From positions 96,001 through 160,000 of IMG/VR virus record IMGVR_UViG_3300025121_000014: 64,000 nt of DNA. The stretch is one strand, 5' to 3'. The translations under genes and the position numbers were made by a program. Position 1 is the stretch's first letter, and every line of letters begins with the position of its first letter. Source of the stretch: a virus. Its lineage: Duplodnaviria > Caudoviricetes. Below the pieces are notes generated by a model. That model did no database searches. It worked only from the letters and a program-made list of their open reading frames with translations, and was not told where the DNA came from. This document shows positions 1 to 64,000 of this stretch, one piece after another.

Positions 1-2697
1 TTGAGATGTAATTCTTTACCATCAACATATAAACAAATTATACCTAATAATTTACAAAAGTATGTAACTTTTGCATTATCAAGTAAAAATATTAGTATAG
101 AAGATGAAACAGGTAGTGTATTAAATTGGAATAGTTTAGTAGGTGATAAATATTTTGAACAAATAACATCATCAAATAGACCAGTTTTAGTACCGAATGA
201 AGGTGTTACTTTTGGAGGAACAAATGATTATTTAGACGGCGGAAGTGGTTCAACTTATGATATAGGAACTGGTACATTTCATTTTGAATGTTGGGCTAAA
301 TATAATACTGTTTCCACAGAAGGAACATTATTAAATATTAGTAACGGTGTTCACCCTTTAAGAGAATTTAATTTTGCTTTTAGAACTTATGGAATGAGAG
401 TAGTTCAATCAAATAGTGTAGGAACATCAACGAATTTCATAGAATTATATATGTCATTAAGTGCAAGTACTTGGTATCATATTATATTAAGTAGAGATGA
501 AGACGACAATCAATTTATTATAATTGATGGTATTTTAAGAAAAAAAGTACTAAATAATACATTTGTATTAGAAGGAACATATTTATGGTTAGGTTGGTTT
601 AAAAGATTACAATCAGCAGATAGGAATTTAGATGGTAATATGGATAATATACAATTATTAAGTGTTAACAAATATAATGTTAGTAATAAAAATGAAGGTG
701 ATAGAATATTTACACAATTACCTCAAAGACAAAGTGCTAAATCTATTAAATATGATCCATTTGTATTTAGTGTTAGTGTTACTGCTGGAAATATTTTCAC
801 AATACCTATGGTTAATGGTTATGAATATGATTATAGTGTTGATTGGGGAGATGGAAATAAATCTTATGTTAAATCTTATAATGATTCAAATGCCGTTCAT
901 ACATATACTTCAACTTCTTCTTTTGATATAAAAATAAATGGTACTTGTGAATATTTTTGTGTAAATAATATTTCAGCAATAGATACAAAAATAATAGAAA
1001 TTAAATCATGGGGCGATTTAGGATTTAAATTAATTAATTTTAACGGATGTTCTAATTTAACTACGCTACCATCAGGATCAACTGAACAAGGTAGATTAAC
1101 AGAAGTTGTTAGTTTTTACAGATTATTTTATTTTTGTACAAAATTAGAATCTATACCAAGTGGTATATTTGATGGGAATGTTAATGTTACTAATTTTTCA
1201 TATTCTTTTTATTATTGTACAAAATTAACAACAATACCAAGTAATTTATTTAAAGATAATATAAATGTTACAACATTTGAATATACATTTTATAATTGTA
1301 CAGCATTAACATTAATACCTAATGAATTATTTAATAATAATATCAGAATTACTAATTATAATAGAACATTTTATCAGTGTACAAACTTAGTAACATTGCC
1401 ATCCGAATTATTTAATACAAATGTGGTTACTTCATTTGATTATACATTTTATAGTTGTACAAAATTAGAAACAATTAATGGAAATATTTTCAATAGTTCT
1501 TTAGGTAGTAGTTTTTATCAAACATTTTATAATTGTCAATTATTATCATCAATACCAAGTGATTTATTTGGAATAAATACTAATGCAACTCAATTTTATA
1601 AAACATTTGAAAGATGTTATGCTTTAGCTACATTACCTAGTAGATTATTTAGTGATTGTACTAATATCAATAATTTTAGACAAACGTTTTATTATTGTAC
1701 ATCATTAACAACAATTTCAGATGATATATTTAGTGGGTGTACTAATGTAACTACATTTAATGCTACATTTCAAGATTGTACATCATTAATAACAATACCT
1801 ACTGATTTATTTAGTAGTAATACAAATGTTATAGCATTCGAGTATACATTTCAAAATTGTTCGTCATTAACAGAATTACCAATTGGATTATTTAGTAATA
1901 ATATTAATGTTGAACGTTTTGATAGTACATTTTATAATTGTACAGATTTAGCAACAATACATAGTGATTTATTTAGTGGATGTACTAATGTGACTGAAAT
2001 TATTTATGTATTTGATAGTTGTTCATCATTAACAACAATTCCAACTGATTTGTTTAGATATAATACATTAGTTTCAACTTTTAATAGTATATTTGAATAT
2101 TGTACATCATTAACAACAATTCCAACTGATTTGTTTAGATATAATATAAATGTTTCAGTTTATGGGTTTTATTATACATTTTATAATTGTACATCATTAA
2201 CAACAATTTCAACTGATTTGTTTAGATATAATATAAATGTTTCATATGATGGATTTTATTCAACATTTTATAATTGTACATCATTAACAACAATTCCAAC
2301 TGATTTGTTTAGATATAATACATTAGTATCAAATTGGGGATTTTATCGAACATTTTATAATTGTACATCATTAGAAACAATACCAACTGATTTATTTAGA
2401 TATAATACATCAGCATCGGATAGGTCGTTTTATCAAACGTTTTATAATTGTATAAAATTACAATTAAATAGAAATATATTTTATGCTGATGGTGATCAAA
2501 CAACAAGATTTTCTGGTTTAACAATTAGTTTTTATCAATGTTTTTATAGAACAACATTTACTGGAACACAGGGTGAAGCACCAGATTTATGGAATTGTAC
2601 TATTGGGACACCTACTAAAACACAATGTTTTGGAGGAGCGGGTAATTCATTAACTAGTTTAAGTAATTATGGTGATATTCCTATTGATTGGATTTAA
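1..2697 (+). CDS. Virion adhesin-like protein, probably 5'-partial: LamG/ConA-like domain, PKD-like domain, BspA-type leucine-rich repeats
   Basis: FHFECWAK/TWYHII/NLDGNMDNI LamG-like motifs; YDYSVDWGDG; ~18 CxxLxxIPxxLFxxNxxVTxFxxTF repeats; ORF begins at window edge. Confidence 0.75.
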   Translation: MRCNSLPSTYKQIIPNNLQKYVTFALSSKNISIEDETGSVLNWNSLVGDKYFEQITSSNRPVLVPNEGVTFGGTNDYLDGGSGSTYDIGTGTFHFECWAKYNTVSTEGTLLNISNGVHPLREFNFAFRTYGMRVVQSNSVGTSTNFIELYMSLSASTWYHIILSRDEDDNQFIIIDGILRKKVLNNTFVLEGTYLWLGWFKRLQSADRNLDGNMDNIQLLSVNKYNVSNKNEGDRIFTQLPQRQSAKSIKYDPFVFSVSVTAGNIFTIPMVNGYEYDYSVDWGDGNKSYVKSYNDSNAVHTYTSTSSFDIKINGTCEYFCVNNISAIDTKIIEIKSWGDLGFKLINFNGCSNLTTLPSGSTEQGRLTEVVSFYRLFYFCTKLESIPSGIFDGNVNVTNFSYSFYYCTKLTTIPSNLFKDNINVTTFEYTFYNCTALTLIPNELFNNNIRITNYNRTFYQCTNLVTLPSELFNTNVVTSFDYTFYSCTKLETINGNIFNSSLGSSFYQTFYNCQLLSSIPSDLFGINTNATQFYKTFERCYALATLPSRLFSDCTNINNFRQTFYYCTSLTTISDDIFSGCTNVTTFNATFQDCTSLITIPTDLFSSNTNVIAFEYTFQNCSSLTELPIGLFSNNINVERFDSTFYNCTDLATIHSDLFSGCTNVTEIIYVFDSCSSLTTIPTDLFRYNTLVSTFNSIFEYCTSLTTIPTDLFRYNINVSVYGFYYTFYNCTSLTTISTDLFRYNINVSYDGFYSTFYNCTSLTTIPTDLFRYNTLVSNWGFYRTFYNCTSLETIPTDLFRYNTSASDRSFYQTFYNCIKLQLNRNIFYADGDQTTRFSGLTISFYQCFYRTTFTGTQGEAPDLWNCTIGTPTKTQCFGGAGNSLTSLSNYGDIPIDWI
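2020..2451 (+). repeat. Near-identical tandem LRR-coding repeats (one 81-nt unit, then four 87-nt units)
   Basis: Unit TGTACATCATTAACAACAATTCCAACTGATTTGTTTAGATATAATA (minor variants) starts at 2020, 2101, 2188, 2275 and 2362. Confidence 0.9.
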
Positions 2698-2781
2698 TTT
2701 CTAATTTAACATATTTTAGAATAAATACTTATATCTATGAAACAAAAAATTACTAATCAGTAATAGTTCAACTTTGGTTAA

Positions 2782-2791
2782 TTAATATATA
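2782..2791 (+). promoter_or_regulatory. Recurrent TTAATATATA / TTTATATATA motif, putative phage late promoter
   Basis: Found 5-35 nt before starts at 2782, 8804, 11873, 12378, 17233, 25187, 26180, 32630, 34489, 42172, 50270, 53762, 58072; minus-strand copies at 8771, 35198, 39075, 47828. Confidence 0.6.
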
Positions 2792-2815
2792 ATATAAAAA
2801 TAATTATACCTACCA

Positions 2816-5800
2816 ATGACATATATTAAAGAAACCTATTATAACGTAGAAATTGAAAATTTATTTTATACTGTTAAAACTTTAACACCCGTAGATGATT
2901 CAACATTATCAATAACAAGTAGTTATATGATATTATCAGCAGAAACTGCAATAACATTAAATTCAACTACAAGTATATCTGATGGTTTATTTGAAGGACA
3001 AACAGTTACATTAAGAGGTAATAGTGATACTAATACAATAACAATAAATACTGGATCAAATACAAGATTAAACGGTAATATTACATTAGGAAATAATCAT
3101 ACAATATCATTACTTTATAATGGTATTATATGGGTAGAAACCGCTAGAAATAATTCAACAATCGGAGAATCTGGTAGTTCTGGTCATTTGGTTTTAGATG
3201 GAAGTGCAAATATATATTCAGATGGAACAGGTACAGCATCAAGTTTAAGCGGTGGTGCAAATAATATTTTTTTAGGAAATGATTCAGGTAATGCTGTAAC
3301 TATTGGTAGTAGAAATATATTTTTAGGATATCAATCAGGATATAAAAATACAGATAGTACTGATGATATAGGAATAGGTTATAGATCTGCTGGTTATTAT
3401 GCTACATATTCATCAACTAGTGAAAATGTATCTATTGGTAATTATGCAGGTAGTACATTAGGTGATGGTGTTTCAAATACATTTATAGGTGCTTGGGCAG
3501 GTTTCAATAGAAGTGTAGGTAATTATAATACATTTGTTGGTTATGGTGCGGGTAGTGGTGGTACTAGTGGAGATTATAATGTATTTATAGGATATTTATC
3601 TGGAAATTTAGAAACAATAGGTTCTAATAAACTTTTTATATCTAACTCAGATACATCTACTCCTTTAATTTATGGAGAATTTGATAATTCAATATTACAA
3701 TTTAATGGAACAGTTAAAGCTGAAAATATGGAACCTATTATAGATGATACATATACTCTAAGTACTAGTGTAACTATAACCGGAACAACTAATATAGAAA
3801 CTACTGATATAATAGATTGGGATTTAGATTGTACTGGACAAGGAAATCCAACTATAAGTGCGGGTCAATCATTTTTAACTTCTACTGGATTATCATTATC
3901 AGGTGTAAGTGTATATTTATCAACGGGTATAACTTGGGTAAGTGATGATAATATTCCAATTAGTGCTAAATTATATACTGTAGTAGATGGTGATCCTGTA
4001 ACATTACTTGCAACAAGTACAAATAGTGTGAGTAGTGATGATTTAAATATATCACCAACACAAACTACATTTTACTTTTCATCATATACATTATCAGGTG
4101 CAACTAATTATATTATTGATATTGAAGGTAATTTTACTGCACAATTAGGTGGATTTAAAGTATGGGGTAGTTCTACTAATACTTATGCTAATGGTTATGC
4201 TATTTCAACAGAGGGGGGTGGATATGTTACAAAAAATGATAATGATTTAGCATTTGATATTTTATTTTCAACAATAGAAACAATAGAAACAAGATGGAAA
4301 AGTTTAGAATTATCTAAACATATAAAAATAGGGACATCTGATGGTACTGCTACTGATGGTATGATTCGATATACTGGAACTGATTTTGAAGGATATGATA
4401 GTAGTACTTGGAAAAGTTTAACAGCAGGTATTACAGTTAGTAATCCATCAAATAATAGAATTCTAACATCTGATGGTACTTCTAATGGTATTAATGCAGA
4501 ATCTAATTTAACCTTTAATGGTTCAGTATTAAGTATAACAGGTAATACTATATTTGATGGAACTGTGGATAGATCTATTAAATTAGAAGATATATCAGGA
4601 AGTGCAAATAATTTATACATTTATGGTTCTAGTGGTTCTACTAATGGGGGATCTATTTTTTTAAGAGCTGGTGATGGTGTGTCAAGTTATGGTGGTAGTA
4701 TTTTTATACAAGCTGGTGATACAACTGCAACAACAAGTGGTGGTCACGTTTATATAGATGCTGGTAATACTAATAGTTCTGATTTATTAGGTGGTGTAGT
4801 AATAGGTAATAATAGTTTAGGTGATATAACAATTAAAATTCCATTATATATTCAAAATACTACTTATGCTAGAAATATTAATTCATCTACACATAATTAT
4901 TATGATTTAGGTAGTGGTTCTGGTATTATAACAACAACTTTATCATCTTCTTACGAAACTATGGATGATGGTGGTTGGGCAACATTAGCACAAATTTTTA
5001 CAGTTAAAAAAGCATTCAATTTAACAAGTGCAACTTTATTACTTAATAGAAATGTTGGATTATGGAATGGTGATTTAGTAGCTAAAATATACTCTGTTAC
5101 AGGTGGAACAAATGGAGAACCATTATCATTATTAGCAACAAGTACGAATACTGTTTCTATAGATAGTATAGAGTATGAACCAGATTCTGTAAATTTTACA
5201 TTTGCAAGTTATAATTTAAATAGTAGTACATATTATGCATTAGTATTAGATACACAATCATCTACGGCATTTTCTATAAATTGGTCAGGTGCAATTGGTG
5301 TTTATAATGATGGTATAGGTTTAAAATATGATGGTTCGTGGACTACATCTACAACAGATTTTAGTTTAAAATTAAATGAAACTGATACGTATTATTGGAA
5401 AGATTTATTTGTTCAAGGTGATGTAGATTTTGGAGGAAATGTTATAAGTTCTATAAATATGACAACAACTACTGGTGCATTAAAAGTATCTAATTTAACA
5501 AATACACAAGAAGAAGATTTAAGTGCAGCAAACGGTATGATTATTTATAATACTACAACTAATAAATTTAGAGGTCGTGTAAATGGTGTATGGTCAGATT
5601 TTACAACTTCTGGTGATACAGCACCAATTTCTTCTTCATATTGGGCATATACACCAGATTTATCATCTATTTATTTTTCTAATAATGTGGCTATTGGTAA
5701 AAATACAAACCCTACAACAAAATTAGATATAGTTGGTGATGTTCAATTAGATTATGTATCAGGTGGAGGTAGTCAAAGAACTATATCTATAAGTCAAAAT

Positions 5801-6709
5801 AGTGTAGCTGGTCAAAATGGAACTAATTTAAAATTATTATCTGGTAATGGTGTTGTTAATGGTGGTGCATTGTATATTGGATCAGGTAATTCTATTAGTG
5901 GAATCGGTGGTCATGTTTATATATATGGTGGTAGTACTACATCTGGAACGGAAGGTGATGTATATATAGGATATACTGGTTCAGTAGCAAATGGTAAAAC
6001 TTATGTACAAAATCCAATAATATTTTCATCAACAATTAATAGTGATATAACATTATCTGGTTCAACAAATAGTATTATAAGTGTAGTTACTGCGGGAAGT
6101 GGTGAAAATGGTAATGTTGGTTATAAATTAACTATACGATCAGGTGAAGGTTTTAATGATGGTGCAGATTTAAATTTATATGGTGGTTATGGTTATGCAA
6201 ATGGTGGCGATGTATATATTAGTGGGGGTAAATATAATTCTACAACTACTCTTTATGAAGGTAATGTTATTATAGGACAATACGGTTCTAGTGGTGCAAT
6301 TGTAGGCGAAACTAATATTAAAAATAATTTAATAGTTGATGGTACTTCTCAATTTTATGATGATGTTATTTTTTCTAAAAATGTTAGAGTATATGGTCAA
6401 TCATGGACTGAAATATATACATTAACATCATCAGCAAATATACAAACCGATTGTGATAATAGTAACGTATTTAAATTGAGTTTAGCTCATAACGCAACTT
6501 TAAAAAATCCATTAAATCTTAAAGCAGGTGCAACGTATTTATGGATTATTACTAATACAGGTAATTATGATTTAACTTATGAAGGATATTTTAAATTCCC
6601 AAACGGATATAACACAGATTTAACATTTAATACTGTATGTATATTGACAGGTATATGTGAATCATCAACAGGACCGATATATAGTAATTTAACACAAAAT
6701 TTAATATAA
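2816..6709 (+). CDS. Long tail-fibre-like protein with Gly-rich NxFxGxxAG repeats and modular domains
   Basis: Ser/Thr/Gly-rich; NIFLGYQSG-type repeats; two LLATSTN modules; fibre-type C-terminus. Confidence 0.65.
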   Translation: MTYIKETYYNVEIENLFYTVKTLTPVDDSTLSITSSYMILSAETAITLNSTTSISDGLFEGQTVTLRGNSDTNTITINTGSNTRLNGNITLGNNHTISLLYNGIIWVETARNNSTIGESGSSGHLVLDGSANIYSDGTGTASSLSGGANNIFLGNDSGNAVTIGSRNIFLGYQSGYKNTDSTDDIGIGYRSAGYYATYSSTSENVSIGNYAGSTLGDGVSNTFIGAWAGFNRSVGNYNTFVGYGAGSGGTSGDYNVFIGYLSGNLETIGSNKLFISNSDTSTPLIYGEFDNSILQFNGTVKAENMEPIIDDTYTLSTSVTITGTTNIETTDIIDWDLDCTGQGNPTISAGQSFLTSTGLSLSGVSVYLSTGITWVSDDNIPISAKLYTVVDGDPVTLLATSTNSVSSDDLNISPTQTTFYFSSYTLSGATNYIIDIEGNFTAQLGGFKVWGSSTNTYANGYAISTEGGGYVTKNDNDLAFDILFSTIETIETRWKSLELSKHIKIGTSDGTATDGMIRYTGTDFEGYDSSTWKSLTAGITVSNPSNNRILTSDGTSNGINAESNLTFNGSVLSITGNTIFDGTVDRSIKLEDISGSANNLYIYGSSGSTNGGSIFLRAGDGVSSYGGSIFIQAGDTTATTSGGHVYIDAGNTNSSDLLGGVVIGNNSLGDITIKIPLYIQNTTYARNINSSTHNYYDLGSGSGIITTTLSSSYETMDDGGWATLAQIFTVKKAFNLTSATLLLNRNVGLWNGDLVAKIYSVTGGTNGEPLSLLATSTNTVSIDSIEYEPDSVNFTFASYNLNSSTYYALVLDTQSSTAFSINWSGAIGVYNDGIGLKYDGSWTTSTTDFSLKLNETDTYYWKDLFVQGDVDFGGNVISSINMTTTTGALKVSNLTNTQEEDLSAANGMIIYNTTTNKFRGRVNGVWSDFTTSGDTAPISSSYWAYTPDLSSIYFSNNVAIGKNTNPTTKLDIVGDVQLDYVSGGGSQRTISISQNSVAGQNGTNLKLLSGNGVVNGGALYIGSGNSISGIGGHVYIYGGSTTSGTEGDVYIGYTGSVANGKTYVQNPIIFSSTINSDITLSGSTNSIISVVTAGSGENGNVGYKLTIRSGEGFNDGADLNLYGGYGYANGGDVYISGGKYNSTTTLYEGNVIIGQYGSSGAIVGETNIKNNLIVDGTSQFYDDVIFSKNVRVYGQSWTEIYTLTSSANIQTDCDNSNVFKLSLAHNATLKNPLNLKAGATYLWIITNTGNYDLTYEGYFKFPNGYNTDLTFNTVCILTGICESSTGPIYSNLTQNLI

Positions 6710-6712
6710 AAA

Positions 6713-8050
6713 ATGATAAGTATACCAACAACACTTTTTATAGGTAATAATAAAGAATTAACAACTTCTTTTAGTTTTTATACATCATCTAAATCTATAA
6801 TTTATCCTACAATAACGACTAGTGATAATAGTGCTGATTATGCTTCTTGGGAAGTAGGTAATTATGATTATTATACTGGTAGTAGTCCATCTATTGATTT
6901 ATCATCATTTACTGATAGTTGGGTTTATATAAAAGTTTATACATACGATCCAACAAAAATTACTCACTTATACATAAGTAGTTGTAAATTAATACATACT
7001 TTATACATAAATTATTTGAATGGTTTATTATATTTAAATGCATCATCAAATCCAACATTATATAGTATAACTATGCCTACTAATAATTTAGAAATAACAA
7101 CTGGTATGTATATTTCTGATTGTACAACATTACAAACGTTAGATTTTACTGGATTTTCAAATTTAGCTGGTATAATATTTATACGTGGTTGTTCTTCATT
7201 AACAACTGTAAAATTAACAACATCTAATCAACTTATAACATCGTTTAATGCCGAAAATTGTAATTTAACAGATACATTATATTTATCATTTCTTACAGGT
7301 CTATCTGGTGATATAATATTAGATTTTAATTATAATTTAGATTTTTTAATATTACCTGCTAGTTCACAAGAAGTAACTTATTTTAGTGCTGATAATTGTT
7401 ATAATTTAAAACTGCTTAGTGCTGGTTCAATGACTAATATGAAAACATATTTTTCTGTAAACAATGCTAATTCTTTATATTATTTTTCTCCGCCAGTTAC
7501 AAGTAATAGATTTAGTACTTTTAGACTTAGTGGTACAGTTTTATCTGGAATAATAGATTTAAGTAATATGGGTACTTTCGAAGGTGATATTATTATGAAT
7601 AGTAATATTAATGTTACTAATGTTACATTTCCAACAATTTCAAATAACGGAACATTAGGTAAATTTTATTTACATTATTGTAATTTAGGTTCTACATTTG
7701 AAATACCTTTTGAGTGTGGTTATAATACTGATATTAAATTAGATGATAATTCAAATTTACAACATGTAGATTTACCAGTAACATCAGAATTTTGGAAATT
7801 TAGTATAAGTAATTGTGATTTAGAATTAATAGAATGGAATGTTAAATTTACATCTACTGATAATAATTATTGTAAAGTAGTAATTCAAGGAAATGGTATG
7901 GACGGTGCTTTAATTGGATTAAATTATAAATATTTATATGATACTGGTTGGTGGTATGGTGAATTATGGGTTGATTCTACTTTAAATTCAGATGCAATAT
8001 ATTATAAAGGAAAGTTAAAATATAGAGGTTGGACTATATACACTATTTAG
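6713..8050 (+). CDS. LRR-like virion/receptor-binding protein
   Basis: Degenerate LxxLxxxxCxxL repeats; directly follows the fibre gene. Confidence 0.5.
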   Translation: MISIPTTLFIGNNKELTTSFSFYTSSKSIIYPTITTSDNSADYASWEVGNYDYYTGSSPSIDLSSFTDSWVYIKVYTYDPTKITHLYISSCKLIHTLYINYLNGLLYLNASSNPTLYSITMPTNNLEITTGMYISDCTTLQTLDFTGFSNLAGIIFIRGCSSLTTVKLTTSNQLITSFNAENCNLTDTLYLSFLTGLSGDIILDFNYNLDFLILPASSQEVTYFSADNCYNLKLLSAGSMTNMKTYFSVNNANSLYYFSPPVTSNRFSTFRLSGTVLSGIIDLSNMGTFEGDIIMNSNINVTNVTFPTISNNGTLGKFYLHYCNLGSTFEIPFECGYNTDIKLDDNSNLQHVDLPVTSEFWKFSISNCDLELIEWNVKFTSTDNNYCKVVIQGNGMDGALIGLNYKYLYDTGWWYGELWVDSTLNSDAIYYKGKLKYRGWTIYTI

Positions 8051-8394
8051 TAGAAAGACATATCACCACTCCAAGAACTTTGAGTTGGTATTGAATCCCC
8101 AACATATGGTCTAATTGTCGGATTTACTGTCGGATCTAATCCTGTATCATCACTAACACCCGTATAACCACCTACTATATCTTGTAAAGTTATTGCATGA
8201 TTAGGCGCATTAAATAAATGAGAACCTTCAATATTATGTGAAACTATAAAATTATTTATAGATAATTTCTTAACTATTTTTACAGGTACTATATCACCTG
8301 TTATATCATATCTTATAAATACTTTATCTCCAACTGAATAACTTTTTGTATTTTGATATTTTTCTGTTATATATTCTATAAATTTTGTTATCAT
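8047..8394 (-). CDS. Hypothetical protein
   Basis: 115-aa ORF, co-oriented with 8398-8712. Confidence 0.6.
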   Translation of the reverse strand: MITKFIEYITEKYQNTKSYSVGDKVFIRYDITGDIVPVKIVKKLSINNFIVSHNIEGSHLFNAPNHAITLQDIVGGYTGVSDDTGLDPTVNPTIRPYVGDSIPTQSSWSGDMSFY

Positions 8395-8397
8395 AAT

Positions 8398-8712
8398 TTA
8401 TTTTGTTTTTATTAATATGTCTGATTTATCTGCAATATCATATATCGATTCATAAACTGGTAATAATTCTTTCTGTTCTTTTTTTTCTTTCATTTTATTT
8501 AATAATGGAATTAAATCATTTAAAATATTATTACCTAATTTAGCAATATTATTTTTATTTTGTACTAACCGATTATAATATTCAATATTAAATTGTTCTA
8601 AGGTTGTTTCCTTATTAACATATTTATTCCAAATATCTGATACATTAATAGTTAATTTCCAATCATCAGAACCGTAAAAGTCTTCCATTTCATTAAAATG
8701 ATAAATTTTCAT
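8398..8712 (-). CDS. Hypothetical protein (MKIYHFNE leader)
   Basis: ORF preceded by a minus-strand TTAATATATA at 8771-8780. Confidence 0.6.
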   Translation of the reverse strand: MKIYHFNEMEDFYGSDDWKLTINVSDIWNKYVNKETTLEQFNIEYYNRLVQNKNNIAKLGNNILNDLIPLLNKMKEKKEQKELLPVYESIYDIADKSDILIKTK

Positions 8713-8834
8713 TTATTTATTTTTTATTTTTTTGTATTTATTATAAATTATTATGTTGTTTGTCATACTCTATATATTAAATCTTAATTATTAAAATTAT
8801 AATTTAATATATAATAAAAAGTAAATTAAATTAT

Positions 8835-10670
8835 ATGGCAATTGGAACTAAATTATATCCCGTAATCGTTTTAAAAGAATTAGAAAATGATTCAAGTATT
8901 TCTGTAATTAGTGGATTTACCTATATTTATACTAAAACCAATAATAATTTATATTTTAAAAATACTGGTATTACAGAAGCTAGATTCTATACAAGTAATG
9001 AATCTATTATACCAAATATAAATAGTACAAATGATATAGGTACAACTAATTATTCATTTCGAGATTTATATTTAAACGGCAGTATCAAAATACCTAACGG
9101 TCAAACTATATTCAATGTTAATACAACTTATAATAATACATCCGTAGGTCATCTTGCTGGTGGTACAAATACAGGCACTAATAATGTAACTGTTGGTTAT
9201 TCATCTGGTTATAATTTATTAAATAGCGCTAATAATACTTTAATTGGTACTGATGCAGGATATAATCTTACTACTGGTGATGGTAATATATTTTTAGGTT
9301 ATCAAGCTGGTTATCAAGAAACAGGAAATGATAAATTATACATATCTAATTGGAGTGGAAACACAGGACAAACTTTAATTTATGGTGATTTTAGTACTAA
9401 TGAATTAACTATAAATGCAGATGTTGAAATTAGTAACACTATTGATATTGGTGGTGATTTAATAAAGTTTAGTGGATTTGATTTTATAAGATCTGCTAAT
9501 ATATCTACTACAGTTATAGGTATTGAAGCTGCAACTGGATTAACAAGTAGTGGATATAATAATGTAATTATAGGTTATCGTGCAATGCAATCAATAGAAA
9601 GTTGGGATAATTGTACAGCAATAGGTGTTGAGGCAGGAAGATATCAGAGATATCATCATCAAATATTTATTGGTTATCAAGCAGGGTTAGGTGTAGAAGG
9701 AGTTACAACTGCTGATGGTAGTATGGCAATAGGAAATTATGCACTTAAAGTAATAGAAACAGGTTCGAATAATTTAGCCATAGGTCACAGTACTATGTTT
9801 AAATTTACAGACGGGTCTAGTAATACAGCAGTAGGATACAATGCGATATTTAATAATTTAACTGGAAGTTATAATACAGGTTTAGGCCAAGGTGCATTAT
9901 ATCAAAGTTTAGGTAGTAGTAATGTGGCTATTGGTTATTATGCTGGTCAAAATGCACAAAGCGGTGGTGTTTATATAGGTCATAAAGCAGGATTTTATGA
10001 AACAGGATCAAATAAATTATTTATTGCAAATGATAATCATACAAGTGAAGCTATTAGTAGAATAACATCATTAGTTTATGGTGAATTTGATACACCTTTA
10101 TTAAGATTTAATTCAACTGTTGAAATTAGCGGAAATACAATACCTATTTATAACAATTCAACTGATTTAGGTTCTTCGTCATACGGTTGGAGAAATTTAT
10201 ATTTATCTAATGATAGTGGAATATATGTTGGTAGTATTGAAGGAATACGAGTAGGAAGTGGTGAAACCTGGTTAAATCATGAAATTCATATAGAAAACGA
10301 TACTTGGATAACTGGAAGAAATAATTCAGGAACAACAGAAGTAAATATAATAAAAATAAATACAAATGATGAAATAGAATTAGGTGCTACATTTAATGTA
10401 GGAAGTTTAGAAGCAGCCGAAGATAGTGGTGCAGTAACTTTATTTGATATGCCTGTTTCAAGCACACCAACATTAGGTGATGAAATGTCTGCTACTATAA
10501 AAATTGATGGAAATAATATTTTAAAAATTTATGCTGAAGCAGATGGTACTGGTGGTGTTGATACTTATAGAGTAAAATTATTAAATAAAGCAAAATTAGT
10601 TTTACAAGATAGTACAGGAATTGAACACACTTATGAAGCTGATTCTGATGGATCGTTAATAATAAGTTAA
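8835..10670 (+). CDS. Tail-fibre-like protein with Gly-rich beta-roll repeats
   Basis: Many NxAIGxxA / NIFLGYQAG repeats; YDLGSSSYxWRNLY-type module. Confidence 0.65.
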   Translation: MAIGTKLYPVIVLKELENDSSISVISGFTYIYTKTNNNLYFKNTGITEARFYTSNESIIPNINSTNDIGTTNYSFRDLYLNGSIKIPNGQTIFNVNTTYNNTSVGHLAGGTNTGTNNVTVGYSSGYNLLNSANNTLIGTDAGYNLTTGDGNIFLGYQAGYQETGNDKLYISNWSGNTGQTLIYGDFSTNELTINADVEISNTIDIGGDLIKFSGFDFIRSANISTTVIGIEAATGLTSSGYNNVIIGYRAMQSIESWDNCTAIGVEAGRYQRYHHQIFIGYQAGLGVEGVTTADGSMAIGNYALKVIETGSNNLAIGHSTMFKFTDGSSNTAVGYNAIFNNLTGSYNTGLGQGALYQSLGSSNVAIGYYAGQNAQSGGVYIGHKAGFYETGSNKLFIANDNHTSEAISRITSLVYGEFDTPLLRFNSTVEISGNTIPIYNNSTDLGSSSYGWRNLYLSNDSGIYVGSIEGIRVGSGETWLNHEIHIENDTWITGRNNSGTTEVNIIKINTNDEIELGATFNVGSLEAAEDSGAVTLFDMPVSSTPTLGDEMSATIKIDGNNILKIYAEADGTGGVDTYRVKLLNKAKLVLQDSTGIEHTYEADSDGSLIIS

Positions 10671-10675
10671 AAATT

Positions 10676-11857
10676 ATGGCAAATACAACAAAAGGTTTAA
10701 TTTTAGATGTTGAATTATCACAATATAATTATAATTTTCAAACATCTGGTTTTACAGATAATAGTGGATATGGAAATACTGGTGTTAAATTAGCTACTTT
10801 TACAACAGATAAATATAATAGAACTAATAGAGCTATAAATATTATATCAGGTAGTATTACTTTTACAGATAATACAATTTTAGATATTGGTTATTGGCCA
10901 CTTAAATCTAAATATGAAACAAAAGGAGATAATATAATAATCAATGGAACATTTGATACTGATAGTGATTGGGATTTAGGAACAGGTTGGTCAATTAGTG
11001 ATGGAAAAGCAGTTGCAACAAACGCAACTGAAAATCTAACTCAACTTAATAGTATTGTAATTGGTAAAAGATATTCTGTATCATTCAATATATCTGATAG
11101 AACAAGTGGAGTATGTACTGTTAATTTAGGTACTGGAACATCTTTAGGAACAACATCAGAAGATGGTCATTATTCTTATGATGGTATATGTACTGGTTCA
11201 ACAGATTTTTATTTTAATGCAGATACAGATGTTAATTTAAAAATTGATAATGTTATTATTAAAGAAATTTTAACATTAGATAAAACACCATATGAAAATA
11301 ATGGTTCATCAATAAATACATTTGTTGATACTGGTTATACATATTTTAACGGTAGTAGTTATATAGACTTAGGAACTGATTTAAATACAAGTTATTTATC
11401 TTTAAGTTGTTGGGTTAAATTTGATACATTAGGAAATAATGAATATATCATTATTAAATGTGATGATTTAGGTGAAATATATGATAAGTTTTCTTATAGA
11501 TTAATGAAAACGGCGGGTAATTATATTTCTTTTAATATATCTGATGATGGTTTATGGACTAGTCAAGAACAAATATTATCTACTAATCCTGTATTAAATG
11601 ATACTTGGTATAATATAGTATCTACATATGATGGTAATTATATTAGATTGTATATTGATAGTGCAGTAGCAAAAACACCAACATCTTATGTATCTACTAT
11701 ATATGAAGGAACAGGCAAAGTAACAATAGGCGCAAGATATCGATTAAGTCAAACTATGTATGCATTTAATTTTAGTGGTAATTTGAGTGATGTAAGAATT
11801 TATAATCGTGCTTTATCTACAACAGAAATAACAGAAATATATAATAAGGGGAGATGA
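10676..11857 (+). CDS. LamG/ConA-like domain virion protein
   Basis: LSLSCWVKF, WYNIVSTYDG, FSGNLSDVRIYNRALS. Confidence 0.75.
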   Translation: MANTTKGLILDVELSQYNYNFQTSGFTDNSGYGNTGVKLATFTTDKYNRTNRAINIISGSITFTDNTILDIGYWPLKSKYETKGDNIIINGTFDTDSDWDLGTGWSISDGKAVATNATENLTQLNSIVIGKRYSVSFNISDRTSGVCTVNLGTGTSLGTTSEDGHYSYDGICTGSTDFYFNADTDVNLKIDNVIIKEILTLDKTPYENNGSSINTFVDTGYTYFNGSSYIDLGTDLNTSYLSLSCWVKFDTLGNNEYIIIKCDDLGEIYDKFSYRLMKTAGNYISFNISDDGLWTSQEQILSTNPVLNDTWYNIVSTYDGNYIRLYIDSAVAKTPTSYVSTIYEGTGKVTIGARYRLSQTMYAFNFSGNLSDVRIYNRALSTTEITEIYNKGR

Positions 11858-11903
11858 AATCATTCTTAGTTTTTAATATATAAAATATAAAATAAAAATA
11901 TCT

Positions 11904-12350
11904 ATGAGTAATAAATTAAGGGTATCGCAATCTGGTTCAGGTAATCCTACAACTATAACACCTCATTTTAAAGGTGAGATTTATATAAATGAAGATAGTG
12001 GTAGTTTATGGAGAGCATATGGAACAAGTATAGGAAATTTTTATGAATTAAACGATAGTGGAAATGGAATTGTATATAATATAATTACATTAACAGGAAA
12101 TACGACATTAGATGAAAATTATTACTGGATATTATCTAATTCAGAAACAGCAGACCATGAATTAACATTACCAGCTAGTCCAAATGAAGGACAGCAATAT
12201 TTAATCAAAAAAGTATCAAGTGATACATATAAAACAACAGTAATTGGAAATGGTAACTTAATAGATGGTGAAAGTGAAAATTATATATATTATAAATATG
12301 ATGCCAAAGGTTATGTATATAGTACTGAATTTGGTTGGAATGTATTCTAA
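11904..12350 (+). CDS. Small tail-fibre-associated protein
   Basis: LTLPASPNEGQQYLIKK..IGNGNLIDG module typical of fibre C-termini. Confidence 0.5.
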   Translation: MSNKLRVSQSGSGNPTTITPHFKGEIYINEDSGSLWRAYGTSIGNFYELNDSGNGIVYNIITLTGNTTLDENYYWILSNSETADHELTLPASPNEGQQYLIKKVSSDTYKTTVIGNGNLIDGESENYIYYKYDAKGYVYSTEFGWNVF

Positions 12351-12392
12351 AAAAATAAATAAATTTACATTATATATTTAATATATAGAAGT

Positions 12393-13298
12393 ATGAAAAC
12401 CATTAAACTACCATATAAAAGTGATTATGATTTAACAGACTTAATGAGACAATATACGATATTAATTAAATCTTGTTATAATAAATCAATTAAGGGTTTT
12501 ACTGATAAAGAAATAAGATTATATTTAAAAACATTAAATAATGTTGGTGATTTAGATTCAAAATTTGTAGAAAATGCGATAATTGATAAAAAAACATTCC
12601 AAAAAGAAAATAAGATAATTTTCAGAAAATCAAATTTCATTAAACGAAGTAAAAATAAAATAGATAAAAAAGAATTTAAAGAAAATAAATATTTACCGAT
12701 AATTAATTATGGTGAGAAATCTTGTAAAGGTAACAGAAAATTTCAGATAGATTTAGATAAAAATAAGATCATATTTAAATTAAACAGAAAAACACACATA
12801 AATATCTATTTACCAAAATTAAAAATTAATTATTTAAAAGAATTAAATAAAGTTCAAAACTTAATGGAAGAATGTAAAATATCTGTATCATTTAAATTAG
12901 ATACTAAAAATATTTATATATCATATGAAGAAATAGTTAAAGATAATTTAATTAAAAGATGTAAAATAAATAGCATAAAAGTTTATTTAATTCATCCAGC
13001 ATATACTACTTTTATCGGCAATTTACAATATGATTATTTTGACCCGATTAATGCATCAATTGAAGTTGCTAGAAGAGGATATCAATATAGTAAAATGTAT
13101 TTAAAAAATAAGTTTTATCCTAAATTTAGTTTAAAGAATCAATGGAATCAATGGAAGAAAGAAGTTGGTTTGTTCACTGAAGATTGGAAAGAACTTTATA
13201 AACAAATAAAAACTTTAGATTTGAGTTATAGAGTTCCACTTAATGAAGTGGTTTTTAGGAAAATATGCATAAATCATATTATATTTAATTTAATATGA
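12393..13298 (+). pseudogene. Internally deleted TnpB-like protein
   Basis: Basic N-terminus and C-terminal HPAYTTFIGNL..DPINASIEVARRG, but no RuvC-I (D) or RuvC-II (E) segment between YISYEE and IVKDNLIKRC. Confidence 0.55.
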
Positions 13299-13361
13299 TT
13301 TATATATGTTTAATAATTCATATGAAAGAAATTAAATGTTAAAAAAAATAAATAATATATC

Positions 13362-14135
13362 ATGGCCTATGAAAGAAATATATCATTACCAAATGTAGAA
13401 TATAAAAGTCCTAGTGATTTTAATGTAAGTTTTACGGGTACTACAAGTGGTGATACTACAGGTTCAATAATATTGTTGACTGGTGTTCCAATAACTATTC
13501 AAAATTCTGGTCAAATTGCATATATATTAGCAATTAGTGGAACTACATCTAGAATTTATATTAATGGATTATATGGTGTTACTTTTTCATATGATAATTC
13601 TACTGATATTATTACTATATATGGTGCAGGAACACCGTTTCAATCCGGAGATGAATATGTTGTTGGTTTAAATGGACCAAAGCCAGGATTAGATTTAGGA
13701 TTAGATTTAAATAAATCACAAGAACAATCACCTGCAAGTACTTGGTATACAGATGGAGAACAAGTTACTGTAACTAGCGGATTTACAAGTGGTTGGACAG
13801 ATTTATGTAGTGAAATAGATATGAGAGAATTTACACAATTAAATTTATATTTAACACTTGATATAAATGATTCTCAAAATGCTAGAATAAAAGCATTAGG
13901 TAAATATGAATTTGGCGGCGTTGATGAATTTGATTTAGTACAGAAAACAGAAACAGATAGTGTAACATATATTAAACCATCTTACATAGAATTTAGTAAT
14001 GATAATGATCAATTAGTAACATTATCGTTTAATACTAATGGTGTGCCTTATATACAATTACAAATTATGGCAGAAATACCAGGAAGTACCGTTGGCGGAA
14101 TTACAGATTGTTATATAAATAAAATATGGAAATAA
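13362..14135 (+). CDS. Virion protein, paralog of 17269-18045
   Basis: Shared C-terminal ~130 aa (WYTDGEQVTVTSGFTS...GGITDCYINKIWK). Confidence 0.65.
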   Translation: MAYERNISLPNVEYKSPSDFNVSFTGTTSGDTTGSIILLTGVPITIQNSGQIAYILAISGTTSRIYINGLYGVTFSYDNSTDIITIYGAGTPFQSGDEYVVGLNGPKPGLDLGLDLNKSQEQSPASTWYTDGEQVTVTSGFTSGWTDLCSEIDMREFTQLNLYLTLDINDSQNARIKALGKYEFGGVDEFDLVQKTETDSVTYIKPSYIEFSNDNDQLVTLSFNTNGVPYIQLQIMAEIPGSTVGGITDCYINKIWK

Positions 14136-15368
14136 ATGAGTGTAAGACAATCACAATCAAGTGTAGATAGTAGAATTATATTTAAAGAAACTTTTAATTC
14201 TGAAGAAAGTGTTCGTAGAAATGGCGGTGTACCTACTGATATGACGGTTGAGAATGGGAAAGGAGTATTTAATGGAACAAGTAGTAAAATACTATATCCA
14301 GATTTTAATCATTTACATTTAGGTAATTTTTCTATAAGAATTAAATTTAATTATATTGATGATGGTAATTTTCATTACATTTTTACAAATGGTGCAACAG
14401 GTGGTAATAATGGATGGGGTGTGGGTGTTATATCTAGTCAATTAAGAGCAGAAATAAAACCATATACAACAAGATATACCTTAGTTTCTAACCCAGGGCT
14501 ATCACTTAACGATGAAAATAGAGAAATTATATTTACTTGTAATAGAAATGGTAATATTTATATGTATGTAGATTCTGTTCAACAAAATAGTGTTCAAAAT
14601 GTATCGTATCAATCAACTATTTCTTTAAAAACATCTTGGTTGCCAAGTGTAGGTTCAATTTTTACATCAAGTTATTATACAGGTAAAATTAATTTAATAG
14701 AAGTTTATAATGATGTATTAACCGCAGAAGAAGTAGCACTCTTATACACCAATAATCTATATGTCAAACCAAAATTTCAAAACGAAATCTTATCAATAAA
14801 TCCATTAAAAGGTGTATTAGAAGATAAATATGGTAATAGTATAACGAATACTGCTGTTACTTTAGTGAAGGATAAAGAGTATGTGATGAAATTTAATGGT
14901 GGTACGAGTAGATTAAATTTAGGAACATTTAATGATTTAACTGGTAATATAAGCATAATAACCTGGGTGAAGGCTTGGACTTTTGGTGATTCAACTAATG
15001 GATATATTTTAACGAATGAAAAATTAATTTTTCGAATTGGCGGAGCATCTATATTTTATTTGTATTCAAATGGTTCGAATTTTGCTTTTTCTAGTGTAGT
15101 AAATCTGTTAAATAATTGGGTTTGTATTATAATTACAAGGGATTCAATAGGTACAGTAAATTTTTATATAAATGATATTTTATCAAATGCTAGCATCAGT
15201 AGTGGTATTCCTGCTATCAGTAGTAGTAATATTATAATAGGAAATAGAAATGCAATTGATAGAAGCTGGAATGGTTTAATTGGTGAAATACAGGTAATAG
15301 AAAGATTACTCGCCGCAGAGGAAATATCACAATATTATAATGCAACTAAAAATTATTATATAGGATAA
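14136..15368 (+). CDS. Tandem LamG-domain protein, paralog of 19747-21012
   Basis: Two LamG-like units; INPLKGV and YYxATKNxYIG shared with the paralog. Confidence 0.7.
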   Translation: MSVRQSQSSVDSRIIFKETFNSEESVRRNGGVPTDMTVENGKGVFNGTSSKILYPDFNHLHLGNFSIRIKFNYIDDGNFHYIFTNGATGGNNGWGVGVISSQLRAEIKPYTTRYTLVSNPGLSLNDENREIIFTCNRNGNIYMYVDSVQQNSVQNVSYQSTISLKTSWLPSVGSIFTSSYYTGKINLIEVYNDVLTAEEVALLYTNNLYVKPKFQNEILSINPLKGVLEDKYGNSITNTAVTLVKDKEYVMKFNGGTSRLNLGTFNDLTGNISIITWVKAWTFGDSTNGYILTNEKLIFRIGGASIFYLYSNGSNFAFSSVVNLLNNWVCIIITRDSIGTVNFYINDILSNASISSGIPAISSSNIIIGNRNAIDRSWNGLIGEIQVIERLLAAEEISQYYNATKNYYIG

Positions 15369-15373
15369 AAGTT

Positions 15374-17224
15374 ATGGCAAAGATATTTGATATAGATTTT
15401 AGAAAAGGAACGTTGATTGATAGTGTCAGTGGTATAGCTGGTACTAATACGAATGGTGTGTTTAAGCAGACTGAAAAGGGGTTATCGTGGTTGGGTGTAA
15501 AACTTAATGCATATTTAACATTAAATAATACTGTTAATTTAGGGACAATATTTTCCTTTGAGTGTGTGGTAAAAATTACACACAACTCTTATAGTTGGCA
15601 GGCATTAGCAGGACAAAGTAATGGTTCTTATCCATGTACATTAAAACCAAATGATAATGCAATATATATAAATGACGGTACAAATTATGATTTTGAAATA
15701 AGGGCAGATTTATTTGATGGTACTTATCATCATTTGATTATAGTAAAAAATAATACATCGGCATTTATCTATGTTGATAATATTGTAGGTTCAGAGTTAT
15801 CATTTGCAACATCTATTCCAATAAATATTACATCGTTATTTGAAAGACAGAGCACACTAAGATTTAGAGAATATTGCAATTTGGTTAGAATTTATAATCA
15901 TGTTCTAACATCACAAGAACGTTCAAAACTATACCAACAATTCCTTAAATCAGCTCCTATTTATACACCAAATGAAAATGTTAAAGGTAAAGTTAAAGCA
16001 AGTAATCTAAGTAATGAAAATGGTCTAGTAGCAGCTTACAATATGCAACCAACAGTAGGTGGAATATTACCTGATATTAGTGGGAATGGAAGACATGCAA
16101 CATTATATGGTGGATTGACCAATAAAGAAGGGTTAATATTTGATGACTCAAAAAAGGAGTATGCATTATTAAATAATACAACAGGTAATTATAGTAAATA
16201 TACTATATTAATAAGAGTTAAAATGAATGATTATTCTACTACACAAAATTTTCTTGCTGGTTCATCTACTGATAGTTCATCTTACTATATATCTCAGTCA
16301 GGAGGAAGAATAGCTTGGTTTAATGGTGTTGCTTGGATGAATGGTAATATATATTTTTATGATCAATGGGTAACAATAGCATTAATTTTTGATTATAATA
16401 ACGGAAATAGAATTTGGAAATCGTATATAAATGGAGAAGAAGATTTTATTAATGAAGGTGTTGGTAATTTAAATAGTGGAAATTTTAAAACTCTTTTTTC
16501 ATTAACTTCAACTACTAGAAATAGTGATGCTATTTATAAAGATTTAAGAATTTATTCAAGAGAATTATCAGTATCTGAAATTCAAATATATCACAATTCA
16601 TTTGCTTCTCAAGTATATCTATATGAAGACTTTTCAAATGCTCCAGCAGATGGTACTAACATACTTCCTGTTAATTGGATTGCTGGTACTGGTGTATTTA
16701 AGATTGGTGAAATAACAACTGATAGTGATTTGCATAATGTTGGACAGAAGTACTTGGAATGTGTTACTGCTGGTACATTGGCGATACCGAGTAAGCAGGC
16801 GTATGGTACTTGTGAGTTTAATTTATATAAAGGTGATACTGCAAATAGTTTATCTATTTACTTTATAAGTGATAAAATTAATTTTGTTAATGGATATCAA
16901 TTTGTATTTGATTCTAGCGAAAGAATTTGGTTACTAGAAAAAATTGATGGTGGTGCTTATAGTAAAATGTATACTAATGCATCATATGCTTCTAATACCA
17001 CTTGGTATAAAATTAAAATAACTAGATCATTATCAGGAGAATTCACCTATTATATTAAAGGTGGTAATTTTGGTAATGAATATATTTTAGTTGATGTAAC
17101 AGGAGGATTTGGTACTAACCCAATAACCGACAATACCTATACAACATCAAACTTCTATGTACTAGATTTAGATGCAGGAGATAGAATTACCAATATTAAA
17201 ATGACAGATGGAATAATAGTTTAA
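15374..17224 (+). CDS. Multi-LamG protein, paralog of 21014-23281
   Basis: MAKIFD..RKGTLIDSVS N-terminus and LDAGDRITNIKMT C-terminus shared. Confidence 0.7.
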   Translation: MAKIFDIDFRKGTLIDSVSGIAGTNTNGVFKQTEKGLSWLGVKLNAYLTLNNTVNLGTIFSFECVVKITHNSYSWQALAGQSNGSYPCTLKPNDNAIYINDGTNYDFEIRADLFDGTYHHLIIVKNNTSAFIYVDNIVGSELSFATSIPINITSLFERQSTLRFREYCNLVRIYNHVLTSQERSKLYQQFLKSAPIYTPNENVKGKVKASNLSNENGLVAAYNMQPTVGGILPDISGNGRHATLYGGLTNKEGLIFDDSKKEYALLNNTTGNYSKYTILIRVKMNDYSTTQNFLAGSSTDSSSYYISQSGGRIAWFNGVAWMNGNIYFYDQWVTIALIFDYNNGNRIWKSYINGEEDFINEGVGNLNSGNFKTLFSLTSTTRNSDAIYKDLRIYSRELSVSEIQIYHNSFASQVYLYEDFSNAPADGTNILPVNWIAGTGVFKIGEITTDSDLHNVGQKYLECVTAGTLAIPSKQAYGTCEFNLYKGDTANSLSIYFISDKINFVNGYQFVFDSSERIWLLEKIDGGAYSKMYTNASYASNTTWYKIKITRSLSGEFTYYIKGGNFGNEYILVDVTGGFGTNPITDNTYTTSNFYVLDLDAGDRITNIKMTDGIIV

Positions 17225-17268
17225 ATAAAAATTTTATATATAATAAACAAAAAGAATAATAAATTAAT

Positions 17269-18045
17269 ATGGGTACTTATATAACTAATAACAATACACC
17301 ATCAGGAAATTATACAATATATTCTACTGATGCAGGTGATTTTACAACTACAATTTCAGGTACAACACTTATAGTATTAAGTACTAATAATTTAGGTGGT
17401 AAATCAATAGATATTTCACAATTTGCAAATGCTAATTTACAAATATATGATTATTCAGAATCAAAATTTATTGATATAATTTTAGATAAACCAATTTGGA
17501 GTGGTTCTACTTTAGATATTTCAAATTGTACTAATTATTTTATATTAAATTCAACATACGATTCTGTTAATTTATCAATACCAGGACCACCAAGAGCAAT
17601 AGATACTGATTTAGATGCTAATTTGATGTCCGAAATATCACCAGCTAGAGTTTGGTATACTGATGGAGAACAAGTTACAGTAACTAGTGGATTTACAAGT
17701 AATTGGGTTGATTTATGTAGTGAAATAGATATGAGAGGTTATACACATTTGAATATATTTGCAACATTAGATATAAATGATTCACAAGGTGCAAGAATAA
17801 GGGCATTAGGTAAATATGAATTTGGCGGTACTAGTGAATTTAATTTTTCAATTGAATCAATTAATCCTAGTAATGTTAAAATAGAACCAGAATATATAGA
17901 ATTTAATACTGATTTAGATCAATTACAAATTATTAAATTTCAAACTGATGGAGTACCTTATGTACAATTACAAATTATGGCAGAAGTAAGTGGTTCAACA
18001 GTTGGAGGAATTACTGATTGTTATATAAATAAAATATGGAAGTAA
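17269..18045 (+). CDS. Virion protein, paralog of 13362-14135
   Basis: Shared C-terminal domain with high DNA similarity. Confidence 0.65.
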   Translation: MGTYITNNNTPSGNYTIYSTDAGDFTTTISGTTLIVLSTNNLGGKSIDISQFANANLQIYDYSESKFIDIILDKPIWSGSTLDISNCTNYFILNSTYDSVNLSIPGPPRAIDTDLDANLMSEISPARVWYTDGEQVTVTSGFTSNWVDLCSEIDMRGYTHLNIFATLDINDSQGARIRALGKYEFGGTSEFNFSIESINPSNVKIEPEYIEFNTDLDQLQIIKFQTDGVPYVQLQIMAEVSGSTVGGITDCYINKIWK

Positions 18046-19741
18046 TGGCAGGAAAAAGTAAATATATTAGACCAGATTGGGAACACGTTGATGGTAATTT
18101 AATACCAAATATAAATAATACTTATGATATTGGATCAGGTGATACAGCATTTAAAAATTTGTATTTATCTGGTTTTATTGATTTATCGGGTATATCTGCA
18201 CCAAGTTCAAATATTGGTGTAATATATACTGGTATAGATGGTCATTTATATTATTCTTCTGGAACAACAGGATTTATGCAAATAGATGCAATCACTTTAG
18301 AAAACGGTAATGGTATTACAGCTAATGGATTATCTGTTGATTTAGGTGGAACATTAACTAGCACTACATCAATATTAGGTAATAGTGGTGCATATTCATT
18401 ATATTTAGGAACAGCAGCAAATCATTTATATGATTTAGCTATATATACAGATAATGGTATATTATTTAGAGACAATACTGGTGGTGGTATATATCTTGAT
18501 TCATATGGTGCAGGTGGTATATACATAAAAGAATATGATGGTGGTGGAATTTTAATATTAGATGATGCTGGTGGTGGGGTGTCTATAGAAGCTACAAATA
18601 ATGGAGGATTATTGTTACAAGGAGATAATTCTTATATTTACATAGATAGTACTGCTATAGAAATAACAGATACAGATAATAGCAAAGGATTAATATATTC
18701 TGCTGATTATTCTACTAATTATACAGATAGATCGTTAGTTGATAAAGCATATGTAGATACTGCTATTTCTAATTCTGGTGGTACATTATTACTTACACCA
18801 ACATATAATTATCATACATCTACATCTTTAATAAATGTATCTGGTTCTAATAATATTGCTATAGGTGATTCTGTAGGAAATACATTAACAAGTGGTAATG
18901 AAAATATATTTTTAGGTTATCAATTTGGTTATGAATTAACAACTGGTACAGGAAATATTTTTTTAGGAAAATGGTCTGGTTCAGGCACAACAAATACAAA
19001 TTTGAATATATTTATTGGTGAATCTGCTGGTAGATATAGTAACGGAGGTGATAATATCGCTATTGGTGCAGGTGCTATGTATAATTGACCACCAGAAGTC
19101 ATAGGGACAGGTACGAATAATATCGCTTTAGGTGAATCTGCCGGAAGAAGTATTATGAATGGTCAATATAACGTATTTATAGGTGATTCAGCAGGTGGTT
19201 CATGGCAAAACTATATAACAGGGAGTTATAATACAGCAGTAGGTGTACTTACATTAAATAATTTATCTGGTGGTACAGATAATGTAGCAATTGGATCAAA
19301 TACAGGTATAGCTCTTACTGATGGAAATAATAATACTTTTGTAGGGGCTGGATCTGGAAAAGATATTATAACTGGTAGTGGAAATACATTTTTTGGTTAT
19401 AAAGCAGGATATAAAGAAACTGGTTCAAACAAATTATTTATAACTAATAATAGTACTAATAATGAGGTTAGTGATAGATCTAGTGCTTTAATATATGGAG
19501 AATATGATAATTCATTATTAAGAATAAATGGTGATTTAGAAATTAATTTACATCAATTAATAATTAAACATCCAAGTTTTTATCAATCACAATTTATAGG
19601 TTATACATACTCATCTTTACCTGCATCTTTAACAGAATATCCTAATTCTAGTGATTGGGGATTTCATGAAGATGATAATTTAGCAAAAGTACATTTAGTA
19701 TTTAATTATTGGGTACACTTAAATCAATAGAATTAACATAA
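18036..19741 (+). pseudogene. Tail-fibre-like gene broken by an in-frame TGA (19086-19088), with a probable terminal frameshift (~19710)
   Basis: ORFs 18036-19088 and 19155-19730 share a frame; the 22 intervening codons read PPEVIGTGTNNIALGESAGRSI and continue the repeat. Confidence 0.75.
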
Positions 19742-19746
19742 TTTAA

Positions 19747-21012
19747 ATGAGCAAAGAAGCAATAAACAGTGTCGATAAAAGGGTTATTAAACGACTTACA
19801 TTTAATTCATATGAAGACTTAATTAAACAAGGTTGTATTGTTACTGATATAACTTTTAAAAATGGTCGTGGTATATTTGCTAATAATGGTTCTAGCAGAG
19901 TTGTTATTCCAAAAGAAATTATGGGTATAAGACAATTAAATGCTATGACTGTTAGAATTAAAGTAAGAAATCTTATAATTAATACATATAGATATTTATT
20001 TTGTATGGAAAATACTGAATGGTGTCGTCTTGATGGTAATAAAGAATTAGATTTACATTATAATACAAATTTAATTTATGTTGATGATGAAAGTGGTGGT
20101 ACTACACCAAATCCAAAAACAGATATGGATGTTGTTTTTTCATTAGATAATTTTTATTTTTCAGATATTCATATTGGGGCATATATTACTGGTGATGCAA
20201 ATACGATTGATGGTGAAATAGAATTAGTAGAAATTTACGATGGTGAATTAACAGCTAATGAAATAAAATTATTATATGAAAATAAATTATATCGTAAACC
20301 AATTTTTGAAAATACAGTTCTTCATATAAATCCGTTAAAAGGTGTAATAGATGATATTTATGGAAATACAATCACAAATTATAATGTACCATTAAAAAAA
20401 TTAGCTGGTAGAAATACAGTAATGAAATTTAATGATACTACTCAAGCAAGAATAGATTGTGGTAATGCATCTAAATTAACTTTTTCTAATGATGATGGTG
20501 ATTTACCATTTAGTTTTTTAGTATGGATTAGATTAGATAAGATTGAAAATAATACAGGAAGAGATGAAAAAGTATTTGCTAAATATACATTTACACCAAG
20601 TAATAAACTTGAATATTGGTTAGATATTCAAGATGGTTATAGATTTTGGTTTATTATAAGAGATAATGTTACAACAGGATATCATTATATAGAACACAAT
20701 TTTCTATCAACTAGAAAAAATAAAGAATGGTTTGTGGTGGGTGGTTCGTATGATGGAAGTGCCACAGTAGCAGGAATGAAGTTATATATTAATGGATCTT
20801 ATGTTGCAACATCATCTACTTCATTAGGAACATATGTTCAAATGCACCAAACCGATCAATCTGTTATATTAGGTCATTTAGATGGAGTTGATGCAACAGG
20901 AAGATATGAATTAGATGGGCAAATTGGTGAATTTCAATTAATTCAACAGGAATTAACAGCCGAAGATATGATAAATTATTATTATGCAACTAAAAATGAT
21001 TATATAGGATAA
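19747..21012 (+). CDS. Tandem LamG-domain protein
   Basis: FSFLVWIRL, WFVVGGSYDG, GQIGEFQLI. Confidence 0.7.
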   Translation: MSKEAINSVDKRVIKRLTFNSYEDLIKQGCIVTDITFKNGRGIFANNGSSRVVIPKEIMGIRQLNAMTVRIKVRNLIINTYRYLFCMENTEWCRLDGNKELDLHYNTNLIYVDDESGGTTPNPKTDMDVVFSLDNFYFSDIHIGAYITGDANTIDGEIELVEIYDGELTANEIKLLYENKLYRKPIFENTVLHINPLKGVIDDIYGNTITNYNVPLKKLAGRNTVMKFNDTTQARIDCGNASKLTFSNDDGDLPFSFLVWIRLDKIENNTGRDEKVFAKYTFTPSNKLEYWLDIQDGYRFWFIIRDNVTTGYHYIEHNFLSTRKNKEWFVVGGSYDGSATVAGMKLYINGSYVATSSTSLGTYVQMHQTDQSVILGHLDGVDATGRYELDGQIGEFQLIQQELTAEDMINYYYATKNDYIG

Positions 21013-21013
21013 G

Positions 21014-23281
21014 ATGGCAAAGATATTTGATTGGGACACAAGGAAAGGAACATTGATTGATAGTGTGAGTAAAACAGCTATGGTTGCTACAAATGGTACT
21101 AGATTCAAACATACAGATAAAGGATTATCTTTTAAATTTGATAATACTGTTAGAAATTATATAACCATGCCACAAACATTTATATTATCAAAAAATGCAT
21201 CTTCAATTGTAATGTGGGTTAAAATACCAATACAAACTTCTTATATTGGTTTAGTTAATAATAATGAAGGTAGTTATAACTGGATATATTATGCAGAAGG
21301 AGAATTAAAAATTGAAGCTAATCAAAATGGTGATTGGTGGGCAGATAATATCAATATTTCATCTAAATTAAATCAATGGATAAGTATCGTTATTATAGCC
21401 AATAATGGAACAGTTCAAACGTATGTTGATAACATATTAAGAAATACAACAACTCCAAATACTGACATAATTTTAAAGTATATTGGTGCATTAGTTTGGT
21501 GGGATACTTTTAATAATAGTGTAGAAAATATCAGAACTATTTTTTATAATCACGCATTATCTGATAAAGAAAGAAATAAATTATATCAAGAATTCCTTTC
21601 TTCACGACCAATATCACCATCTAAACGTAATCTTATAACTAATAAACCAAAAGATTTAAGTTATGAATATGGATTAATTGCTGCATATAATATGAATTCA
21701 ATTGGTAATATATTACCTTATATTAGTGGGAATGGGAATAATATAACAATTTCAACAGGATGTAATTCTGTTAAAAATGGTATTATTAAATCAAATACTG
21801 ATGTTATGGAATCTAATATATATTATTCTGGTAATAATTTACCTTTTACATTTCATTTTGTACTTGAAAATTTTTCAAATGAAGGAAATACAATAAATAA
21901 ATTAGTAGGAAATAATCCAATAGGTTTAAATGGATCTTTTTACTTACTATCTACTACTAATAATATGTATTATAGAGCTGGATCTACTGAAACAATATTA
22001 TTAGGAAGTTGTGATATCTCAAATGGGAAAAGATGTGTTATAACATTTTCTTCTAATGGTACATATATAAAATATTACCTAAACGGAAATTTAATAAATA
22101 CTATAACACCAACTATAATAGAATATATGGTATATTTATCTGATAGTACTTATGGATTTGGTAAGGTTACATATAATGAAATGAAATTCTATAATAGAGA
22201 ATTATCAGAAATAGATATTATAATTTATTCGAATAAATGGGCAAAACAAATATATCAAACAGAAGATTTTTCAAATATTCCTTTATCATCTATATTACCC
22301 AAAACTTGGTCTTATGGAACTGGAGAATATATAATTTCAGAATACTCTAAACGAAAAGGTAATTTATCTTCAAATGAAATAATTTATGTTAACCCAACAT
22401 ATAATTGGGATTCTGTATCACAACAAACAGATATATCACAATATTTTATAGCAGTTAATACAACTAATAGAGCTGTATTATATTCTTTATTTAACGATAA
22501 ATTAGTAGCTGGTAAGACATATAGAGTAACAGCAGATTTAAATATCATAATTAATCAAAATGTATTACCATTTTGTAGATCAAATGATACAGCATTATCA
22601 AAATACAATATATCAGGGTATTATCAAAGATGGATAAATTATACGGGGTTGACACAATTAGATTATACTTTTGTTCATGAAACTGGATATCATTACATTG
22701 GGTTTAGAGTTGAAGCAGGTGCTCCGAATTGTACATTCGAATGTTCAAATTTTAAAGTAGAAGAAGTAAGACCATTCCTTGATTTTAAAGATGGTACAAA
22801 ATATTTAGAATGTTCAGTAGCAGGGACTATTGCATTACCAAGTAAACATGCATATGGAACTTGGGAATGGGATTGGTACAGAGCAAATAGTGATAACGCT
22901 GTTCATATTCATTATATGGCAACAGAAACAGTAGGATATAGTGAAACTACTACAAATCAAGGATATTCTGTTGGGTTTGGACAAAATCGTTTTTTTTGGT
23001 ATGAAATTGAAAATGGATCACCGTTAAATATGGTAAGATCAAGCGTTATATTCACAACTAATAAATGGTATAAATTTAAAATGATAAGAACAAATATAGG
23101 AAAACACTATTTCTATATACTAAATGAAAACGATAATCAATTTGAATTGATAAATTCAGATGATTTAGGTACTAATCCATATACAGAAAATACCACTAAA
23201 ACAACTAATTTTTTTGTTGTTAATTTAGATGCTGGAGATAGAATAACAAATATTAAAATGACAAATGGAATTGTAATTTAA
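21014..23281 (+). CDS. Multi-LamG protein
   Basis: Paralog of 15374-17224 with an extra internal module. Confidence 0.7.
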   Translation: MAKIFDWDTRKGTLIDSVSKTAMVATNGTRFKHTDKGLSFKFDNTVRNYITMPQTFILSKNASSIVMWVKIPIQTSYIGLVNNNEGSYNWIYYAEGELKIEANQNGDWWADNINISSKLNQWISIVIIANNGTVQTYVDNILRNTTTPNTDIILKYIGALVWWDTFNNSVENIRTIFYNHALSDKERNKLYQEFLSSRPISPSKRNLITNKPKDLSYEYGLIAAYNMNSIGNILPYISGNGNNITISTGCNSVKNGIIKSNTDVMESNIYYSGNNLPFTFHFVLENFSNEGNTINKLVGNNPIGLNGSFYLLSTTNNMYYRAGSTETILLGSCDISNGKRCVITFSSNGTYIKYYLNGNLINTITPTIIEYMVYLSDSTYGFGKVTYNEMKFYNRELSEIDIIIYSNKWAKQIYQTEDFSNIPLSSILPKTWSYGTGEYIISEYSKRKGNLSSNEIIYVNPTYNWDSVSQQTDISQYFIAVNTTNRAVLYSLFNDKLVAGKTYRVTADLNIIINQNVLPFCRSNDTALSKYNISGYYQRWINYTGLTQLDYTFVHETGYHYIGFRVEAGAPNCTFECSNFKVEEVRPFLDFKDGTKYLECSVAGTIALPSKHAYGTWEWDWYRANSDNAVHIHYMATETVGYSETTTNQGYSVGFGQNRFFWYEIENGSPLNMVRSSVIFTTNKWYKFKMIRTNIGKHYFYILNENDNQFELINSDDLGTNPYTENTTKTTNFFVVNLDAGDRITNIKMTNGIVI

Positions 23282-23784
23282 CTAAAAATATTAAAAAATC
23301 TAGACCATTTTAATTTTTTTCTTAATCTTTCTAAATTTCCTATATATTCTTCTGGTGTTAAAACAGTTTGCGTTATATCATTCTTATTTTCATAATTCTT
23401 ATTGTTTATATTATGTATTAATTTATAACCAATGGAATTTTTCAAATTTTGTTTAAAATTCTCATTTTCAAATAAACAATCATAAGCCATAGTAATTAAT
23501 TGTTGATATTCTTCTGAATCTCTTTTTATTGATTTAGTAAGCCAATGTAATGTTTGTGTTTCTTTCCAATTATTAAATTTCTGACCGTGTTTCCAAACAT
23601 CAATTCCATGTAATTTCCAAATTTTTTGTTGTTCAATCATACTTGGTGTTTTTAATGATTGTAAAAATCCTTCCATTGATGCAAATTTAATTCCATCTAT
23701 TTTAAAATCATAAGGGTATAAATTAGATAATAATTTTTCTAATCCTTCACCATTATAATGTATATTTAATATTTTTTTTGCCAT
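23278..23784 (-). CDS. NADAR-family / T4 gp30.3-like protein
   Basis: LSNLYPYDFKIDGIKFASMEGFLQSLK motif. Confidence 0.65.
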   Translation of the reverse strand: MAKKILNIHYNGEGLEKLLSNLYPYDFKIDGIKFASMEGFLQSLKTPSMIEQQKIWKLHGIDVWKHGQKFNNWKETQTLHWLTKSIKRDSEEYQQLITMAYDCLFENENFKQNLKNSIGYKLIHNINNKNYENKNDITQTVLTPEEYIGNLERLRKKLKWSRFFNIFS

Positions 23785-23877
23785 ATTATTGTTTATTTAA
23801 TTTATTTATACTATCTTTATGAATAAGTTTAAACAAAAGTTATTTTTTTTAATAAAAATAAAAAACAATATAAATAT

Positions 23878-24129
23878 ATGCCAGAAAAAACATTTTATTT
23901 AGAAGAATTCTTAGATAAATTATCTAAAATGGTAGATTCTTCTGAAACAGAAGAACAATTACAAGTATGTGTTAATTATATTAACCAATATAAACTACAA
24001 TTAAATAATACTATAAAAAACGATATATTCAGAAATATGACTAATCGTTATTTAGATATTATATCAGCCGATATTTTAACAAAAACATTAACACCTAAAA
24101 GAAAAAACAAAAGAAACTTAAAAAAATAA
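23878..24129 (+). CDS. Hypothetical protein
   Basis: 83-aa ORF, A-rich leader. Confidence 0.55.
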   Translation: MPEKTFYLEEFLDKLSKMVDSSETEEQLQVCVNYINQYKLQLNNTIKNDIFRNMTNRYLDIISADILTKTLTPKRKNKRNLKK

Positions 24130-24136
24130 TAAACAT

Positions 24137-24177
24137 AAATTCTTTTAAGTTTTTTTGAGTTTTCTTTGACGATTAAT
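24137..24177 (-). mobile_element. Degenerate IS200/IS605-type left-end remnant
   Basis: Minus strand TTTAT|ATTAATCG-TCAAAGAAAAC, with the same 8-nt spacing as the intact left ends. Confidence 0.5.
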
Positions 24178-24230
24178 ATAAAAATTAAATTATTTTTAAT
24201 TAATATATAATTAAAAATAATTTAATTAAG

Positions 24231-24422
24231 TTGAATGATTTATTAATTGATTACATAAAATATTTGAAAACTGATAATACTGATAATATTAATATAATAA
24301 TTGATAATATTGAAAATGATAAATTTTTTTATTATATTAAATATAGAGTTAATTCAAAAGACAGATCGGCGATAATAAGTATTAAATATTTTAATACTTG
24401 GTTAAAACATAATAACTTATGA
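24231..24422 (+). CDS. Hypothetical protein
   Basis: 63-aa ORF after a TTAATATATA motif. Confidence 0.4.
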   Translation: MNDLLIDYIKYLKTDNTDNINIIIDNIENDKFFYYIKYRVNSKDRSAIISIKYFNTWLKHNNL

Positions 24423-24449
24423 TAATAATTATTTAGAAAATTAAAAATA

Positions 24450-24725
24450 ATGGAAATATTTGTTTTTAAAGATACGGTATCAGATAAATACTTTTGTGTA
24501 AATACTTATGATATAACGTTTTATAGTGTAGAAGAAATGGAAACAAAAGGATTTAAACCAAGAATGAAATATTCATTAGATGAAGCAAAACATTTTGTAA
24601 AATGGATTTTAGACTGTATGTTAAGTGATGATATTTTACCTATACGTCCAAATTTCTATTATGGAATTGATAAAGAAAATTATAATATTGTTTACGTTAA
24701 ATTAGGAGAAATTAAAAATGACTGA
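24450..24725 (+). CDS. Hypothetical protein
   Basis: 91-aa ORF overlapping the next gene. Confidence 0.55.
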   Translation: MEIFVFKDTVSDKYFCVNTYDITFYSVEEMETKGFKPRMKYSLDEAKHFVKWILDCMLSDDILPIRPNFYYGIDKENYNIVYVKLGEIKND

Positions 24726-25113
24726 AATTAAATTAAAAGAAACAGAACTTAAAGTTAATTTATTTGCACAAGATAGATTAACTAGTGAAGAACTACTTGA
24801 TTGGTTTAAAAACTATGATAATAAACCTATTGCATTAAGAACAATTATGATGTATTTTGCGCAAGCAAGACCTACTAAAAATGAAATTGAAATGGGTATA
24901 ATTGCATCAGGACAAAAGGATACATTTACGGCGGCTGTATTACTAAGAAAATATAGTATTATTGAATTGGTTGGTAAATTAACTAATCTTCCTGATAAAG
25001 AATTGATAAAAACATTTATTTTTATAACTGCTATATTTAAAATAGCTGATACAAGACGAAGAGAAACTAAATGTAAAGATGGTTGTACACATTTTTGGCA
25101 CAATATTAAATAA
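24718..25113 (+). CDS. Hypothetical protein (C-terminal CxxxCxHxWH)
   Basis: 131-aa ORF ending KCKDGCTHFWHN. Confidence 0.6.
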   Translation: MTEIKLKETELKVNLFAQDRLTSEELLDWFKNYDNKPIALRTIMMYFAQARPTKNEIEMGIIASGQKDTFTAAVLLRKYSIIELVGKLTNLPDKELIKTFIFITAIFKIADTRRRETKCKDGCTHFWHNIK

Positions 25114-25216
25114 ACTACACATTAGATAAAGATAATATCTTAACCCAGAAAGATGATGATGGATTTGGAAAATTGGATTTTTCATATTAATATATAATAA
25201 AAACTAATATATTAAT

Positions 25217-26050
25217 ATGAAAAAATTAAAACATATAAAATTATTCGAAGAATTTGATGACTTTGAATATGTAGATGATGATGAAAATATACCAGGAAAT
25301 ACTATTGATTTGGAACAAATTAATCAAAGAGATGAACATTTTGATAGAATAAGAAAAAGTAAAGAAAGTAAACACGAAATAGCAAAACATAATCTTGAAA
25401 AATATGGAACTGTAACTTTATATGGACATCCATATATTTTTACAAGTTGTGATGTTAAGCCAGGTAAAAGAAAAGAAAAAATGTGGTATAATATAGATAT
25501 TAGTGTCGTTGGTTTATCTGAATATGAATCAGGATATAGTGGTACAGCTAGTGTAGGTATTTTAGTTAAAGTTGATCCTAATGGAAATATATTAAATATA
25601 GATACTGAATTAAATGAAAATGATTTAAATACATTAAAAGATTTTATTTCTAATGAAGCACCAGAAATAACATTAAATGAAAATTCATTTTTAGATTTAT
25701 TTGAAAGTAAAAATGCAAAACTTAAAGAAATTATGATGTACAAAGCTTATTTAAAACAAGGCAATGGTTGTGATTATACAATTGCTTGTGGTGAAACAGT
25801 TGTTAATTTAAAAGCAACTAATATGGATGATGCTAAAAAAGAAATGGAACAATTGCTTGATGAAGAATATCACGGTGATATGTCATTAGAAAGTTGTGAA
25901 ATTTTTGAAGTTAATGAAGCTGTTAGTATGGATCTTAAAGCTTTTTATTCTGATAGAACAGCAAAAATAAAAGATAAAAGAGAAGCTGATACAAAAGCTG
26001 AACGTCTAAGACAATACGAAATATTTAAAAAAGAATTTGAAAATAAATAA
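25217..26050 (+). CDS. Hypothetical protein with KHIKLFEEF leader; apparent two-gene fusion
   Basis: Internal LNENSFLDLFESKNAKLKEI is repeated at the N-terminus of the next gene. Confidence 0.65.
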   Translation: MKKLKHIKLFEEFDDFEYVDDDENIPGNTIDLEQINQRDEHFDRIRKSKESKHEIAKHNLEKYGTVTLYGHPYIFTSCDVKPGKRKEKMWYNIDISVVGLSEYESGYSGTASVGILVKVDPNGNILNIDTELNENDLNTLKDFISNEAPEITLNENSFLDLFESKNAKLKEIMMYKAYLKQGNGCDYTIACGETVVNLKATNMDDAKKEMEQLLDEEYHGDMSLESCEIFEVNEAVSMDLKAFYSDRTAKIKDKREADTKAERLRQYEIFKKEFENK

Positions 26051-26317
26051 AATATTAAGTAATGGTTAAACCATTACATTTTTTACCACCAAAGATTTTC
26101 TTTTTGGTGGTTTTTTTATATAATCTATAAAATTATAATATTGTTTATGTTAAATTAGAATAAAATTTAATTTCAAATATTTATATATAATGTAAAAAAA
26201 TATAAATAAAGATATGAAAAAACATATTGATACATTTAAAGATTTTAACGTAAAAAAATTAAATGAAAATTCATTTTTAGATTTATTTAAAAGTAAAAAT
26301 GCAAAACTTAAAGAAAT
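25672..26317 (+). repeat. 60-nt direct repeat (25672-25731 and 26258-26317), one mismatch
   Basis: ATTAAATGAAAATTCATTTTTAGATTTATTT(G/A)AAAGTAAAAATGCAAAACTTAAAGAAAT. Confidence 0.9.
26058..26117 (+). terminator. Small hairpin plus Rho-independent terminator (copy 1)
   Basis: GTAATGG-TTAAA-CCATTAC, then ACCACCAAAG..TTTGGTGGT and a T-run. Confidence 0.8.
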
Positions 26318-26672
26318 AGAAAAAAAATATATAGGAAAAATTGTATCATTTAAATTAAAAACAACCAATTCAAGTGGTATAGAAATACCGTCAAATGTTA
26401 TTAGACTAAAAGGTATAGATGGTTTTTTAAAAGATTCTCCACCAATTACAAAAGATGGAACACTTAGTAGAAAAATCAAAAGTTTTTCTTATACACCATC
26501 AAAAAAAATAGAAATTGTTTTTGAATCATTAACTGGTGAACATATTATATTAAATAGTGGATATGGTTCGATTGTATATTTAGATGGTACAGGTGAATAT
26601 GCATATATGTTTCAAGTAATAGAACCAGGAGATTTAAAACCAATAATAGAAGATATTCAAACAATTAAGTAG
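26214..26672 (+). CDS. Hypothetical protein with MKKHIDTFKDF leader
   Basis: 152-aa ORF. Confidence 0.6.
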   Translation: MKKHIDTFKDFNVKKLNENSFLDLFKSKNAKLKEIEKKYIGKIVSFKLKTTNSSGIEIPSNVIRLKGIDGFLKDSPPITKDGTLSRKIKSFSYTPSKKIEIVFESLTGEHIILNSGYGSIVYLDGTGEYAYMFQVIEPGDLKPIIEDIQTIK

Positions 26673-26736
26673 TAATGGTTTAACCATTACATTTTTTTTA
26701 CCACCAAAGAGTTTCTTTTTGGTGGTTTTTTGTTTT
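26671..26736 (+). terminator. Small hairpin plus Rho-independent terminator (copy 2)
   Basis: Near-identical to 26058-26117. Confidence 0.8.
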
Positions 26737-26788
26737 TATAAAATATTATTCGTATCTTTGTATCCAATTTAAAAAAGAAATAGAAATA

Positions 26789-28171
26789 ATGTTAGAATTA
26801 GTAGGAAAATATACAACAGCAAAAATAATGATTGATGAAGTGGAACCAGAAGCTTTATCAATGATACAATCAGTTATAGATAGTCCAGCAAGTGAAGGAT
26901 TACCAGTTGCTATAATGGTCGATTGCCATGTTGGAAAAGGTTCTACAGTTGGTTTCACAATGCCATTAGGTAATATGATTAATCCAAATTGGGTAGGTGT
27001 TGATTTATCATGTGGTATCATAGGTGGGTTTTTTAAATCCATTAAATCGTTTGATTTAGATAAAATAAATAAGAAAATAAGAGAAGAAATCCCATTAGGG
27101 TTTAATATTAATGAAAATTGTATAATAAAAAATTATCCATTAGACGAAGTTCAAATAATGGTAAATAATTTTACAAAATCTTATAATAATAAATTTGATA
27201 CAAATTTTAAAACACCGATAATTAATGATAAATGGTTATTAAATTTAATAAATAAAATTGGGATTGATAATAATAGATTTTATAATAGTTTATCGAGTCT
27301 CGGCGGAGGAAATCATTATATAGAATTGGGAATCAATGAATTAGGTGATTATTTATTAACTGTTCATACAGGTAGTAGAAATTTAGGACAAAAAGTTTGT
27401 ATGTATCATGTTAATCAAGCAAAAACACAAGTAAATATTTCACAAGACGAATATGCTAAAAAATTAGATAATATAATTTTAAATACGTTTGATAAAAAAC
27501 AAATACCTGTTAAAATTCAAGAATTAAAAAAAGAAATGAAAATAGGTATAAATACAGAATACTTACAAGGTGAATATATGTTTAATTATTTAATTGATGC
27601 TTTATTTTGTAATCATTATGCTACATTAAATAGAACTTTAATTCTTAATAAAATTAAAGTTATTTTAGGTGTTAAAAAATTTGATAATGTTGTTAATACA
27701 ATTCATAATTATTTAGATTTTAGCACTGATGATTTTATGATTAGAAAAGGTGCAGTTTCAGGTAAAAAAGATGAACTTGCTATTATTGGACTTTCGATGA
27801 AAGATGGGAATTTATTAGTAAAAGCAAAAGGGAATAAGGACTGGAATCAAAGTTTAAATCATGGTTGCGGGAGAACCATGAGTAGAAGTAAAGCTAAAAC
27901 TATGTTTTCATTAGAACAAATGCAAAAATCTATGAAAGGAATTGTTTGTGACTTGAATAACCATGTGGTTGATGAATCGGTTTTTTGTTATAAAAATGCA
28001 GATTTGATAAAAAGTTTAATGATTGAAAATGCAGATATTATTTATACATTTAAACCATTATTAAACGTAAAGGATATTGGAAAATCAATTTCTTGGAAGG
28101 AAAAGAAAAAAGAAAAAAAGAAAAGAGATTTGGAACGAAAGAACCAAAGAAAAATGAAAAGATGGCATTAG
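26789..28171 (+). CDS. rtcB: RtcB-family RNA ligase
   Basis: DCHVGKG, GVDLSCG, SLGGGNHYIE, VHTGSR, HNY, RKGA, SLNHGCGR motifs. Confidence 0.92.
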   Translation: MLELVGKYTTAKIMIDEVEPEALSMIQSVIDSPASEGLPVAIMVDCHVGKGSTVGFTMPLGNMINPNWVGVDLSCGIIGGFFKSIKSFDLDKINKKIREEIPLGFNINENCIIKNYPLDEVQIMVNNFTKSYNNKFDTNFKTPIINDKWLLNLINKIGIDNNRFYNSLSSLGGGNHYIELGINELGDYLLTVHTGSRNLGQKVCMYHVNQAKTQVNISQDEYAKKLDNIILNTFDKKQIPVKIQELKKEMKIGINTEYLQGEYMFNYLIDALFCNHYATLNRTLILNKIKVILGVKKFDNVVNTIHNYLDFSTDDFMIRKGAVSGKKDELAIIGLSMKDGNLLVKAKGNKDWNQSLNHGCGRTMSRSKAKTMFSLEQMQKSMKGIVCDLNNHVVDESVFCYKNADLIKSLMIENADIIYTFKPLLNVKDIGKSISWKEKKKEKKKRDLERKNQRKMKRWH

Positions 28172-28216
28172 TCCTCTTTTTTCTTTACTTTTCTTTTACC
28201 TTTTTTAATATTTCTA

Positions 28217-28348
28217 ATTGTTACAGTAACTATAGATAAAAATATATCAGAGTTATTAGACGAATATATGAAACAAAATGGGTATGATTATGGTGAAAAA
28301 TCCAGATTAATAGAAAAGTTTATTAAAAATCAATTAGATAAAAAATAA
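28217..28348 (+). CDS. Unannotated ribbon-helix-helix-like small ORF (no canonical start codon)
   Basis: IVTVTIDKNISELLDEYMKQNGYDYGEKSRLIEKFIKNQLDKK*, in the rtcB frame beyond its TAG. Confidence 0.45.
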   Translation: MVTVTIDKNISELLDEYMKQNGYDYGEKSRLIEKFIKNQLDKK

Positions 28349-28351
28349 ATA

Positions 28352-28383
28352 TTTGGTAGTTTAGGAAATTATTACTACCTTTG
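28352..28383 (+). promoter_or_regulatory. Bacteroidota-type housekeeping promoter
   Basis: TTTG (28352-55), 20 nt, TACCTTTG (28376-83). Further -7 boxes at 26753, 29283, 32995 (TTTG at 32971), 40386 and 44731. Confidence 0.75.
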
Positions 28384-28406
28384 TGCTAAATTAATAGTAT
28401 ATTAAT

Positions 28407-29264
28407 ATGGCAACATTAGAAACAATTAATTATCAAGAACAAGCAGAACAAATTTTAAAAGCTAATGTTGATCCAAATTGGAATCCAAATTTTGGTTGTA
28501 TGTTTATTGGTATTACAGGTAAACATCACGTTTATTACACCCTATGGAAATATTCTCCAAACAATCGTTTAAACCCATTATATTATTTAGGTAATCTATC
28601 TACAGATATCATAGAAGCAGCTAAAAAAGCTAAAAAAATTGCTGGAATTCAACCAATATCTTTTGAAAATACTGATAATCTTAAAGGTATGCAAGGTTCA
28701 GCCGAAGATGTAATCACATTTGGTAAATATAGAGGAAAAACTATTGGTGAAATATATATAGTTGATCCACAATATATTATATGGTTATCTACAAATATGA
28801 ATCCAAAAAATAAGAAGCAAGTTCAACAACAAGAAATGGCTAAAGAACTTACTACTGACTATTTTCGTTCAATGGCAGATACAAATCGTGAAACAGATAC
28901 TAAAAATTATGTTGGTCAAGTAAACGATAAAGTAGAAATAACACTTAAAATAACAAGTGCTAATACATGTACAGATTATTTTGGCGAAACTTCTTTTAAA
29001 ATTAGAGGAGAAAATGAAGAAGGTCGTTTTCAATTTTATCCTAGTGTTAAAGCACTTGCTAAATTATTGGGAATAGATGTCAAGTTTGATTATATTAAGA
29101 GTGAATATCGCACAATTAAAGTAGTTAGTGTTAAAACCATAACCGAATTAAATGTTGCCTTAGAAACACTTAAAGACACTACAATAACAATCACAGCTAA
29201 AATAAAAGAACATAAAGAAATAGTTGGAAAAAAATTTACAATATTAAATTATGTTAAATTTTAA
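28407..29264 (+). CDS. Protein with DUF3820/exonuclease X C-terminal-like FGKY domain
   Basis: ITFGKYRGKTIGEIYIVDPQYIIWL. Confidence 0.6.
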   Translation: MATLETINYQEQAEQILKANVDPNWNPNFGCMFIGITGKHHVYYTLWKYSPNNRLNPLYYLGNLSTDIIEAAKKAKKIAGIQPISFENTDNLKGMQGSAEDVITFGKYRGKTIGEIYIVDPQYIIWLSTNMNPKNKKQVQQQEMAKELTTDYFRSMADTNRETDTKNYVGQVNDKVEITLKITSANTCTDYFGETSFKIRGENEEGRFQFYPSVKALAKLLGIDVKFDYIKSEYRTIKVVSVKTITELNVALETLKDTTITITAKIKEHKEIVGKKFTILNYVKF

Positions 29265-29309
29265 TATATCAATTATATTTTTTATCTTTGTATTATAAAT
29301 TTAATTTTT

Positions 29310-29567
29310 ATGGAAAAAACTAACATAGAATTAGAAAATATTAATAAGATTTCAGAAGAATTTATTGATGGAATAGTTAACAAAAAACGTGGTATTATTA
29401 AAGTAACAACTGAATCTTATTATGAACTATACGAAACTGATGAAGAAGAATTAGAAGAATTAGCTGCTGAATGGTTTACTAAATATGGTTCATCATCTCA
29501 TGCTTACAGAGATGGTTCTAAAGTTCCATTCACTAATTTAGTAAAAGTCGAAATAATTAAAAGATAA
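29310..29567 (+). CDS. Hypothetical protein
   Basis: 85-aa ORF after TATCTTTG. Confidence 0.6.
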   Translation: MEKTNIELENINKISEEFIDGIVNKKRGIIKVTTESYYELYETDEEELEELAAEWFTKYGSSSHAYRDGSKVPFTNLVKVEIIKR

Positions 29568-29588
29568 AATAAAATTTAATATAAATTA

Positions 29589-29972
29589 TTGATTTATAAA
29601 ATGACTAAAGAAAGATTTGCCGAAATATATTGTAAAAGATTTTGTATAGTAAGTGATTATGTATCATCTACTTATATAGTAGATAGTCTTAATCATATAA
29701 TTATTTTTAAGGGTGTTGATGAAAATGATGAAGTAATAATAGAAACTACTAATACTACGATTAATGATATTATTACAGAATTTTATAAAATACCAAGTGT
29801 TCGTATTTATGGTATTATATCAGCACGTATCTGGGATTGTGAGAAAAGAAAAGTAATTAAAAATATTACTGATTTACCAGATGCTGATATTAAATCACTT
29901 AAAAGAAATCAAAAAAAATTAGAATATAATAGTCAAATATCAGAATTATTACAAAAAGTTAGATATTTATAG
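29589..29972 (+). CDS. Hypothetical protein (ends in TAG, abutting the next ATG in frame)
   Basis: ORF; likely ATG start at 29601. Confidence 0.55.
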   Translation: MIYKMTKERFAEIYCKRFCIVSDYVSSTYIVDSLNHIIIFKGVDENDEVIIETTNTTINDIITEFYKIPSVRIYGIISARIWDCEKRKVIKNITDLPDADIKSLKRNQKKLEYNSQISELLQKVRYL

Positions 29973-30218
29973 ATGAAAGAATATATAATAAATTCTCAGG
30001 AAGATTTTAAGATATTTTTGGATGAAAACTTTCCTCCAAATTTTTTAAGAAATACTATTATAAATGATTATGGATTAACAATAAATTTAGATAAAGAAGA
30101 AACAGATAAAATAGAATTAAAATTAAGGGAACTCTTACATTTTTTTCTTACTAAATTTAATATTGATACAAAATTAACAACAATTAATTGTGTTTATTAT
30201 TTATATAACTTAATTTAA
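29973..30218 (+). CDS. Hypothetical protein
   Basis: 81-aa ORF. Confidence 0.5.
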   Translation: MKEYIINSQEDFKIFLDENFPPNFLRNTIINDYGLTINLDKEETDKIELKLRELLHFFLTKFNIDTKLTTINCVYYLYNLI

Positions 30219-30223
30219 AAATT

Positions 30224-30880
30224 ATGAAAAATTTATTAACTATTTTATTAATATTGTTTGTTTTTTCAAGTTGTGAAAAATATGGTTATCTTGATAAACC
30301 AGAAAACGAAAATGCAAATAGTGATCAGCATATTGTAAAATTTGTATTTTATACTACACATTATCAGCGAGATAATTTAGATAGTACTAATAACGTTTAT
30401 TTAGATTCAGCAAATTGGGAAATTTTTATTTATAATGTTGAATTTGATCGTATTACAAAAACACATGAATATATTGTCAAAGATACTACATTATTACAAT
30501 TAAAAGATAGTGTTTGGAGACCTAATTATTATTCACCAACACCACATGCAGACAGTTTAAATTCTCTTATAGATTCAGTAAAAATGATAGATAATAAAAT
30601 AATTATAAATGATAGATTTCATATATTTGAACTGTCCGAAGGTAAATATAAAGTGTATATAGATAGAGGAAGAACATCAGATGATTATAAAGAATGTAAA
30701 ACTAATATAGAAATCATAAATAGTCCTAAAAACAAAAAACCAGAATATGTTCTTAGATATTTACCAGATTTATATTGTTGGTCGCAATTATCAAATGATC
30801 CTTCTCTTGAACCTATACTTATAGATACAGTAAAAATATATGATGTAGATCAAATTATACCAATCCTTGTAAATATTTAA
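30224..30880 (+). CDS. Putative lipoprotein
   Basis: MKNLLTILLILFVFSSC lipobox signal. Confidence 0.7.
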   Translation: MKNLLTILLILFVFSSCEKYGYLDKPENENANSDQHIVKFVFYTTHYQRDNLDSTNNVYLDSANWEIFIYNVEFDRITKTHEYIVKDTTLLQLKDSVWRPNYYSPTPHADSLNSLIDSVKMIDNKIIINDRFHIFELSEGKYKVYIDRGRTSDDYKECKTNIEIINSPKNKKPEYVLRYLPDLYCWSQLSNDPSLEPILIDTVKIYDVDQIIPILVNI

Positions 30881-30885
30881 AAAAT

Positions 30886-31098
30886 ATGATGATAAAATGT
30901 AAAGAAAATTGGAGAAATGGTTATATGATAACTGTTATAAATAGATATAATCTTTGTTATCAAAAGAAATTTTTACCTGAAAAAATGAAAGATATTTATA
31001 CTGAAAAATTCGGTGATATTATTATTTATAGTGATGAATATGATGATTGGTATTGTGACATTTTGAATCAAAAATATCATAATTATAAATTCAAATAA
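30886..31098 (+). CDS. Hypothetical protein
   Basis: 70-aa ORF. Confidence 0.45.
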   Translation: MMIKCKENWRNGYMITVINRYNLCYQKKFLPEKMKDIYTEKFGDIIIYSDEYDDWYCDILNQKYHNYKFK

Positions 31099-31220
31099 CA
31101 TAATTTTTAACAAATATTCCTAAACAAATCCATTCACGATATTATATTTTATTAAAAAAAATAAACATTTTTTAATATATAGGATATATAATATCATTAT
31201 AAAAACATTCCTAATATTTA

Positions 31221-31847
31221 ATGAAAATTATTTTAAAGCATTTAATGGATTTTCCTATATTACAAAACGCATTTGTTTATATTATTAATAATAACAAAGG
31301 TGATAATAATCCTTATCATAATAATGGTCATTTAATGACCGTTTTTTATTTTGCTATGGAAATGGCAGATTATTATAAATTAGATGATTATCATAAAATA
31401 CATTTAGGATTAGTTGCATTATTTCACGATTTTAATCATAATGGTAAAATTGGTAATGATGATGTAAATTTAAAAGAAGCATATATAGGTTTCTTAGATT
31501 TTTATTCTTATTGTAACGAAAAACTTAATTTGTATATTGATACTGATTTATTTAAAAATATATTAAATCATACAGAGTTCCCTTCTAGACCTAATCCTAC
31601 GACCATAGAAGATAAGATAATCATGGATAGTGATATGTTATCAAATTATACTTCAGGTTGGTTTAAAGACAACTTAGTAGGCATATCGAAGGAATTTGGA
31701 GTAAGTCTTAAGGATCATTTACCAAATCAAATTAAATTTATAGAAAACTTATCATTTTACACAGAATATGCACAACAATTACATTTAGAAAAAAAAGATA
31801 AAATATTAGATAAATTACGTCAATTAGAACGTATTTTTAAGAATTAA
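31221..31847 (+). CDS. HD-domain phosphohydrolase
   Basis: NPYHNNGH, FHDFNH, IMDSD. Confidence 0.75.
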   Translation: MKIILKHLMDFPILQNAFVYIINNNKGDNNPYHNNGHLMTVFYFAMEMADYYKLDDYHKIHLGLVALFHDFNHNGKIGNDDVNLKEAYIGFLDFYSYCNEKLNLYIDTDLFKNILNHTEFPSRPNPTTIEDKIIMDSDMLSNYTSGWFKDNLVGISKEFGVSLKDHLPNQIKFIENLSFYTEYAQQLHLEKKDKILDKLRQLERIFKN

Positions 31848-31856
31848 AAAACATAC

Positions 31857-32627
31857 ATGGAGAGAAAATATAGGACACCTAGTCCTTCACCATCAATTGC
31901 TATAATTGGTGATAATTTTATAAGTGATTATATTTATACATCGTTTAAAAGATATTCAAAACTTAAACCTATACCTTATAATACCATCAATGATATAAAT
32001 TTAAAAGTAGATTATATTATTGATTCATCATTTAATAAAAAAATACAAGACGATATTATATCTTATTCTAAAGATAATAATATTAAAAAAATTATTTTAT
32101 TAAATCATTGGAAAAGAGATATTGAAAAAATAGATGGATTAATTCTAATTCAGGCAATAGTTCCAGATGTATATGGTAATGAACATATGAGTTTTTATCG
32201 ACCAGGTTTTGGTAATTGTGATGATTCTGAAATAAATTATTGTACATTAATATGTGAGGGAATAAGAAGAATTCACGAATCAAAAATAGGATTTATTCCT
32301 ATTACACATATATCATATGGACATGATAAATTAAAATTTATTTTTATTGAAAATTTATATAACCCATTAGAATATATTTTAAAAGAAATTAATATAACAT
32401 CAGAATACGAAATATATGATGATGAAAAAAATTCTAATTATGTTCTAAATGTTATAAGAGATATTATAGAATATAGAGGAACAATTTCGTTTGATAATAC
32501 TCATTCTATTTACAATAAACCAATAAAAAGATTAGATTTTTATCAAGATAATAAATCACTTTATTATTATATTCGAAAAATTTATAATAATTTAATTCGT
32601 AATAACGAAAGATTCATTAGTAATTAA
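31857..32627 (+). CDS. Divergent NAD-dependent epimerase-like protein (GDP-fucose synthase-like), probably non-catalytic
   Basis: IVPDVYG..ICEGIRRIHESK..SYG..KFIFIENL resembles the extended-SDR C-domain; no GxxGxxG. Confidence 0.4.
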   Translation: MERKYRTPSPSPSIAIIGDNFISDYIYTSFKRYSKLKPIPYNTINDINLKVDYIIDSSFNKKIQDDIISYSKDNNIKKIILLNHWKRDIEKIDGLILIQAIVPDVYGNEHMSFYRPGFGNCDDSEINYCTLICEGIRRIHESKIGFIPITHISYGHDKLKFIFIENLYNPLEYILKEINITSEYEIYDDEKNSNYVLNVIRDIIEYRGTISFDNTHSIYNKPIKRLDFYQDNKSLYYYIRKIYNNLIRNNERFISN

Positions 32628-32659
32628 TTTTTATATATAATTAAAAAACCAAATAAATT

Positions 32660-32968
32660 ATGAGACATTTAAAAACACCACATGAGTTTAATGATTTATC
32701 AGAAAGTTTTAATGTATCTGATGATAATGAAAGTAAAATTTTATATAAAGTTGAAATAAATGGTGATATATATCAATTGTTAGAAGTAAAAGAAACAGAA
32801 TTTACTGATGGTGAATTAATTATGGTAGTATATAAAAATGATGAAGAAATTGATATTGATGAAGAATTAGATAATCTTTTAAAACAATTCAGAACATTAA
32901 AATTAACAGATGAAAATATGTGTAAATATATACTTTTCTATAATAGATTTAATGAATTATGTTATTAA
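32660..32968 (+). CDS. Hypothetical acidic protein (MRHLKTPHEF leader)
   Basis: ORF after TTTATATATA at 32630. Confidence 0.55.
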   Translation: MRHLKTPHEFNDLSESFNVSDDNESKILYKVEINGDIYQLLEVKETEFTDGELIMVVYKNDEEIDIDEELDNLLKQFRTLKLTDENMCKYILFYNRFNELCY

Positions 32969-33058
32969 AATTTGTATATTAGAAATAAAAGTAGTATCTT
33001 TGACATATATTTATAAAGCAAAACGATTATAAGATGATTCATACTATATAACATTTAA

Positions 33059-33457
33059 ATGAATAAAAACAAAAAACTTATAAATTGGCAAGAACTTAGC
33101 AACGCTTTATTACATATTGTTAGTGAATATTTTATTTGTCACATTTCAGAAGATGATGGGTTTGGTTATGTTCTTGTTATGGAAAAAAGTGGGAAAGCGT
33201 TTGCAAGAACATACTGGTTTGTTGACCATACTGATACTATTTATTTTGACTGGTTAAGTGTTGATGAAAAATATCGAGGAAAAGGTATTGCTACAGAACT
33301 ACTGAACTATCATATAAAAATAGCAAAAATGTTTGGAGTTGAAACAATGCTTTGGGTAAAAAAAGATACTTGGATACACGAATGGTATAAACGTAAAGGA
33401 TATAAAGATTATAAAGATTACGATAAAGAAAACATTTGGATGCAAATGCTATCTTAA
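33059..33457 (+). CDS. GNAT-family acetyltransferase
   Basis: LSVDEKYRGKGIATELL motif A; WYKRKGY. Confidence 0.85.
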   Translation: MNKNKKLINWQELSNALLHIVSEYFICHISEDDGFGYVLVMEKSGKAFARTYWFVDHTDTIYFDWLSVDEKYRGKGIATELLNYHIKIAKMFGVETMLWVKKDTWIHEWYKRKGYKDYKDYDKENIWMQMLS

Positions 33458-33493
33458 TAATTATATATGCACATAATCAAAAATTAAAATAAA

Positions 33494-33769
33494 ATGAAAA
33501 AATTTAAAATTATAACATTAGTAACTATTGTAATATTAATAGTTGGGCTTTCTTCTTGTAATGAAAAACAAGAAAAATTAAAATATCCAACAACACCTAC
33601 TAAGTGGGTAGTTGATCGTATTCGACAAAATACAAATGAGATAAGTTTTTATCATGTTTGTTCAATTGAAAAAGAAGATATTAATTTTAGAACAAACTCT
33701 ACTTGGTTTGTGGATAGTGTTGGTAAATTTACTGTCGGTGATACAGTATCTTTCTATACTTGTCATTAA
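33494..33769 (+). CDS. Putative lipoprotein
   Basis: Hydrophobic signal ending GLSSC. Confidence 0.65.
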   Translation: MKKFKIITLVTIVILIVGLSSCNEKQEKLKYPTTPTKWVVDRIRQNTNEISFYHVCSIEKEDINFRTNSTWFVDSVGKFTVGDTVSFYTCH

Positions 33770-34068
33770 CATTTATTAAAATTAAAAAATATAATTATAT
33801 GGAAAATAAAGAATTAAAAACTATTATTTATAGTAGAATTGATTTAAAAGAAAATGAAAATAAAAGAATTGAAGATATTCATATTAAAGATTTTAGAATA
33901 ATTAGTGATATTTTTTCAGAAGATTTATATATTTTTGTTGATGATGATTTTACAACAAAGATATTAAAAAGTAGATTTACTGATAGTGAAATAATTAAAA
34001 ACTATGATTTTAAAATAATTAAAAAATATGATTTTAAAAAAAGATTTTTTAATTTTTTTCGGTTTTAA
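33760..34068 (+). CDS. Hypothetical protein
   Basis: ORF; true start probably the internal MENKEL. Confidence 0.5.
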   Translation: MSLTFIKIKKYNYMENKELKTIIYSRIDLKENENKRIEDIHIKDFRIISDIFSEDLYIFVDDDFTTKILKSRFTDSEIIKNYDFKIIKKYDFKKRFFNFFRF

Positions 34069-34131
34069 TTTTTAAATATAAAGGTTTGTATAATACCTGT
34101 AAAGAAATTTGAAATACTTAATTGTTGATAT

Positions 34132-34458
34132 ATGAAAATGTTAAATATAATTACAAACACATTTAACTCTTTAACGACTTTCATATATAGTATGTTAGAT
34201 TGGATTGTTTATTTATTTTGGGAAATAGGGTGGATGACTATTCAATTACTAAAAGGCAACATAAACGGTACAATAGAAATGTTATATTGGATAAGGATAC
34301 ATTTGACATATGATGGGAAATATATAAGTAAAACAAAATTATCATTAACACAAATAATTAAAAATATTTGCATTGAGATAGTGGGACTTATAGTGACATT
34401 AGGAATTTTATTTTTAACTATTATGTTCATTTTATTGATTATGACTATGAACTACTAA
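34132..34458 (+). CDS. Hypothetical membrane protein
   Basis: Hydrophobic C-terminal segment; last codons (ATGAACTAC) match an IS right-end tail. Confidence 0.5.
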   Translation: MKMLNIITNTFNSLTTFIYSMLDWIVYLFWEIGWMTIQLLKGNINGTIEMLYWIRIHLTYDGKYISKTKLSLTQIIKNICIEIVGLIVTLGILFLTIMFILLIMTMNY

Positions 34459-34517
34459 AATTAAAATTTAATATTTAATTATAAATATTTTATATATAAA
34501 ATAAAATATTTATTAAT

Positions 34518-34943
34518 ATGGAACACGACAAAAAACTAAAAAATTTCATTAAAACTAATATTAAAGATTTTTTGAATGAACAAGTTGTGATGAAAAAACC
34601 TATCATAATTAAATCAAAAAAGAATGATTTGATGTATATTAAAATTAGCTTTGATGAAAAAGGTAGAGTTGATAAAATTGAGAATAAATGGGATGTTAAA
34701 ATACCCGAATATTATGGTTTTGATATTAATGAAATTGAAATAAATAATTGGATTAGAAGAAAAGAACCAGATTTATACATTGAAAAAGAAATAAACGAAA
34801 ATACATATAAAATAGCGTTTGATGATGAAATTAAATATGAACTTAAACGTTATTTACAGAATACAATATGGAATAAAGTTGGTGGAATTGACGAAAGAGC
34901 TGATAAACTAATGGAATTACATAATGAACTACACATCAAATAA
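34518..34943 (+). CDS. Hypothetical protein with its 3' end interrupted by mini-IS A
   Basis: C-terminal residues ELHIK* are read from the element's right end. Confidence 0.6.
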   Translation: MEHDKKLKNFIKTNIKDFLNEQVVMKKPIIIKSKKNDLMYIKISFDEKGRVDKIENKWDVKIPEYYGFDINEIEINNWIRRKEPDLYIEKEINENTYKIAFDDEIKYELKRYLQNTIWNKVGGIDERADKLMELHNELHIK

Positions 34944-35185
34944 ATATTAATGTGTTTCAACGTTTCATAGACTTGACTATTGTCAACGCCTCACCGTCTT
35001 TTTGTTTATACTACGAAATCAGTCCCTGACCCACAGTTTAAAAATATTTTTAAACATTTTTAATGACACTTAACTTGGTTTTCGTTAAATGTTTGACTAT
35101 CAAGTATTTACATACTTGAACCTCAATGATTTTACTTGATCTAGGTTTGTAGATCAAAACCATTAAATCATTTCAAAGAACTTTT
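34905..35185 (-). ncRNA. Putative omega-like RNA from mini-IS A plus flanking guide (boundaries approximate)
   Basis: Three 8-bp hairpins, then a TnpB-3'-like scaffold (GGTCAGGGACTGA..AAACAAAAA..GAGGCGTTG..AGTCTATGAA) and the right end; promoter motif at 35198-35207. Confidence 0.55.
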
Positions 35186-35276
35186 ATTTAATTATTATAT
35201 ATATTAAATAATGAAAGCCAAAAAAGTCAAATTCATCACATAACTAAAGGTTTATGTGTTTTCTTTGATGGCTCAT
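34924..35276 (-). mobile_element. Mini-IS A: ORF-less IS200/IS605-type element (353 bp)
   Basis: TTTAT precedes the left-end hairpin ATGAGCCATCAAAGAAAACACATAAACCTTTAGTTATGTGATGAATTTGAC; right end GAAACACATT..GATGTGTAGTTCAT. Confidence 0.85.
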
Positions 35277-35295
35277 ATAAAAAAAAGTTTTTAAA

Positions 35296-35976
35296 ATGTG
35301 GAGTTATTACGGAAGAAAAAGTAAAGTAGTTAAATATTACCCTAATCCAATACACGACAAAATAATAGAACCTTTTGCAGGAACCGCCGTTTATTCGTTA
35401 TATGAAAATAATTGGGAAAAAGAAGTATTGTTAGTTGATAAATATAATGTTATTGTTGAATTATGGCATTATTTACAACAAGCAACAGCAAAAGATATAT
35501 TATCATTACCTGATATGGAATATCATGATAATGTTGATCAACATACACAATTATCAAAAGAAGAAAAATGGTTAATAGGTTTTAATATAAACGGTGGTTC
35601 ATCTCAACCAAAAAAAACTACTATGAAATATAATGTTTGGAATAATATTAAACCTGTTATTGCAGAAAATCTTTATAAAATTAAACATTGGAAAATTATA
35701 GAAGGTGATTATAGAGATATTAAAAATGAAAAAGCAACCTGGTTTATAGATCCACCTTATCAAACTGGTGGAATTTATTATAGACACAATAATTCTAAAA
35801 TTAATTTTCCAGAATTATCAGATTGGTGTAAAAGTAGAAATGGTCAAATTATTGTTTGTGAAAATACTAAAGCTGATTGGATGGATTTTAAAGCATTAAA
35901 AAAAATGAGAGGTTCTTTACATACAACAACTGAAGCAATTTGGTATCGCGAAAATAATGAAATACTTATTAACTAA
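35296..35976 (+). CDS. DNA adenine methyltransferase (Dam/D12-like)
   Basis: YYGRKSK, EPFAGTA (motif I), IDPPY (motif IV). Confidence 0.88.
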   Translation: MWSYYGRKSKVVKYYPNPIHDKIIEPFAGTAVYSLYENNWEKEVLLVDKYNVIVELWHYLQQATAKDILSLPDMEYHDNVDQHTQLSKEEKWLIGFNINGGSSQPKKTTMKYNVWNNIKPVIAENLYKIKHWKIIEGDYRDIKNEKATWFIDPPYQTGGIYYRHNNSKINFPELSDWCKSRNGQIIVCENTKADWMDFKALKKMRGSLHTTTEAIWYRENNEILIN

Positions 35977-36000
35977 AACACGTTATTGTAAAGAAAATAT

Positions 36001-36033
36001 AAAACCAAATATTTCTATTAAATATTTGGTTTT
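36001..36033 (+). terminator. Hairpin terminator
   Basis: AAAACCAAATATTT-CTATT-AAATATTTGGTTTT. Confidence 0.65.
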
Positions 36034-36096
36034 GTTGTTTATTATGCTTATATTAGATTTAAAATATAATAATTTGAAACATTAAACAAAATTAAT

Positions 36097-36456
36097 ATGG
36101 AAAAATTTATAATTATAACAGCAGATACAAACGATGGTGATTATATTACTGAAAGATACAAAATTACTGATGAACAAATTGCAAAAATAATTCCAGTTGT
36201 AGAAGCAATAAAAAAAATTAAATTTGAACCTTATATCGTAACAAAACCTGGATATTGGTCACATAAACAAAACAGTAATTACCCTACTGGTGAAATGCAT
36301 AGAAGTGATTTAGGTGAAAAATCTGCAAAAGATTTATACGGGCATCTTGAAGGATTTGAATTATTTAATAGTTTTTGTCCTTTGGGAGAATATGGTATTC
36401 ATACTATAGTATCAGTTGAAATTATTCAAGTTGCAGAAACAATTAATTTATTATAA
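36097..36456 (+). CDS. Hypothetical protein
   Basis: 119-aa ORF. Confidence 0.6.
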   Translation: MEKFIIITADTNDGDYITERYKITDEQIAKIIPVVEAIKKIKFEPYIVTKPGYWSHKQNSNYPTGEMHRSDLGEKSAKDLYGHLEGFELFNSFCPLGEYGIHTIVSVEIIQVAETINLL

Positions 36457-36874
36457 AATGAAAAATTTAAAAGAAATATTAAGAGAAAAAACAATTAAAT
36501 ATTACAATAGTAAATCTTGTAATAGAAATATGGAAAATTTTCATATGGGTGATTTATTTTATATATTATTTAATGATGTAAATAATTGGCCAGACGTATC
36601 ATATTGTTGTGGTTGTGAAGATTGTAATTGTGATGATAGTGAAAAGATAAAAGAAGAATTAGATATGGAAAATAATGAAATATTAGAAATAAATGATAAT
36701 TTCATAACTATTGCTTGTGGTGGTGATTGGCAAAATCCTTTAACTTTAACAATTAAAGCTATTGATGATAAATTAACAGTAGTCAATATCAAAAATGGTT
36801 ATGATGATGGAAAATATTGGAATAAATCGGAACTTTTTTTAAAAGATATTGGATTAGATATAACAACAATTTAA
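36416..36874 (+). CDS. Hypothetical Cys-rich protein
   Basis: CCGCEDCNC, IACGGDWQNP; likely ATG start at 36458. Confidence 0.55.
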   Translation: MKLFKLQKQLIYYKMKNLKEILREKTIKYYNSKSCNRNMENFHMGDLFYILFNDVNNWPDVSYCCGCEDCNCDDSEKIKEELDMENNEILEINDNFITIACGGDWQNPLTLTIKAIDDKLTVVNIKNGYDDGKYWNKSELFLKDIGLDITTI

Positions 36875-36891
36875 AATTAAAAATTAAAAAA

Positions 36892-37170
36892 ATGAAAAAA
36901 AATTTAACATTAAAAAAACTCTTGAAACTAGGTTTTAAAGAGAATGTAGTTACAAAAGAAGAATCTGGAGATAATGAATATAGATATTATTCATTAGAAT
37001 TAAATGATGAAAACGATGATTGTCTTATTAGTGATTCAGATGATGAAATAAAAGATGGTTTATACACAGTTAATCTATTTAATTCGGAAATGGGTTATTG
37101 TTACAATACAAAACAAATAAAAAAGTTATATAAAGCATTAAAAGGTGTAAAATTAAAAAAAAATAAATAG
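36892..37170 (+). CDS. Hypothetical protein
   Basis: 92-aa ORF. Confidence 0.55.
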   Translation: MKKNLTLKKLLKLGFKENVVTKEESGDNEYRYYSLELNDENDDCLISDSDDEIKDGLYTVNLFNSEMGYCYNTKQIKKLYKALKGVKLKKNK

Positions 37171-37176
37171 TTAATT

Positions 37177-37416
37177 GTGATGCAATTTTATATAATAAAA
37201 ACAGAAACTATACAAGTTGGGTATGAAAATGCATCTAATATTAGTTTTATTGCTTGGGATGATAATAAAAAACCAATAAAAGTAAATGCTGCAACTGCAT
37301 ATAGATACTACACAGAAGAAGGTGTAAAACAAGCAATAAAAAATGGGAATATAAATAATGAAAATTGGATACCTCATTTATTAGTTATGGATACCTACGA
37401 TGTAAAATTTAATTAA
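37177..37416 (+). CDS. Hypothetical protein
   Basis: 79-aa ORF. Confidence 0.5.
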   Translation: MMQFYIIKTETIQVGYENASNISFIAWDDNKKPIKVNAATAYRYYTEEGVKQAIKNGNINNENWIPHLLVMDTYDVKFN

Positions 37417-37457
37417 ACCTAAAAAAATTATTTATAATATGAAACACATTAAAAAAT

Positions 37458-37742
37458 ATGATTTGGTTATTTAGAGTTGACAATGTATTTTGGGACAACA
37501 AACCAAAAGTTAATGAACATTATTTATTTGATAGTAATGATACGGAGTTTGATATAACTCAATATGACATTTCTTTATATTTTAGCACGTCTGATTATTA
37601 TTTGTTGGAAGAATCTAATGATACGGAAATATATAGTTTACTATTTGTAGGATTAAATCATAATCCAAAGAGATTATCTGTATCAGATGGTTCTGAAATT
37701 CATAATATCATTAGATACTTTTATATGGAAAAATCAAAATAA
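37458..37742 (+). CDS. Hypothetical protein
   Basis: 94-aa ORF. Confidence 0.5.
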   Translation: MIWLFRVDNVFWDNKPKVNEHYLFDSNDTEFDITQYDISLYFSTSDYYLLEESNDTEIYSLLFVGLNHNPKRLSVSDGSEIHNIIRYFYMEKSK

Positions 37743-37895
37743 AAATAAACTTGAATATAACGTCTGGAAATATCGTTTTAATACAATATGTTTGTTATTT
37801 TTAAAAATTATGTTTAAATTTGTATATTAAAAATTAATTAACAGCACGGATTATTAATACAAAAGTTTAAAATATGAATAGTTAAATTTACAAAG

Positions 37896-38207
37896 ATGAT
37901 TAATAAAATAATTGAAGATAGTATTAAAATTGGTATTCCAGTAAAATGTGAATATGTTCCAAATATCGGTTTTGTATATGAAATTGATGATTTTTATAAG
38001 AGTGGAACAATATCAATTAAAGAAGAAAATGGAAAATTAATTGCAACAGCAAGATATAATGAAAAAACTGAAATAGAAGAACCGATAGATATTGTGAATT
38101 TGAATTACCGATGGTGGGTATATTCTAAAGATATGTATGAAGATTGGAAGTACCCATCTGAAATTTGGAAAAAGTTATTTGATATATACAAACTTAATTA
38201 TGCATAA
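37896..38207 (+). CDS. Hypothetical protein
   Basis: 103-aa ORF. Confidence 0.55.
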   Translation: MINKIIEDSIKIGIPVKCEYVPNIGFVYEIDDFYKSGTISIKEENGKLIATARYNEKTEIEEPIDIVNLNYRWWVYSKDMYEDWKYPSEIWKKLFDIYKLNYA

Positions 38208-38439
38208 TATAATATATTTACAAATTAAAAAAATTTATAGTGGTTTGAAAGACTCTGTTCTTAACGATGTTGCGAAAAGGAAAGAAGATTTTAATGATAG
38301 TTGGATGGGATATATTGAATATGAACAACAATCTTTTATTGAAGATTGTGTTGATAATTTTGAAGATAGTGAATTTACAGAAGATGAAGTTAGGAAGGTC
38401 GCTAATCAAGTTATAAAAGATTTACCTCTTGATATTTAA
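38137..38439 (+). CDS. Hypothetical acidic protein
   Basis: ORF; true start probably at the internal MHN (~38200). Confidence 0.5.
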   Translation: MKIGSTHLKFGKSYLIYTNLIMHNIIYLQIKKIYSGLKDSVLNDVAKRKEDFNDSWMGYIEYEQQSFIEDCVDNFEDSEFTEDEVRKVANQVIKDLPLDI

Positions 38440-38484
38440 AATGTTGTCTAATGGTTGGGTATTATTTAATTAAAAGAAATAAAG

Positions 38485-38772
38485 ATGAATAACTTACAAA
38501 ATAATGAAAAAAGTGATGCACCACCAATAGGGTATGACACACTGTTAGTCGCTATTAAAAATAGACGGTTAAAAGAATGGTTCTATTATTTTAAAAACGG
38601 ACACGAATTTCTTTTAAATGAAGAGGTGGATATTATTTGCAATACCAGATATGAAGAAAAATATAAATGGATGAATGATGGACAAATACAAAAACTTATA
38701 CGTGTTAGGGTAAAAGAAATGTACAAAAAGAAATTCCCTAATGCAAAACGATGGTCATTAGCTTGTTTTTAA
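38485..38772 (+). CDS. Hypothetical protein
   Basis: 95-aa ORF. Confidence 0.5.
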   Translation: MNNLQNNEKSDAPPIGYDTLLVAIKNRRLKEWFYYFKNGHEFLLNEEVDIICNTRYEEKYKWMNDGQIQKLIRVRVKEMYKKKFPNAKRWSLACF

Positions 38773-38794
38773 TTGTAGTTAACAATTACCGATG

Positions 38795-39062
38795 AATTAA
38801 AACAAAGTTAGATAATGAACTACCATTAATTTAAAAATTTAATGGTTTCTTTGTATATTTATTTACAAAAACTCCGTAGAGGCTCGTCCATTGAAGCAAA
38901 AGTAGATGTTTTTTAAAAACATATTTAAACTACAAAAAACTTGTTCGTCAAACAAGTTATCTGGTTGAAACTGAACCAGTTCAGTAATATGACGAAAACT
39001 ACTTTATTGATTTTACATCACTTAAGATTTAAAGTGATAACCAAATATATCAAAGAACTTTT
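38795..39062 (-). ncRNA. Putative structured omega-like RNA from mini-IS B (boundaries approximate)
   Basis: Hairpins ATCACTT/AAGTGAT, ACTGAA/TTCAGT, AACTTGTT/AACAAGTT, TTTGTA/TACAAA; promoter motif at 39075-39084. Confidence 0.5.
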
Positions 39063-39155
39063 ATTTAATTATTATATATATTAAATAATTAAAGACTGTT
39101 TTTGTCAAATTCATCCTTTAAACTAAAGATTTAACGGTTTTCTTTGACTGGTCAT
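38815..39155 (-). mobile_element. Mini-IS B: ORF-less IS200/IS605-type element (341 bp)
   Basis: TTTAT|ATGACCAGTCAAAGAAAACCGTTAAATCTTTAGTTTAAAGGATGAATTTGAC left end; right end GAAACCATTAA..TTAATGGTAGTTCAT. Confidence 0.85.
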
Positions 39156-39177
39156 ATAAAAAAAAATAAAAATAAAA

Positions 39178-39765
39178 ATGAAAACTAAAGATTTTATAAA
39201 AATGTTACAAAAAACTGATCCAAGTGGAGAAGCATATATTAGAATTGGTGGTGCAATTATAGGTGCAGAATTAAAACCGGGGTATTGGGATGGTCCTTAC
39301 GAATATATGGATGAAAATGGTATTTTTGTTAGTAGTATAAAAGGACAAAAAGTAGATATTCATACAGAAAATATGGAAGATATAGTTTATGAATTAGATG
39401 GAGATATGGATAAAGTAAAAGAAAAGATACGATTTGAATATGATGGGTATGTAAATAATGGAAAAGATAGAATAGAAAATATATGGAAAAATCTTGAAAA
39501 AGTAGCTGAAAATGCAAGAGAATTTCATAAAAAATCGTTAATAAATTTTACTAAAAAAATAAAAGAACGTTATAAAAAAGGTGAATTTATAATTGAAAAA
39601 ATAAATAATGAACATCCATTACATATGACTAATTTTTATTGGAAAAATAAATTAAGTAAAAAAGGAGGAATATGTGGTGGAGAACATGATGTAATATTTA
39701 AAACAGATTTATTTGAAAAAATAAAATATGAAGAAGGTTATAATAAATTAATAATTAAAAAATAA
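39178..39765 (+). CDS. Hypothetical protein
   Basis: 195-aa ORF (PGYWDGPYEY). Confidence 0.6.
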   Translation: MKTKDFIKMLQKTDPSGEAYIRIGGAIIGAELKPGYWDGPYEYMDENGIFVSSIKGQKVDIHTENMEDIVYELDGDMDKVKEKIRFEYDGYVNNGKDRIENIWKNLEKVAENAREFHKKSLINFTKKIKERYKKGEFIIEKINNEHPLHMTNFYWKNKLSKKGGICGGEHDVIFKTDLFEKIKYEEGYNKLIIKK

Positions 39766-39881
39766 AAAAAGGAGGGAATCATGACATAGATTAAACAACC
39801 ACCATAACATAATTATTAAAAATGTTCTACATAGAATGAAAAATTAAAAATTAGTATAAATAAAATAAATAAAAAATAATT

Positions 39882-40331
39882 ATGAAAACAATGGAAATAA
39901 TAAAAACAGAAAAAATAGAATCTAATAATGTAAATGAATTAGTTAAAGCATTCAACAATTTTGTTGAAGAATTAAAAGAAACGATGGAAAGTAAAACATA
40001 TCAAGGAGAACCAATATATCGTTTTACAACAGAACCAAAAGAAATAAATATTTCTAATTTAAAAGAATTGGGTATTAGAGATATTAAAAGATTTAAAAGA
40101 TATTTAAATAAAGCAATTTTATATAAATCAGAAAAATCAATAAATCGTTTATTTAACTTAGTATATAAAAGATTTTTAAAATTAGAAAATATACCAAGAT
40201 TTGTTTGTGATAAGCATGAAATAATACAAAAATTAAGAAAAGAATGGAAGATTCAACAAAAAATTGCTAATCAAATGTTAAAACAATACAAATTAGAAAA
40301 AGGTAATTTTTATAAAACAATAAAAGTATAA
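39882..40331 (+). CDS. Hypothetical basic protein
   Basis: 149-aa ORF. Confidence 0.55.
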   Translation: MKTMEIIKTEKIESNNVNELVKAFNNFVEELKETMESKTYQGEPIYRFTTEPKEINISNLKELGIRDIKRFKRYLNKAILYKSEKSINRLFNLVYKRFLKLENIPRFVCDKHEIIQKLRKEWKIQQKIANQMLKQYKLEKGNFYKTIKV

Positions 40332-40333
40332 TA

Positions 40334-40375
40334 TTTAAAATGCAAGGATATTTAAAAATATCCTTGCATTTTAAA
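40334..40375. repeat. Perfect 20-bp inverted repeat, possibly a terminator, overlapping the tRNA promoter
   Basis: TTTAAAATGCAAGGATATTT-AA-AAATATCCTTGCATTTTAAA. Confidence 0.85.
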
Positions 40376-40405
40376 AAATTTTATTTATCTTTGTAAATGA
40401 AAAAT

Positions 40406-40480
40406 GGCCTCATAGTTCTAATTGTGCAGAATAGCGGGTTCTAACCCCGAAGGTTGTAGGTTCGAATCCTACTGAGGTCA
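40406..40480 (+). tRNA. tRNA with anticodon CUA (putative amber suppressor); CCA not encoded
   Basis: Acceptor GGCCTCA/TGAGGTC, D stem GTTC/GAAT, anticodon arm GCGGG-TTCTAAC-CCCGA, variable AGGTT, T arm GTAGG-TTCGAAT-CCTAC. Confidence 0.8.
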
Positions 40481-40568
40481 CAAATTATAATTTAAATCGA
40501 CTAATAAAATACAAAAATTTGAATATCATCATCCGTATCGTTATATTAATTTTTAAATATTTAAATAA

Positions 40569-41459
40569 ATGACAGCATCAAAATTATTATTTGATTTTAC
40601 AAATAAATTTCAAAATAAATATCGATTTAATCCGGTTTTTAATACTTTTGTAGATTTTATGTATAGATTAGACGATTATAATTATTTAAAATTGAATTTT
40701 CCTAACGTATATAAAAATTTCTTTAAAAATAATAAAAATTGTGAAATTAAAAACGGAGATAATGGTTATTTATTATTTGATAATGAAAAACAAAAAATTA
40801 AATTAGGTAAATTTTTATCAAGTTTACGACAAGATTCAACTAAACGCAAACTTGATAAAAGTGAAATATATTCAATAGAAAATATAGTAAATTCGTATAA
40901 ATCTTGGGCAAATATAAATAATAAATTTAAATTTGTAGAATTAAAAGGTCGTGAAATTGTTACCAAAGGATATAATACACGATATTATTATATAAAAATG
41001 GGAACATTGCTTAGATCTTGTATGAATAATAAAAAATTATTTATAGGTTTATATAAACGAAATAAGAAAAAAATATCTTTATTGACATTGCAAGATAATA
41101 ACGGCAAAATTCACACAAGAGCATTAGTATGGAAATTAGATAGACCATTTAATACAATATTAATGGATCGTGTTTATTATATAAGTGATTATATGATAGA
41201 TATGTTTCAAGAATATGCTAAAGAAAACGGTTGGTTATATAGATCAAATTATAATACAGGAATTACTAATAAAGAATATACTAATTATAATAATAAAGAG
41301 TTATTACAAGTACAATTAAATACTTGGGGAAATATTTTTCATCCATATATGGATACTATGATTTATAGAACTGGTTTAGATGGCATTTTTACAAATAAGA
41401 AAATATTTAATACTAAATGGAAAATGACACGCACAGATGGTTTAATGACACGAATATGA
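40569..41459 (+). CDS. Phage hypothetical protein (SCM / RALVW / MDRVY / PYMDT motifs)
   Basis: Motif string familiar from phage hypotheticals; function unknown. Confidence 0.55.
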   Translation: MTASKLLFDFTNKFQNKYRFNPVFNTFVDFMYRLDDYNYLKLNFPNVYKNFFKNNKNCEIKNGDNGYLLFDNEKQKIKLGKFLSSLRQDSTKRKLDKSEIYSIENIVNSYKSWANINNKFKFVELKGREIVTKGYNTRYYYIKMGTLLRSCMNNKKLFIGLYKRNKKKISLLTLQDNNGKIHTRALVWKLDRPFNTILMDRVYYISDYMIDMFQEYAKENGWLYRSNYNTGITNKEYTNYNNKELLQVQLNTWGNIFHPYMDTMIYRTGLDGIFTNKKIFNTKWKMTRTDGLMTRI

Positions 41460-41530
41460 AAGGTACATTAAATGAACATTAAGAACTTAAACAATTTTTT
41501 TCTATTTCAACTTTTCATAAACTATACCTT

Positions 41531-42121
41531 TTAATTCATTTGTAACTGAGCTGATTTAATAGATTGTGTATATTCATTTTCAATATATTCTATTATATCT
41601 TTTATAATAATATCTAAATTTTTTCTATTTGTATTTAAAGTTTCCATTTTTCTAAAAATATCATTTATTACTTCACCTTTATTAAAATCTTTTATATATT
41701 TAGATAATTTATTAGTATTAAAATATATTCTACTTAATATAAGTATATCGTCATCATATTGTGTATTTATTACATTTCTTATTTTAGAATATATAATTGA
41801 TTTTCTATAAGTATCTGATATATCATCATTAATAATAATATCTTTAATTTGAATCATCACTATAAATTTAGATTTTTTTAGTGCAATATCTATAACATCC
41901 ATACTACTTTGTAAATCAAGAACATTTTTAAACCTATTAATTTCTTCAATTTTTGTCAATAATTTGGTATTTTGTTCATCAAATTGTTTTATTAATTCAC
42001 TATGTTGTTTTTTACGACTTCTATGATTTACTACAAATGGTACTATATAAACAATTGAAGCTATAAAGAATGCAATTAATGTATAAATGTTTGTAACATA
42101 TTTTACTATTTCACCGTCCAT
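41531..42121 (-). CDS. N-terminally membrane-anchored protein
   Basis: Single hydrophobic N-terminal helix followed by a coiled segment. Confidence 0.55.
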   Translation of the reverse strand: MDGEIVKYVTNIYTLIAFFIASIVYIVPFVVNHRSRKKQHSELIKQFDEQNTKLLTKIEEINRFKNVLDLQSSMDVIDIALKKSKFIVMIQIKDIIINDDISDTYRKSIIYSKIRNVINTQYDDDILILSRIYFNTNKLSKYIKDFNKGEVINDIFRKMETLNTNRKNLDIIIKDIIEYIENEYTQSIKSAQLQMN

Positions 42122-42206
42122 AAAAATAAGATACTTTTATATCTATATATTCTTATTCTTAATCTTATTTTTTAATATATAATATAAGAAAAAATTATTT
42201 TTTTAA

Positions 42207-44657
42207 ATGTATTATTTATTAGATAAAAGTTATGATGAAACATTAACCATTAATTTTATAGGATCAGAACAATTCACATATTCTGGAAATACTTTAATTT
42301 TGGTAACACCTTGTATAAGTGGAGTTACAGATATAACATCATATTCTGATACTATATCTGGTGAAACATCTAATGTATATTTAGAAAAATATTTCAGATA
42401 TAAAAATTGCATTAATCAAGTATGGTCTGATGTTATGCCTATGTCAGCAATAACAAGTCTAGAATTTTGTTCTGATAAACCACTATTATTAGAATTAAGA
42501 TATTATAGAGTAGATAATACTGGAATTAATTCAGGAGTAACTATAACTTTATCAAATGTTTCCATTAGTGGAACTTATGATTTAACAATGTCTGATAGTG
42601 AAATTATTTTAGTAACAGGAGATCCTGCACAAATTTTAGAAGTAGGAGATATTTTAAAAATATTTTCAATAACCGATTTTACTGTTATATCTACTGATCC
42701 AACAAATGAATCTTTTACTATTAAATATAGATATTCACAAAATGATAAATTAACTTGGACAGAATGGGAACCTTTAACAAAACCTAACATTACAACTGTT
42801 CGTTGGGATAAATTACGTTTTGTTGATTTACAATATTTATTTATTTTAAATCCTGGATATACAACACCAGTTAAAATTTATGAAGTTCTTTTATACGGTG
42901 ATTTTCAAAACGTTACATTAAATTCTACTAAATTAAACATGTTTGGTTTAAAAGAAAATTGTATTAATATCGCATTTCCGCCTGCTAATATAACAGATAT
43001 TACAAGTGGAATAAATGAAAATGAAACATTAAGTGCTAAAACGCCAGATTCAAATACATTAAGTTTAATTACAGAATCATCTGAATATCAATTAAGAATG
43101 AATTTTTTAACACAAGGTTTGAATTGTTATTCTGATCCAGAAGGAATATCACAAATTGATTTACTTAAAGCTGAAAATGAATCTAATAAAGCTAATTTTT
43201 GGAATCCTTATGATTTTAATAAAATAATTGATTTTCATAATATGTTATCTACACAAATATCAGAAATGTTAGGCATGGTTGTTGATTATCATTTAGCTGA
43301 TGTAGATGGAAATGGTATTGATAAAATATTAAATGAAATACAATTGTTTAATATTGTTGCATATAAAACAATTAAAGTTGTAGTTCCAGAAAATCAATTT
43401 CCAGATAATCAAATAGTAATAAATCAATTTAATTTAGATTTATTTGACACATTTAAAGTACATATAGTTAAAGAAGATTTTAAAAAAGCATTCGGTATTA
43501 ATAAAAGACCTGGACAAGAAGATATATTATATTTTTGTCAAACTAATAGAATGTATATTGTTAAACATGCGCAAATTCATAAAGATGTTATGAATGCAGG
43601 TGTTTATTATAATGTTATTCTTGAAAAATACGAACAAAGATCAAATGTTCTTAATAGAATTGAAGAATCAAGAAATAAAATTGAAGAACTTACACGTAAT
43701 ACTACAATAGATGAATTATTTGGAATAGAACAAGAAGATGATTTCAAACAAATAGCTAATAAAGAACAAATGAAACCTCATTCATTCGATTTTAATAGAT
43801 TAATTATAAACTCAAATACTGTAATAATTAAAGAAGCTGTTTATAATGGTGATATTAAAATTATTGAAAGTGTTTATGATTTAGCTAATGTACCTGGAAC
43901 AACAAAAGCAATAGAATATACAAAACTTGATAATGTATTATTAGAATCGGATAATAGATCATTTATTGTATGGTTTAATATTCCTAGTAATTTTGATGAA
44001 AATAACGCTATAACTAAAAGAGTTATTGCTAATTATGATATAGACGATAGTAAATATTATTTTATAAATAATAGAACTGAAGATGGTTTAGGATATGATA
44101 TTTGGTATCAACAAGATAAAATATGGTTGATGATTAATGATACAATTCATAGTATGAACGCTGATGTTATGAAAGATGTTTGGTTTGCAGTATTAATTAA
44201 TATTGACCAAAGACAACGTACAGTTGAAATGTCATTATTAAGAAGAAATTCTACAGTATATGTAACTCTATTCCATCCAACTACTTATGAAAAAATGGTA
44301 TTAGATTTAGAAACAGATATATCTGATATAGAATATGAAATGGAAGTAAATGGATTTAGAGCTGTTCATAACGAAGAAATTGTTTCAACACAATCTAATC
44401 CTTCTTTTAAAGAAATGAATACGTATTTCGCATCAGGAACAACACCATTAACATTTGAACACAATATGAATTTATCTGTTAATGGTTCTAAAATGTATTT
44501 AACCAATATTAGAATATTAAATGATTTAGTCAGATCTGACATAAAACAAGTAGTTCTTAACGAATTAATTATAAAAAATGCACAACATTTAATATTAGCA
44601 GATAATGCAATTAAAAAATTACAAACTACAAATTATCCTAATAAACAATGGAGATGA
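42207..44657 (+). CDS. Large putative virion structural protein
   Basis: 816 aa; preceded by TTAATATATA (42172); LamG-like C-terminal WFAVLINID. Confidence 0.5.
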   Translation: MYYLLDKSYDETLTINFIGSEQFTYSGNTLILVTPCISGVTDITSYSDTISGETSNVYLEKYFRYKNCINQVWSDVMPMSAITSLEFCSDKPLLLELRYYRVDNTGINSGVTITLSNVSISGTYDLTMSDSEIILVTGDPAQILEVGDILKIFSITDFTVISTDPTNESFTIKYRYSQNDKLTWTEWEPLTKPNITTVRWDKLRFVDLQYLFILNPGYTTPVKIYEVLLYGDFQNVTLNSTKLNMFGLKENCINIAFPPANITDITSGINENETLSAKTPDSNTLSLITESSEYQLRMNFLTQGLNCYSDPEGISQIDLLKAENESNKANFWNPYDFNKIIDFHNMLSTQISEMLGMVVDYHLADVDGNGIDKILNEIQLFNIVAYKTIKVVVPENQFPDNQIVINQFNLDLFDTFKVHIVKEDFKKAFGINKRPGQEDILYFCQTNRMYIVKHAQIHKDVMNAGVYYNVILEKYEQRSNVLNRIEESRNKIEELTRNTTIDELFGIEQEDDFKQIANKEQMKPHSFDFNRLIINSNTVIIKEAVYNGDIKIIESVYDLANVPGTTKAIEYTKLDNVLLESDNRSFIVWFNIPSNFDENNAITKRVIANYDIDDSKYYFINNRTEDGLGYDIWYQQDKIWLMINDTIHSMNADVMKDVWFAVLINIDQRQRTVEMSLLRRNSTVYVTLFHPTTYEKMVLDLETDISDIEYEMEVNGFRAVHNEEIVSTQSNPSFKEMNTYFASGTTPLTFEHNMNLSVNGSKMYLTNIRILNDLVRSDIKQVVLNELIIKNAQHLILADNAIKKLQTTNYPNKQWR

Positions 44658-44685
44658 AACATTTAAACAATTTATAAAATAAAAA

Positions 44686-45165
44686 ATGATAAATAATGAA
44701 TTAAAATTTTCTATTTTAATTTATTTTACTTATCTTTGTGTTATGTATACAAAAGTAATATTTGAATTTTATATAAAAGATACACCTAATAATAAAATAT
44801 TTACGTGTCGTAGATGGTTTAATGATTGTCGTAATCTTATTAATCTTAGAAGTACATTTAGTCGAGATATGAATTATAAAATGTATTATTATGAAATATT
44901 TGGATTTAATATATTAAAATTTACTTATCATAATAATATTGATGATGGTGATATCATAAATTCAACTAAAATAATAAACAAAAGAGATTATGACCTCCAT
45001 ATTACTAAAGAAGAAAAACCTAAACATATTCCTGAATATGTAGAAAAATATATTGATGATTGTAATATGCCTAAAAAAATAGATACTAATAGTATCGATG
45101 ATATTAAAGAAAAGAAAAATAAAATAAGAGAAAAATTATTCTCAAATAAAACAAAAACAATATGA
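44686..45165 (+). CDS. Hypothetical protein, paralog 1 of a triplet (likely start 44743)
   Basis: YTKVIFEFYIKD.P..K..C..W; TATCTTTG at 44731. Confidence 0.55.
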   Translation: MINNELKFSILIYFTYLCVMYTKVIFEFYIKDTPNNKIFTCRRWFNDCRNLINLRSTFSRDMNYKMYYYEIFGFNILKFTYHNNIDDGDIINSTKIINKRDYDLHITKEEKPKHIPEYVEKYIDDCNMPKKIDTNSIDDIKEKKNKIREKLFSNKTKTI

Positions 45166-45518
45166 AATACACAAAAGTAGAACTTGATTTTTATATAAAA
45201 GAATTTCCTATTGGACAAATTTTGAGATGTATAATATGGTATGATGATAGTTTATTAGAATATGAAATAAAAGAAAATTTAGATAATTATCAAAAAAATA
45301 ATCATAAAAAAATTTCTAAATATGTTATAGCAGGATTTAAAATAATAAATTGGTCATATCATAATGAAAAAGAAGAAAAATATATGTCTAATAGTGCATA
45401 TATTCAAAATAAAAAATATTACGATATTAAAAAAGACAATATAACAAATTTTATAAATGATAATTTATTAGATGATTTAAGTTTTAGAAAAATGAATATA
45501 AGAAATAGACTATCTTAA
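45162..45518 (+). CDS. Hypothetical protein, paralog 2
   Basis: YTKVELDFYIKEFPIGQILRCIIW. Confidence 0.55.
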   Translation: MKYTKVELDFYIKEFPIGQILRCIIWYDDSLLEYEIKENLDNYQKNNHKKISKYVIAGFKIINWSYHNEKEEKYMSNSAYIQNKKYYDIKKDNITNFINDNLLDDLSFRKMNIRNRLS

Positions 45519-45569
45519 TTTTGTAATTTAAAATATATTAATTATTTTTGTATGACAAATTAAAATTTT

Positions 45570-46538
45570 ATGACACAAACTAAAGCATTTATTGATATTT
45601 ATACAAAAGACTATCCAGTAGGAAAAGTTTTGAAATGTAATATGTGGTTAGAAGGAGAATATACTGATAATATGGTATGTGAATTATTATCTAATGGATT
45701 AAGTGATTATGTGAATGGTATAAAAAAATTCAGAAATAAATATATTGTAGCTGGTTTTAAAGTTAATTTTACTATGTATTTTAAAAATAAAGATGAAAAT
45801 AATAGTTTTAATGAAATTATAATAATGGACGAAAGAGATTATAAACAGAACAATACTATATTATTAAATAATAATCGATTAAATAATAATCGATTAAATA
45901 ACATATCAATTACTAAAGTTGATGGTCGTGTTATAGTTGAAGGATCTGAAAATTCACAAAAAGTAGAACTTACATCCGATTTAAAAATAGCTACTGATGG
46001 TGGTTCGACCATAAATATTAATGATAAAACAACTGAAAAAAAGAAATTTGTAAAAGCTAATTTAAAAAATCTTAGACTATATTTATACAATAATGAAGAA
46101 TTAACCGAATTAAAACATAAATTAGAAATTGAATTTTTTAAAAGAAAATATAAATTAAGTGATGATGAATTTACATATTATTTAGAAAATAGAAATATTA
46201 TAAAACCCGAAAATATTAAAAAATCATTTAAAAGAAATGGTGGAGATGCATTTAAAATTAAAAAAAATAGAATTAGAAAAAAATTATTCCCACTTGATAA
46301 AAATGATAAAATAATTGATACTACTATAAAAAATGATAGTGAAAATATTGTTGAAAAAAAAAGTCCAATAATCCCTGAATTATCTCCTGATGCGATTAAA
46401 ATTGCATCTGAAATTAAACCAAAATCAAGAATTAAAATTATTAAACCTAAAACAACAAAATATAAAAAAATGAATGGAAAAACAACACCAGTATCAAAAA
46501 CAACAATTAATGAACTACCAACTACACTAAAGATGTAG
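45570..46538 (+). CDS. Hypothetical protein, paralog 3; 3' end altered by the IS insertion
   Basis: TKAFIDIYTKDYPVGKVLKCNMW; the empty site restores ..KTTINKTIKIENPLKN*. Confidence 0.6.
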   Translation: MTQTKAFIDIYTKDYPVGKVLKCNMWLEGEYTDNMVCELLSNGLSDYVNGIKKFRNKYIVAGFKVNFTMYFKNKDENNSFNEIIIMDERDYKQNNTILLNNNRLNNNRLNNISITKVDGRVIVEGSENSQKVELTSDLKIATDGGSTININDKTTEKKKFVKANLKNLRLYLYNNEELTELKHKLEIEFFKRKYKLSDDEFTYYLENRNIIKPENIKKSFKRNGGDAFKIKKNRIRKKLFPLDKNDKIIDTTIKNDSENIVEKKSPIIPELSPDAIKIASEIKPKSRIKIIKPKTTKYKKMNGKTTPVSKTTINELPTTLKM

Positions 46539-47969
46539 TGGTTTCTGAATCGAACTGATTCATCTCTTTAAGCACTTCATTGCCGTTGCCTAATTTCTTA
46601 GGTCTTATTTTTGCTCCATGCTCGTAATCAGACGTTCCATCTGATATATTTTTTCTATATCCTTCATTGAGGATATTGATTGCTGCATTTACATCTCTGT
46701 CTTGTTTTTCACCACACTTACAATCCCAAGTTCGGTCTTTTAATGTTAAACCATTATTGATCCACCCGCACTTACTACAAGTCTTACTTGAAGGAAAAAA
46801 TCTATCTATGTGTATGACTTGTTTATCATTCCATTCAGCCTTGTATTCAAGGATATTAATGAAAGTTGACCAAGCAACATCTAAAATTGATTTGTTTAAT
46901 CCTGATTTAGCAGACTGACCATTTGGAAGATATTTACCATTTTCATCTTGTTTTGATTTACACCTATGAGACATACCTTTAACATTTAAGTCTTCAAGGT
47001 AAATCACATCAAATTGTTTTATTAAATCTAAAGCGGTTTTATGTATTAAATCCATTCTTGAATTACTTATCTTTTCATGTATCCTTGCAACTTTAATTCT
47101 TTGCTTTTCATAACGAATTGATTGTTTTACTTTTCTTGATAGAGATTGTTGATTTAATTTTAATTGATGTTGATAGTGTTTTAAAAATCTATGGTTCTTG
47201 ATTTTCGTTCCATTAGATAACACTAAAAAATCTTTTAATCCTAAATCTATTCCTACTGATAATCCACTTTTATTCATTGATATGTATTCCATTTCAGTTA
47301 AAATAGAAACAAAATACTTACCAGTAGGTGTTTTTGATATAACACAGTGTTTTATAACACCATTTATTTTACGTTCCATAATCATTTCAATACCATCTTT
47401 TCTAAACTTTGGTATGTAAAGTTTATTTTTCTTTACAGATACAAATTGTGGTATGGTAAATGAATTTTTTGATTTTCTTGACTTAAATTTTGGAAATTTT
47501 GTCCTCTTTTTAAAAAATCCATCATATGCAGTATCTAAACAATTTAAAGAAAATTGAAGTGTCTGACTATTAATTTCTTTCAACCATTTTTTATCTTCAA
47601 GTTTTTTAATTTGAGTTAATTCTTTTGATTGGTCATAATAATTTAAAGTTTTCTTATTGTTTAAATATTCATTTTTTCTTTGATTTAAAAAATAATTATA
47701 CACAAACCTCACTGAACCAAAATGTTTATTCAATAACACTTGTTGTTGTTCTGTTGGTTCTAATCTAAACTTATATGTATATCTAATTATTTTCATTTTT
47801 TATGTCAAAGTTTTTTCTTAACATAAGTATATATTAAAAGAAAAATGTCTGTTTTTCCATTTTTGAATTATTTATTAAAACTTTTAACTATTTTCAAAAT
47901 AATTAAAACCCGTTTTGGTCAAATTCATCCATTAAACTAAAGATTTAACGGTTTTCTTTGACGGTCAGT
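46510..47969 (-). mobile_element. IS200/IS605-family (tnpB-only, IS1341-like) element T1
   Basis: TTTAT (plus-strand ATAAA 47970-74), left-end hairpin 47918-47969, right end GAAACCACTACATCTTTAGTGTAGTTGGTAGTTCAT. Confidence 0.88.
46522..47796 (-). CDS. tnpB: RNA-guided endonuclease TnpB, apparently intact
   Basis: YTYKFRLEPT HTH, GIDLG, YLEDL, CSKC..CKC zinc finger, DRDVNAAINI. Confidence 0.93.
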   Translation of the reverse strand: MKIIRYTYKFRLEPTEQQQVLLNKHFGSVRFVYNYFLNQRKNEYLNNKKTLNYYDQSKELTQIKKLEDKKWLKEINSQTLQFSLNCLDTAYDGFFKKRTKFPKFKSRKSKNSFTIPQFVSVKKNKLYIPKFRKDGIEMIMERKINGVIKHCVISKTPTGKYFVSILTEMEYISMNKSGLSVGIDLGLKDFLVLSNGTKIKNHRFLKHYQHQLKLNQQSLSRKVKQSIRYEKQRIKVARIHEKISNSRMDLIHKTALDLIKQFDVIYLEDLNVKGMSHRCKSKQDENGKYLPNGQSAKSGLNKSILDVAWSTFINILEYKAEWNDKQVIHIDRFFPSSKTCSKCGWINNGLTLKDRTWDCKCGEKQDRDVNAAINILNEGYRKNISDGTSDYEHGAKIRPKKLGNGNEVLKEMNQFDSETTTSLV

Positions 47970-47987
47970 ATAAAACAATAAAAATCG

Positions 47988-48016
47988 AAAACCCCCTTAA
48001 AAATTAAGGGGGTTTT
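47988..48016. terminator. Bidirectional hairpin terminator
   Basis: AAAACCCCCTTAA-AAA-TTAAGGGGGTTTT between convergent genes. Confidence 0.8.
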
Positions 48017-48021
48017 TTGTT

Positions 48022-48507
48022 TTACAATGTTAAACATTTTTTGATATCTTTAGATTTAAAATAAATAAATATTTTTTCTCGTTGTTTAACATTAGTCGTT
48101 TCAATATTATTTAATTTTTTCTCTATGTTTTTAATATAAATAATTAAATCATCTATACCTTGTCTATAATTAAATGGTGCTTTATAATATTCTGGAAATT
48201 TATTCATATAAGTTGTTACATCTTTTAGAATAGTATTTTTATTTATATAAAGTTCATCTTTTATTACATTACTTTTTATTTGTAATGAATCTAATACATT
48301 TTCATTAAATCTATGAATTAAATTATCAGTCTCTATAACTTTCAATAAACCAATTGCAAATGCATCTTCTTCTGACAAAGATATAGGCTTATTATCTTCT
48401 ACTATTTTTTTAATTTCTTCTTCATCATTATTATATAAACAGAATTTTTTGTATTTATCCCATAAACATCTTTGTATAATATCATTTGGTGTTATGATTA
48501 TTTGCAT
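48022..48507 (-). CDS. Hypothetical protein
   Basis: 161-aa ORF. Confidence 0.6.
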   Translation of the reverse strand: MQIIITPNDIIQRCLWDKYKKFCLYNNDEEEIKKIVEDNKPISLSEEDAFAIGLLKVIETDNLIHRFNENVLDSLQIKSNVIKDELYINKNTILKDVTTYMNKFPEYYKAPFNYRQGIDDLIIYIKNIEKKLNNIETTNVKQREKIFIYFKSKDIKKCLTL

Positions 48508-48830
48508 ATTTTTTCATTATTTTTTGCTAAATTTTCCTGTATCATTTCATATTTTTCGCATAATTTATTAAAATTGAATTCATCTGTTGAAGATAATTCA
48601 AACCATTCCCCCCAGGTGTGTTTATGTGAAAACATGTTATGTAAAGTTTTTTCAATTTTTCTACTATGTTTTGATGAATATGTATCTGCTATTTTTATTT
48701 CATACGGACATCCGGTTTGTAATTCTTTAATTCTTTTTTGAACCGAAACACCAGTATATCCAATTTTATATAGCGTTTTATCATCATTAACAATTTTTAA
48801 AAGATAAATAGTAGGACCAATTTTGACCAA
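48498..48830 (-). CDS. GIY-YIG / T5orf172-like protein
   Basis: IYLL..YKIGYT..VQKRIKELQTGCP..IEKTLH..GEWF. Confidence 0.8.
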   Translation of the reverse strand: MVKIGPTIYLLKIVNDDKTLYKIGYTGVSVQKRIKELQTGCPYEIKIADTYSSKHSRKIEKTLHNMFSHKHTWGEWFELSSTDEFNFNKLCEKYEMIQENLAKNNEKICK

Positions 48831-48878
48831 AATATATAAATTTTTATTTTTATATATTTAAAAAATTGATCCTAAATC

Positions 48879-49199
48879 TTATTTTTCTTCTTTTTCTTCT
48901 TTTTCTTCTTTAATTTCTTCTACATCAGTATAATTTTCTAGCATAGACTCTATATCTGGATCAACATCAACATCTTCGTTAATTTCGATATTCAAATCAT
49001 CATAATCAATATCAACATCAATATCAGAATTCGTAATTATTTCACCAATATCTTGCCTTTTTAAATCTTGATTTGCTCTCATTTTTTCATTGAAATCGTT
49101 TATTAATTTTTCTCGTGTTAAACGATTTGCTATTTTAACGTTCTGTTTATAAGCATTTACTTTTTGCTTATGATTTTTTCTATTTTTTGATTTTGGCAT
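48879..49199 (-). CDS. Hypothetical protein (basic N-terminus, acidic C-terminus)
   Basis: MPKSKNRKNHK.. Confidence 0.6.
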   Translation of the reverse strand: MPKSKNRKNHKQKVNAYKQNVKIANRLTREKLINDFNEKMRANQDLKRQDIGEIITNSDIDVDIDYDDLNIEINEDVDVDPDIESMLENYTDVEEIKEEKEEKEEK

Positions 49200-49203
49200 A
49201 ATT

Positions 49204-49848
49204 TTAAATATTTTTTTTTATTTTTTTTATTTTTTTTAATCTTTCAAATAAAATATTAGGATTTTCATATAGTTCAAAAACTTCTTTAAGTTGATTTTCA
49301 TCTTTAATATCATATGTATGTTGCCACACAAGACCTTCTAAATGTATATCTGTTTTATCCCTTTCAGTTTGAACTACATCAATATAAAATGATTTAGGTG
49401 TAAATGGAAAATTCCTAATATATTGACGACTTGATAATGTTTTTCCATTTTTTAACTTAATACCACCACCTTGGCTATTAGAACATATACCATTATTATC
49501 TTTAAATATAATAGCATTTATATAATAAGCTTTACCATCTTTACCTTCTTTAAATACAGCACTATTTCTATTATTTTGATATACATGTGTTTTATGTACT
49601 GTATAATTAATATCCCATTCATCATCTTCGCCTGTTAATGGTGACAATGTATTTTGTAAACATAATGTTTTTACTGCTTGGGATATTATAGAAGCCGTAT
49701 AAGGAGTTGAACCACCACTTTGTCCACTATTACCAAACTTATCTATTAATGCTAAAATTTCGTCTTTAAACGGTAAAATAATTGAATCTTGTTCTGTATT
49801 TTCAATAATTTCGAATTCCCTTATTGCTTTATTTTTTGTATAGTTCAT
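49204..49848 (-). CDS. Phage hypothetical protein
   Basis: FGNSGQSGGS, LSPLTGEDDEW motifs. Confidence 0.6.
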   Translation of the reverse strand: MNYTKNKAIREFEIIENTEQDSIILPFKDEILALIDKFGNSGQSGGSTPYTASIISQAVKTLCLQNTLSPLTGEDDEWDINYTVHKTHVYQNNRNSAVFKEGKDGKAYYINAIIFKDNNGICSNSQGGGIKLKNGKTLSSRQYIRNFPFTPKSFYIDVVQTERDKTDIHLEGLVWQHTYDIKDENQLKEVFELYENPNILFERLKKIKKIKKNI

Positions 49849-49886
49849 ATTTTTTTTAAAAACCTTTTTTATTTATATAAAAAATA

Positions 49887-50183
49887 CTATTTTTTGTTTA
49901 AAAATTCTTTTAATATCTTATCAGTATCAGGCAAACTATTATGAATAAAATGAATCAATTCATTTATTTTATCATATTTATAGATATCATCTATATTTAA
50001 TTTTTCTAATAATCGTTCTTCTGGAACAATTTTTATATGTCCTTCTTCATTAAACCAATATGCTATTTCATATGTAGTTTCATCTGCAACCATATTTAAC
50101 AAAATTCCCACACCATTTCCAATTTGCCCTAGATAATCAATTACAGATATACTTAACAATGTTGAATCTATGAATTCTTTCAT
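49887..50183 (-). CDS. Hypothetical protein
   Basis: 98-aa ORF. Confidence 0.55.
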   Translation of the reverse strand: MKEFIDSTLLSISVIDYLGQIGNGVGILLNMVADETTYEIAYWFNEEGHIKIVPEERLLEKLNIDDIYKYDKINELIHFIHNSLPDTDKILKEFLNKK

Positions 50184-50299
50184 TTTTATTTGATTCTTTT
50201 TATTTAATATATATTGAAAATATGATTTTGTCTAATCAAAGAAGAATTGATTTTAAAAGATAAATATATTTTATATATAATAAAAAGATATAGTTATTC

Positions 50300-50671
50300 A
50301 TGCCTAATGCAGATATAAGAGATTACAATATTAGATATGTAGGACATCCTAAATATAACAGTAAAAGAGTTATAGAAGATCGTACTATTGAATTTGTTGT
50401 ACAAAAATTAGAAAATTTATTATTTACAAATAAAGGAGATGATTTAAGCGATCCAGAATTTGGCGCTAATATCGAATATTATTTATGGTCTACAAAAGTG
50501 CCAGTTGAAAAAATTAAAAAAGAAATTGAAAATCAAATAAATAAATATATATCAGAGCTAAATATAATGGGATATTCATTAAATCTCGAATTATATAAAG
50601 GTACTATTAGGGATATACTTTATATTAATATTAATATTAAAGATACTATTGTAAATTTTGTAATAAAATAA
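50300..50671 (+). CDS. gp25/GPW-like baseplate wedge protein
   Basis: LENLLFTNKGD..DPEFGANIEYYLW. Confidence 0.7.
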   Translation: MPNADIRDYNIRYVGHPKYNSKRVIEDRTIEFVVQKLENLLFTNKGDDLSDPEFGANIEYYLWSTKVPVEKIKKEIENQINKYISELNIMGYSLNLELYKGTIRDILYININIKDTIVNFVIK

Positions 50672-50682
50672 TAAAATAAACA

Positions 50683-51207
50683 ATGAAGTTAACAGATAAG
50701 CAAATAAAGGAAACATATATAAATGTATTAACTAGTACAAAAGTTAATGATATAATTAAGAAAAATAGCCAGGGACTTAAACTTGCGCTAAATGAACATA
50801 TATGGTTTGAAAAACAATTTGGTGTGAGAAAAGCAAATCTTAATTTTGCTATGACAACAGGTGAAATAGATGAATATGCCAAATGTAAAATGGATGTTCA
50901 TTACTTTGCAAATAAATATTGCCACATTAAAAGAGAAGACGGTACAATTGGACCAATGCAACTAAGAGATTACCAGAGAGATATTATAGATTTATATGTT
51001 AATAATAGATATTCTATATTAATGACTAGTAGACAATTAGGTAAGTGCAACTCCTTGGTAACCAGATTGTTAGTAAAATTTGACAATGGTGATGAATATG
51101 AAATTACTATGGGAGAATTATATTATACTTACATTCAACAAGAAAGAAAACTAACAATCATAGAAAAAATTAAACTTTTTCTATATAAAGCACTATCTAA
51201 ACTATAA
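50683..51207 (+). CDS. terL: Terminase large subunit N-fragment plus 53-aa N-intein (Cys1 at 51046)
   Basis: LRDYQ adenine motif, SRQLGK then CNSLVTRLLVKFDNG..ITMGELY. Confidence 0.85.
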   Translation: MKLTDKQIKETYINVLTSTKVNDIIKKNSQGLKLALNEHIWFEKQFGVRKANLNFAMTTGEIDEYAKCKMDVHYFANKYCHIKREDGTIGPMQLRDYQRDIIDLYVNNRYSILMTSRQLGKCNSLVTRLLVKFDNGDEYEITMGELYYTYIQQERKLTIIEKIKLFLYKALSKL

Positions 51208-52827
51208 TATTTGATTATAAATATATTTTAAATTACCAGAATTATATATTCTATAAATTTTTCTTTCTAACATAATTTGATGTTCAGTTTTGTTAACATC
51301 ATAACCTTCTTTAATTAATTTATCTTTTCTGAAATTAAATCTATGGTGTCTAATTTGGTCAATAATATAATAATAATTAGGTGATGTTTTATGTATAAAA
51401 TCAAATCCTAAAACTTCATATAATTTTCCATTAGAATGACTTCTATCTGCATATGTAGTTATATTATCAAATTTATAATTTCTAATAAAATACTTAAATA
51501 ATTTACTAGCACATCCTATTACATTTGTATTAAGTTTATTACAAAACCTTAACATTTCATATTGTCCTTCGGTTTTTGAAGATGAATTCATAGATTTTCT
51601 TAATTTTCCAAAAGTCATTAATGAAATTAATTCATTTTCATAAAATAAACCTAATTTAATTTTACTTCCTACAAAACCTTGAATATGATTTTCATCTAGA
51701 AATTTTCTAACTAATTTATTATCAATTATTTCTTTAACTTCTGTTTTTCTAGCGTATATTTTGTTTGGTGTTCTACCTAACTTATTCAATATCATTGATT
51801 TAACTATATCTTGTTTATATACCCAATCATCTTCATATATATGAATTAATTGAATATTTTTTTTATCACATAATTCAGTTTTATCTAAATGATAATTATT
51901 CGGTCTATATAATTCATTATGCCAATAAACACCATTAAATTCAAATGCTAATTTTAAATCAGGGATATAAATATCTAATTCTTTTCCATCTAATATTTTT
52001 CTATCATTTGTTATTATTAAATTATTATAATTTTCTTTTATAAAATCTAATAATTTATTTTCTTTGTCAGAACCAGGATCATTAATAGGATTACATATTG
52101 TACATAATGTAGTATTAGTTTCTAATCTATTATAAAAAATTGTTTTAGGTATTTTACTTATATGATTATTACATTGATATATATAAGTATAATCTTCATA
52201 ATCAATATCAATAATATTGTTATTTTTATATTTTTGGATTAATTTATTTTTTTTATTAATTGTTTTTTTTTCTTGGGTAGATTTTAATTTTGATATATTA
52301 TCAACACCATATAATTTTAAATTAGTTTCTCTATATTTTTCTAAATTATTATAATTTTCATCACCATATTTTTCTTTTTTAGTAACTAACGATTGTTTAT
52401 GATTATTATAATTTTCATCACCATGTTTTTCTTTTTTAGTTTTTTTAATTTTTTCAATATGTTTTGTTGTTTTTGATGGGTGAGTCGTACCATATTTATC
52501 TAAACATGTTTTTATATATTTTTTACTATTTGTATAATTTTCATCACCATATCGTTCTTTTTTAGTTTTTTTCATTTTAATATATTTACATTTATTACAA
52601 TAATATAAGCCATCATCATATGTATTATTAATATATGTTCTATACTCCATATTTTTAATATCTCCACATATATCACATTTAACATCAATTTTAATTGGAC
52701 TGCCTTTAATTAAATCTTTTATATTTATATTTATAGTATCTCCTTTTTTGGCATCATAATTTTTATTTTTATAAAATGTAATATTTCTAGTACTTATATT
52801 CATTTTTACTTGTTCAGTTATAATCAT
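51202..52827 (-). CDS. Hef/Vsr-like free-standing homing endonuclease with KYG repeats and a GNAT-like C-domain
   Basis: ELDIYIPDLKLAFEFNGVYWH, IHIYEDDW, YADRSHSNG; start moved from 52896 (inside the IS end) to MIITEQ. Confidence 0.75.
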   Translation of the reverse strand: MIITEQVKMNISTRNITFYKNKNYDAKKGDTININIKDLIKGSPIKIDVKCDICGDIKNMEYRTYINNTYDDGLYYCNKCKYIKMKKTKKERYGDENYTNSKKYIKTCLDKYGTTHPSKTTKHIEKIKKTKKEKHGDENYNNHKQSLVTKKEKYGDENYNNLEKYRETNLKLYGVDNISKLKSTQEKKTINKKNKLIQKYKNNNIIDIDYEDYTYIYQCNNHISKIPKTIFYNRLETNTTLCTICNPINDPGSDKENKLLDFIKENYNNLIITNDRKILDGKELDIYIPDLKLAFEFNGVYWHNELYRPNNYHLDKTELCDKKNIQLIHIYEDDWVYKQDIVKSMILNKLGRTPNKIYARKTEVKEIIDNKLVRKFLDENHIQGFVGSKIKLGLFYENELISLMTFGKLRKSMNSSSKTEGQYEMLRFCNKLNTNVIGCASKLFKYFIRNYKFDNITTYADRSHSNGKLYEVLGFDFIHKTSPNYYYIIDQIRHHRFNFRKDKLIKEGYDVNKTEHQIMLERKIYRIYNSGNLKYIYNQIL

Positions 52828-52884
52828 ATTATTAGTTTTTATTTTATATATAAAAAGGTCAAAGTGTAAAATATCATTATTTAT

Positions 52885-53736
52885 ATGACCCGTCAAAGAA
52901 AATCGTTAAATCTTTAGTTTAAAGGATGAATTTGACATACCAAAATTAAAATTTACTGATATAGATTTACACAGAGAATTTAAAGGTGATATAAAAACTA
53001 TAACTATTTCAAAAACAACAACAAATAAATATTATATAAGTATTTTAGTCGATAACAAAAAAGAATTGCCTGAAAAACAACCAATTAAATTAGAAACAAC
53101 CGTTGGTGTCGATTTGGGAATTAAAGATTTTGTTATCACTTCAGATGGAAAGAAATTCAAGAACCAAGATTTCTTTAAATCTGCTTTAAAGAAACTAAGA
53201 GTTGAACAGCGTTCCCTTAGTAGAAAACAAAAAGGATCAAACCATTATTTAAATCAAAAATTAAAGGTTTCATTATTTCACGAACACATTAAAAACCAAA
53301 GAGAAGATTACTTACATAAAATAACTAAATACCTTGTAGATAATTATGATACAATTTGTATAGAAAATCTTGGTGTTTCTAATATGATGAAAAACAATAA
53401 GTTAAGTCGTGCTATAAGTGATATGGGTTGGTTTAAATTTAAATCATTTCTTGAATATAAATGTGAATGGTATGGAAAGAATTTAAGTGTGATTGGTAGA
53501 TTTGATCCTTCATCAAAAACATGTTCTGTTTGTGGAAAAATAAATAAAGAATTAACATTAAAAGACAGAAACTGGAAATGTAATTACTGTGGAACAGAAC
53601 ATGATAGAGATATAAATGCTGCAATTAATATAAGAAATTTTGGGTTGAGGAACCAACCTAGCGTTACACAAAGTGAATGGTTGCATTGTGCTTGTAGCGT
53701 AGAAACACACAAATCTTCAGTTTGTGCGTAGTTCAT
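52885..53736 (+). mobile_element. IS200/IS605-type element T2 with 5'-deleted tnpB (852 bp)
   Basis: TTTAT 52880-84, left-end hairpin, right end GAAACACACAAATCTTCAGTTTGTGCGTAGTTCAT. Confidence 0.88.
52937..53731 (+). pseudogene. tnpB: N-terminally truncated TnpB
   Basis: Frame IPKLKF..KYYISILV..GVDLG..IENL..CSVC..CNYC..DRDINAAINI begins right after the left end, with no HTH. Confidence 0.85.
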
Positions 53737-53776
53737 ATATTTTTAATTTGAATTAGTTTATTTAATATATAATGTT

Positions 53777-56026
53777 ATGATTAAATTATTTATAAAACAG
53801 ATAATATATTTAATAATAGAATTATTAGAAAAAATGGAATATAAAAATAATTCATTTGATGAAAATAATCCATTAAAAAAAATTATTAATACTATTCCTA
53901 TTGATAATGTTTCTATTGAAACCGATTATGGGTTTGTTCCTATAACTGAAATGAATTTAACTGCGCCATTATCATTATATAGATTAGAATTAGATAATGG
54001 AGATTGGTTAGAATGTGCAGATGATCATATAGTATTCACAGAAGGACATCAACAAAAATTTGTTAAAAATTTAACAACAGATGATAAAGTATTATGTAGA
54101 GAAAATTATATTGAAGGTATAAAAGTTAAATCAGTTAAAAATCTTAAAAGAAAAGTTAGTTTAATGGATATTACAGTAGATACTAATGAAAAAAGTTATT
54201 TTGCTAATAATATCTTAAATCATAATACAGTTTCAGCCGCAATTGTAATATTGCATTTTTGTTTATTTAAAGAAAATAAAGGTGTTATGGTTGTAGCAAA
54301 TAAAGGAAAAACAACAATAGAAATTATAGAAAAAATAAAAAGTATTTATAAATTATTACCATTCTTTTTAAAAGCGGGTATTATTAATTGGAATCAATCA
54401 AGTATTACTTTTGACAATGGTTGCCAAATTAAAACGGAAAAAAGAACTAAGGAACCTGCAATCGGTTTTACAATAGATCTCCTTTATCTTGATGAATTTG
54501 CTCATATACCTGAGAATTATATTGTACCGTATTATACTGCGGTTGTACCAGTTGTATCTAGTATTGAAAATTCAAAAATTATTATCACATCTACGCCAAA
54601 AGGATTAAACTTATTTCATAAATTATTAATAGAATCTGAATTACCAGAAGATGATCCTAATTGGAATGGTTATCGTTCTTTAAGAGTATACTGGTGGCAG
54701 GTAAAACATAGTAGAGATACAAAAATATTCTTTAACGAAAAGAAATTAAGAAAATATAAATTAAATAAAACTGAATTAAAACAATTCTTAATTGAAAATA
54801 AATATAACATTTATGAAAAAAACGAAAATAATTTAAATGGTATATTTATAAATTATGAACCAAATGAAGAAAGTACTCAGATTGATTATATAAGAAACTT
54901 AAGATATAACGAATTACCTTTATCTGAATTAGGTATGATTACTAATTGGGAGGAACAACAAACTAAATTGATTGGCGGAGAAGATGGTTTTAAACAAGAA
55001 TATGATCTTCATTTCTTAACAGGTAATAAAATGTTATTTGATAGTGTTCTTCTAGAAAAAATGATGGAAGACAAATTACCATTTGAATATTATAGTATTC
55101 CTATATTTAATGAAAAATTAAAAATACCTTATAATAATTTAACATTTGTTAAAGGACAACCAGAATTATTTGATATGAAAAAAGTAAAAGATTATCATAT
55201 TTTTATATCAATTGATTTAGGTGAAGGATTAGGTCAAGATTATAGTGTTATTAATATATTTAGAGTAATGCCAAAAACATCAGAAGAATTAAATTATTTT
55301 AAAAAACGAATTGATGGATTGTATGATTATTTTAAACTTGAGCAAATCGGTATGTTTAAATCAAATATTTATTCAGTTAAAGAAGTATCATTAATATTAT
55401 ATATGATTACTTTCGAATTATTTAATGATAATAAAGTAAGAATAGCACTTGAAAGAAATGTATATGGTGATGAACTTATTGCTCATATGCCACATGTTTT
55501 TGACGATAACAATAATTATTCTAGTCACGTATTTTTAAGATATAAACATAATTTAGAACAAAAAACATCTAGAATGGGAATAAAAGTTAATAGGAATAAA
55601 TTATCATTAATAAAAGATTATCAAATACAAACGAAAAAGGGAAATATTGTTATTCGTCATTTAAATACTATTACCGAATTAAGTACATTTACTAAAAAAG
55701 AAACTCCTAGTGGTGGAATTACATATCAAGGAGAAAGTGGTCACGATGACCAGGCAATGACGGTTATTGTTTTAGCAACAATATTTAATCATGTAGGATG
55801 GAAAAATTGTATTGAAGAATTTATGAAAGAAAATAAAGATAATAGAAATCTAATACATAATGATTTTAACAAAATTGTTGATGAATATCAAGCAGATATT
55901 GGTGATATTAAAACGTTTCAAATTTCATATAAAAAGATTTATAATAAAAATTACAATCCTAAAAATCAAAAACAAGTTGGATATGGTGGTAAAATAGCAC
56001 CTCCCATTTTTCCAACAAGAAGATAA
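53777..56026 (+). CDS. terL: 150-aa C-intein plus terminase large subunit C-fragment (Thr+1 at 54227)
   Basis: ECADDH block B, YFANNILNHN|TVSAA; LYLDEFAHI, ITSTPKG, SIDLGEG, GHDD. Confidence 0.88.
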   Translation: MIKLFIKQIIYLIIELLEKMEYKNNSFDENNPLKKIINTIPIDNVSIETDYGFVPITEMNLTAPLSLYRLELDNGDWLECADDHIVFTEGHQQKFVKNLTTDDKVLCRENYIEGIKVKSVKNLKRKVSLMDITVDTNEKSYFANNILNHNTVSAAIVILHFCLFKENKGVMVVANKGKTTIEIIEKIKSIYKLLPFFLKAGIINWNQSSITFDNGCQIKTEKRTKEPAIGFTIDLLYLDEFAHIPENYIVPYYTAVVPVVSSIENSKIIITSTPKGLNLFHKLLIESELPEDDPNWNGYRSLRVYWWQVKHSRDTKIFFNEKKLRKYKLNKTELKQFLIENKYNIYEKNENNLNGIFINYEPNEESTQIDYIRNLRYNELPLSELGMITNWEEQQTKLIGGEDGFKQEYDLHFLTGNKMLFDSVLLEKMMEDKLPFEYYSIPIFNEKLKIPYNNLTFVKGQPELFDMKKVKDYHIFISIDLGEGLGQDYSVINIFRVMPKTSEELNYFKKRIDGLYDYFKLEQIGMFKSNIYSVKEVSLILYMITFELFNDNKVRIALERNVYGDELIAHMPHVFDDNNNYSSHVFLRYKHNLEQKTSRMGIKVNRNKLSLIKDYQIQTKKGNIVIRHLNTITELSTFTKKETPSGGITYQGESGHDDQAMTVIVLATIFNHVGWKNCIEEFMKENKDNRNLIHNDFNKIVDEYQADIGDIKTFQISYKKIYNKNYNPKNQKQVGYGGKIAPPIFPTRR

Positions 56027-56104
56027 TGTAGTTCATTAAACAAAAAATATCTATTTTTTCATTTTTGAAAAACTTATAATTATTTTCGAAATATAAGGTA
56101 TAAT

Positions 56105-56156
56105 TGAAATAAATCCACCTAAATTAAAGATTTACTGGTTTTCTTTCAAAAAATTT
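56105..56156 (-). mobile_element. Degenerate IS left-end remnant
   Basis: TTTAT|AAATTTTT-TGAAAGAAAACCAGTAAATCTTTAATTTAGGTGG; adjacent 56045-56070 resembles the T1 leader. Confidence 0.5.
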
Positions 56157-56175
56157 ATAAATAAATTTAAAAAAA

Positions 56176-56958
56176 ATGGGAGAAATTAAATATAAAATTA
56201 CAAGTGATAATTTAACAAAAATAATAGATACAGTCAGAGATTTAAGCGTAATAGATAAAAAAGGTGTTATACGATTTAATAAAAAATATGTACTTATTTA
56301 TTCCTTAATAGGAGAAGGTGATGTTATAAATGTGTTTAAAAGTTTTGTATTTAAAACAGAAGAACTTTTTACAAATATAGATGAATTTGATGAAACAATA
56401 AATTTTGTCGTAAAGGATATGAAGAATCTTTATAGAACACTTAAAATAATGGCAGATTTAGGTGATAATGTAGACGGAAAAATATTTTTTGATGAAATAG
56501 GTAAACTATTTTTTTCAGATCGTTTATATTTTAAATCTACTAATAAATTAAAATTGAATTTTTATGGTAATGATCCTACTAAAACAAATACAAGAATAAC
56601 ATTAGATCAAATTAAAAAAATTGCTAATGTAGATAATTCGTCTTTTAATTTTAATTTAAAAAGTGAAGATTTTGTCAATATTAAAAAATTAGCATTACCA
56701 GATGATGAAATGGATATTTTTTATATGAATACATTTGAAAAAGATGGTGATTATTTTGTATCTATTGGGGAAACTAATTGGAACTTAACATTAGATCAAA
56801 TAGATCTAAAAGAAGAAAGAACACTAGCATTTCCAAAAAAGTATTTTAAAACTATTAATATAGATAAAGAAAATGTAAAAGTATATGTATTTGATACGTT
56901 TTTATTAGTATCTTCTGATAATTCTAATTTAATCATATCAATAGAAATAACTGTTTAA
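56176..56958 (+). CDS. Possible DNA polymerase sliding clamp (gp45-like)
   Basis: Size and two-part beta-rich pattern, in a replication/packaging context; no diagnostic motif. Confidence 0.35.
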   Translation: MGEIKYKITSDNLTKIIDTVRDLSVIDKKGVIRFNKKYVLIYSLIGEGDVINVFKSFVFKTEELFTNIDEFDETINFVVKDMKNLYRTLKIMADLGDNVDGKIFFDEIGKLFFSDRLYFKSTNKLKLNFYGNDPTKTNTRITLDQIKKIANVDNSSFNFNLKSEDFVNIKKLALPDDEMDIFYMNTFEKDGDYFVSIGETNWNLTLDQIDLKEERTLAFPKKYFKTINIDKENVKVYVFDTFLLVSSDNSNLIISIEITV

Positions 56959-57104
56959 CCATTAATATGAATATTCAAAAAAGTGGATATTAGTAGACGA
57001 ATATAATAACAATATAGAATTTAATAGTTTGTGTATAGTTCATCTAACAATGATTTTATATTAAAAGAACGATTTAAAAAAATTAAAAAAATACAAAATA
57101 AAAT

Positions 57105-58062
57105 ATGAATAGAAAACTAAATGTATTTTCCGCATTTGATGGAATAGGAACTGGATACCAAGTCTTAAAAGAATTAGGTTATGATTGCAATTATTATGCA
57201 TCAGAAATAGAACCAAATTCTATTGCCATTGCTATGAAAAATCATCCTGATATAATACAATTAGGCGATATAGAAGAAATTACAAAAGAAAGTTTTAATC
57301 ATGATATAGATTTAGTTATTGGTGGAAGTCCTTGCCAAGATTTATCAACTCTAATGCGAGAAGGCGAAGGTTTAAAAGGTAGTAAATCAAGATTATTTTT
57401 TAAATATTATGAATTATTACAAAAATTAAAACCTAAATATTTCCTATTAGAAAATGTTAAAATGAAAAAGGAATATGAAGAACAAATTACAAATTTATTA
57501 GGTATTCAACCATTGAATATAAATTCTAATTTGGTTTCGGCACAAAATAGAAATAGATTATATTGGACCAATATTCCAGTTGCATCTATTCCGGAAGATA
57601 AAGGAATTTTATTAAAAGATATTATAGAAGATGGTTATGTGAATAGATATAAATCAAATTGTATAACTGAAAGCACATGTAGAGCTTGTAATACTCCATC
57701 TGGTTTTCGAAGATATATTGCAAAAAAATATGGCACAATTTGTATTTAAAGATAAAGACGAATATCAAAAAATAGTCGGTATAACTGATGAAGATAGGAT
57801 TAAATATTCTAAATGGATATGGAAACAAAAAGCATCTGATTTAGTAGATGGTATTGATACACCACGAATTAGGAAAATGACTCCTAATGAAGTAGAAGCA
57901 TTACAAACTATGCCCAAAGATTATACTTATATAGAAAAATTATATTTAAATTCAAAAGGAATATATAATCAAAATAGTGGTGATTATATTAGAATATCAG
58001 TATTAGGAAATGGATGGACTAAAGATGTAATTAAACACCTTATGAAAAATATGAAATTTTAA
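57105..58062 (+). pseudogene. dcm: C5-cytosine DNA methyltransferase split by a +1 frameshift at an A7 run (57722-57728)
   Basis: FDGIG, GGSPCQ, LLENV, QNRNRLYW in 57105-57749; RKMTPNEVEALQ..LGNGW in 57718-58062. Confidence 0.85.
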
Positions 58063-58101
58063 ATATTATTTTTAATATATATTATTAAAAAAATATTTAA
58101 A

Positions 58102-58578
58102 ATGAAACATATTAAAAAATTTGAAAATTTTAACAATAATATAAAAGAAGAACTCGATATTTCAACTTATACACGAGCGGCTGAAAAATTAAGAGGAAAA
58201 GGACACAATAGTAGAGCCGATGTATTAGATGCACACGCTAAAGAAAATATACAACCAGCAGAAGTAACCATTGATAATCAAATAGAACTAGTATTTCCAG
58301 AAAATATTAAATTATATAGTATTGAAAAAGATTGGTTAGGAATTTGGATTACTATTAAAGAAGAAGATATAGATGACGAAATAGGTATTAATATAGATTT
58401 TATTAAAAAAGGAGACGATTGGGAAATTGAGGTATCTGGTTTGATATTACGAGATAGAAAAAATGCTCGAAGTATTCATAGATTAATAACACAATGGGCA
58501 AAAATACAAAATAATGAAATTTTAAAAGATAATATACACAAATTGACAGTAAATGATTTATATGAATCTTTAATTTAG
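58102..58578 (+). CDS. Hypothetical protein with MKHIKKFENF leader
   Basis: ORF after TTAATATATA (58072). Confidence 0.6.
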   Translation: MKHIKKFENFNNNIKEELDISTYTRAAEKLRGKGHNSRADVLDAHAKENIQPAEVTIDNQIELVFPENIKLYSIEKDWLGIWITIKEEDIDDEIGINIDFIKKGDDWEIEVSGLILRDRKNARSIHRLITQWAKIQNNEILKDNIHKLTVNDLYESLI

Positions 58579-58600
58579 TGGTTTTTTAAAAATATTAAAA

Positions 58601-59215
58601 TTACTTAATGAATTTTACTTCTGATTTTGGTTCCCATGTTTTAACATAAACGTTTCTTTCTTCATCAATTAGATGAGATAAATCTTCATTTTCGAAACTT
58701 TCGCCCCAACCATCTGAACACTGATTATCTAAATATTTTCTAATTAATTCTATTTGTTCATCTGTTATTTTATCATAAGTTTCAATTTCAACAATAAATT
58801 GACTATTTTTATCATCAACATCTATCATTTTAATATTAGATATTAAAGAATTATTCCATTTTTCTATAGAATTAAAATTATTACTAGTAGCTTCATAAAT
58901 TTTTAAAATATCATCTTGATTAATTTCGTCTAATTTTACATTTACCTTAAATGATTCTGATATTTCATTCCACAAATCTTCAATTACACTATCAAAAACC
59001 TCAATACTATTTAAAGCGATATAATCATCATCTTCGTCTTCTAATTCGTGTTCCGTTTCCATTTTATATTCATACTCATCTATAACATATTGTAAATCTA
59101 TACTATATTTTTTCTGTAATTTTTTTAAATCTTTTATACTTTCTAATGATACATTTGATTCGTCTATACAAAATGTTATGTAAGCTGGTATTGCAAATTT
59201 ATATTTATAACTCAT
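58601..59215 (-). CDS. Hypothetical acidic protein (QCSDGWGESFE)
   Basis: 204-aa ORF. Confidence 0.6.
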   Translation of the reverse strand: MSYKYKFAIPAYITFCIDESNVSLESIKDLKKLQKKYSIDLQYVIDEYEYKMETEHELEDEDDDYIALNSIEVFDSVIEDLWNEISESFKVNVKLDEINQDDILKIYEATSNNFNSIEKWNNSLISNIKMIDVDDKNSQFIVEIETYDKITDEQIELIRKYLDNQCSDGWGESFENEDLSHLIDEERNVYVKTWEPKSEVKFIK

Positions 59216-59238
59216 AATTTATATTTTTTGAATATATA

Positions 59239-59652
59239 TTATACTTTATTTCCTAAAAGTTTAATATTTTTTTGAATATTATTTATTTTTTTTATTCTTT
59301 TTATATTTAATGGAGTTAACGATTCAACTAACCATAGATAAAATTTAACAAAATCGTTATTTTTAATAGTTAATTGAATTTCAGGTGAATTATGTTTAAT
59401 ATTCATATATCTTTTATTAGCATCAATATAAACACTATCTACATCAATAAATTCATCGCTTATTGAGTATATACTATTTGTTAATAATTTTAACATATGT
59501 AATCTTCCAAAACTACTATTAGCAATTATTTTATTATTTAAAAATAATATAACTTGTTGGAATATACCCTCGTCATCAAATCTACTACTTTCAAAACCGA
59601 TTACTAATTCGAATTTATATTCATCATAAATCCAATAATATTTTTCTACCAT
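59239..59652 (-). CDS. Hypothetical protein
   Basis: 137-aa ORF. Confidence 0.5.
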   Translation of the reverse strand: MVEKYYWIYDEYKFELVIGFESSRFDDEGIFQQVILFLNNKIIANSSFGRLHMLKLLTNSIYSISDEFIDVDSVYIDANKRYMNIKHNSPEIQLTIKNNDFVKFYLWLVESLTPLNIKRIKKINNIQKNIKLLGNKV

Positions 59653-59659
59653 TATATTT

Positions 59660-61276
59660 TTATTTTAAATTCTTTAAATATTTAAATTTTAAATTACCAG
59701 AATTATAAATTCTATAAATTTTTCTTTCTAACATAATTTGATGTTCTGATTTATTAGCATCATAACCTTCTTTAATTAAAACATCTTTTCTAAATCCAAA
59801 CCTGTGATATCTAATACCATCAACGACATAATAATAATTTGGTTTAGATGTATGTGAATATATGAATCCTAAATATTCATATAATTTTCCAGTTGAATGG
59901 CTTCTATCTGCATACGTAGTTATTTCTTTAAATTCATAATTTCTTATAAAATATTTAAATAATTTTGAAGCACCACCTATTACATTAGTATTTAATTTAT
60001 TACAAAATCTTAACATTTCGAACTGCTTTTCTTTTGAAACTGAATTCATCATTTTTCTTAATCCACCAAAAGTCATTAAACTAACTAATTCATCTTTATA
60101 AAATAATCCTATTTTAATAGATGATCCCATAAATCCTTGAATATGATTTTCAGCCAAAAAGTTTCTGACTAATTTATTATCTGTTATTTCTTTTACTTCT
60201 GTTTTTCTTGCATATATTTTATTTGATGTTTTACCTAACTTATTTAAAATCATTGATTTAACTATATCTTGTTTATAAATCCAATCATCTTCATAAATGT
60301 GTATTAATTGAATTTTTTTTTCATCACATAAATCAGATTTTATTTTATGATAATCGTTTGATTTATATAATTCATTATGCCAATAAACTCCATTAAATTC
60401 AAATGCTAATTTTAAATCAGGTAAATAAATATCTAATTCATAAGGATTTATTATATTCCTATCATTTGTAATAATTTCTTCTTTATAGTTTTCTTTTATA
60501 AAATCTGATATTTTTATTTCAGAATCAGATTTAAAATTGAAACCTATTGAATTACACTTAGTACATAACGTAGAATTTAAAATTAATCGATTTTTTAATA
60601 ATCCTTTATTTATTTTAAAAATTTGGTTACAATTATTACATTTAATAAAATAATCCGGATTATTATAATTTATAACTATAATATTATATTTATCTTTATA
60701 GTATTTGATGGAATTTTTATTTTTAATATTTTGTATTTTTTTATATAATTCTTGTTGTATTTCTTTAGATTTTAATCTATATTCAACTCCATATTTTTCT
60801 AAATTTGTTATTTTAATTTTATCCCATACTTCTTCTGTTTCTAAACCATATTTCTTTCCGTATTTACTTAAATTAGTATTTTGAAGTTTTTTAATTATTG
60901 TATTTGAATGCATAGGGTGATCAACACCATATTTTTTTAATAATGTATTTTTAGATTTTTCTTTTATTTTATCTAATTGAAAAATATTTTCAACATTATA
61001 TTTATCATTTAATCTTCTAATACATTTATCATTAGAACATTTTTTAGAGCAACAATATTCTTCTGTTAAATTATTAGTATTTTTGATATATTGGAAATAT
61101 TTTAATTTTTTTTCTAATCCACATATATCACATTTTACTTTAATTTCAACATGACTATTTTTTGATAAATCTGTTGGTTTTACCAATGAATATTTTAATA
61201 AAACATCATACCCTAATTGTTCATAATGTTTTTTTAATTTTCTATTATTAATTTTTACTTCTTTTGTAATAATCAT
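59660..61276 (-). CDS. Second Hef/Vsr-like homing endonuclease
   Basis: ELDIYLPDLKLAFEFNGVYWH; C-terminal half highly similar to 51202-52827. Confidence 0.75.
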   Translation of the reverse strand: MIITKEVKINNRKLKKHYEQLGYDVLLKYSLVKPTDLSKNSHVEIKVKCDICGLEKKLKYFQYIKNTNNLTEEYCCSKKCSNDKCIRRLNDKYNVENIFQLDKIKEKSKNTLLKKYGVDHPMHSNTIIKKLQNTNLSKYGKKYGLETEEVWDKIKITNLEKYGVEYRLKSKEIQQELYKKIQNIKNKNSIKYYKDKYNIIVINYNNPDYFIKCNNCNQIFKINKGLLKNRLILNSTLCTKCNSIGFNFKSDSEIKISDFIKENYKEEIITNDRNIINPYELDIYLPDLKLAFEFNGVYWHNELYKSNDYHKIKSDLCDEKKIQLIHIYEDDWIYKQDIVKSMILNKLGKTSNKIYARKTEVKEITDNKLVRNFLAENHIQGFMGSSIKIGLFYKDELVSLMTFGGLRKMMNSVSKEKQFEMLRFCNKLNTNVIGGASKLFKYFIRNYEFKEITTYADRSHSTGKLYEYLGFIYSHTSKPNYYYVVDGIRYHRFGFRKDVLIKEGYDANKSEHQIMLERKIYRIYNSGNLKFKYLKNLK

Positions 61277-61280
61277 AATA

Positions 61281-62213
61281 TTATATTTTTATTTTAAATT
61301 CTGTTAATGGAAATTCTTGTGGTTTATAAATTTTTTCTCTTCTTGATATATATTGATTATATATAATATTTTTATAAGATGGATGATATTGATCAACTAT
61401 ATCAAACACAACTAACTTTTCTTTATCTGCATGTAATCTTAATCCACGACCAATTGATTGTCTAATTATTTGATCTGATTTAAAACTGTCAGCAAAAACA
61501 ACATTCATTAAATTTTTAACATTTATACCTGTTGAAAATGTTCCAAATGACGCAATTAATATTTTTGGTTTATTATCCGATATCTCCATTATTTTTTTAA
61601 TTTTTTCTCTTTTATCTTTATTAGTACCACCGTCAATATAATAAAAGAATTTATCTGTAATATTATCTCTAAGATATTCATATAATTCTGTACCATATAT
61701 TATATTATGAAATAATATTAATGAATTGCTTGTAAACTTATCTACTAATTTTTTGAAGAACATTTTCCTTCTTAATGATTTTTGAGCAAATTCTTTTTCT
61801 AATAAATATGCTTCTTTTCCTTGACCTCTTTTTTTAATAGCATACATTTTTTGTGAGAAATCTTCTTCATCATGATTTAATATCATAGCATTAATTTTTA
61901 CCTTAGATACTAGACCTTTATCCATTAATTCTTTAGCTTTAACAGTCATTAATTTAGGTCCCATTAAAGATTGAATAGTAAGAATTTCGGCTGAACTATT
62001 CGGTGGATATGTTCCAGATAACCCCAATCTATAAATAGCATTACCAAATGTTTTAGATAGTATTGTATCTAAACTTTTTGCTTTTGCTACGTGGCAATTA
62101 CTAACACATATTCCATTAGCAAAATAATTATTATTTATATCATTTCCTTCTTTTATTCTTATATTATAAACGTCACCAGTATAATCTATTTTTTTAATTG
62201 ATTTAATTTTCAT
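61281..62213 (-). CDS. uvsW: 39-aa C-intein plus UvsW-like SF2 helicase C-fragment
   Basis: MKIKSIKKI..VYNI..NYFANGICVSN|CH; LGLSGT, QSIGRGLR. Confidence 0.85.
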   Translation of the reverse strand: MKIKSIKKIDYTGDVYNIRIKEGNDINNNYFANGICVSNCHVAKAKSLDTILSKTFGNAIYRLGLSGTYPPNSSAEILTIQSLMGPKLMTVKAKELMDKGLVSKVKINAMILNHDEEDFSQKMYAIKKRGQGKEAYLLEKEFAQKSLRRKMFFKKLVDKFTSNSLILFHNIIYGTELYEYLRDNITDKFFYYIDGGTNKDKREKIKKIMEISDNKPKILIASFGTFSTGINVKNLMNVVFADSFKSDQIIRQSIGRGLRLHADKEKLVVFDIVDQYHPSYKNIIYNQYISRREKIYKPQEFPLTEFKIKI

Positions 62214-62237
62214 TATAATTTTTTATCATTTTTATTT

Positions 62238-63293
62238 TTACATATTAAAATCTATAATATCATCATTTTCTAATAAATTGTCTACTCTTTTCCATATACC
62301 ATTTTTTAATAAAACTTTATGATTTCCTGTAATATAGATAAATTCACCATTTTCTAATTCTAATTCATACATATTTTCAAATTTAGATAAGTTTTTGTAA
62401 ACATAATCAACCTGTTTTATTTCTTTTTCTTTTGTTAATTCATTAAATGTCCATACTTCATCTCCTATATTAATATTTTTTATCATTTCTTTATTACCAG
62501 ATCCCATTTCTATTAAAGTATTAGGGTGTAAACATTCATCTGTGACAACAATATCAAATTTTTTGAAATAATTGATATCATATTTATCCGATGATAAACT
62601 TTGATAAGTTCCAATATAAATATTAGGTTCTTCACCATCTCTTACTTTTCTTGGCTTATCAGAAAATACTTCTTCTATTTTCAAATTAAATGGATTTGTT
62701 TGTTCTTTATTAAATCCTAAATTATAATCTAATATTTCATCGTAAAATTGAGTTACTAAACTCATTCTAGGTACAATTAATAGAACTTTAATATCAGGAT
62801 TGATAAACTTCATTATGTAAAATATAAACGTTGAAAATATAAGAGATTTTCCACCAGCAGTTGCTACTTCAATTAAACCAAATTTATATTTCAACATTTG
62901 AAATACAGCATCTATTTGATGTTCATAAGGCATAAATAATCCTAATGGATTATCTTTAGTTGGAGGAACTCTATAATTTTTAAAAAATTCTTCAACAAAT
63001 TCTTTAACATCTTCTAATTTGATATTTAAATCAAATGGAAATGATGTCTTATCGACATCAAATTTATAATCATGATTCCGACAACATTTATATACTTCTT
63101 TCCAAAGACCGTATCTTATAATACCATTATGAAAATGATCAATAGAACCATCCCAAACTCCTAATTTATGTCGTTTTTTAAAATGATATCCTTCTACTTT
63201 TCTAGTAAGATGTAATTTTAATTGATGATATTCTTCATGAGTAGATTCTTTAATTATTATCTTATTTTTGTCGTCTGTTATTACTAATTTCAT
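62238..63293 (-). CDS. uvsW: UvsW-like SF2 helicase N-fragment plus 98-aa N-intein (Cys1 at 62534)
   Basis: YEHQ, ATAGGKS Walker A, VVTDE|CLHPNT..ITGNHKV. Confidence 0.85.
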   Translation of the reverse strand: MKLVITDDKNKIIIKESTHEEYHQLKLHLTRKVEGYHFKKRHKLGVWDGSIDHFHNGIIRYGLWKEVYKCCRNHDYKFDVDKTSFPFDLNIKLEDVKEFVEEFFKNYRVPPTKDNPLGLFMPYEHQIDAVFQMLKYKFGLIEVATAGGKSLIFSTFIFYIMKFINPDIKVLLIVPRMSLVTQFYDEILDYNLGFNKEQTNPFNLKIEEVFSDKPRKVRDGEEPNIYIGTYQSLSSDKYDINYFKKFDIVVTDECLHPNTLIEMGSGNKEMIKNINIGDEVWTFNELTKEKEIKQVDYVYKNLSKFENMYELELENGEFIYITGNHKVLLKNGIWKRVDNLLENDDIIDFNM

Positions 63294-63294
63294 A

Positions 63295-63771
63295 TTAATT
63301 CGTTCCTAAAATATCCATTAATTGAATTCTGTTTTTAACAGCATAATTCATTGTAATAAAATTACTTGATGTATCTCTTAAAAATTTTATATGATTATCT
63401 AATAAATCTATTCTATATTGAAATTTTGCTATATCTGCTTCAATTAATCCGTTTTTATCTGATCCACTAGTTACCTTTATCTGGTATTTTGTTGAGTAGA
63501 ATTCAAATCTTTTCTTTTTTGCTTGTTTAATAGATGGCATATTTTTATACAAAATCAAAGAATATTTTCTAACCTGTTCAAGAACAATCTGTTGATAACT
63601 AATTATATCGGCTTGTACTTCTACAAGTTTTTTTACATCACCTTTAAGTGTAAATGAAATAGTTTTAACTAAATTATTCCAATAATTAACTTCCTTTTCT
63701 AAATCTATTTCAATTTTTTGAGTTTCGTTATCATATAATTTTGCTTTATCTAGTTCTTGTTCATCTGCCAT
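63295..63771 (-). CDS. UvsY-like recombination mediator
   Basis: Helical ~160-aa protein directly upstream of the UvsW-like gene, as in T4-like synteny. Confidence 0.45.
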   Translation of the reverse strand: MADEQELDKAKLYDNETQKIEIDLEKEVNYWNNLVKTISFTLKGDVKKLVEVQADIISYQQIVLEQVRKYSLILYKNMPSIKQAKKKRFEFYSTKYQIKVTSGSDKNGLIEADIAKFQYRIDLLDNHIKFLRDTSSNFITMNYAVKNRIQLMDILGTN

Positions 63772-64000
63772 ATTATTAAATCTTTTTTCTTTATATATTA
63801 ATAAGATATATTTGTTTATCTAAAAATAATTTTTAATATATTTTTACAAGTTTCATATGAATATTCAAAAAAAACATTGAAAGCTTTAGGTTTAAATTAT
63901 TGAGTTATCTTTCCAAAAATTATATATTTCAAATATTTATATATAATATAAAAATAAAGAATTGTTAAAATGGTACAAAAATTTTCTAATATTCAAAAAA

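Follow-up and report, generated by a model that had tools for sequence, protein, structure and literature searches.

Within a 64,000-nucleotide stretch of a tailed-phage genome (Duplodnaviria; Caudoviricetes; positions 96,001 to 160,000 of IMG/VR record IMGVR_UViG_3300025121_000014, referred to here as the window), a UvsW-like helicase is encoded by two adjacent open reading frames, which raises the question of whether and how one protein is obtained from the two genes. ORF-N contains an N-extein as residues 1-253, ending with VVTDE, which is directly followed by an N-intein (IntN, residues 254-351) beginning with CLHPNT, carrying the block B motif TGNH at residues 322-325 and continuing for another 26 residues to its end in DFNM. 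ORF-C starts with a C-intein (IntC, residues 1-39) ending with YFANGICVSN, and continues with the Cys-His pair of the C-extein. Joining the two exteins (253 + 271 residues) would yield a protein of 524 aa with a restored motif II (DECH). Each ORF carries one extein half and one intein half, and genuine stop and start codons separate the two ORFs; both share one frame, and four in-frame stops (TAA, TAA, TGA, TAA) occur across the ORF-N stop codon and the spacer. The sequence around the junction is rich in A/T and has low complexity. All coordinates and lengths of the preliminary description (both ORFs, 98 aa, 24 nt, 39 aa and 524 aa) were reproduced by our analysis, and only its notation of IntN as extending from CLHPNT to TGNH needed amending, as it names the start and block B correctly, but not the end of the segment. 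The features of the locus are listed in Table 1.

Table 1. Features of the split uvsW locus and of the second split intein in the window (positions refer to the window).
Feature	Position	Strand	Length	Remarks
ORF-N	63293..62238	(-)	351 aa	
ORF-C	62213..61281	(-)	310 aa	
N-extein, UvsW-like helicase residues 1-253	62535..63293	(-)		UvsW_N, motif I GGKS, ends at motif II DE
N-intein (IntN)	62241..62534	(-)	98 aa	Cys1, block B TGNH
ORF-N stop codon TAA	62238..62240	(-)		
Spacer, A/T-rich	62214..62237	(-)	24 nt	three further in-frame stops
C-intein (IntC), MKIK...YFANGICVSN	62097..62213	(-)	39 aa	terminal Asn39
C-extein, from Cys+1	61281..62096	(-)	271 aa + stop codon	motif II CH, Helicase_C
Homing-endonuclease-like gene, free-standing	59660..61276	(-)	538 aa	DUF7487, phrog_3339
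Upstream gene, probably UvsY-like recombination mediator	63295..63771	(-)		synteny context
TerL split intein	50683-51207 and 53777-56026			short IntN, long IntC (AceL-TerL-like)

To identify the host protein, we compared both ORFs with profile and structure databases. ORF-N matched the Pfam family UvsW_N with 40 bits (cut-off 25.3; E = 5e-10) as well as ResIII (E = 1e-11) and DEAD (E = 4e-10), while the C-extein of ORF-C matched Helicase_C (E = 1e-7); a UvsW N-terminal domain, a DExH ATPase core and Helicase_C are therefore all present across the two halves. The PHROG family phrog_9690 spans residues 2-308 of ORF-C. The best solved match of an intein-less allele (P0018) was UvsW of phage T4 (2OCA; E = 5e-42, residues 16-489), which reads NDECH at the aligned motif II column. 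Judged by its domains and the DECH motif, the host is a T4-UvsW-type SF2 helicase with predicted branch-migration and R-loop-unwinding activity, and the UvsW-like identity suggested earlier is supported by the UvsW_N score and the match to T4 UvsW. The protein of the upstream gene gave no Pfam match itself and is 39% identical (E = 3e-42) to an ORF of L009 with a weak match to PF11056 (UvsY).

The intein nature of the inserted segments was apparent for IntN from matches to the Pfam families Intein_splicing (E = 2.7e-8) and Hint (E = 1.4e-5) and to the solved DnaB mini-inteins of Ssp and Npu (E = 2e-4), whose TxNH motif aligns with block B TGNH. In bits, the intein halves scored 34.2 and 18.7 against a cut-off of 35.8 in both cases, as expected for half domains under full-domain gathering cut-offs. 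IntC alone had no significant match in the PDB, and gp41-1 was not among the matches to solved inteins. The attribution to the gp41-1 class applies to the architecture, which is indeed of the long IntN/short IntC type (98 aa vs. 39 aa), but not to the sequence, which resembles gp41-1 less than it does the mini-inteins of DnaB and RadA. The best solved matches to the HINT core were the Ssp and Npu DnaB and Pho RadA mini-inteins (1MI8, 4O1R, 4E2U), which have blocks A and B in common with it, but they are contiguous and reside in other hosts, whereas the window intein is split and inserted in uvsW.

The residues expected to carry out splicing are strictly conserved. The Cys nucleophile C254 directly follows the DE of the N-extein, and all of 52 N-fragments share D252, E253, C254, H256 and T322-G323-N324-H325, just as all of 36 C-fragments share N39, C40 and H41. 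The +1 residue is Cys in every intein-bearing allele, whereas intein-less alleles contain Ala (47) or Ser (29) and only once Cys, which ties Cys+1 to the presence of the intein. From these residues, we assign the element as a putative class-1-type naturally split intein, inserted between Glu and Cys of motif II (Walker B). The feature is far beyond chance, as judged from the matches to profiles and solved inteins and the recurrence in dozens of independent contigs. Several assisting residues are absent from the window copy: block F position 4 is Asn (N17) instead of Asp, with this Asn being invariant in the family; Asn also takes the place of the block F His (NNNYF, vs. NHNYF in many relatives), and the penultimate residue of IntC is Ser (Ser or Ala in the family) and not His. 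At both block F positions, the Pho RadA mini-intein has the Asp and the His according to the alignment, as presumably do the DnaB mini-inteins. All three assisting residues are common in inteins, but not universal or strictly defining, and the split DnaE inteins of Npu and Ssp likewise do without the penultimate His. Because all three are missing in the window copy, its splicing speed should not be assumed.

We consider it most likely that the intein halves of the adjacent genes join their exteins into one 524-residue helicase, and we assign a probability of about 0.85 to the reading that a naturally split class-1-type intein between DE and CH trans-splices a UvsW-like helicase and that the spacer was left behind by the loss of an endonuclease gene. 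ORF-N and ORF-C would be co-transcribed and separately translated, and the 98-aa IntN and 39-aa IntC are modelled to associate to one HINT domain. An N-S acyl shift at Cys254 would then allow Cys+1 (residue 40 of ORF-C) to accept the N-extein, followed by cyclisation of Asn39, release of the intein and formation of a peptide bond between the exteins, giving a 524-aa helicase whose DECH motif is complete; this course is deduced from the invariant residues and established intein chemistry. A Shine-Dalgarno motif is absent before ORF-C, as in 34 of 40 genes of the window. A promoter scan of positions 59500-64000 was uninformative (44 promoter-like sites vs. 47 expected), and the sole terminator-like hairpin in this range is located within ORF-N. 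A complex model of IntN (residues 246-351) with IntC (residues 1-50) scored 0.84 compared to 0.01 for the best of three controls. Of the solved complexes, 58 of 80 attained the corresponding mark, compared with 2 of 110 mismatched pairs (rough counts, own alignments having been used), and the runs showed at least 95% contact agreement and partner pLDDT values of at least 77. As complexes of split inteins have been solved, the score may reflect likeness to them, and it lends support to binding by the window copy rather than demonstrating it.

In an alternative reading, the intein halves dock without splicing, so that a dead intein holds two helicase chains together non-covalently, with or without function. 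The complex model, which supports docking alone and not chemistry, would fit such a module, as would the Asn found in place of both the block F Asp and the block F His, and the penultimate Ser. We regard it as improbable, because the whole family retains Cys1, TGNH, the terminal Asn and Cys+1 without variation and a pure docking module would not need a Cys+1 that is almost exclusive to intein-bearing alleles. In addition, NHNYF-type and NNNYF-type relatives are intermixed, with intact ORFs in either type, and a 137-residue domain retained inside the Walker B motif would probably block ATP hydrolysis.

UvsW is non-essential in T4, and selection for splicing could therefore be weaker than in a replication gene. 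This dispensability, together with the loss of the endonuclease between the halves in the window phage, would agree with a decaying uvsW gene which was broken by a selfish element and whose pieces are both drifting. We compared the window with L008, a 75%-identical relative which is also split, and obtained dN/dS values of 0.23 for IntN, 0.14 for IntC, 0.17 for the N-extein and 0.19 for the C-extein, indicating purifying selection on the helicase as well as on the intein halves in the split lineages. Moreover, both ORFs are of full length, their catalytic and helicase motifs are invariant, and the same split is kept among phages of more than 50% sequence divergence and in cultured lytic phages, which makes gene decay very improbable.

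Even less credible is the synthesis of a single precursor via read-through or a ribosomal hop over the in-frame 27 nt from ATG to ATG, followed by splicing in cis. It would be consistent with the common frame of the ORFs, with the presence of ATG both immediately before the ORF-N stop and as the ORF-C start, and with the sequence of the contiguous allele P0207 (...EN-MKIKSIK...), in which the initiator Met of IntC follows straight after the last residue of IntN. However, a shared frame has a 1-in-3 chance, the four in-frame stops are of two kinds and could not be overcome by reassigning a single stop codon, and folding of the junction RNA revealed no structure (z 0.78), which leaves a bypass element unsupported. 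Furthermore, the C-terminal residue of IntN varies among relatives (I, F or M), and the halves are 0.8-1.7 kb apart in most of them, which argues for trans-splicing as the normal mode of the family. Finally, an assembly or sequencing artefact inside a contiguous intein can practically be dismissed, since nothing was found in its support and the refuting check named for it in the preliminary description came out negative: stop, spacer and start are crossed with 0 differences by contigs X4 rec5, X5 rec13 and X7 rec18, which stem from three additional runs including two of other samples, another assembly of the same phage (L007, for this reason unusable for dN/dS) has an identical junction, and the split is kept in dozens of contigs.

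The split arrangement recurs in many relatives: about 80 metagenomic N-fragments (344-387 aa) and 38 C-fragments (306-313 aa) carry the same split, on contigs of up to 614 kb. The window phage is an AT-rich huge phage from groundwater. The split allele is common in huge phages, is represented by two PHROG families, and also occurs between NDE and CH in the cultured Salmonella phage S16 and Proteus phage PM2. The contiguous alleles P0206 and P0207 align straight across the split site, which, judged by this alignment and by the position of the endonuclease gene in relatives, lies between blocks B and F in the loop where endonucleases insert. Among the relatives, we found alleles with no intein, with a contiguous mini-intein, with an endonuclease-fused intein, with an endonuclease gene between the halves, with an endonuclease remnant and with an empty spacer. 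The commonest state is the endonuclease gene between the halves, which is located exactly at the split site in about 24 of 33 split loci and is usually of the TnsA-like/NUMOD3 type. On the N-extein tree, intein presence must have changed at least 18-21 times, and the split allele P0006 and the intein-less P0038 have N-exteins of 96% identity. Between the window and L008, dS was lower in the intein (about 0.5) than in the exteins (about 1.05, a value approaching saturation in a genome of ~22% G+C). The uvsW inteins appear to be a mobile family invading the uvsW genes of huge phages and T4-like phages, normally along with the endonuclease gene between the halves.

The window copy has only the 24-nt spacer at the place of the endonuclease gene, which appears from this comparison to have been lost in the window phage; no trace of the origin of the spacer was recovered by comparison with L011, L008, L001 and L004. 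An endonuclease-like gene is located downstream instead, beginning 4 nt past ORF-C, and members of the same DUF7487 gene family are present at the same position in L004 and L011. Its 538-aa product matches DUF7487 (E = 4e-13) and phrog_3339, annotated as 'homing endonuclease' (E = 8e-121), had no match in the PDB, and contains an EFNGxYWH core that may be Vsr-like, judging from the motif. Because the window copy is endonuclease-free with adjacent, in-frame halves and is just one deletion of 27-30 nt away from a contiguous intein, it could be an intermediate of re-fusion (split to cis) and not only an end point of the accepted cis-to-split direction. Contiguous alleles nest within split-intein clades, with starred branches forcing at least three changes. 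Two-way traffic between contiguous and split inteins, with the window copy as a possible re-fusion intermediate, is a tentative and rather doubtful extension of the main reading.

The layout is of a known kind, corresponding to the fractured genes with naturally split inteins described by Dassa et al. 2009 (PMC2677866), whose set comprises gp41-1 to -8, NrdJ-1, IMPDH-1, NrdA-2, DnaE, ligase and terminase, with eight host enzymes, UvsW not included. As in these cases, a phage DNA-metabolism gene is cut into two ORFs with a long IntN and a short IntC, the intein is split at the endonuclease-insertion loop, most relatives have a free-standing endonuclease gene between the halves, and intein-less alleles exist in a patchy, mobile-looking distribution. 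The window copy differs in having 24 nt and no endonuclease gene between its halves, and the endonucleases associated with uvsW are usually TnsA-like/NUMOD3 rather than GIY-YIG enzymes; the loss of the nuclease gene between the halves is all that makes the layout unusual. Our literature search found no paper naming UvsW as a split-intein host, no description of an intein in UvsW in the literature examined for this pairing, and nothing relevant on S16/STP4-a and huge-phage split inteins.

Among cultured T4-like phages, a split uvsW is present in Salmonella phage S16 (gp114/gp114.1/gp115), in STP4-a and SEA1 and in Proteus phage PM2 (GenBank records of this group: NC_020416, NC_055727). As in the window, the insertion separates NDE from CH, and the IntN of about 98 aa is 45% identical to that of the window. 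The IntC, of 35 aa, has a canonical HN end instead of SN, and a 291-aa endonuclease-like ORF is retained between the halves, unlike in the window. The two fragments, intein halves included, are covered by PHROG families 16259 and 9690; they are annotated just as 'DNA helicase' and 'hypothetical protein', and our search yielded no text in which they are recognised as split inteins.

The preliminary description had also pointed to two split inteins of differing architecture in this phage, and the TerL pair with its short IntN and long IntC was confirmed in the window. Both pairs follow the same fractured-gene logic and have paralogous DUF7487 endonuclease genes, as the 538-aa protein is 58% identical to the ORF at 51202-52896 in the TerL break. 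In contrast to the uvsW intein, which is split at the endonuclease loop, the TerL intein is split near its N-terminus, with 2.6 kb between its halves. As the preliminary description suggested, the two pairs may be orthogonal, which could be of use in protein engineering. Further split inteins co-resident in this phage are those of topoisomerase II and of an AAA+ ATPase.

For protein engineering, the locus offers a further candidate for a split intein with Cys1 and Cys+1, measuring 98 + 39 aa and unusual in its block F and G residues, and for annotation, S16 gp114, gp115 and similar fragments deserve to be labelled as one trans-spliced uvsW. With its insertion between DE and CH of the Walker B motif, UvsW joins the short list of hosts of naturally split inteins. 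The uvsW split-intein family is large and active, with members in huge phages of groundwater as well as in cultured phages of Salmonella and Proteus, and its complete natural series of states allows the study of split-intein origin, endonuclease loss and perhaps re-fusion.

Pfam searches of the two minus-strand genes matched the N-extein of ORF-N to UvsW_N (40 bits, cut-off 25.3), ResIII and DEAD, and the C-extein of ORF-C to Helicase_C. The tail of ORF-N matched Intein_splicing (E 2.7e-8) and Hint (E 1.4e-5), and the head of ORF-C matched the last 34 positions of Intein_splicing; these intein scores fall slightly below the full-domain cut-offs, as expected for half domains. Among solved structures, the N-terminal intein half (IntN) matched the Ssp and Npu DnaB mini-inteins (E 2e-4), and the contiguous intein of a relative aligned to the Pho RadA mini-intein through block F. 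The best solved match of P0018, an intein-less UvsW allele of 524 aa, was T4 UvsW (2OCA, E 5e-42). Because T4 UvsW has NDECH at the column of motif II of P0018, the intein is inserted between E and C of this motif, in agreement with the UvsW-like helicase interrupted between DE and CH that had been proposed in the preliminary description, whose coordinates and lengths for the locus were likewise all reproduced on re-derivation.

Features of the split uvsW locus and associated genes in the window
Feature	Position (nt)	Strand	Length	Description
Upstream ORF	63295-63771	minus	158 aa	no Pfam match of its own; 39% identity to its orthologue in relatives
ORF-N	63293..62238	minus	351 aa	253 helicase residues ending VVTDE plus 98-aa segment; ends at TAA stop
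IntN (tail of ORF-N)			98 aa	starts CLHPNT; TGNH = residues 322-325
ORF-C	62213..61281	minus	310 aa	first 39 residues end YFANGICVSN, then CH and remaining helicase
Endonuclease-like gene	59660-61276	minus	538 aa	4 nt past ORF-C; DUF7487; phrog_3339 'homing endonuclease', E 8e-121
Paralogue in TerL break	51202-52896	minus		DUF7487/phrog_3339 homing-endonuclease-like

The stop of ORF-N and the start of ORF-C are separated by 24 nt. Both ORFs are in the same frame, stop and spacer translate as stop-K-stop-K-stop-stop-K-I-I (three TAA, one TGA), and recoding any single stop codon would not fuse them. Excising both intein halves from the ORFs computationally leaves 253 + 271 = 524 aa with DECH restored. 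No SD motif precedes ORF-C, which is normal here because most window genes lack one (a Shine-Dalgarno-like motif, weak ones included, precedes only 6 of the 40 larger ORFs). Start codons throughout the window have A/T-rich leaders; this and the scarce SD motifs suggest that translation in the host is initiated independently of SD.

Aligning 52 N-fragments and 36 C-fragments showed D252, E253, C254, H256 and T322-G-N-H325 to be invariant in the former and N39, C40 and H41 in the latter. The residue after DE is Ala (47), Ser (29) or once Cys in intein-less alleles, and Cys in all intein-bearing ones; this Cys is the +1 nucleophile and so tracks the intein. Modelling IntN (246-351) and IntC (1-50) as a complex gave a score of 0.84, and the highest of three controls was 0.01, with at least 95% contact agreement between runs and partner pLDDT of at least 77. 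Of 80 solved complexes, 58 reach the mark applied, as do 2 of 110 mismatched pairs; these counts apply only approximately, because custom alignments were used for the model. Because split-intein complexes have already been solved, the pass may come from likeness, and the model supports docking of the halves but does not show it. That the intein only docks and is dead for splicing appears improbable, considering the invariant nucleophiles and the linkage of Cys+1 to intein presence. Position 4 of block F is Asn instead of Asp throughout the uvsW intein family, the block F His is replaced by Asn in the window copy (NNNYF; NHNYF in many relatives), and the penultimate residue is Ser in the window, Ala in some relatives and His in Salmonella phage S16. 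The absence of the penultimate His is not disqualifying, as this residue is missing from DnaE split inteins too. Considering these non-canonical residues, the splicing speed of the window intein cannot be assumed.

Decay of the uvsW gene is still less probable: its motifs are intact and dN/dS against L008, a likewise split locus with 75% identity, is low in all four segments (N-extein 0.17, IntN 0.23, IntC 0.14, C-extein 0.19). Judged by these ratios, purifying selection on the helicase holds in two split lineages, so that it is most likely reassembled from its halves. Read-through or an ATG-to-ATG hop across the gap is very improbable, given four stops in between, no RNA structure at the junction by folding, a non-conserved IntN terminus and kilobase gaps between the halves in relatives. 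An artefactual stop and gap, the objection raised in the preliminary description, is excluded for practical purposes by Logan contigs from three additional runs, of which two represent different samples (X4 record 5, X5 record 13, X7 record 18); these contigs span stop, spacer and start with zero differences from the window, itself from a groundwater metagenome.

The junction is also identical in L007, a separately assembled scaffold of the same phage (ENA ANAN16 scaffold_26166, 845-1825). The only differences of this scaffold from the window are a single substitution and the in-frame loss of 75 nt, which removes 25 N-extein residues (~90-114 of ORF-N) between UvsW_N and motif I and reflects either variation in the population or a discrepancy between assemblies.

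A protein search recovered ~80 N-fragments of the same helicase and IntN build (344-387 aa, 46-93% identity) and 38 C-fragments (306-313 aa) starting with MKIK and with SN or AN at the intein end before CH, on contigs reaching 614 kb. The split between NDE and CH also occurs in the cultured phages S16, STP4-a and SEA1 (Salmonella) and PM2 (Proteus), and PHROG 16259 and 9690 span the two fragments including the intein halves. The split allele has been present for years in GenBank phage genomes, unlabelled. Its layout is shared with the fractured genes of Dassa et al. 2009 (PMC2677866), whose hosts (gp41, IMPDH, DnaE, NrdA, NrdJ, ligase and terminase) do not include UvsW. A literature search for split inteins together with UvsW found no report in the collection covered, and the examined publications mentioning both intein and UvsW describe no split intein in UvsW.

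Relatives' orthologues of the upstream ORF matched UvsY (PF11056) weakly, and this ORF is probably a divergent UvsY mediator adjoining uvsW, a pairing similar to the uvsW-uvsY neighbourhood of T4-like phages. The two DUF7487 paralogues of the window are 58% identical overall; they diverge in the Zn-ribbon/KYG-repeat region at the N-terminus and are almost the same in the C-terminal half. The last 168 aa match the Mom family weakly (E 1e-5, below cut-off). The same gene family follows split uvsW in the related loci L004 and L011. The TerL intein is present and split near its N-terminus, confirming a second split intein of different build; judged on architecture, cross-reaction between the TerL and UvsW halves is unlikely.

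Among 33 split loci surveyed, the commonest state is an N-fragment and a C-fragment lying 0.8-1.05 kb apart, with a ~276-aa gene between them. This gene matches phrog_15427 'endonuclease', with sub-threshold TnsA-like restriction-endonuclease-fold matches and a NUMOD3 motif in S16 gp114.1. It is reduced to a 77-aa remnant in L001 and fused in frame with IntN in P0208, and L004 retains IntN with a leftover Zn-ribbon tail at zero gap. This tail (L004:5040-5164; 42 aa, CxxC...CxxC) resembles the Zn ribbon joining IntN to the TnsA-like endonuclease in P0208 and is therefore likely a remnant of a fused endonuclease. In L011 (IMGVR_UViG_3300028603_000074, 5754-10423; 73%, the closest IMG/VR relative), the intein halves are separated by a different endonuclease gene, of DUF7487 type, and another copy lies immediately downstream of the C-fragment; therefore, one endonuclease family occupies both positions. 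P0206, P0207, P0209 and P0210 carry contiguous mini-inteins in proteins of 639-660 aa. The empty 24-nt spacer is rare among relatives, and loss of the intervening endonuclease is, by this comparison, the specific trait of the window copy.

In one clade, represented by L003 (ENA KRAE22 scaffold_1297, 5936-8061) and P0209, the C-part of uvsW is broken again just before motif V. Beyond EETTEK, the ORF departs from helicase sequence and closes with a ~50-aa tail that is conserved (VEYTIL..LLSDG..DITQEDDIDD); in L003, an HNH endonuclease ORF follows (6767-7726), and the helicase remainder (..GTLSTGVSINAIF..) resumes without a start codon or recognisable IntC. This second interruption may represent a group I intron or else a split intein of atypical build with a short IntN.

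Contiguous alleles nest among split ones and one retains the IntC Met, a pattern for which re-fusion of split inteins is a possible but rather doubtful explanation. In a tree of 161 N-exteins, split and intein-less alleles are interleaved, the starred branches requiring at least 18-21 changes. The N-exteins of P0006 (split) and P0038 (intein-less) are 96% identical and differ right at the junction. In almost every pair the intein shows less synonymous divergence than the exteins do, the difference being clearest between window and L008 (~0.5 vs. ~1.05). Taken together, these sequence comparisons indicate that the uvsW intein is an element still moving, by homing or precise loss.
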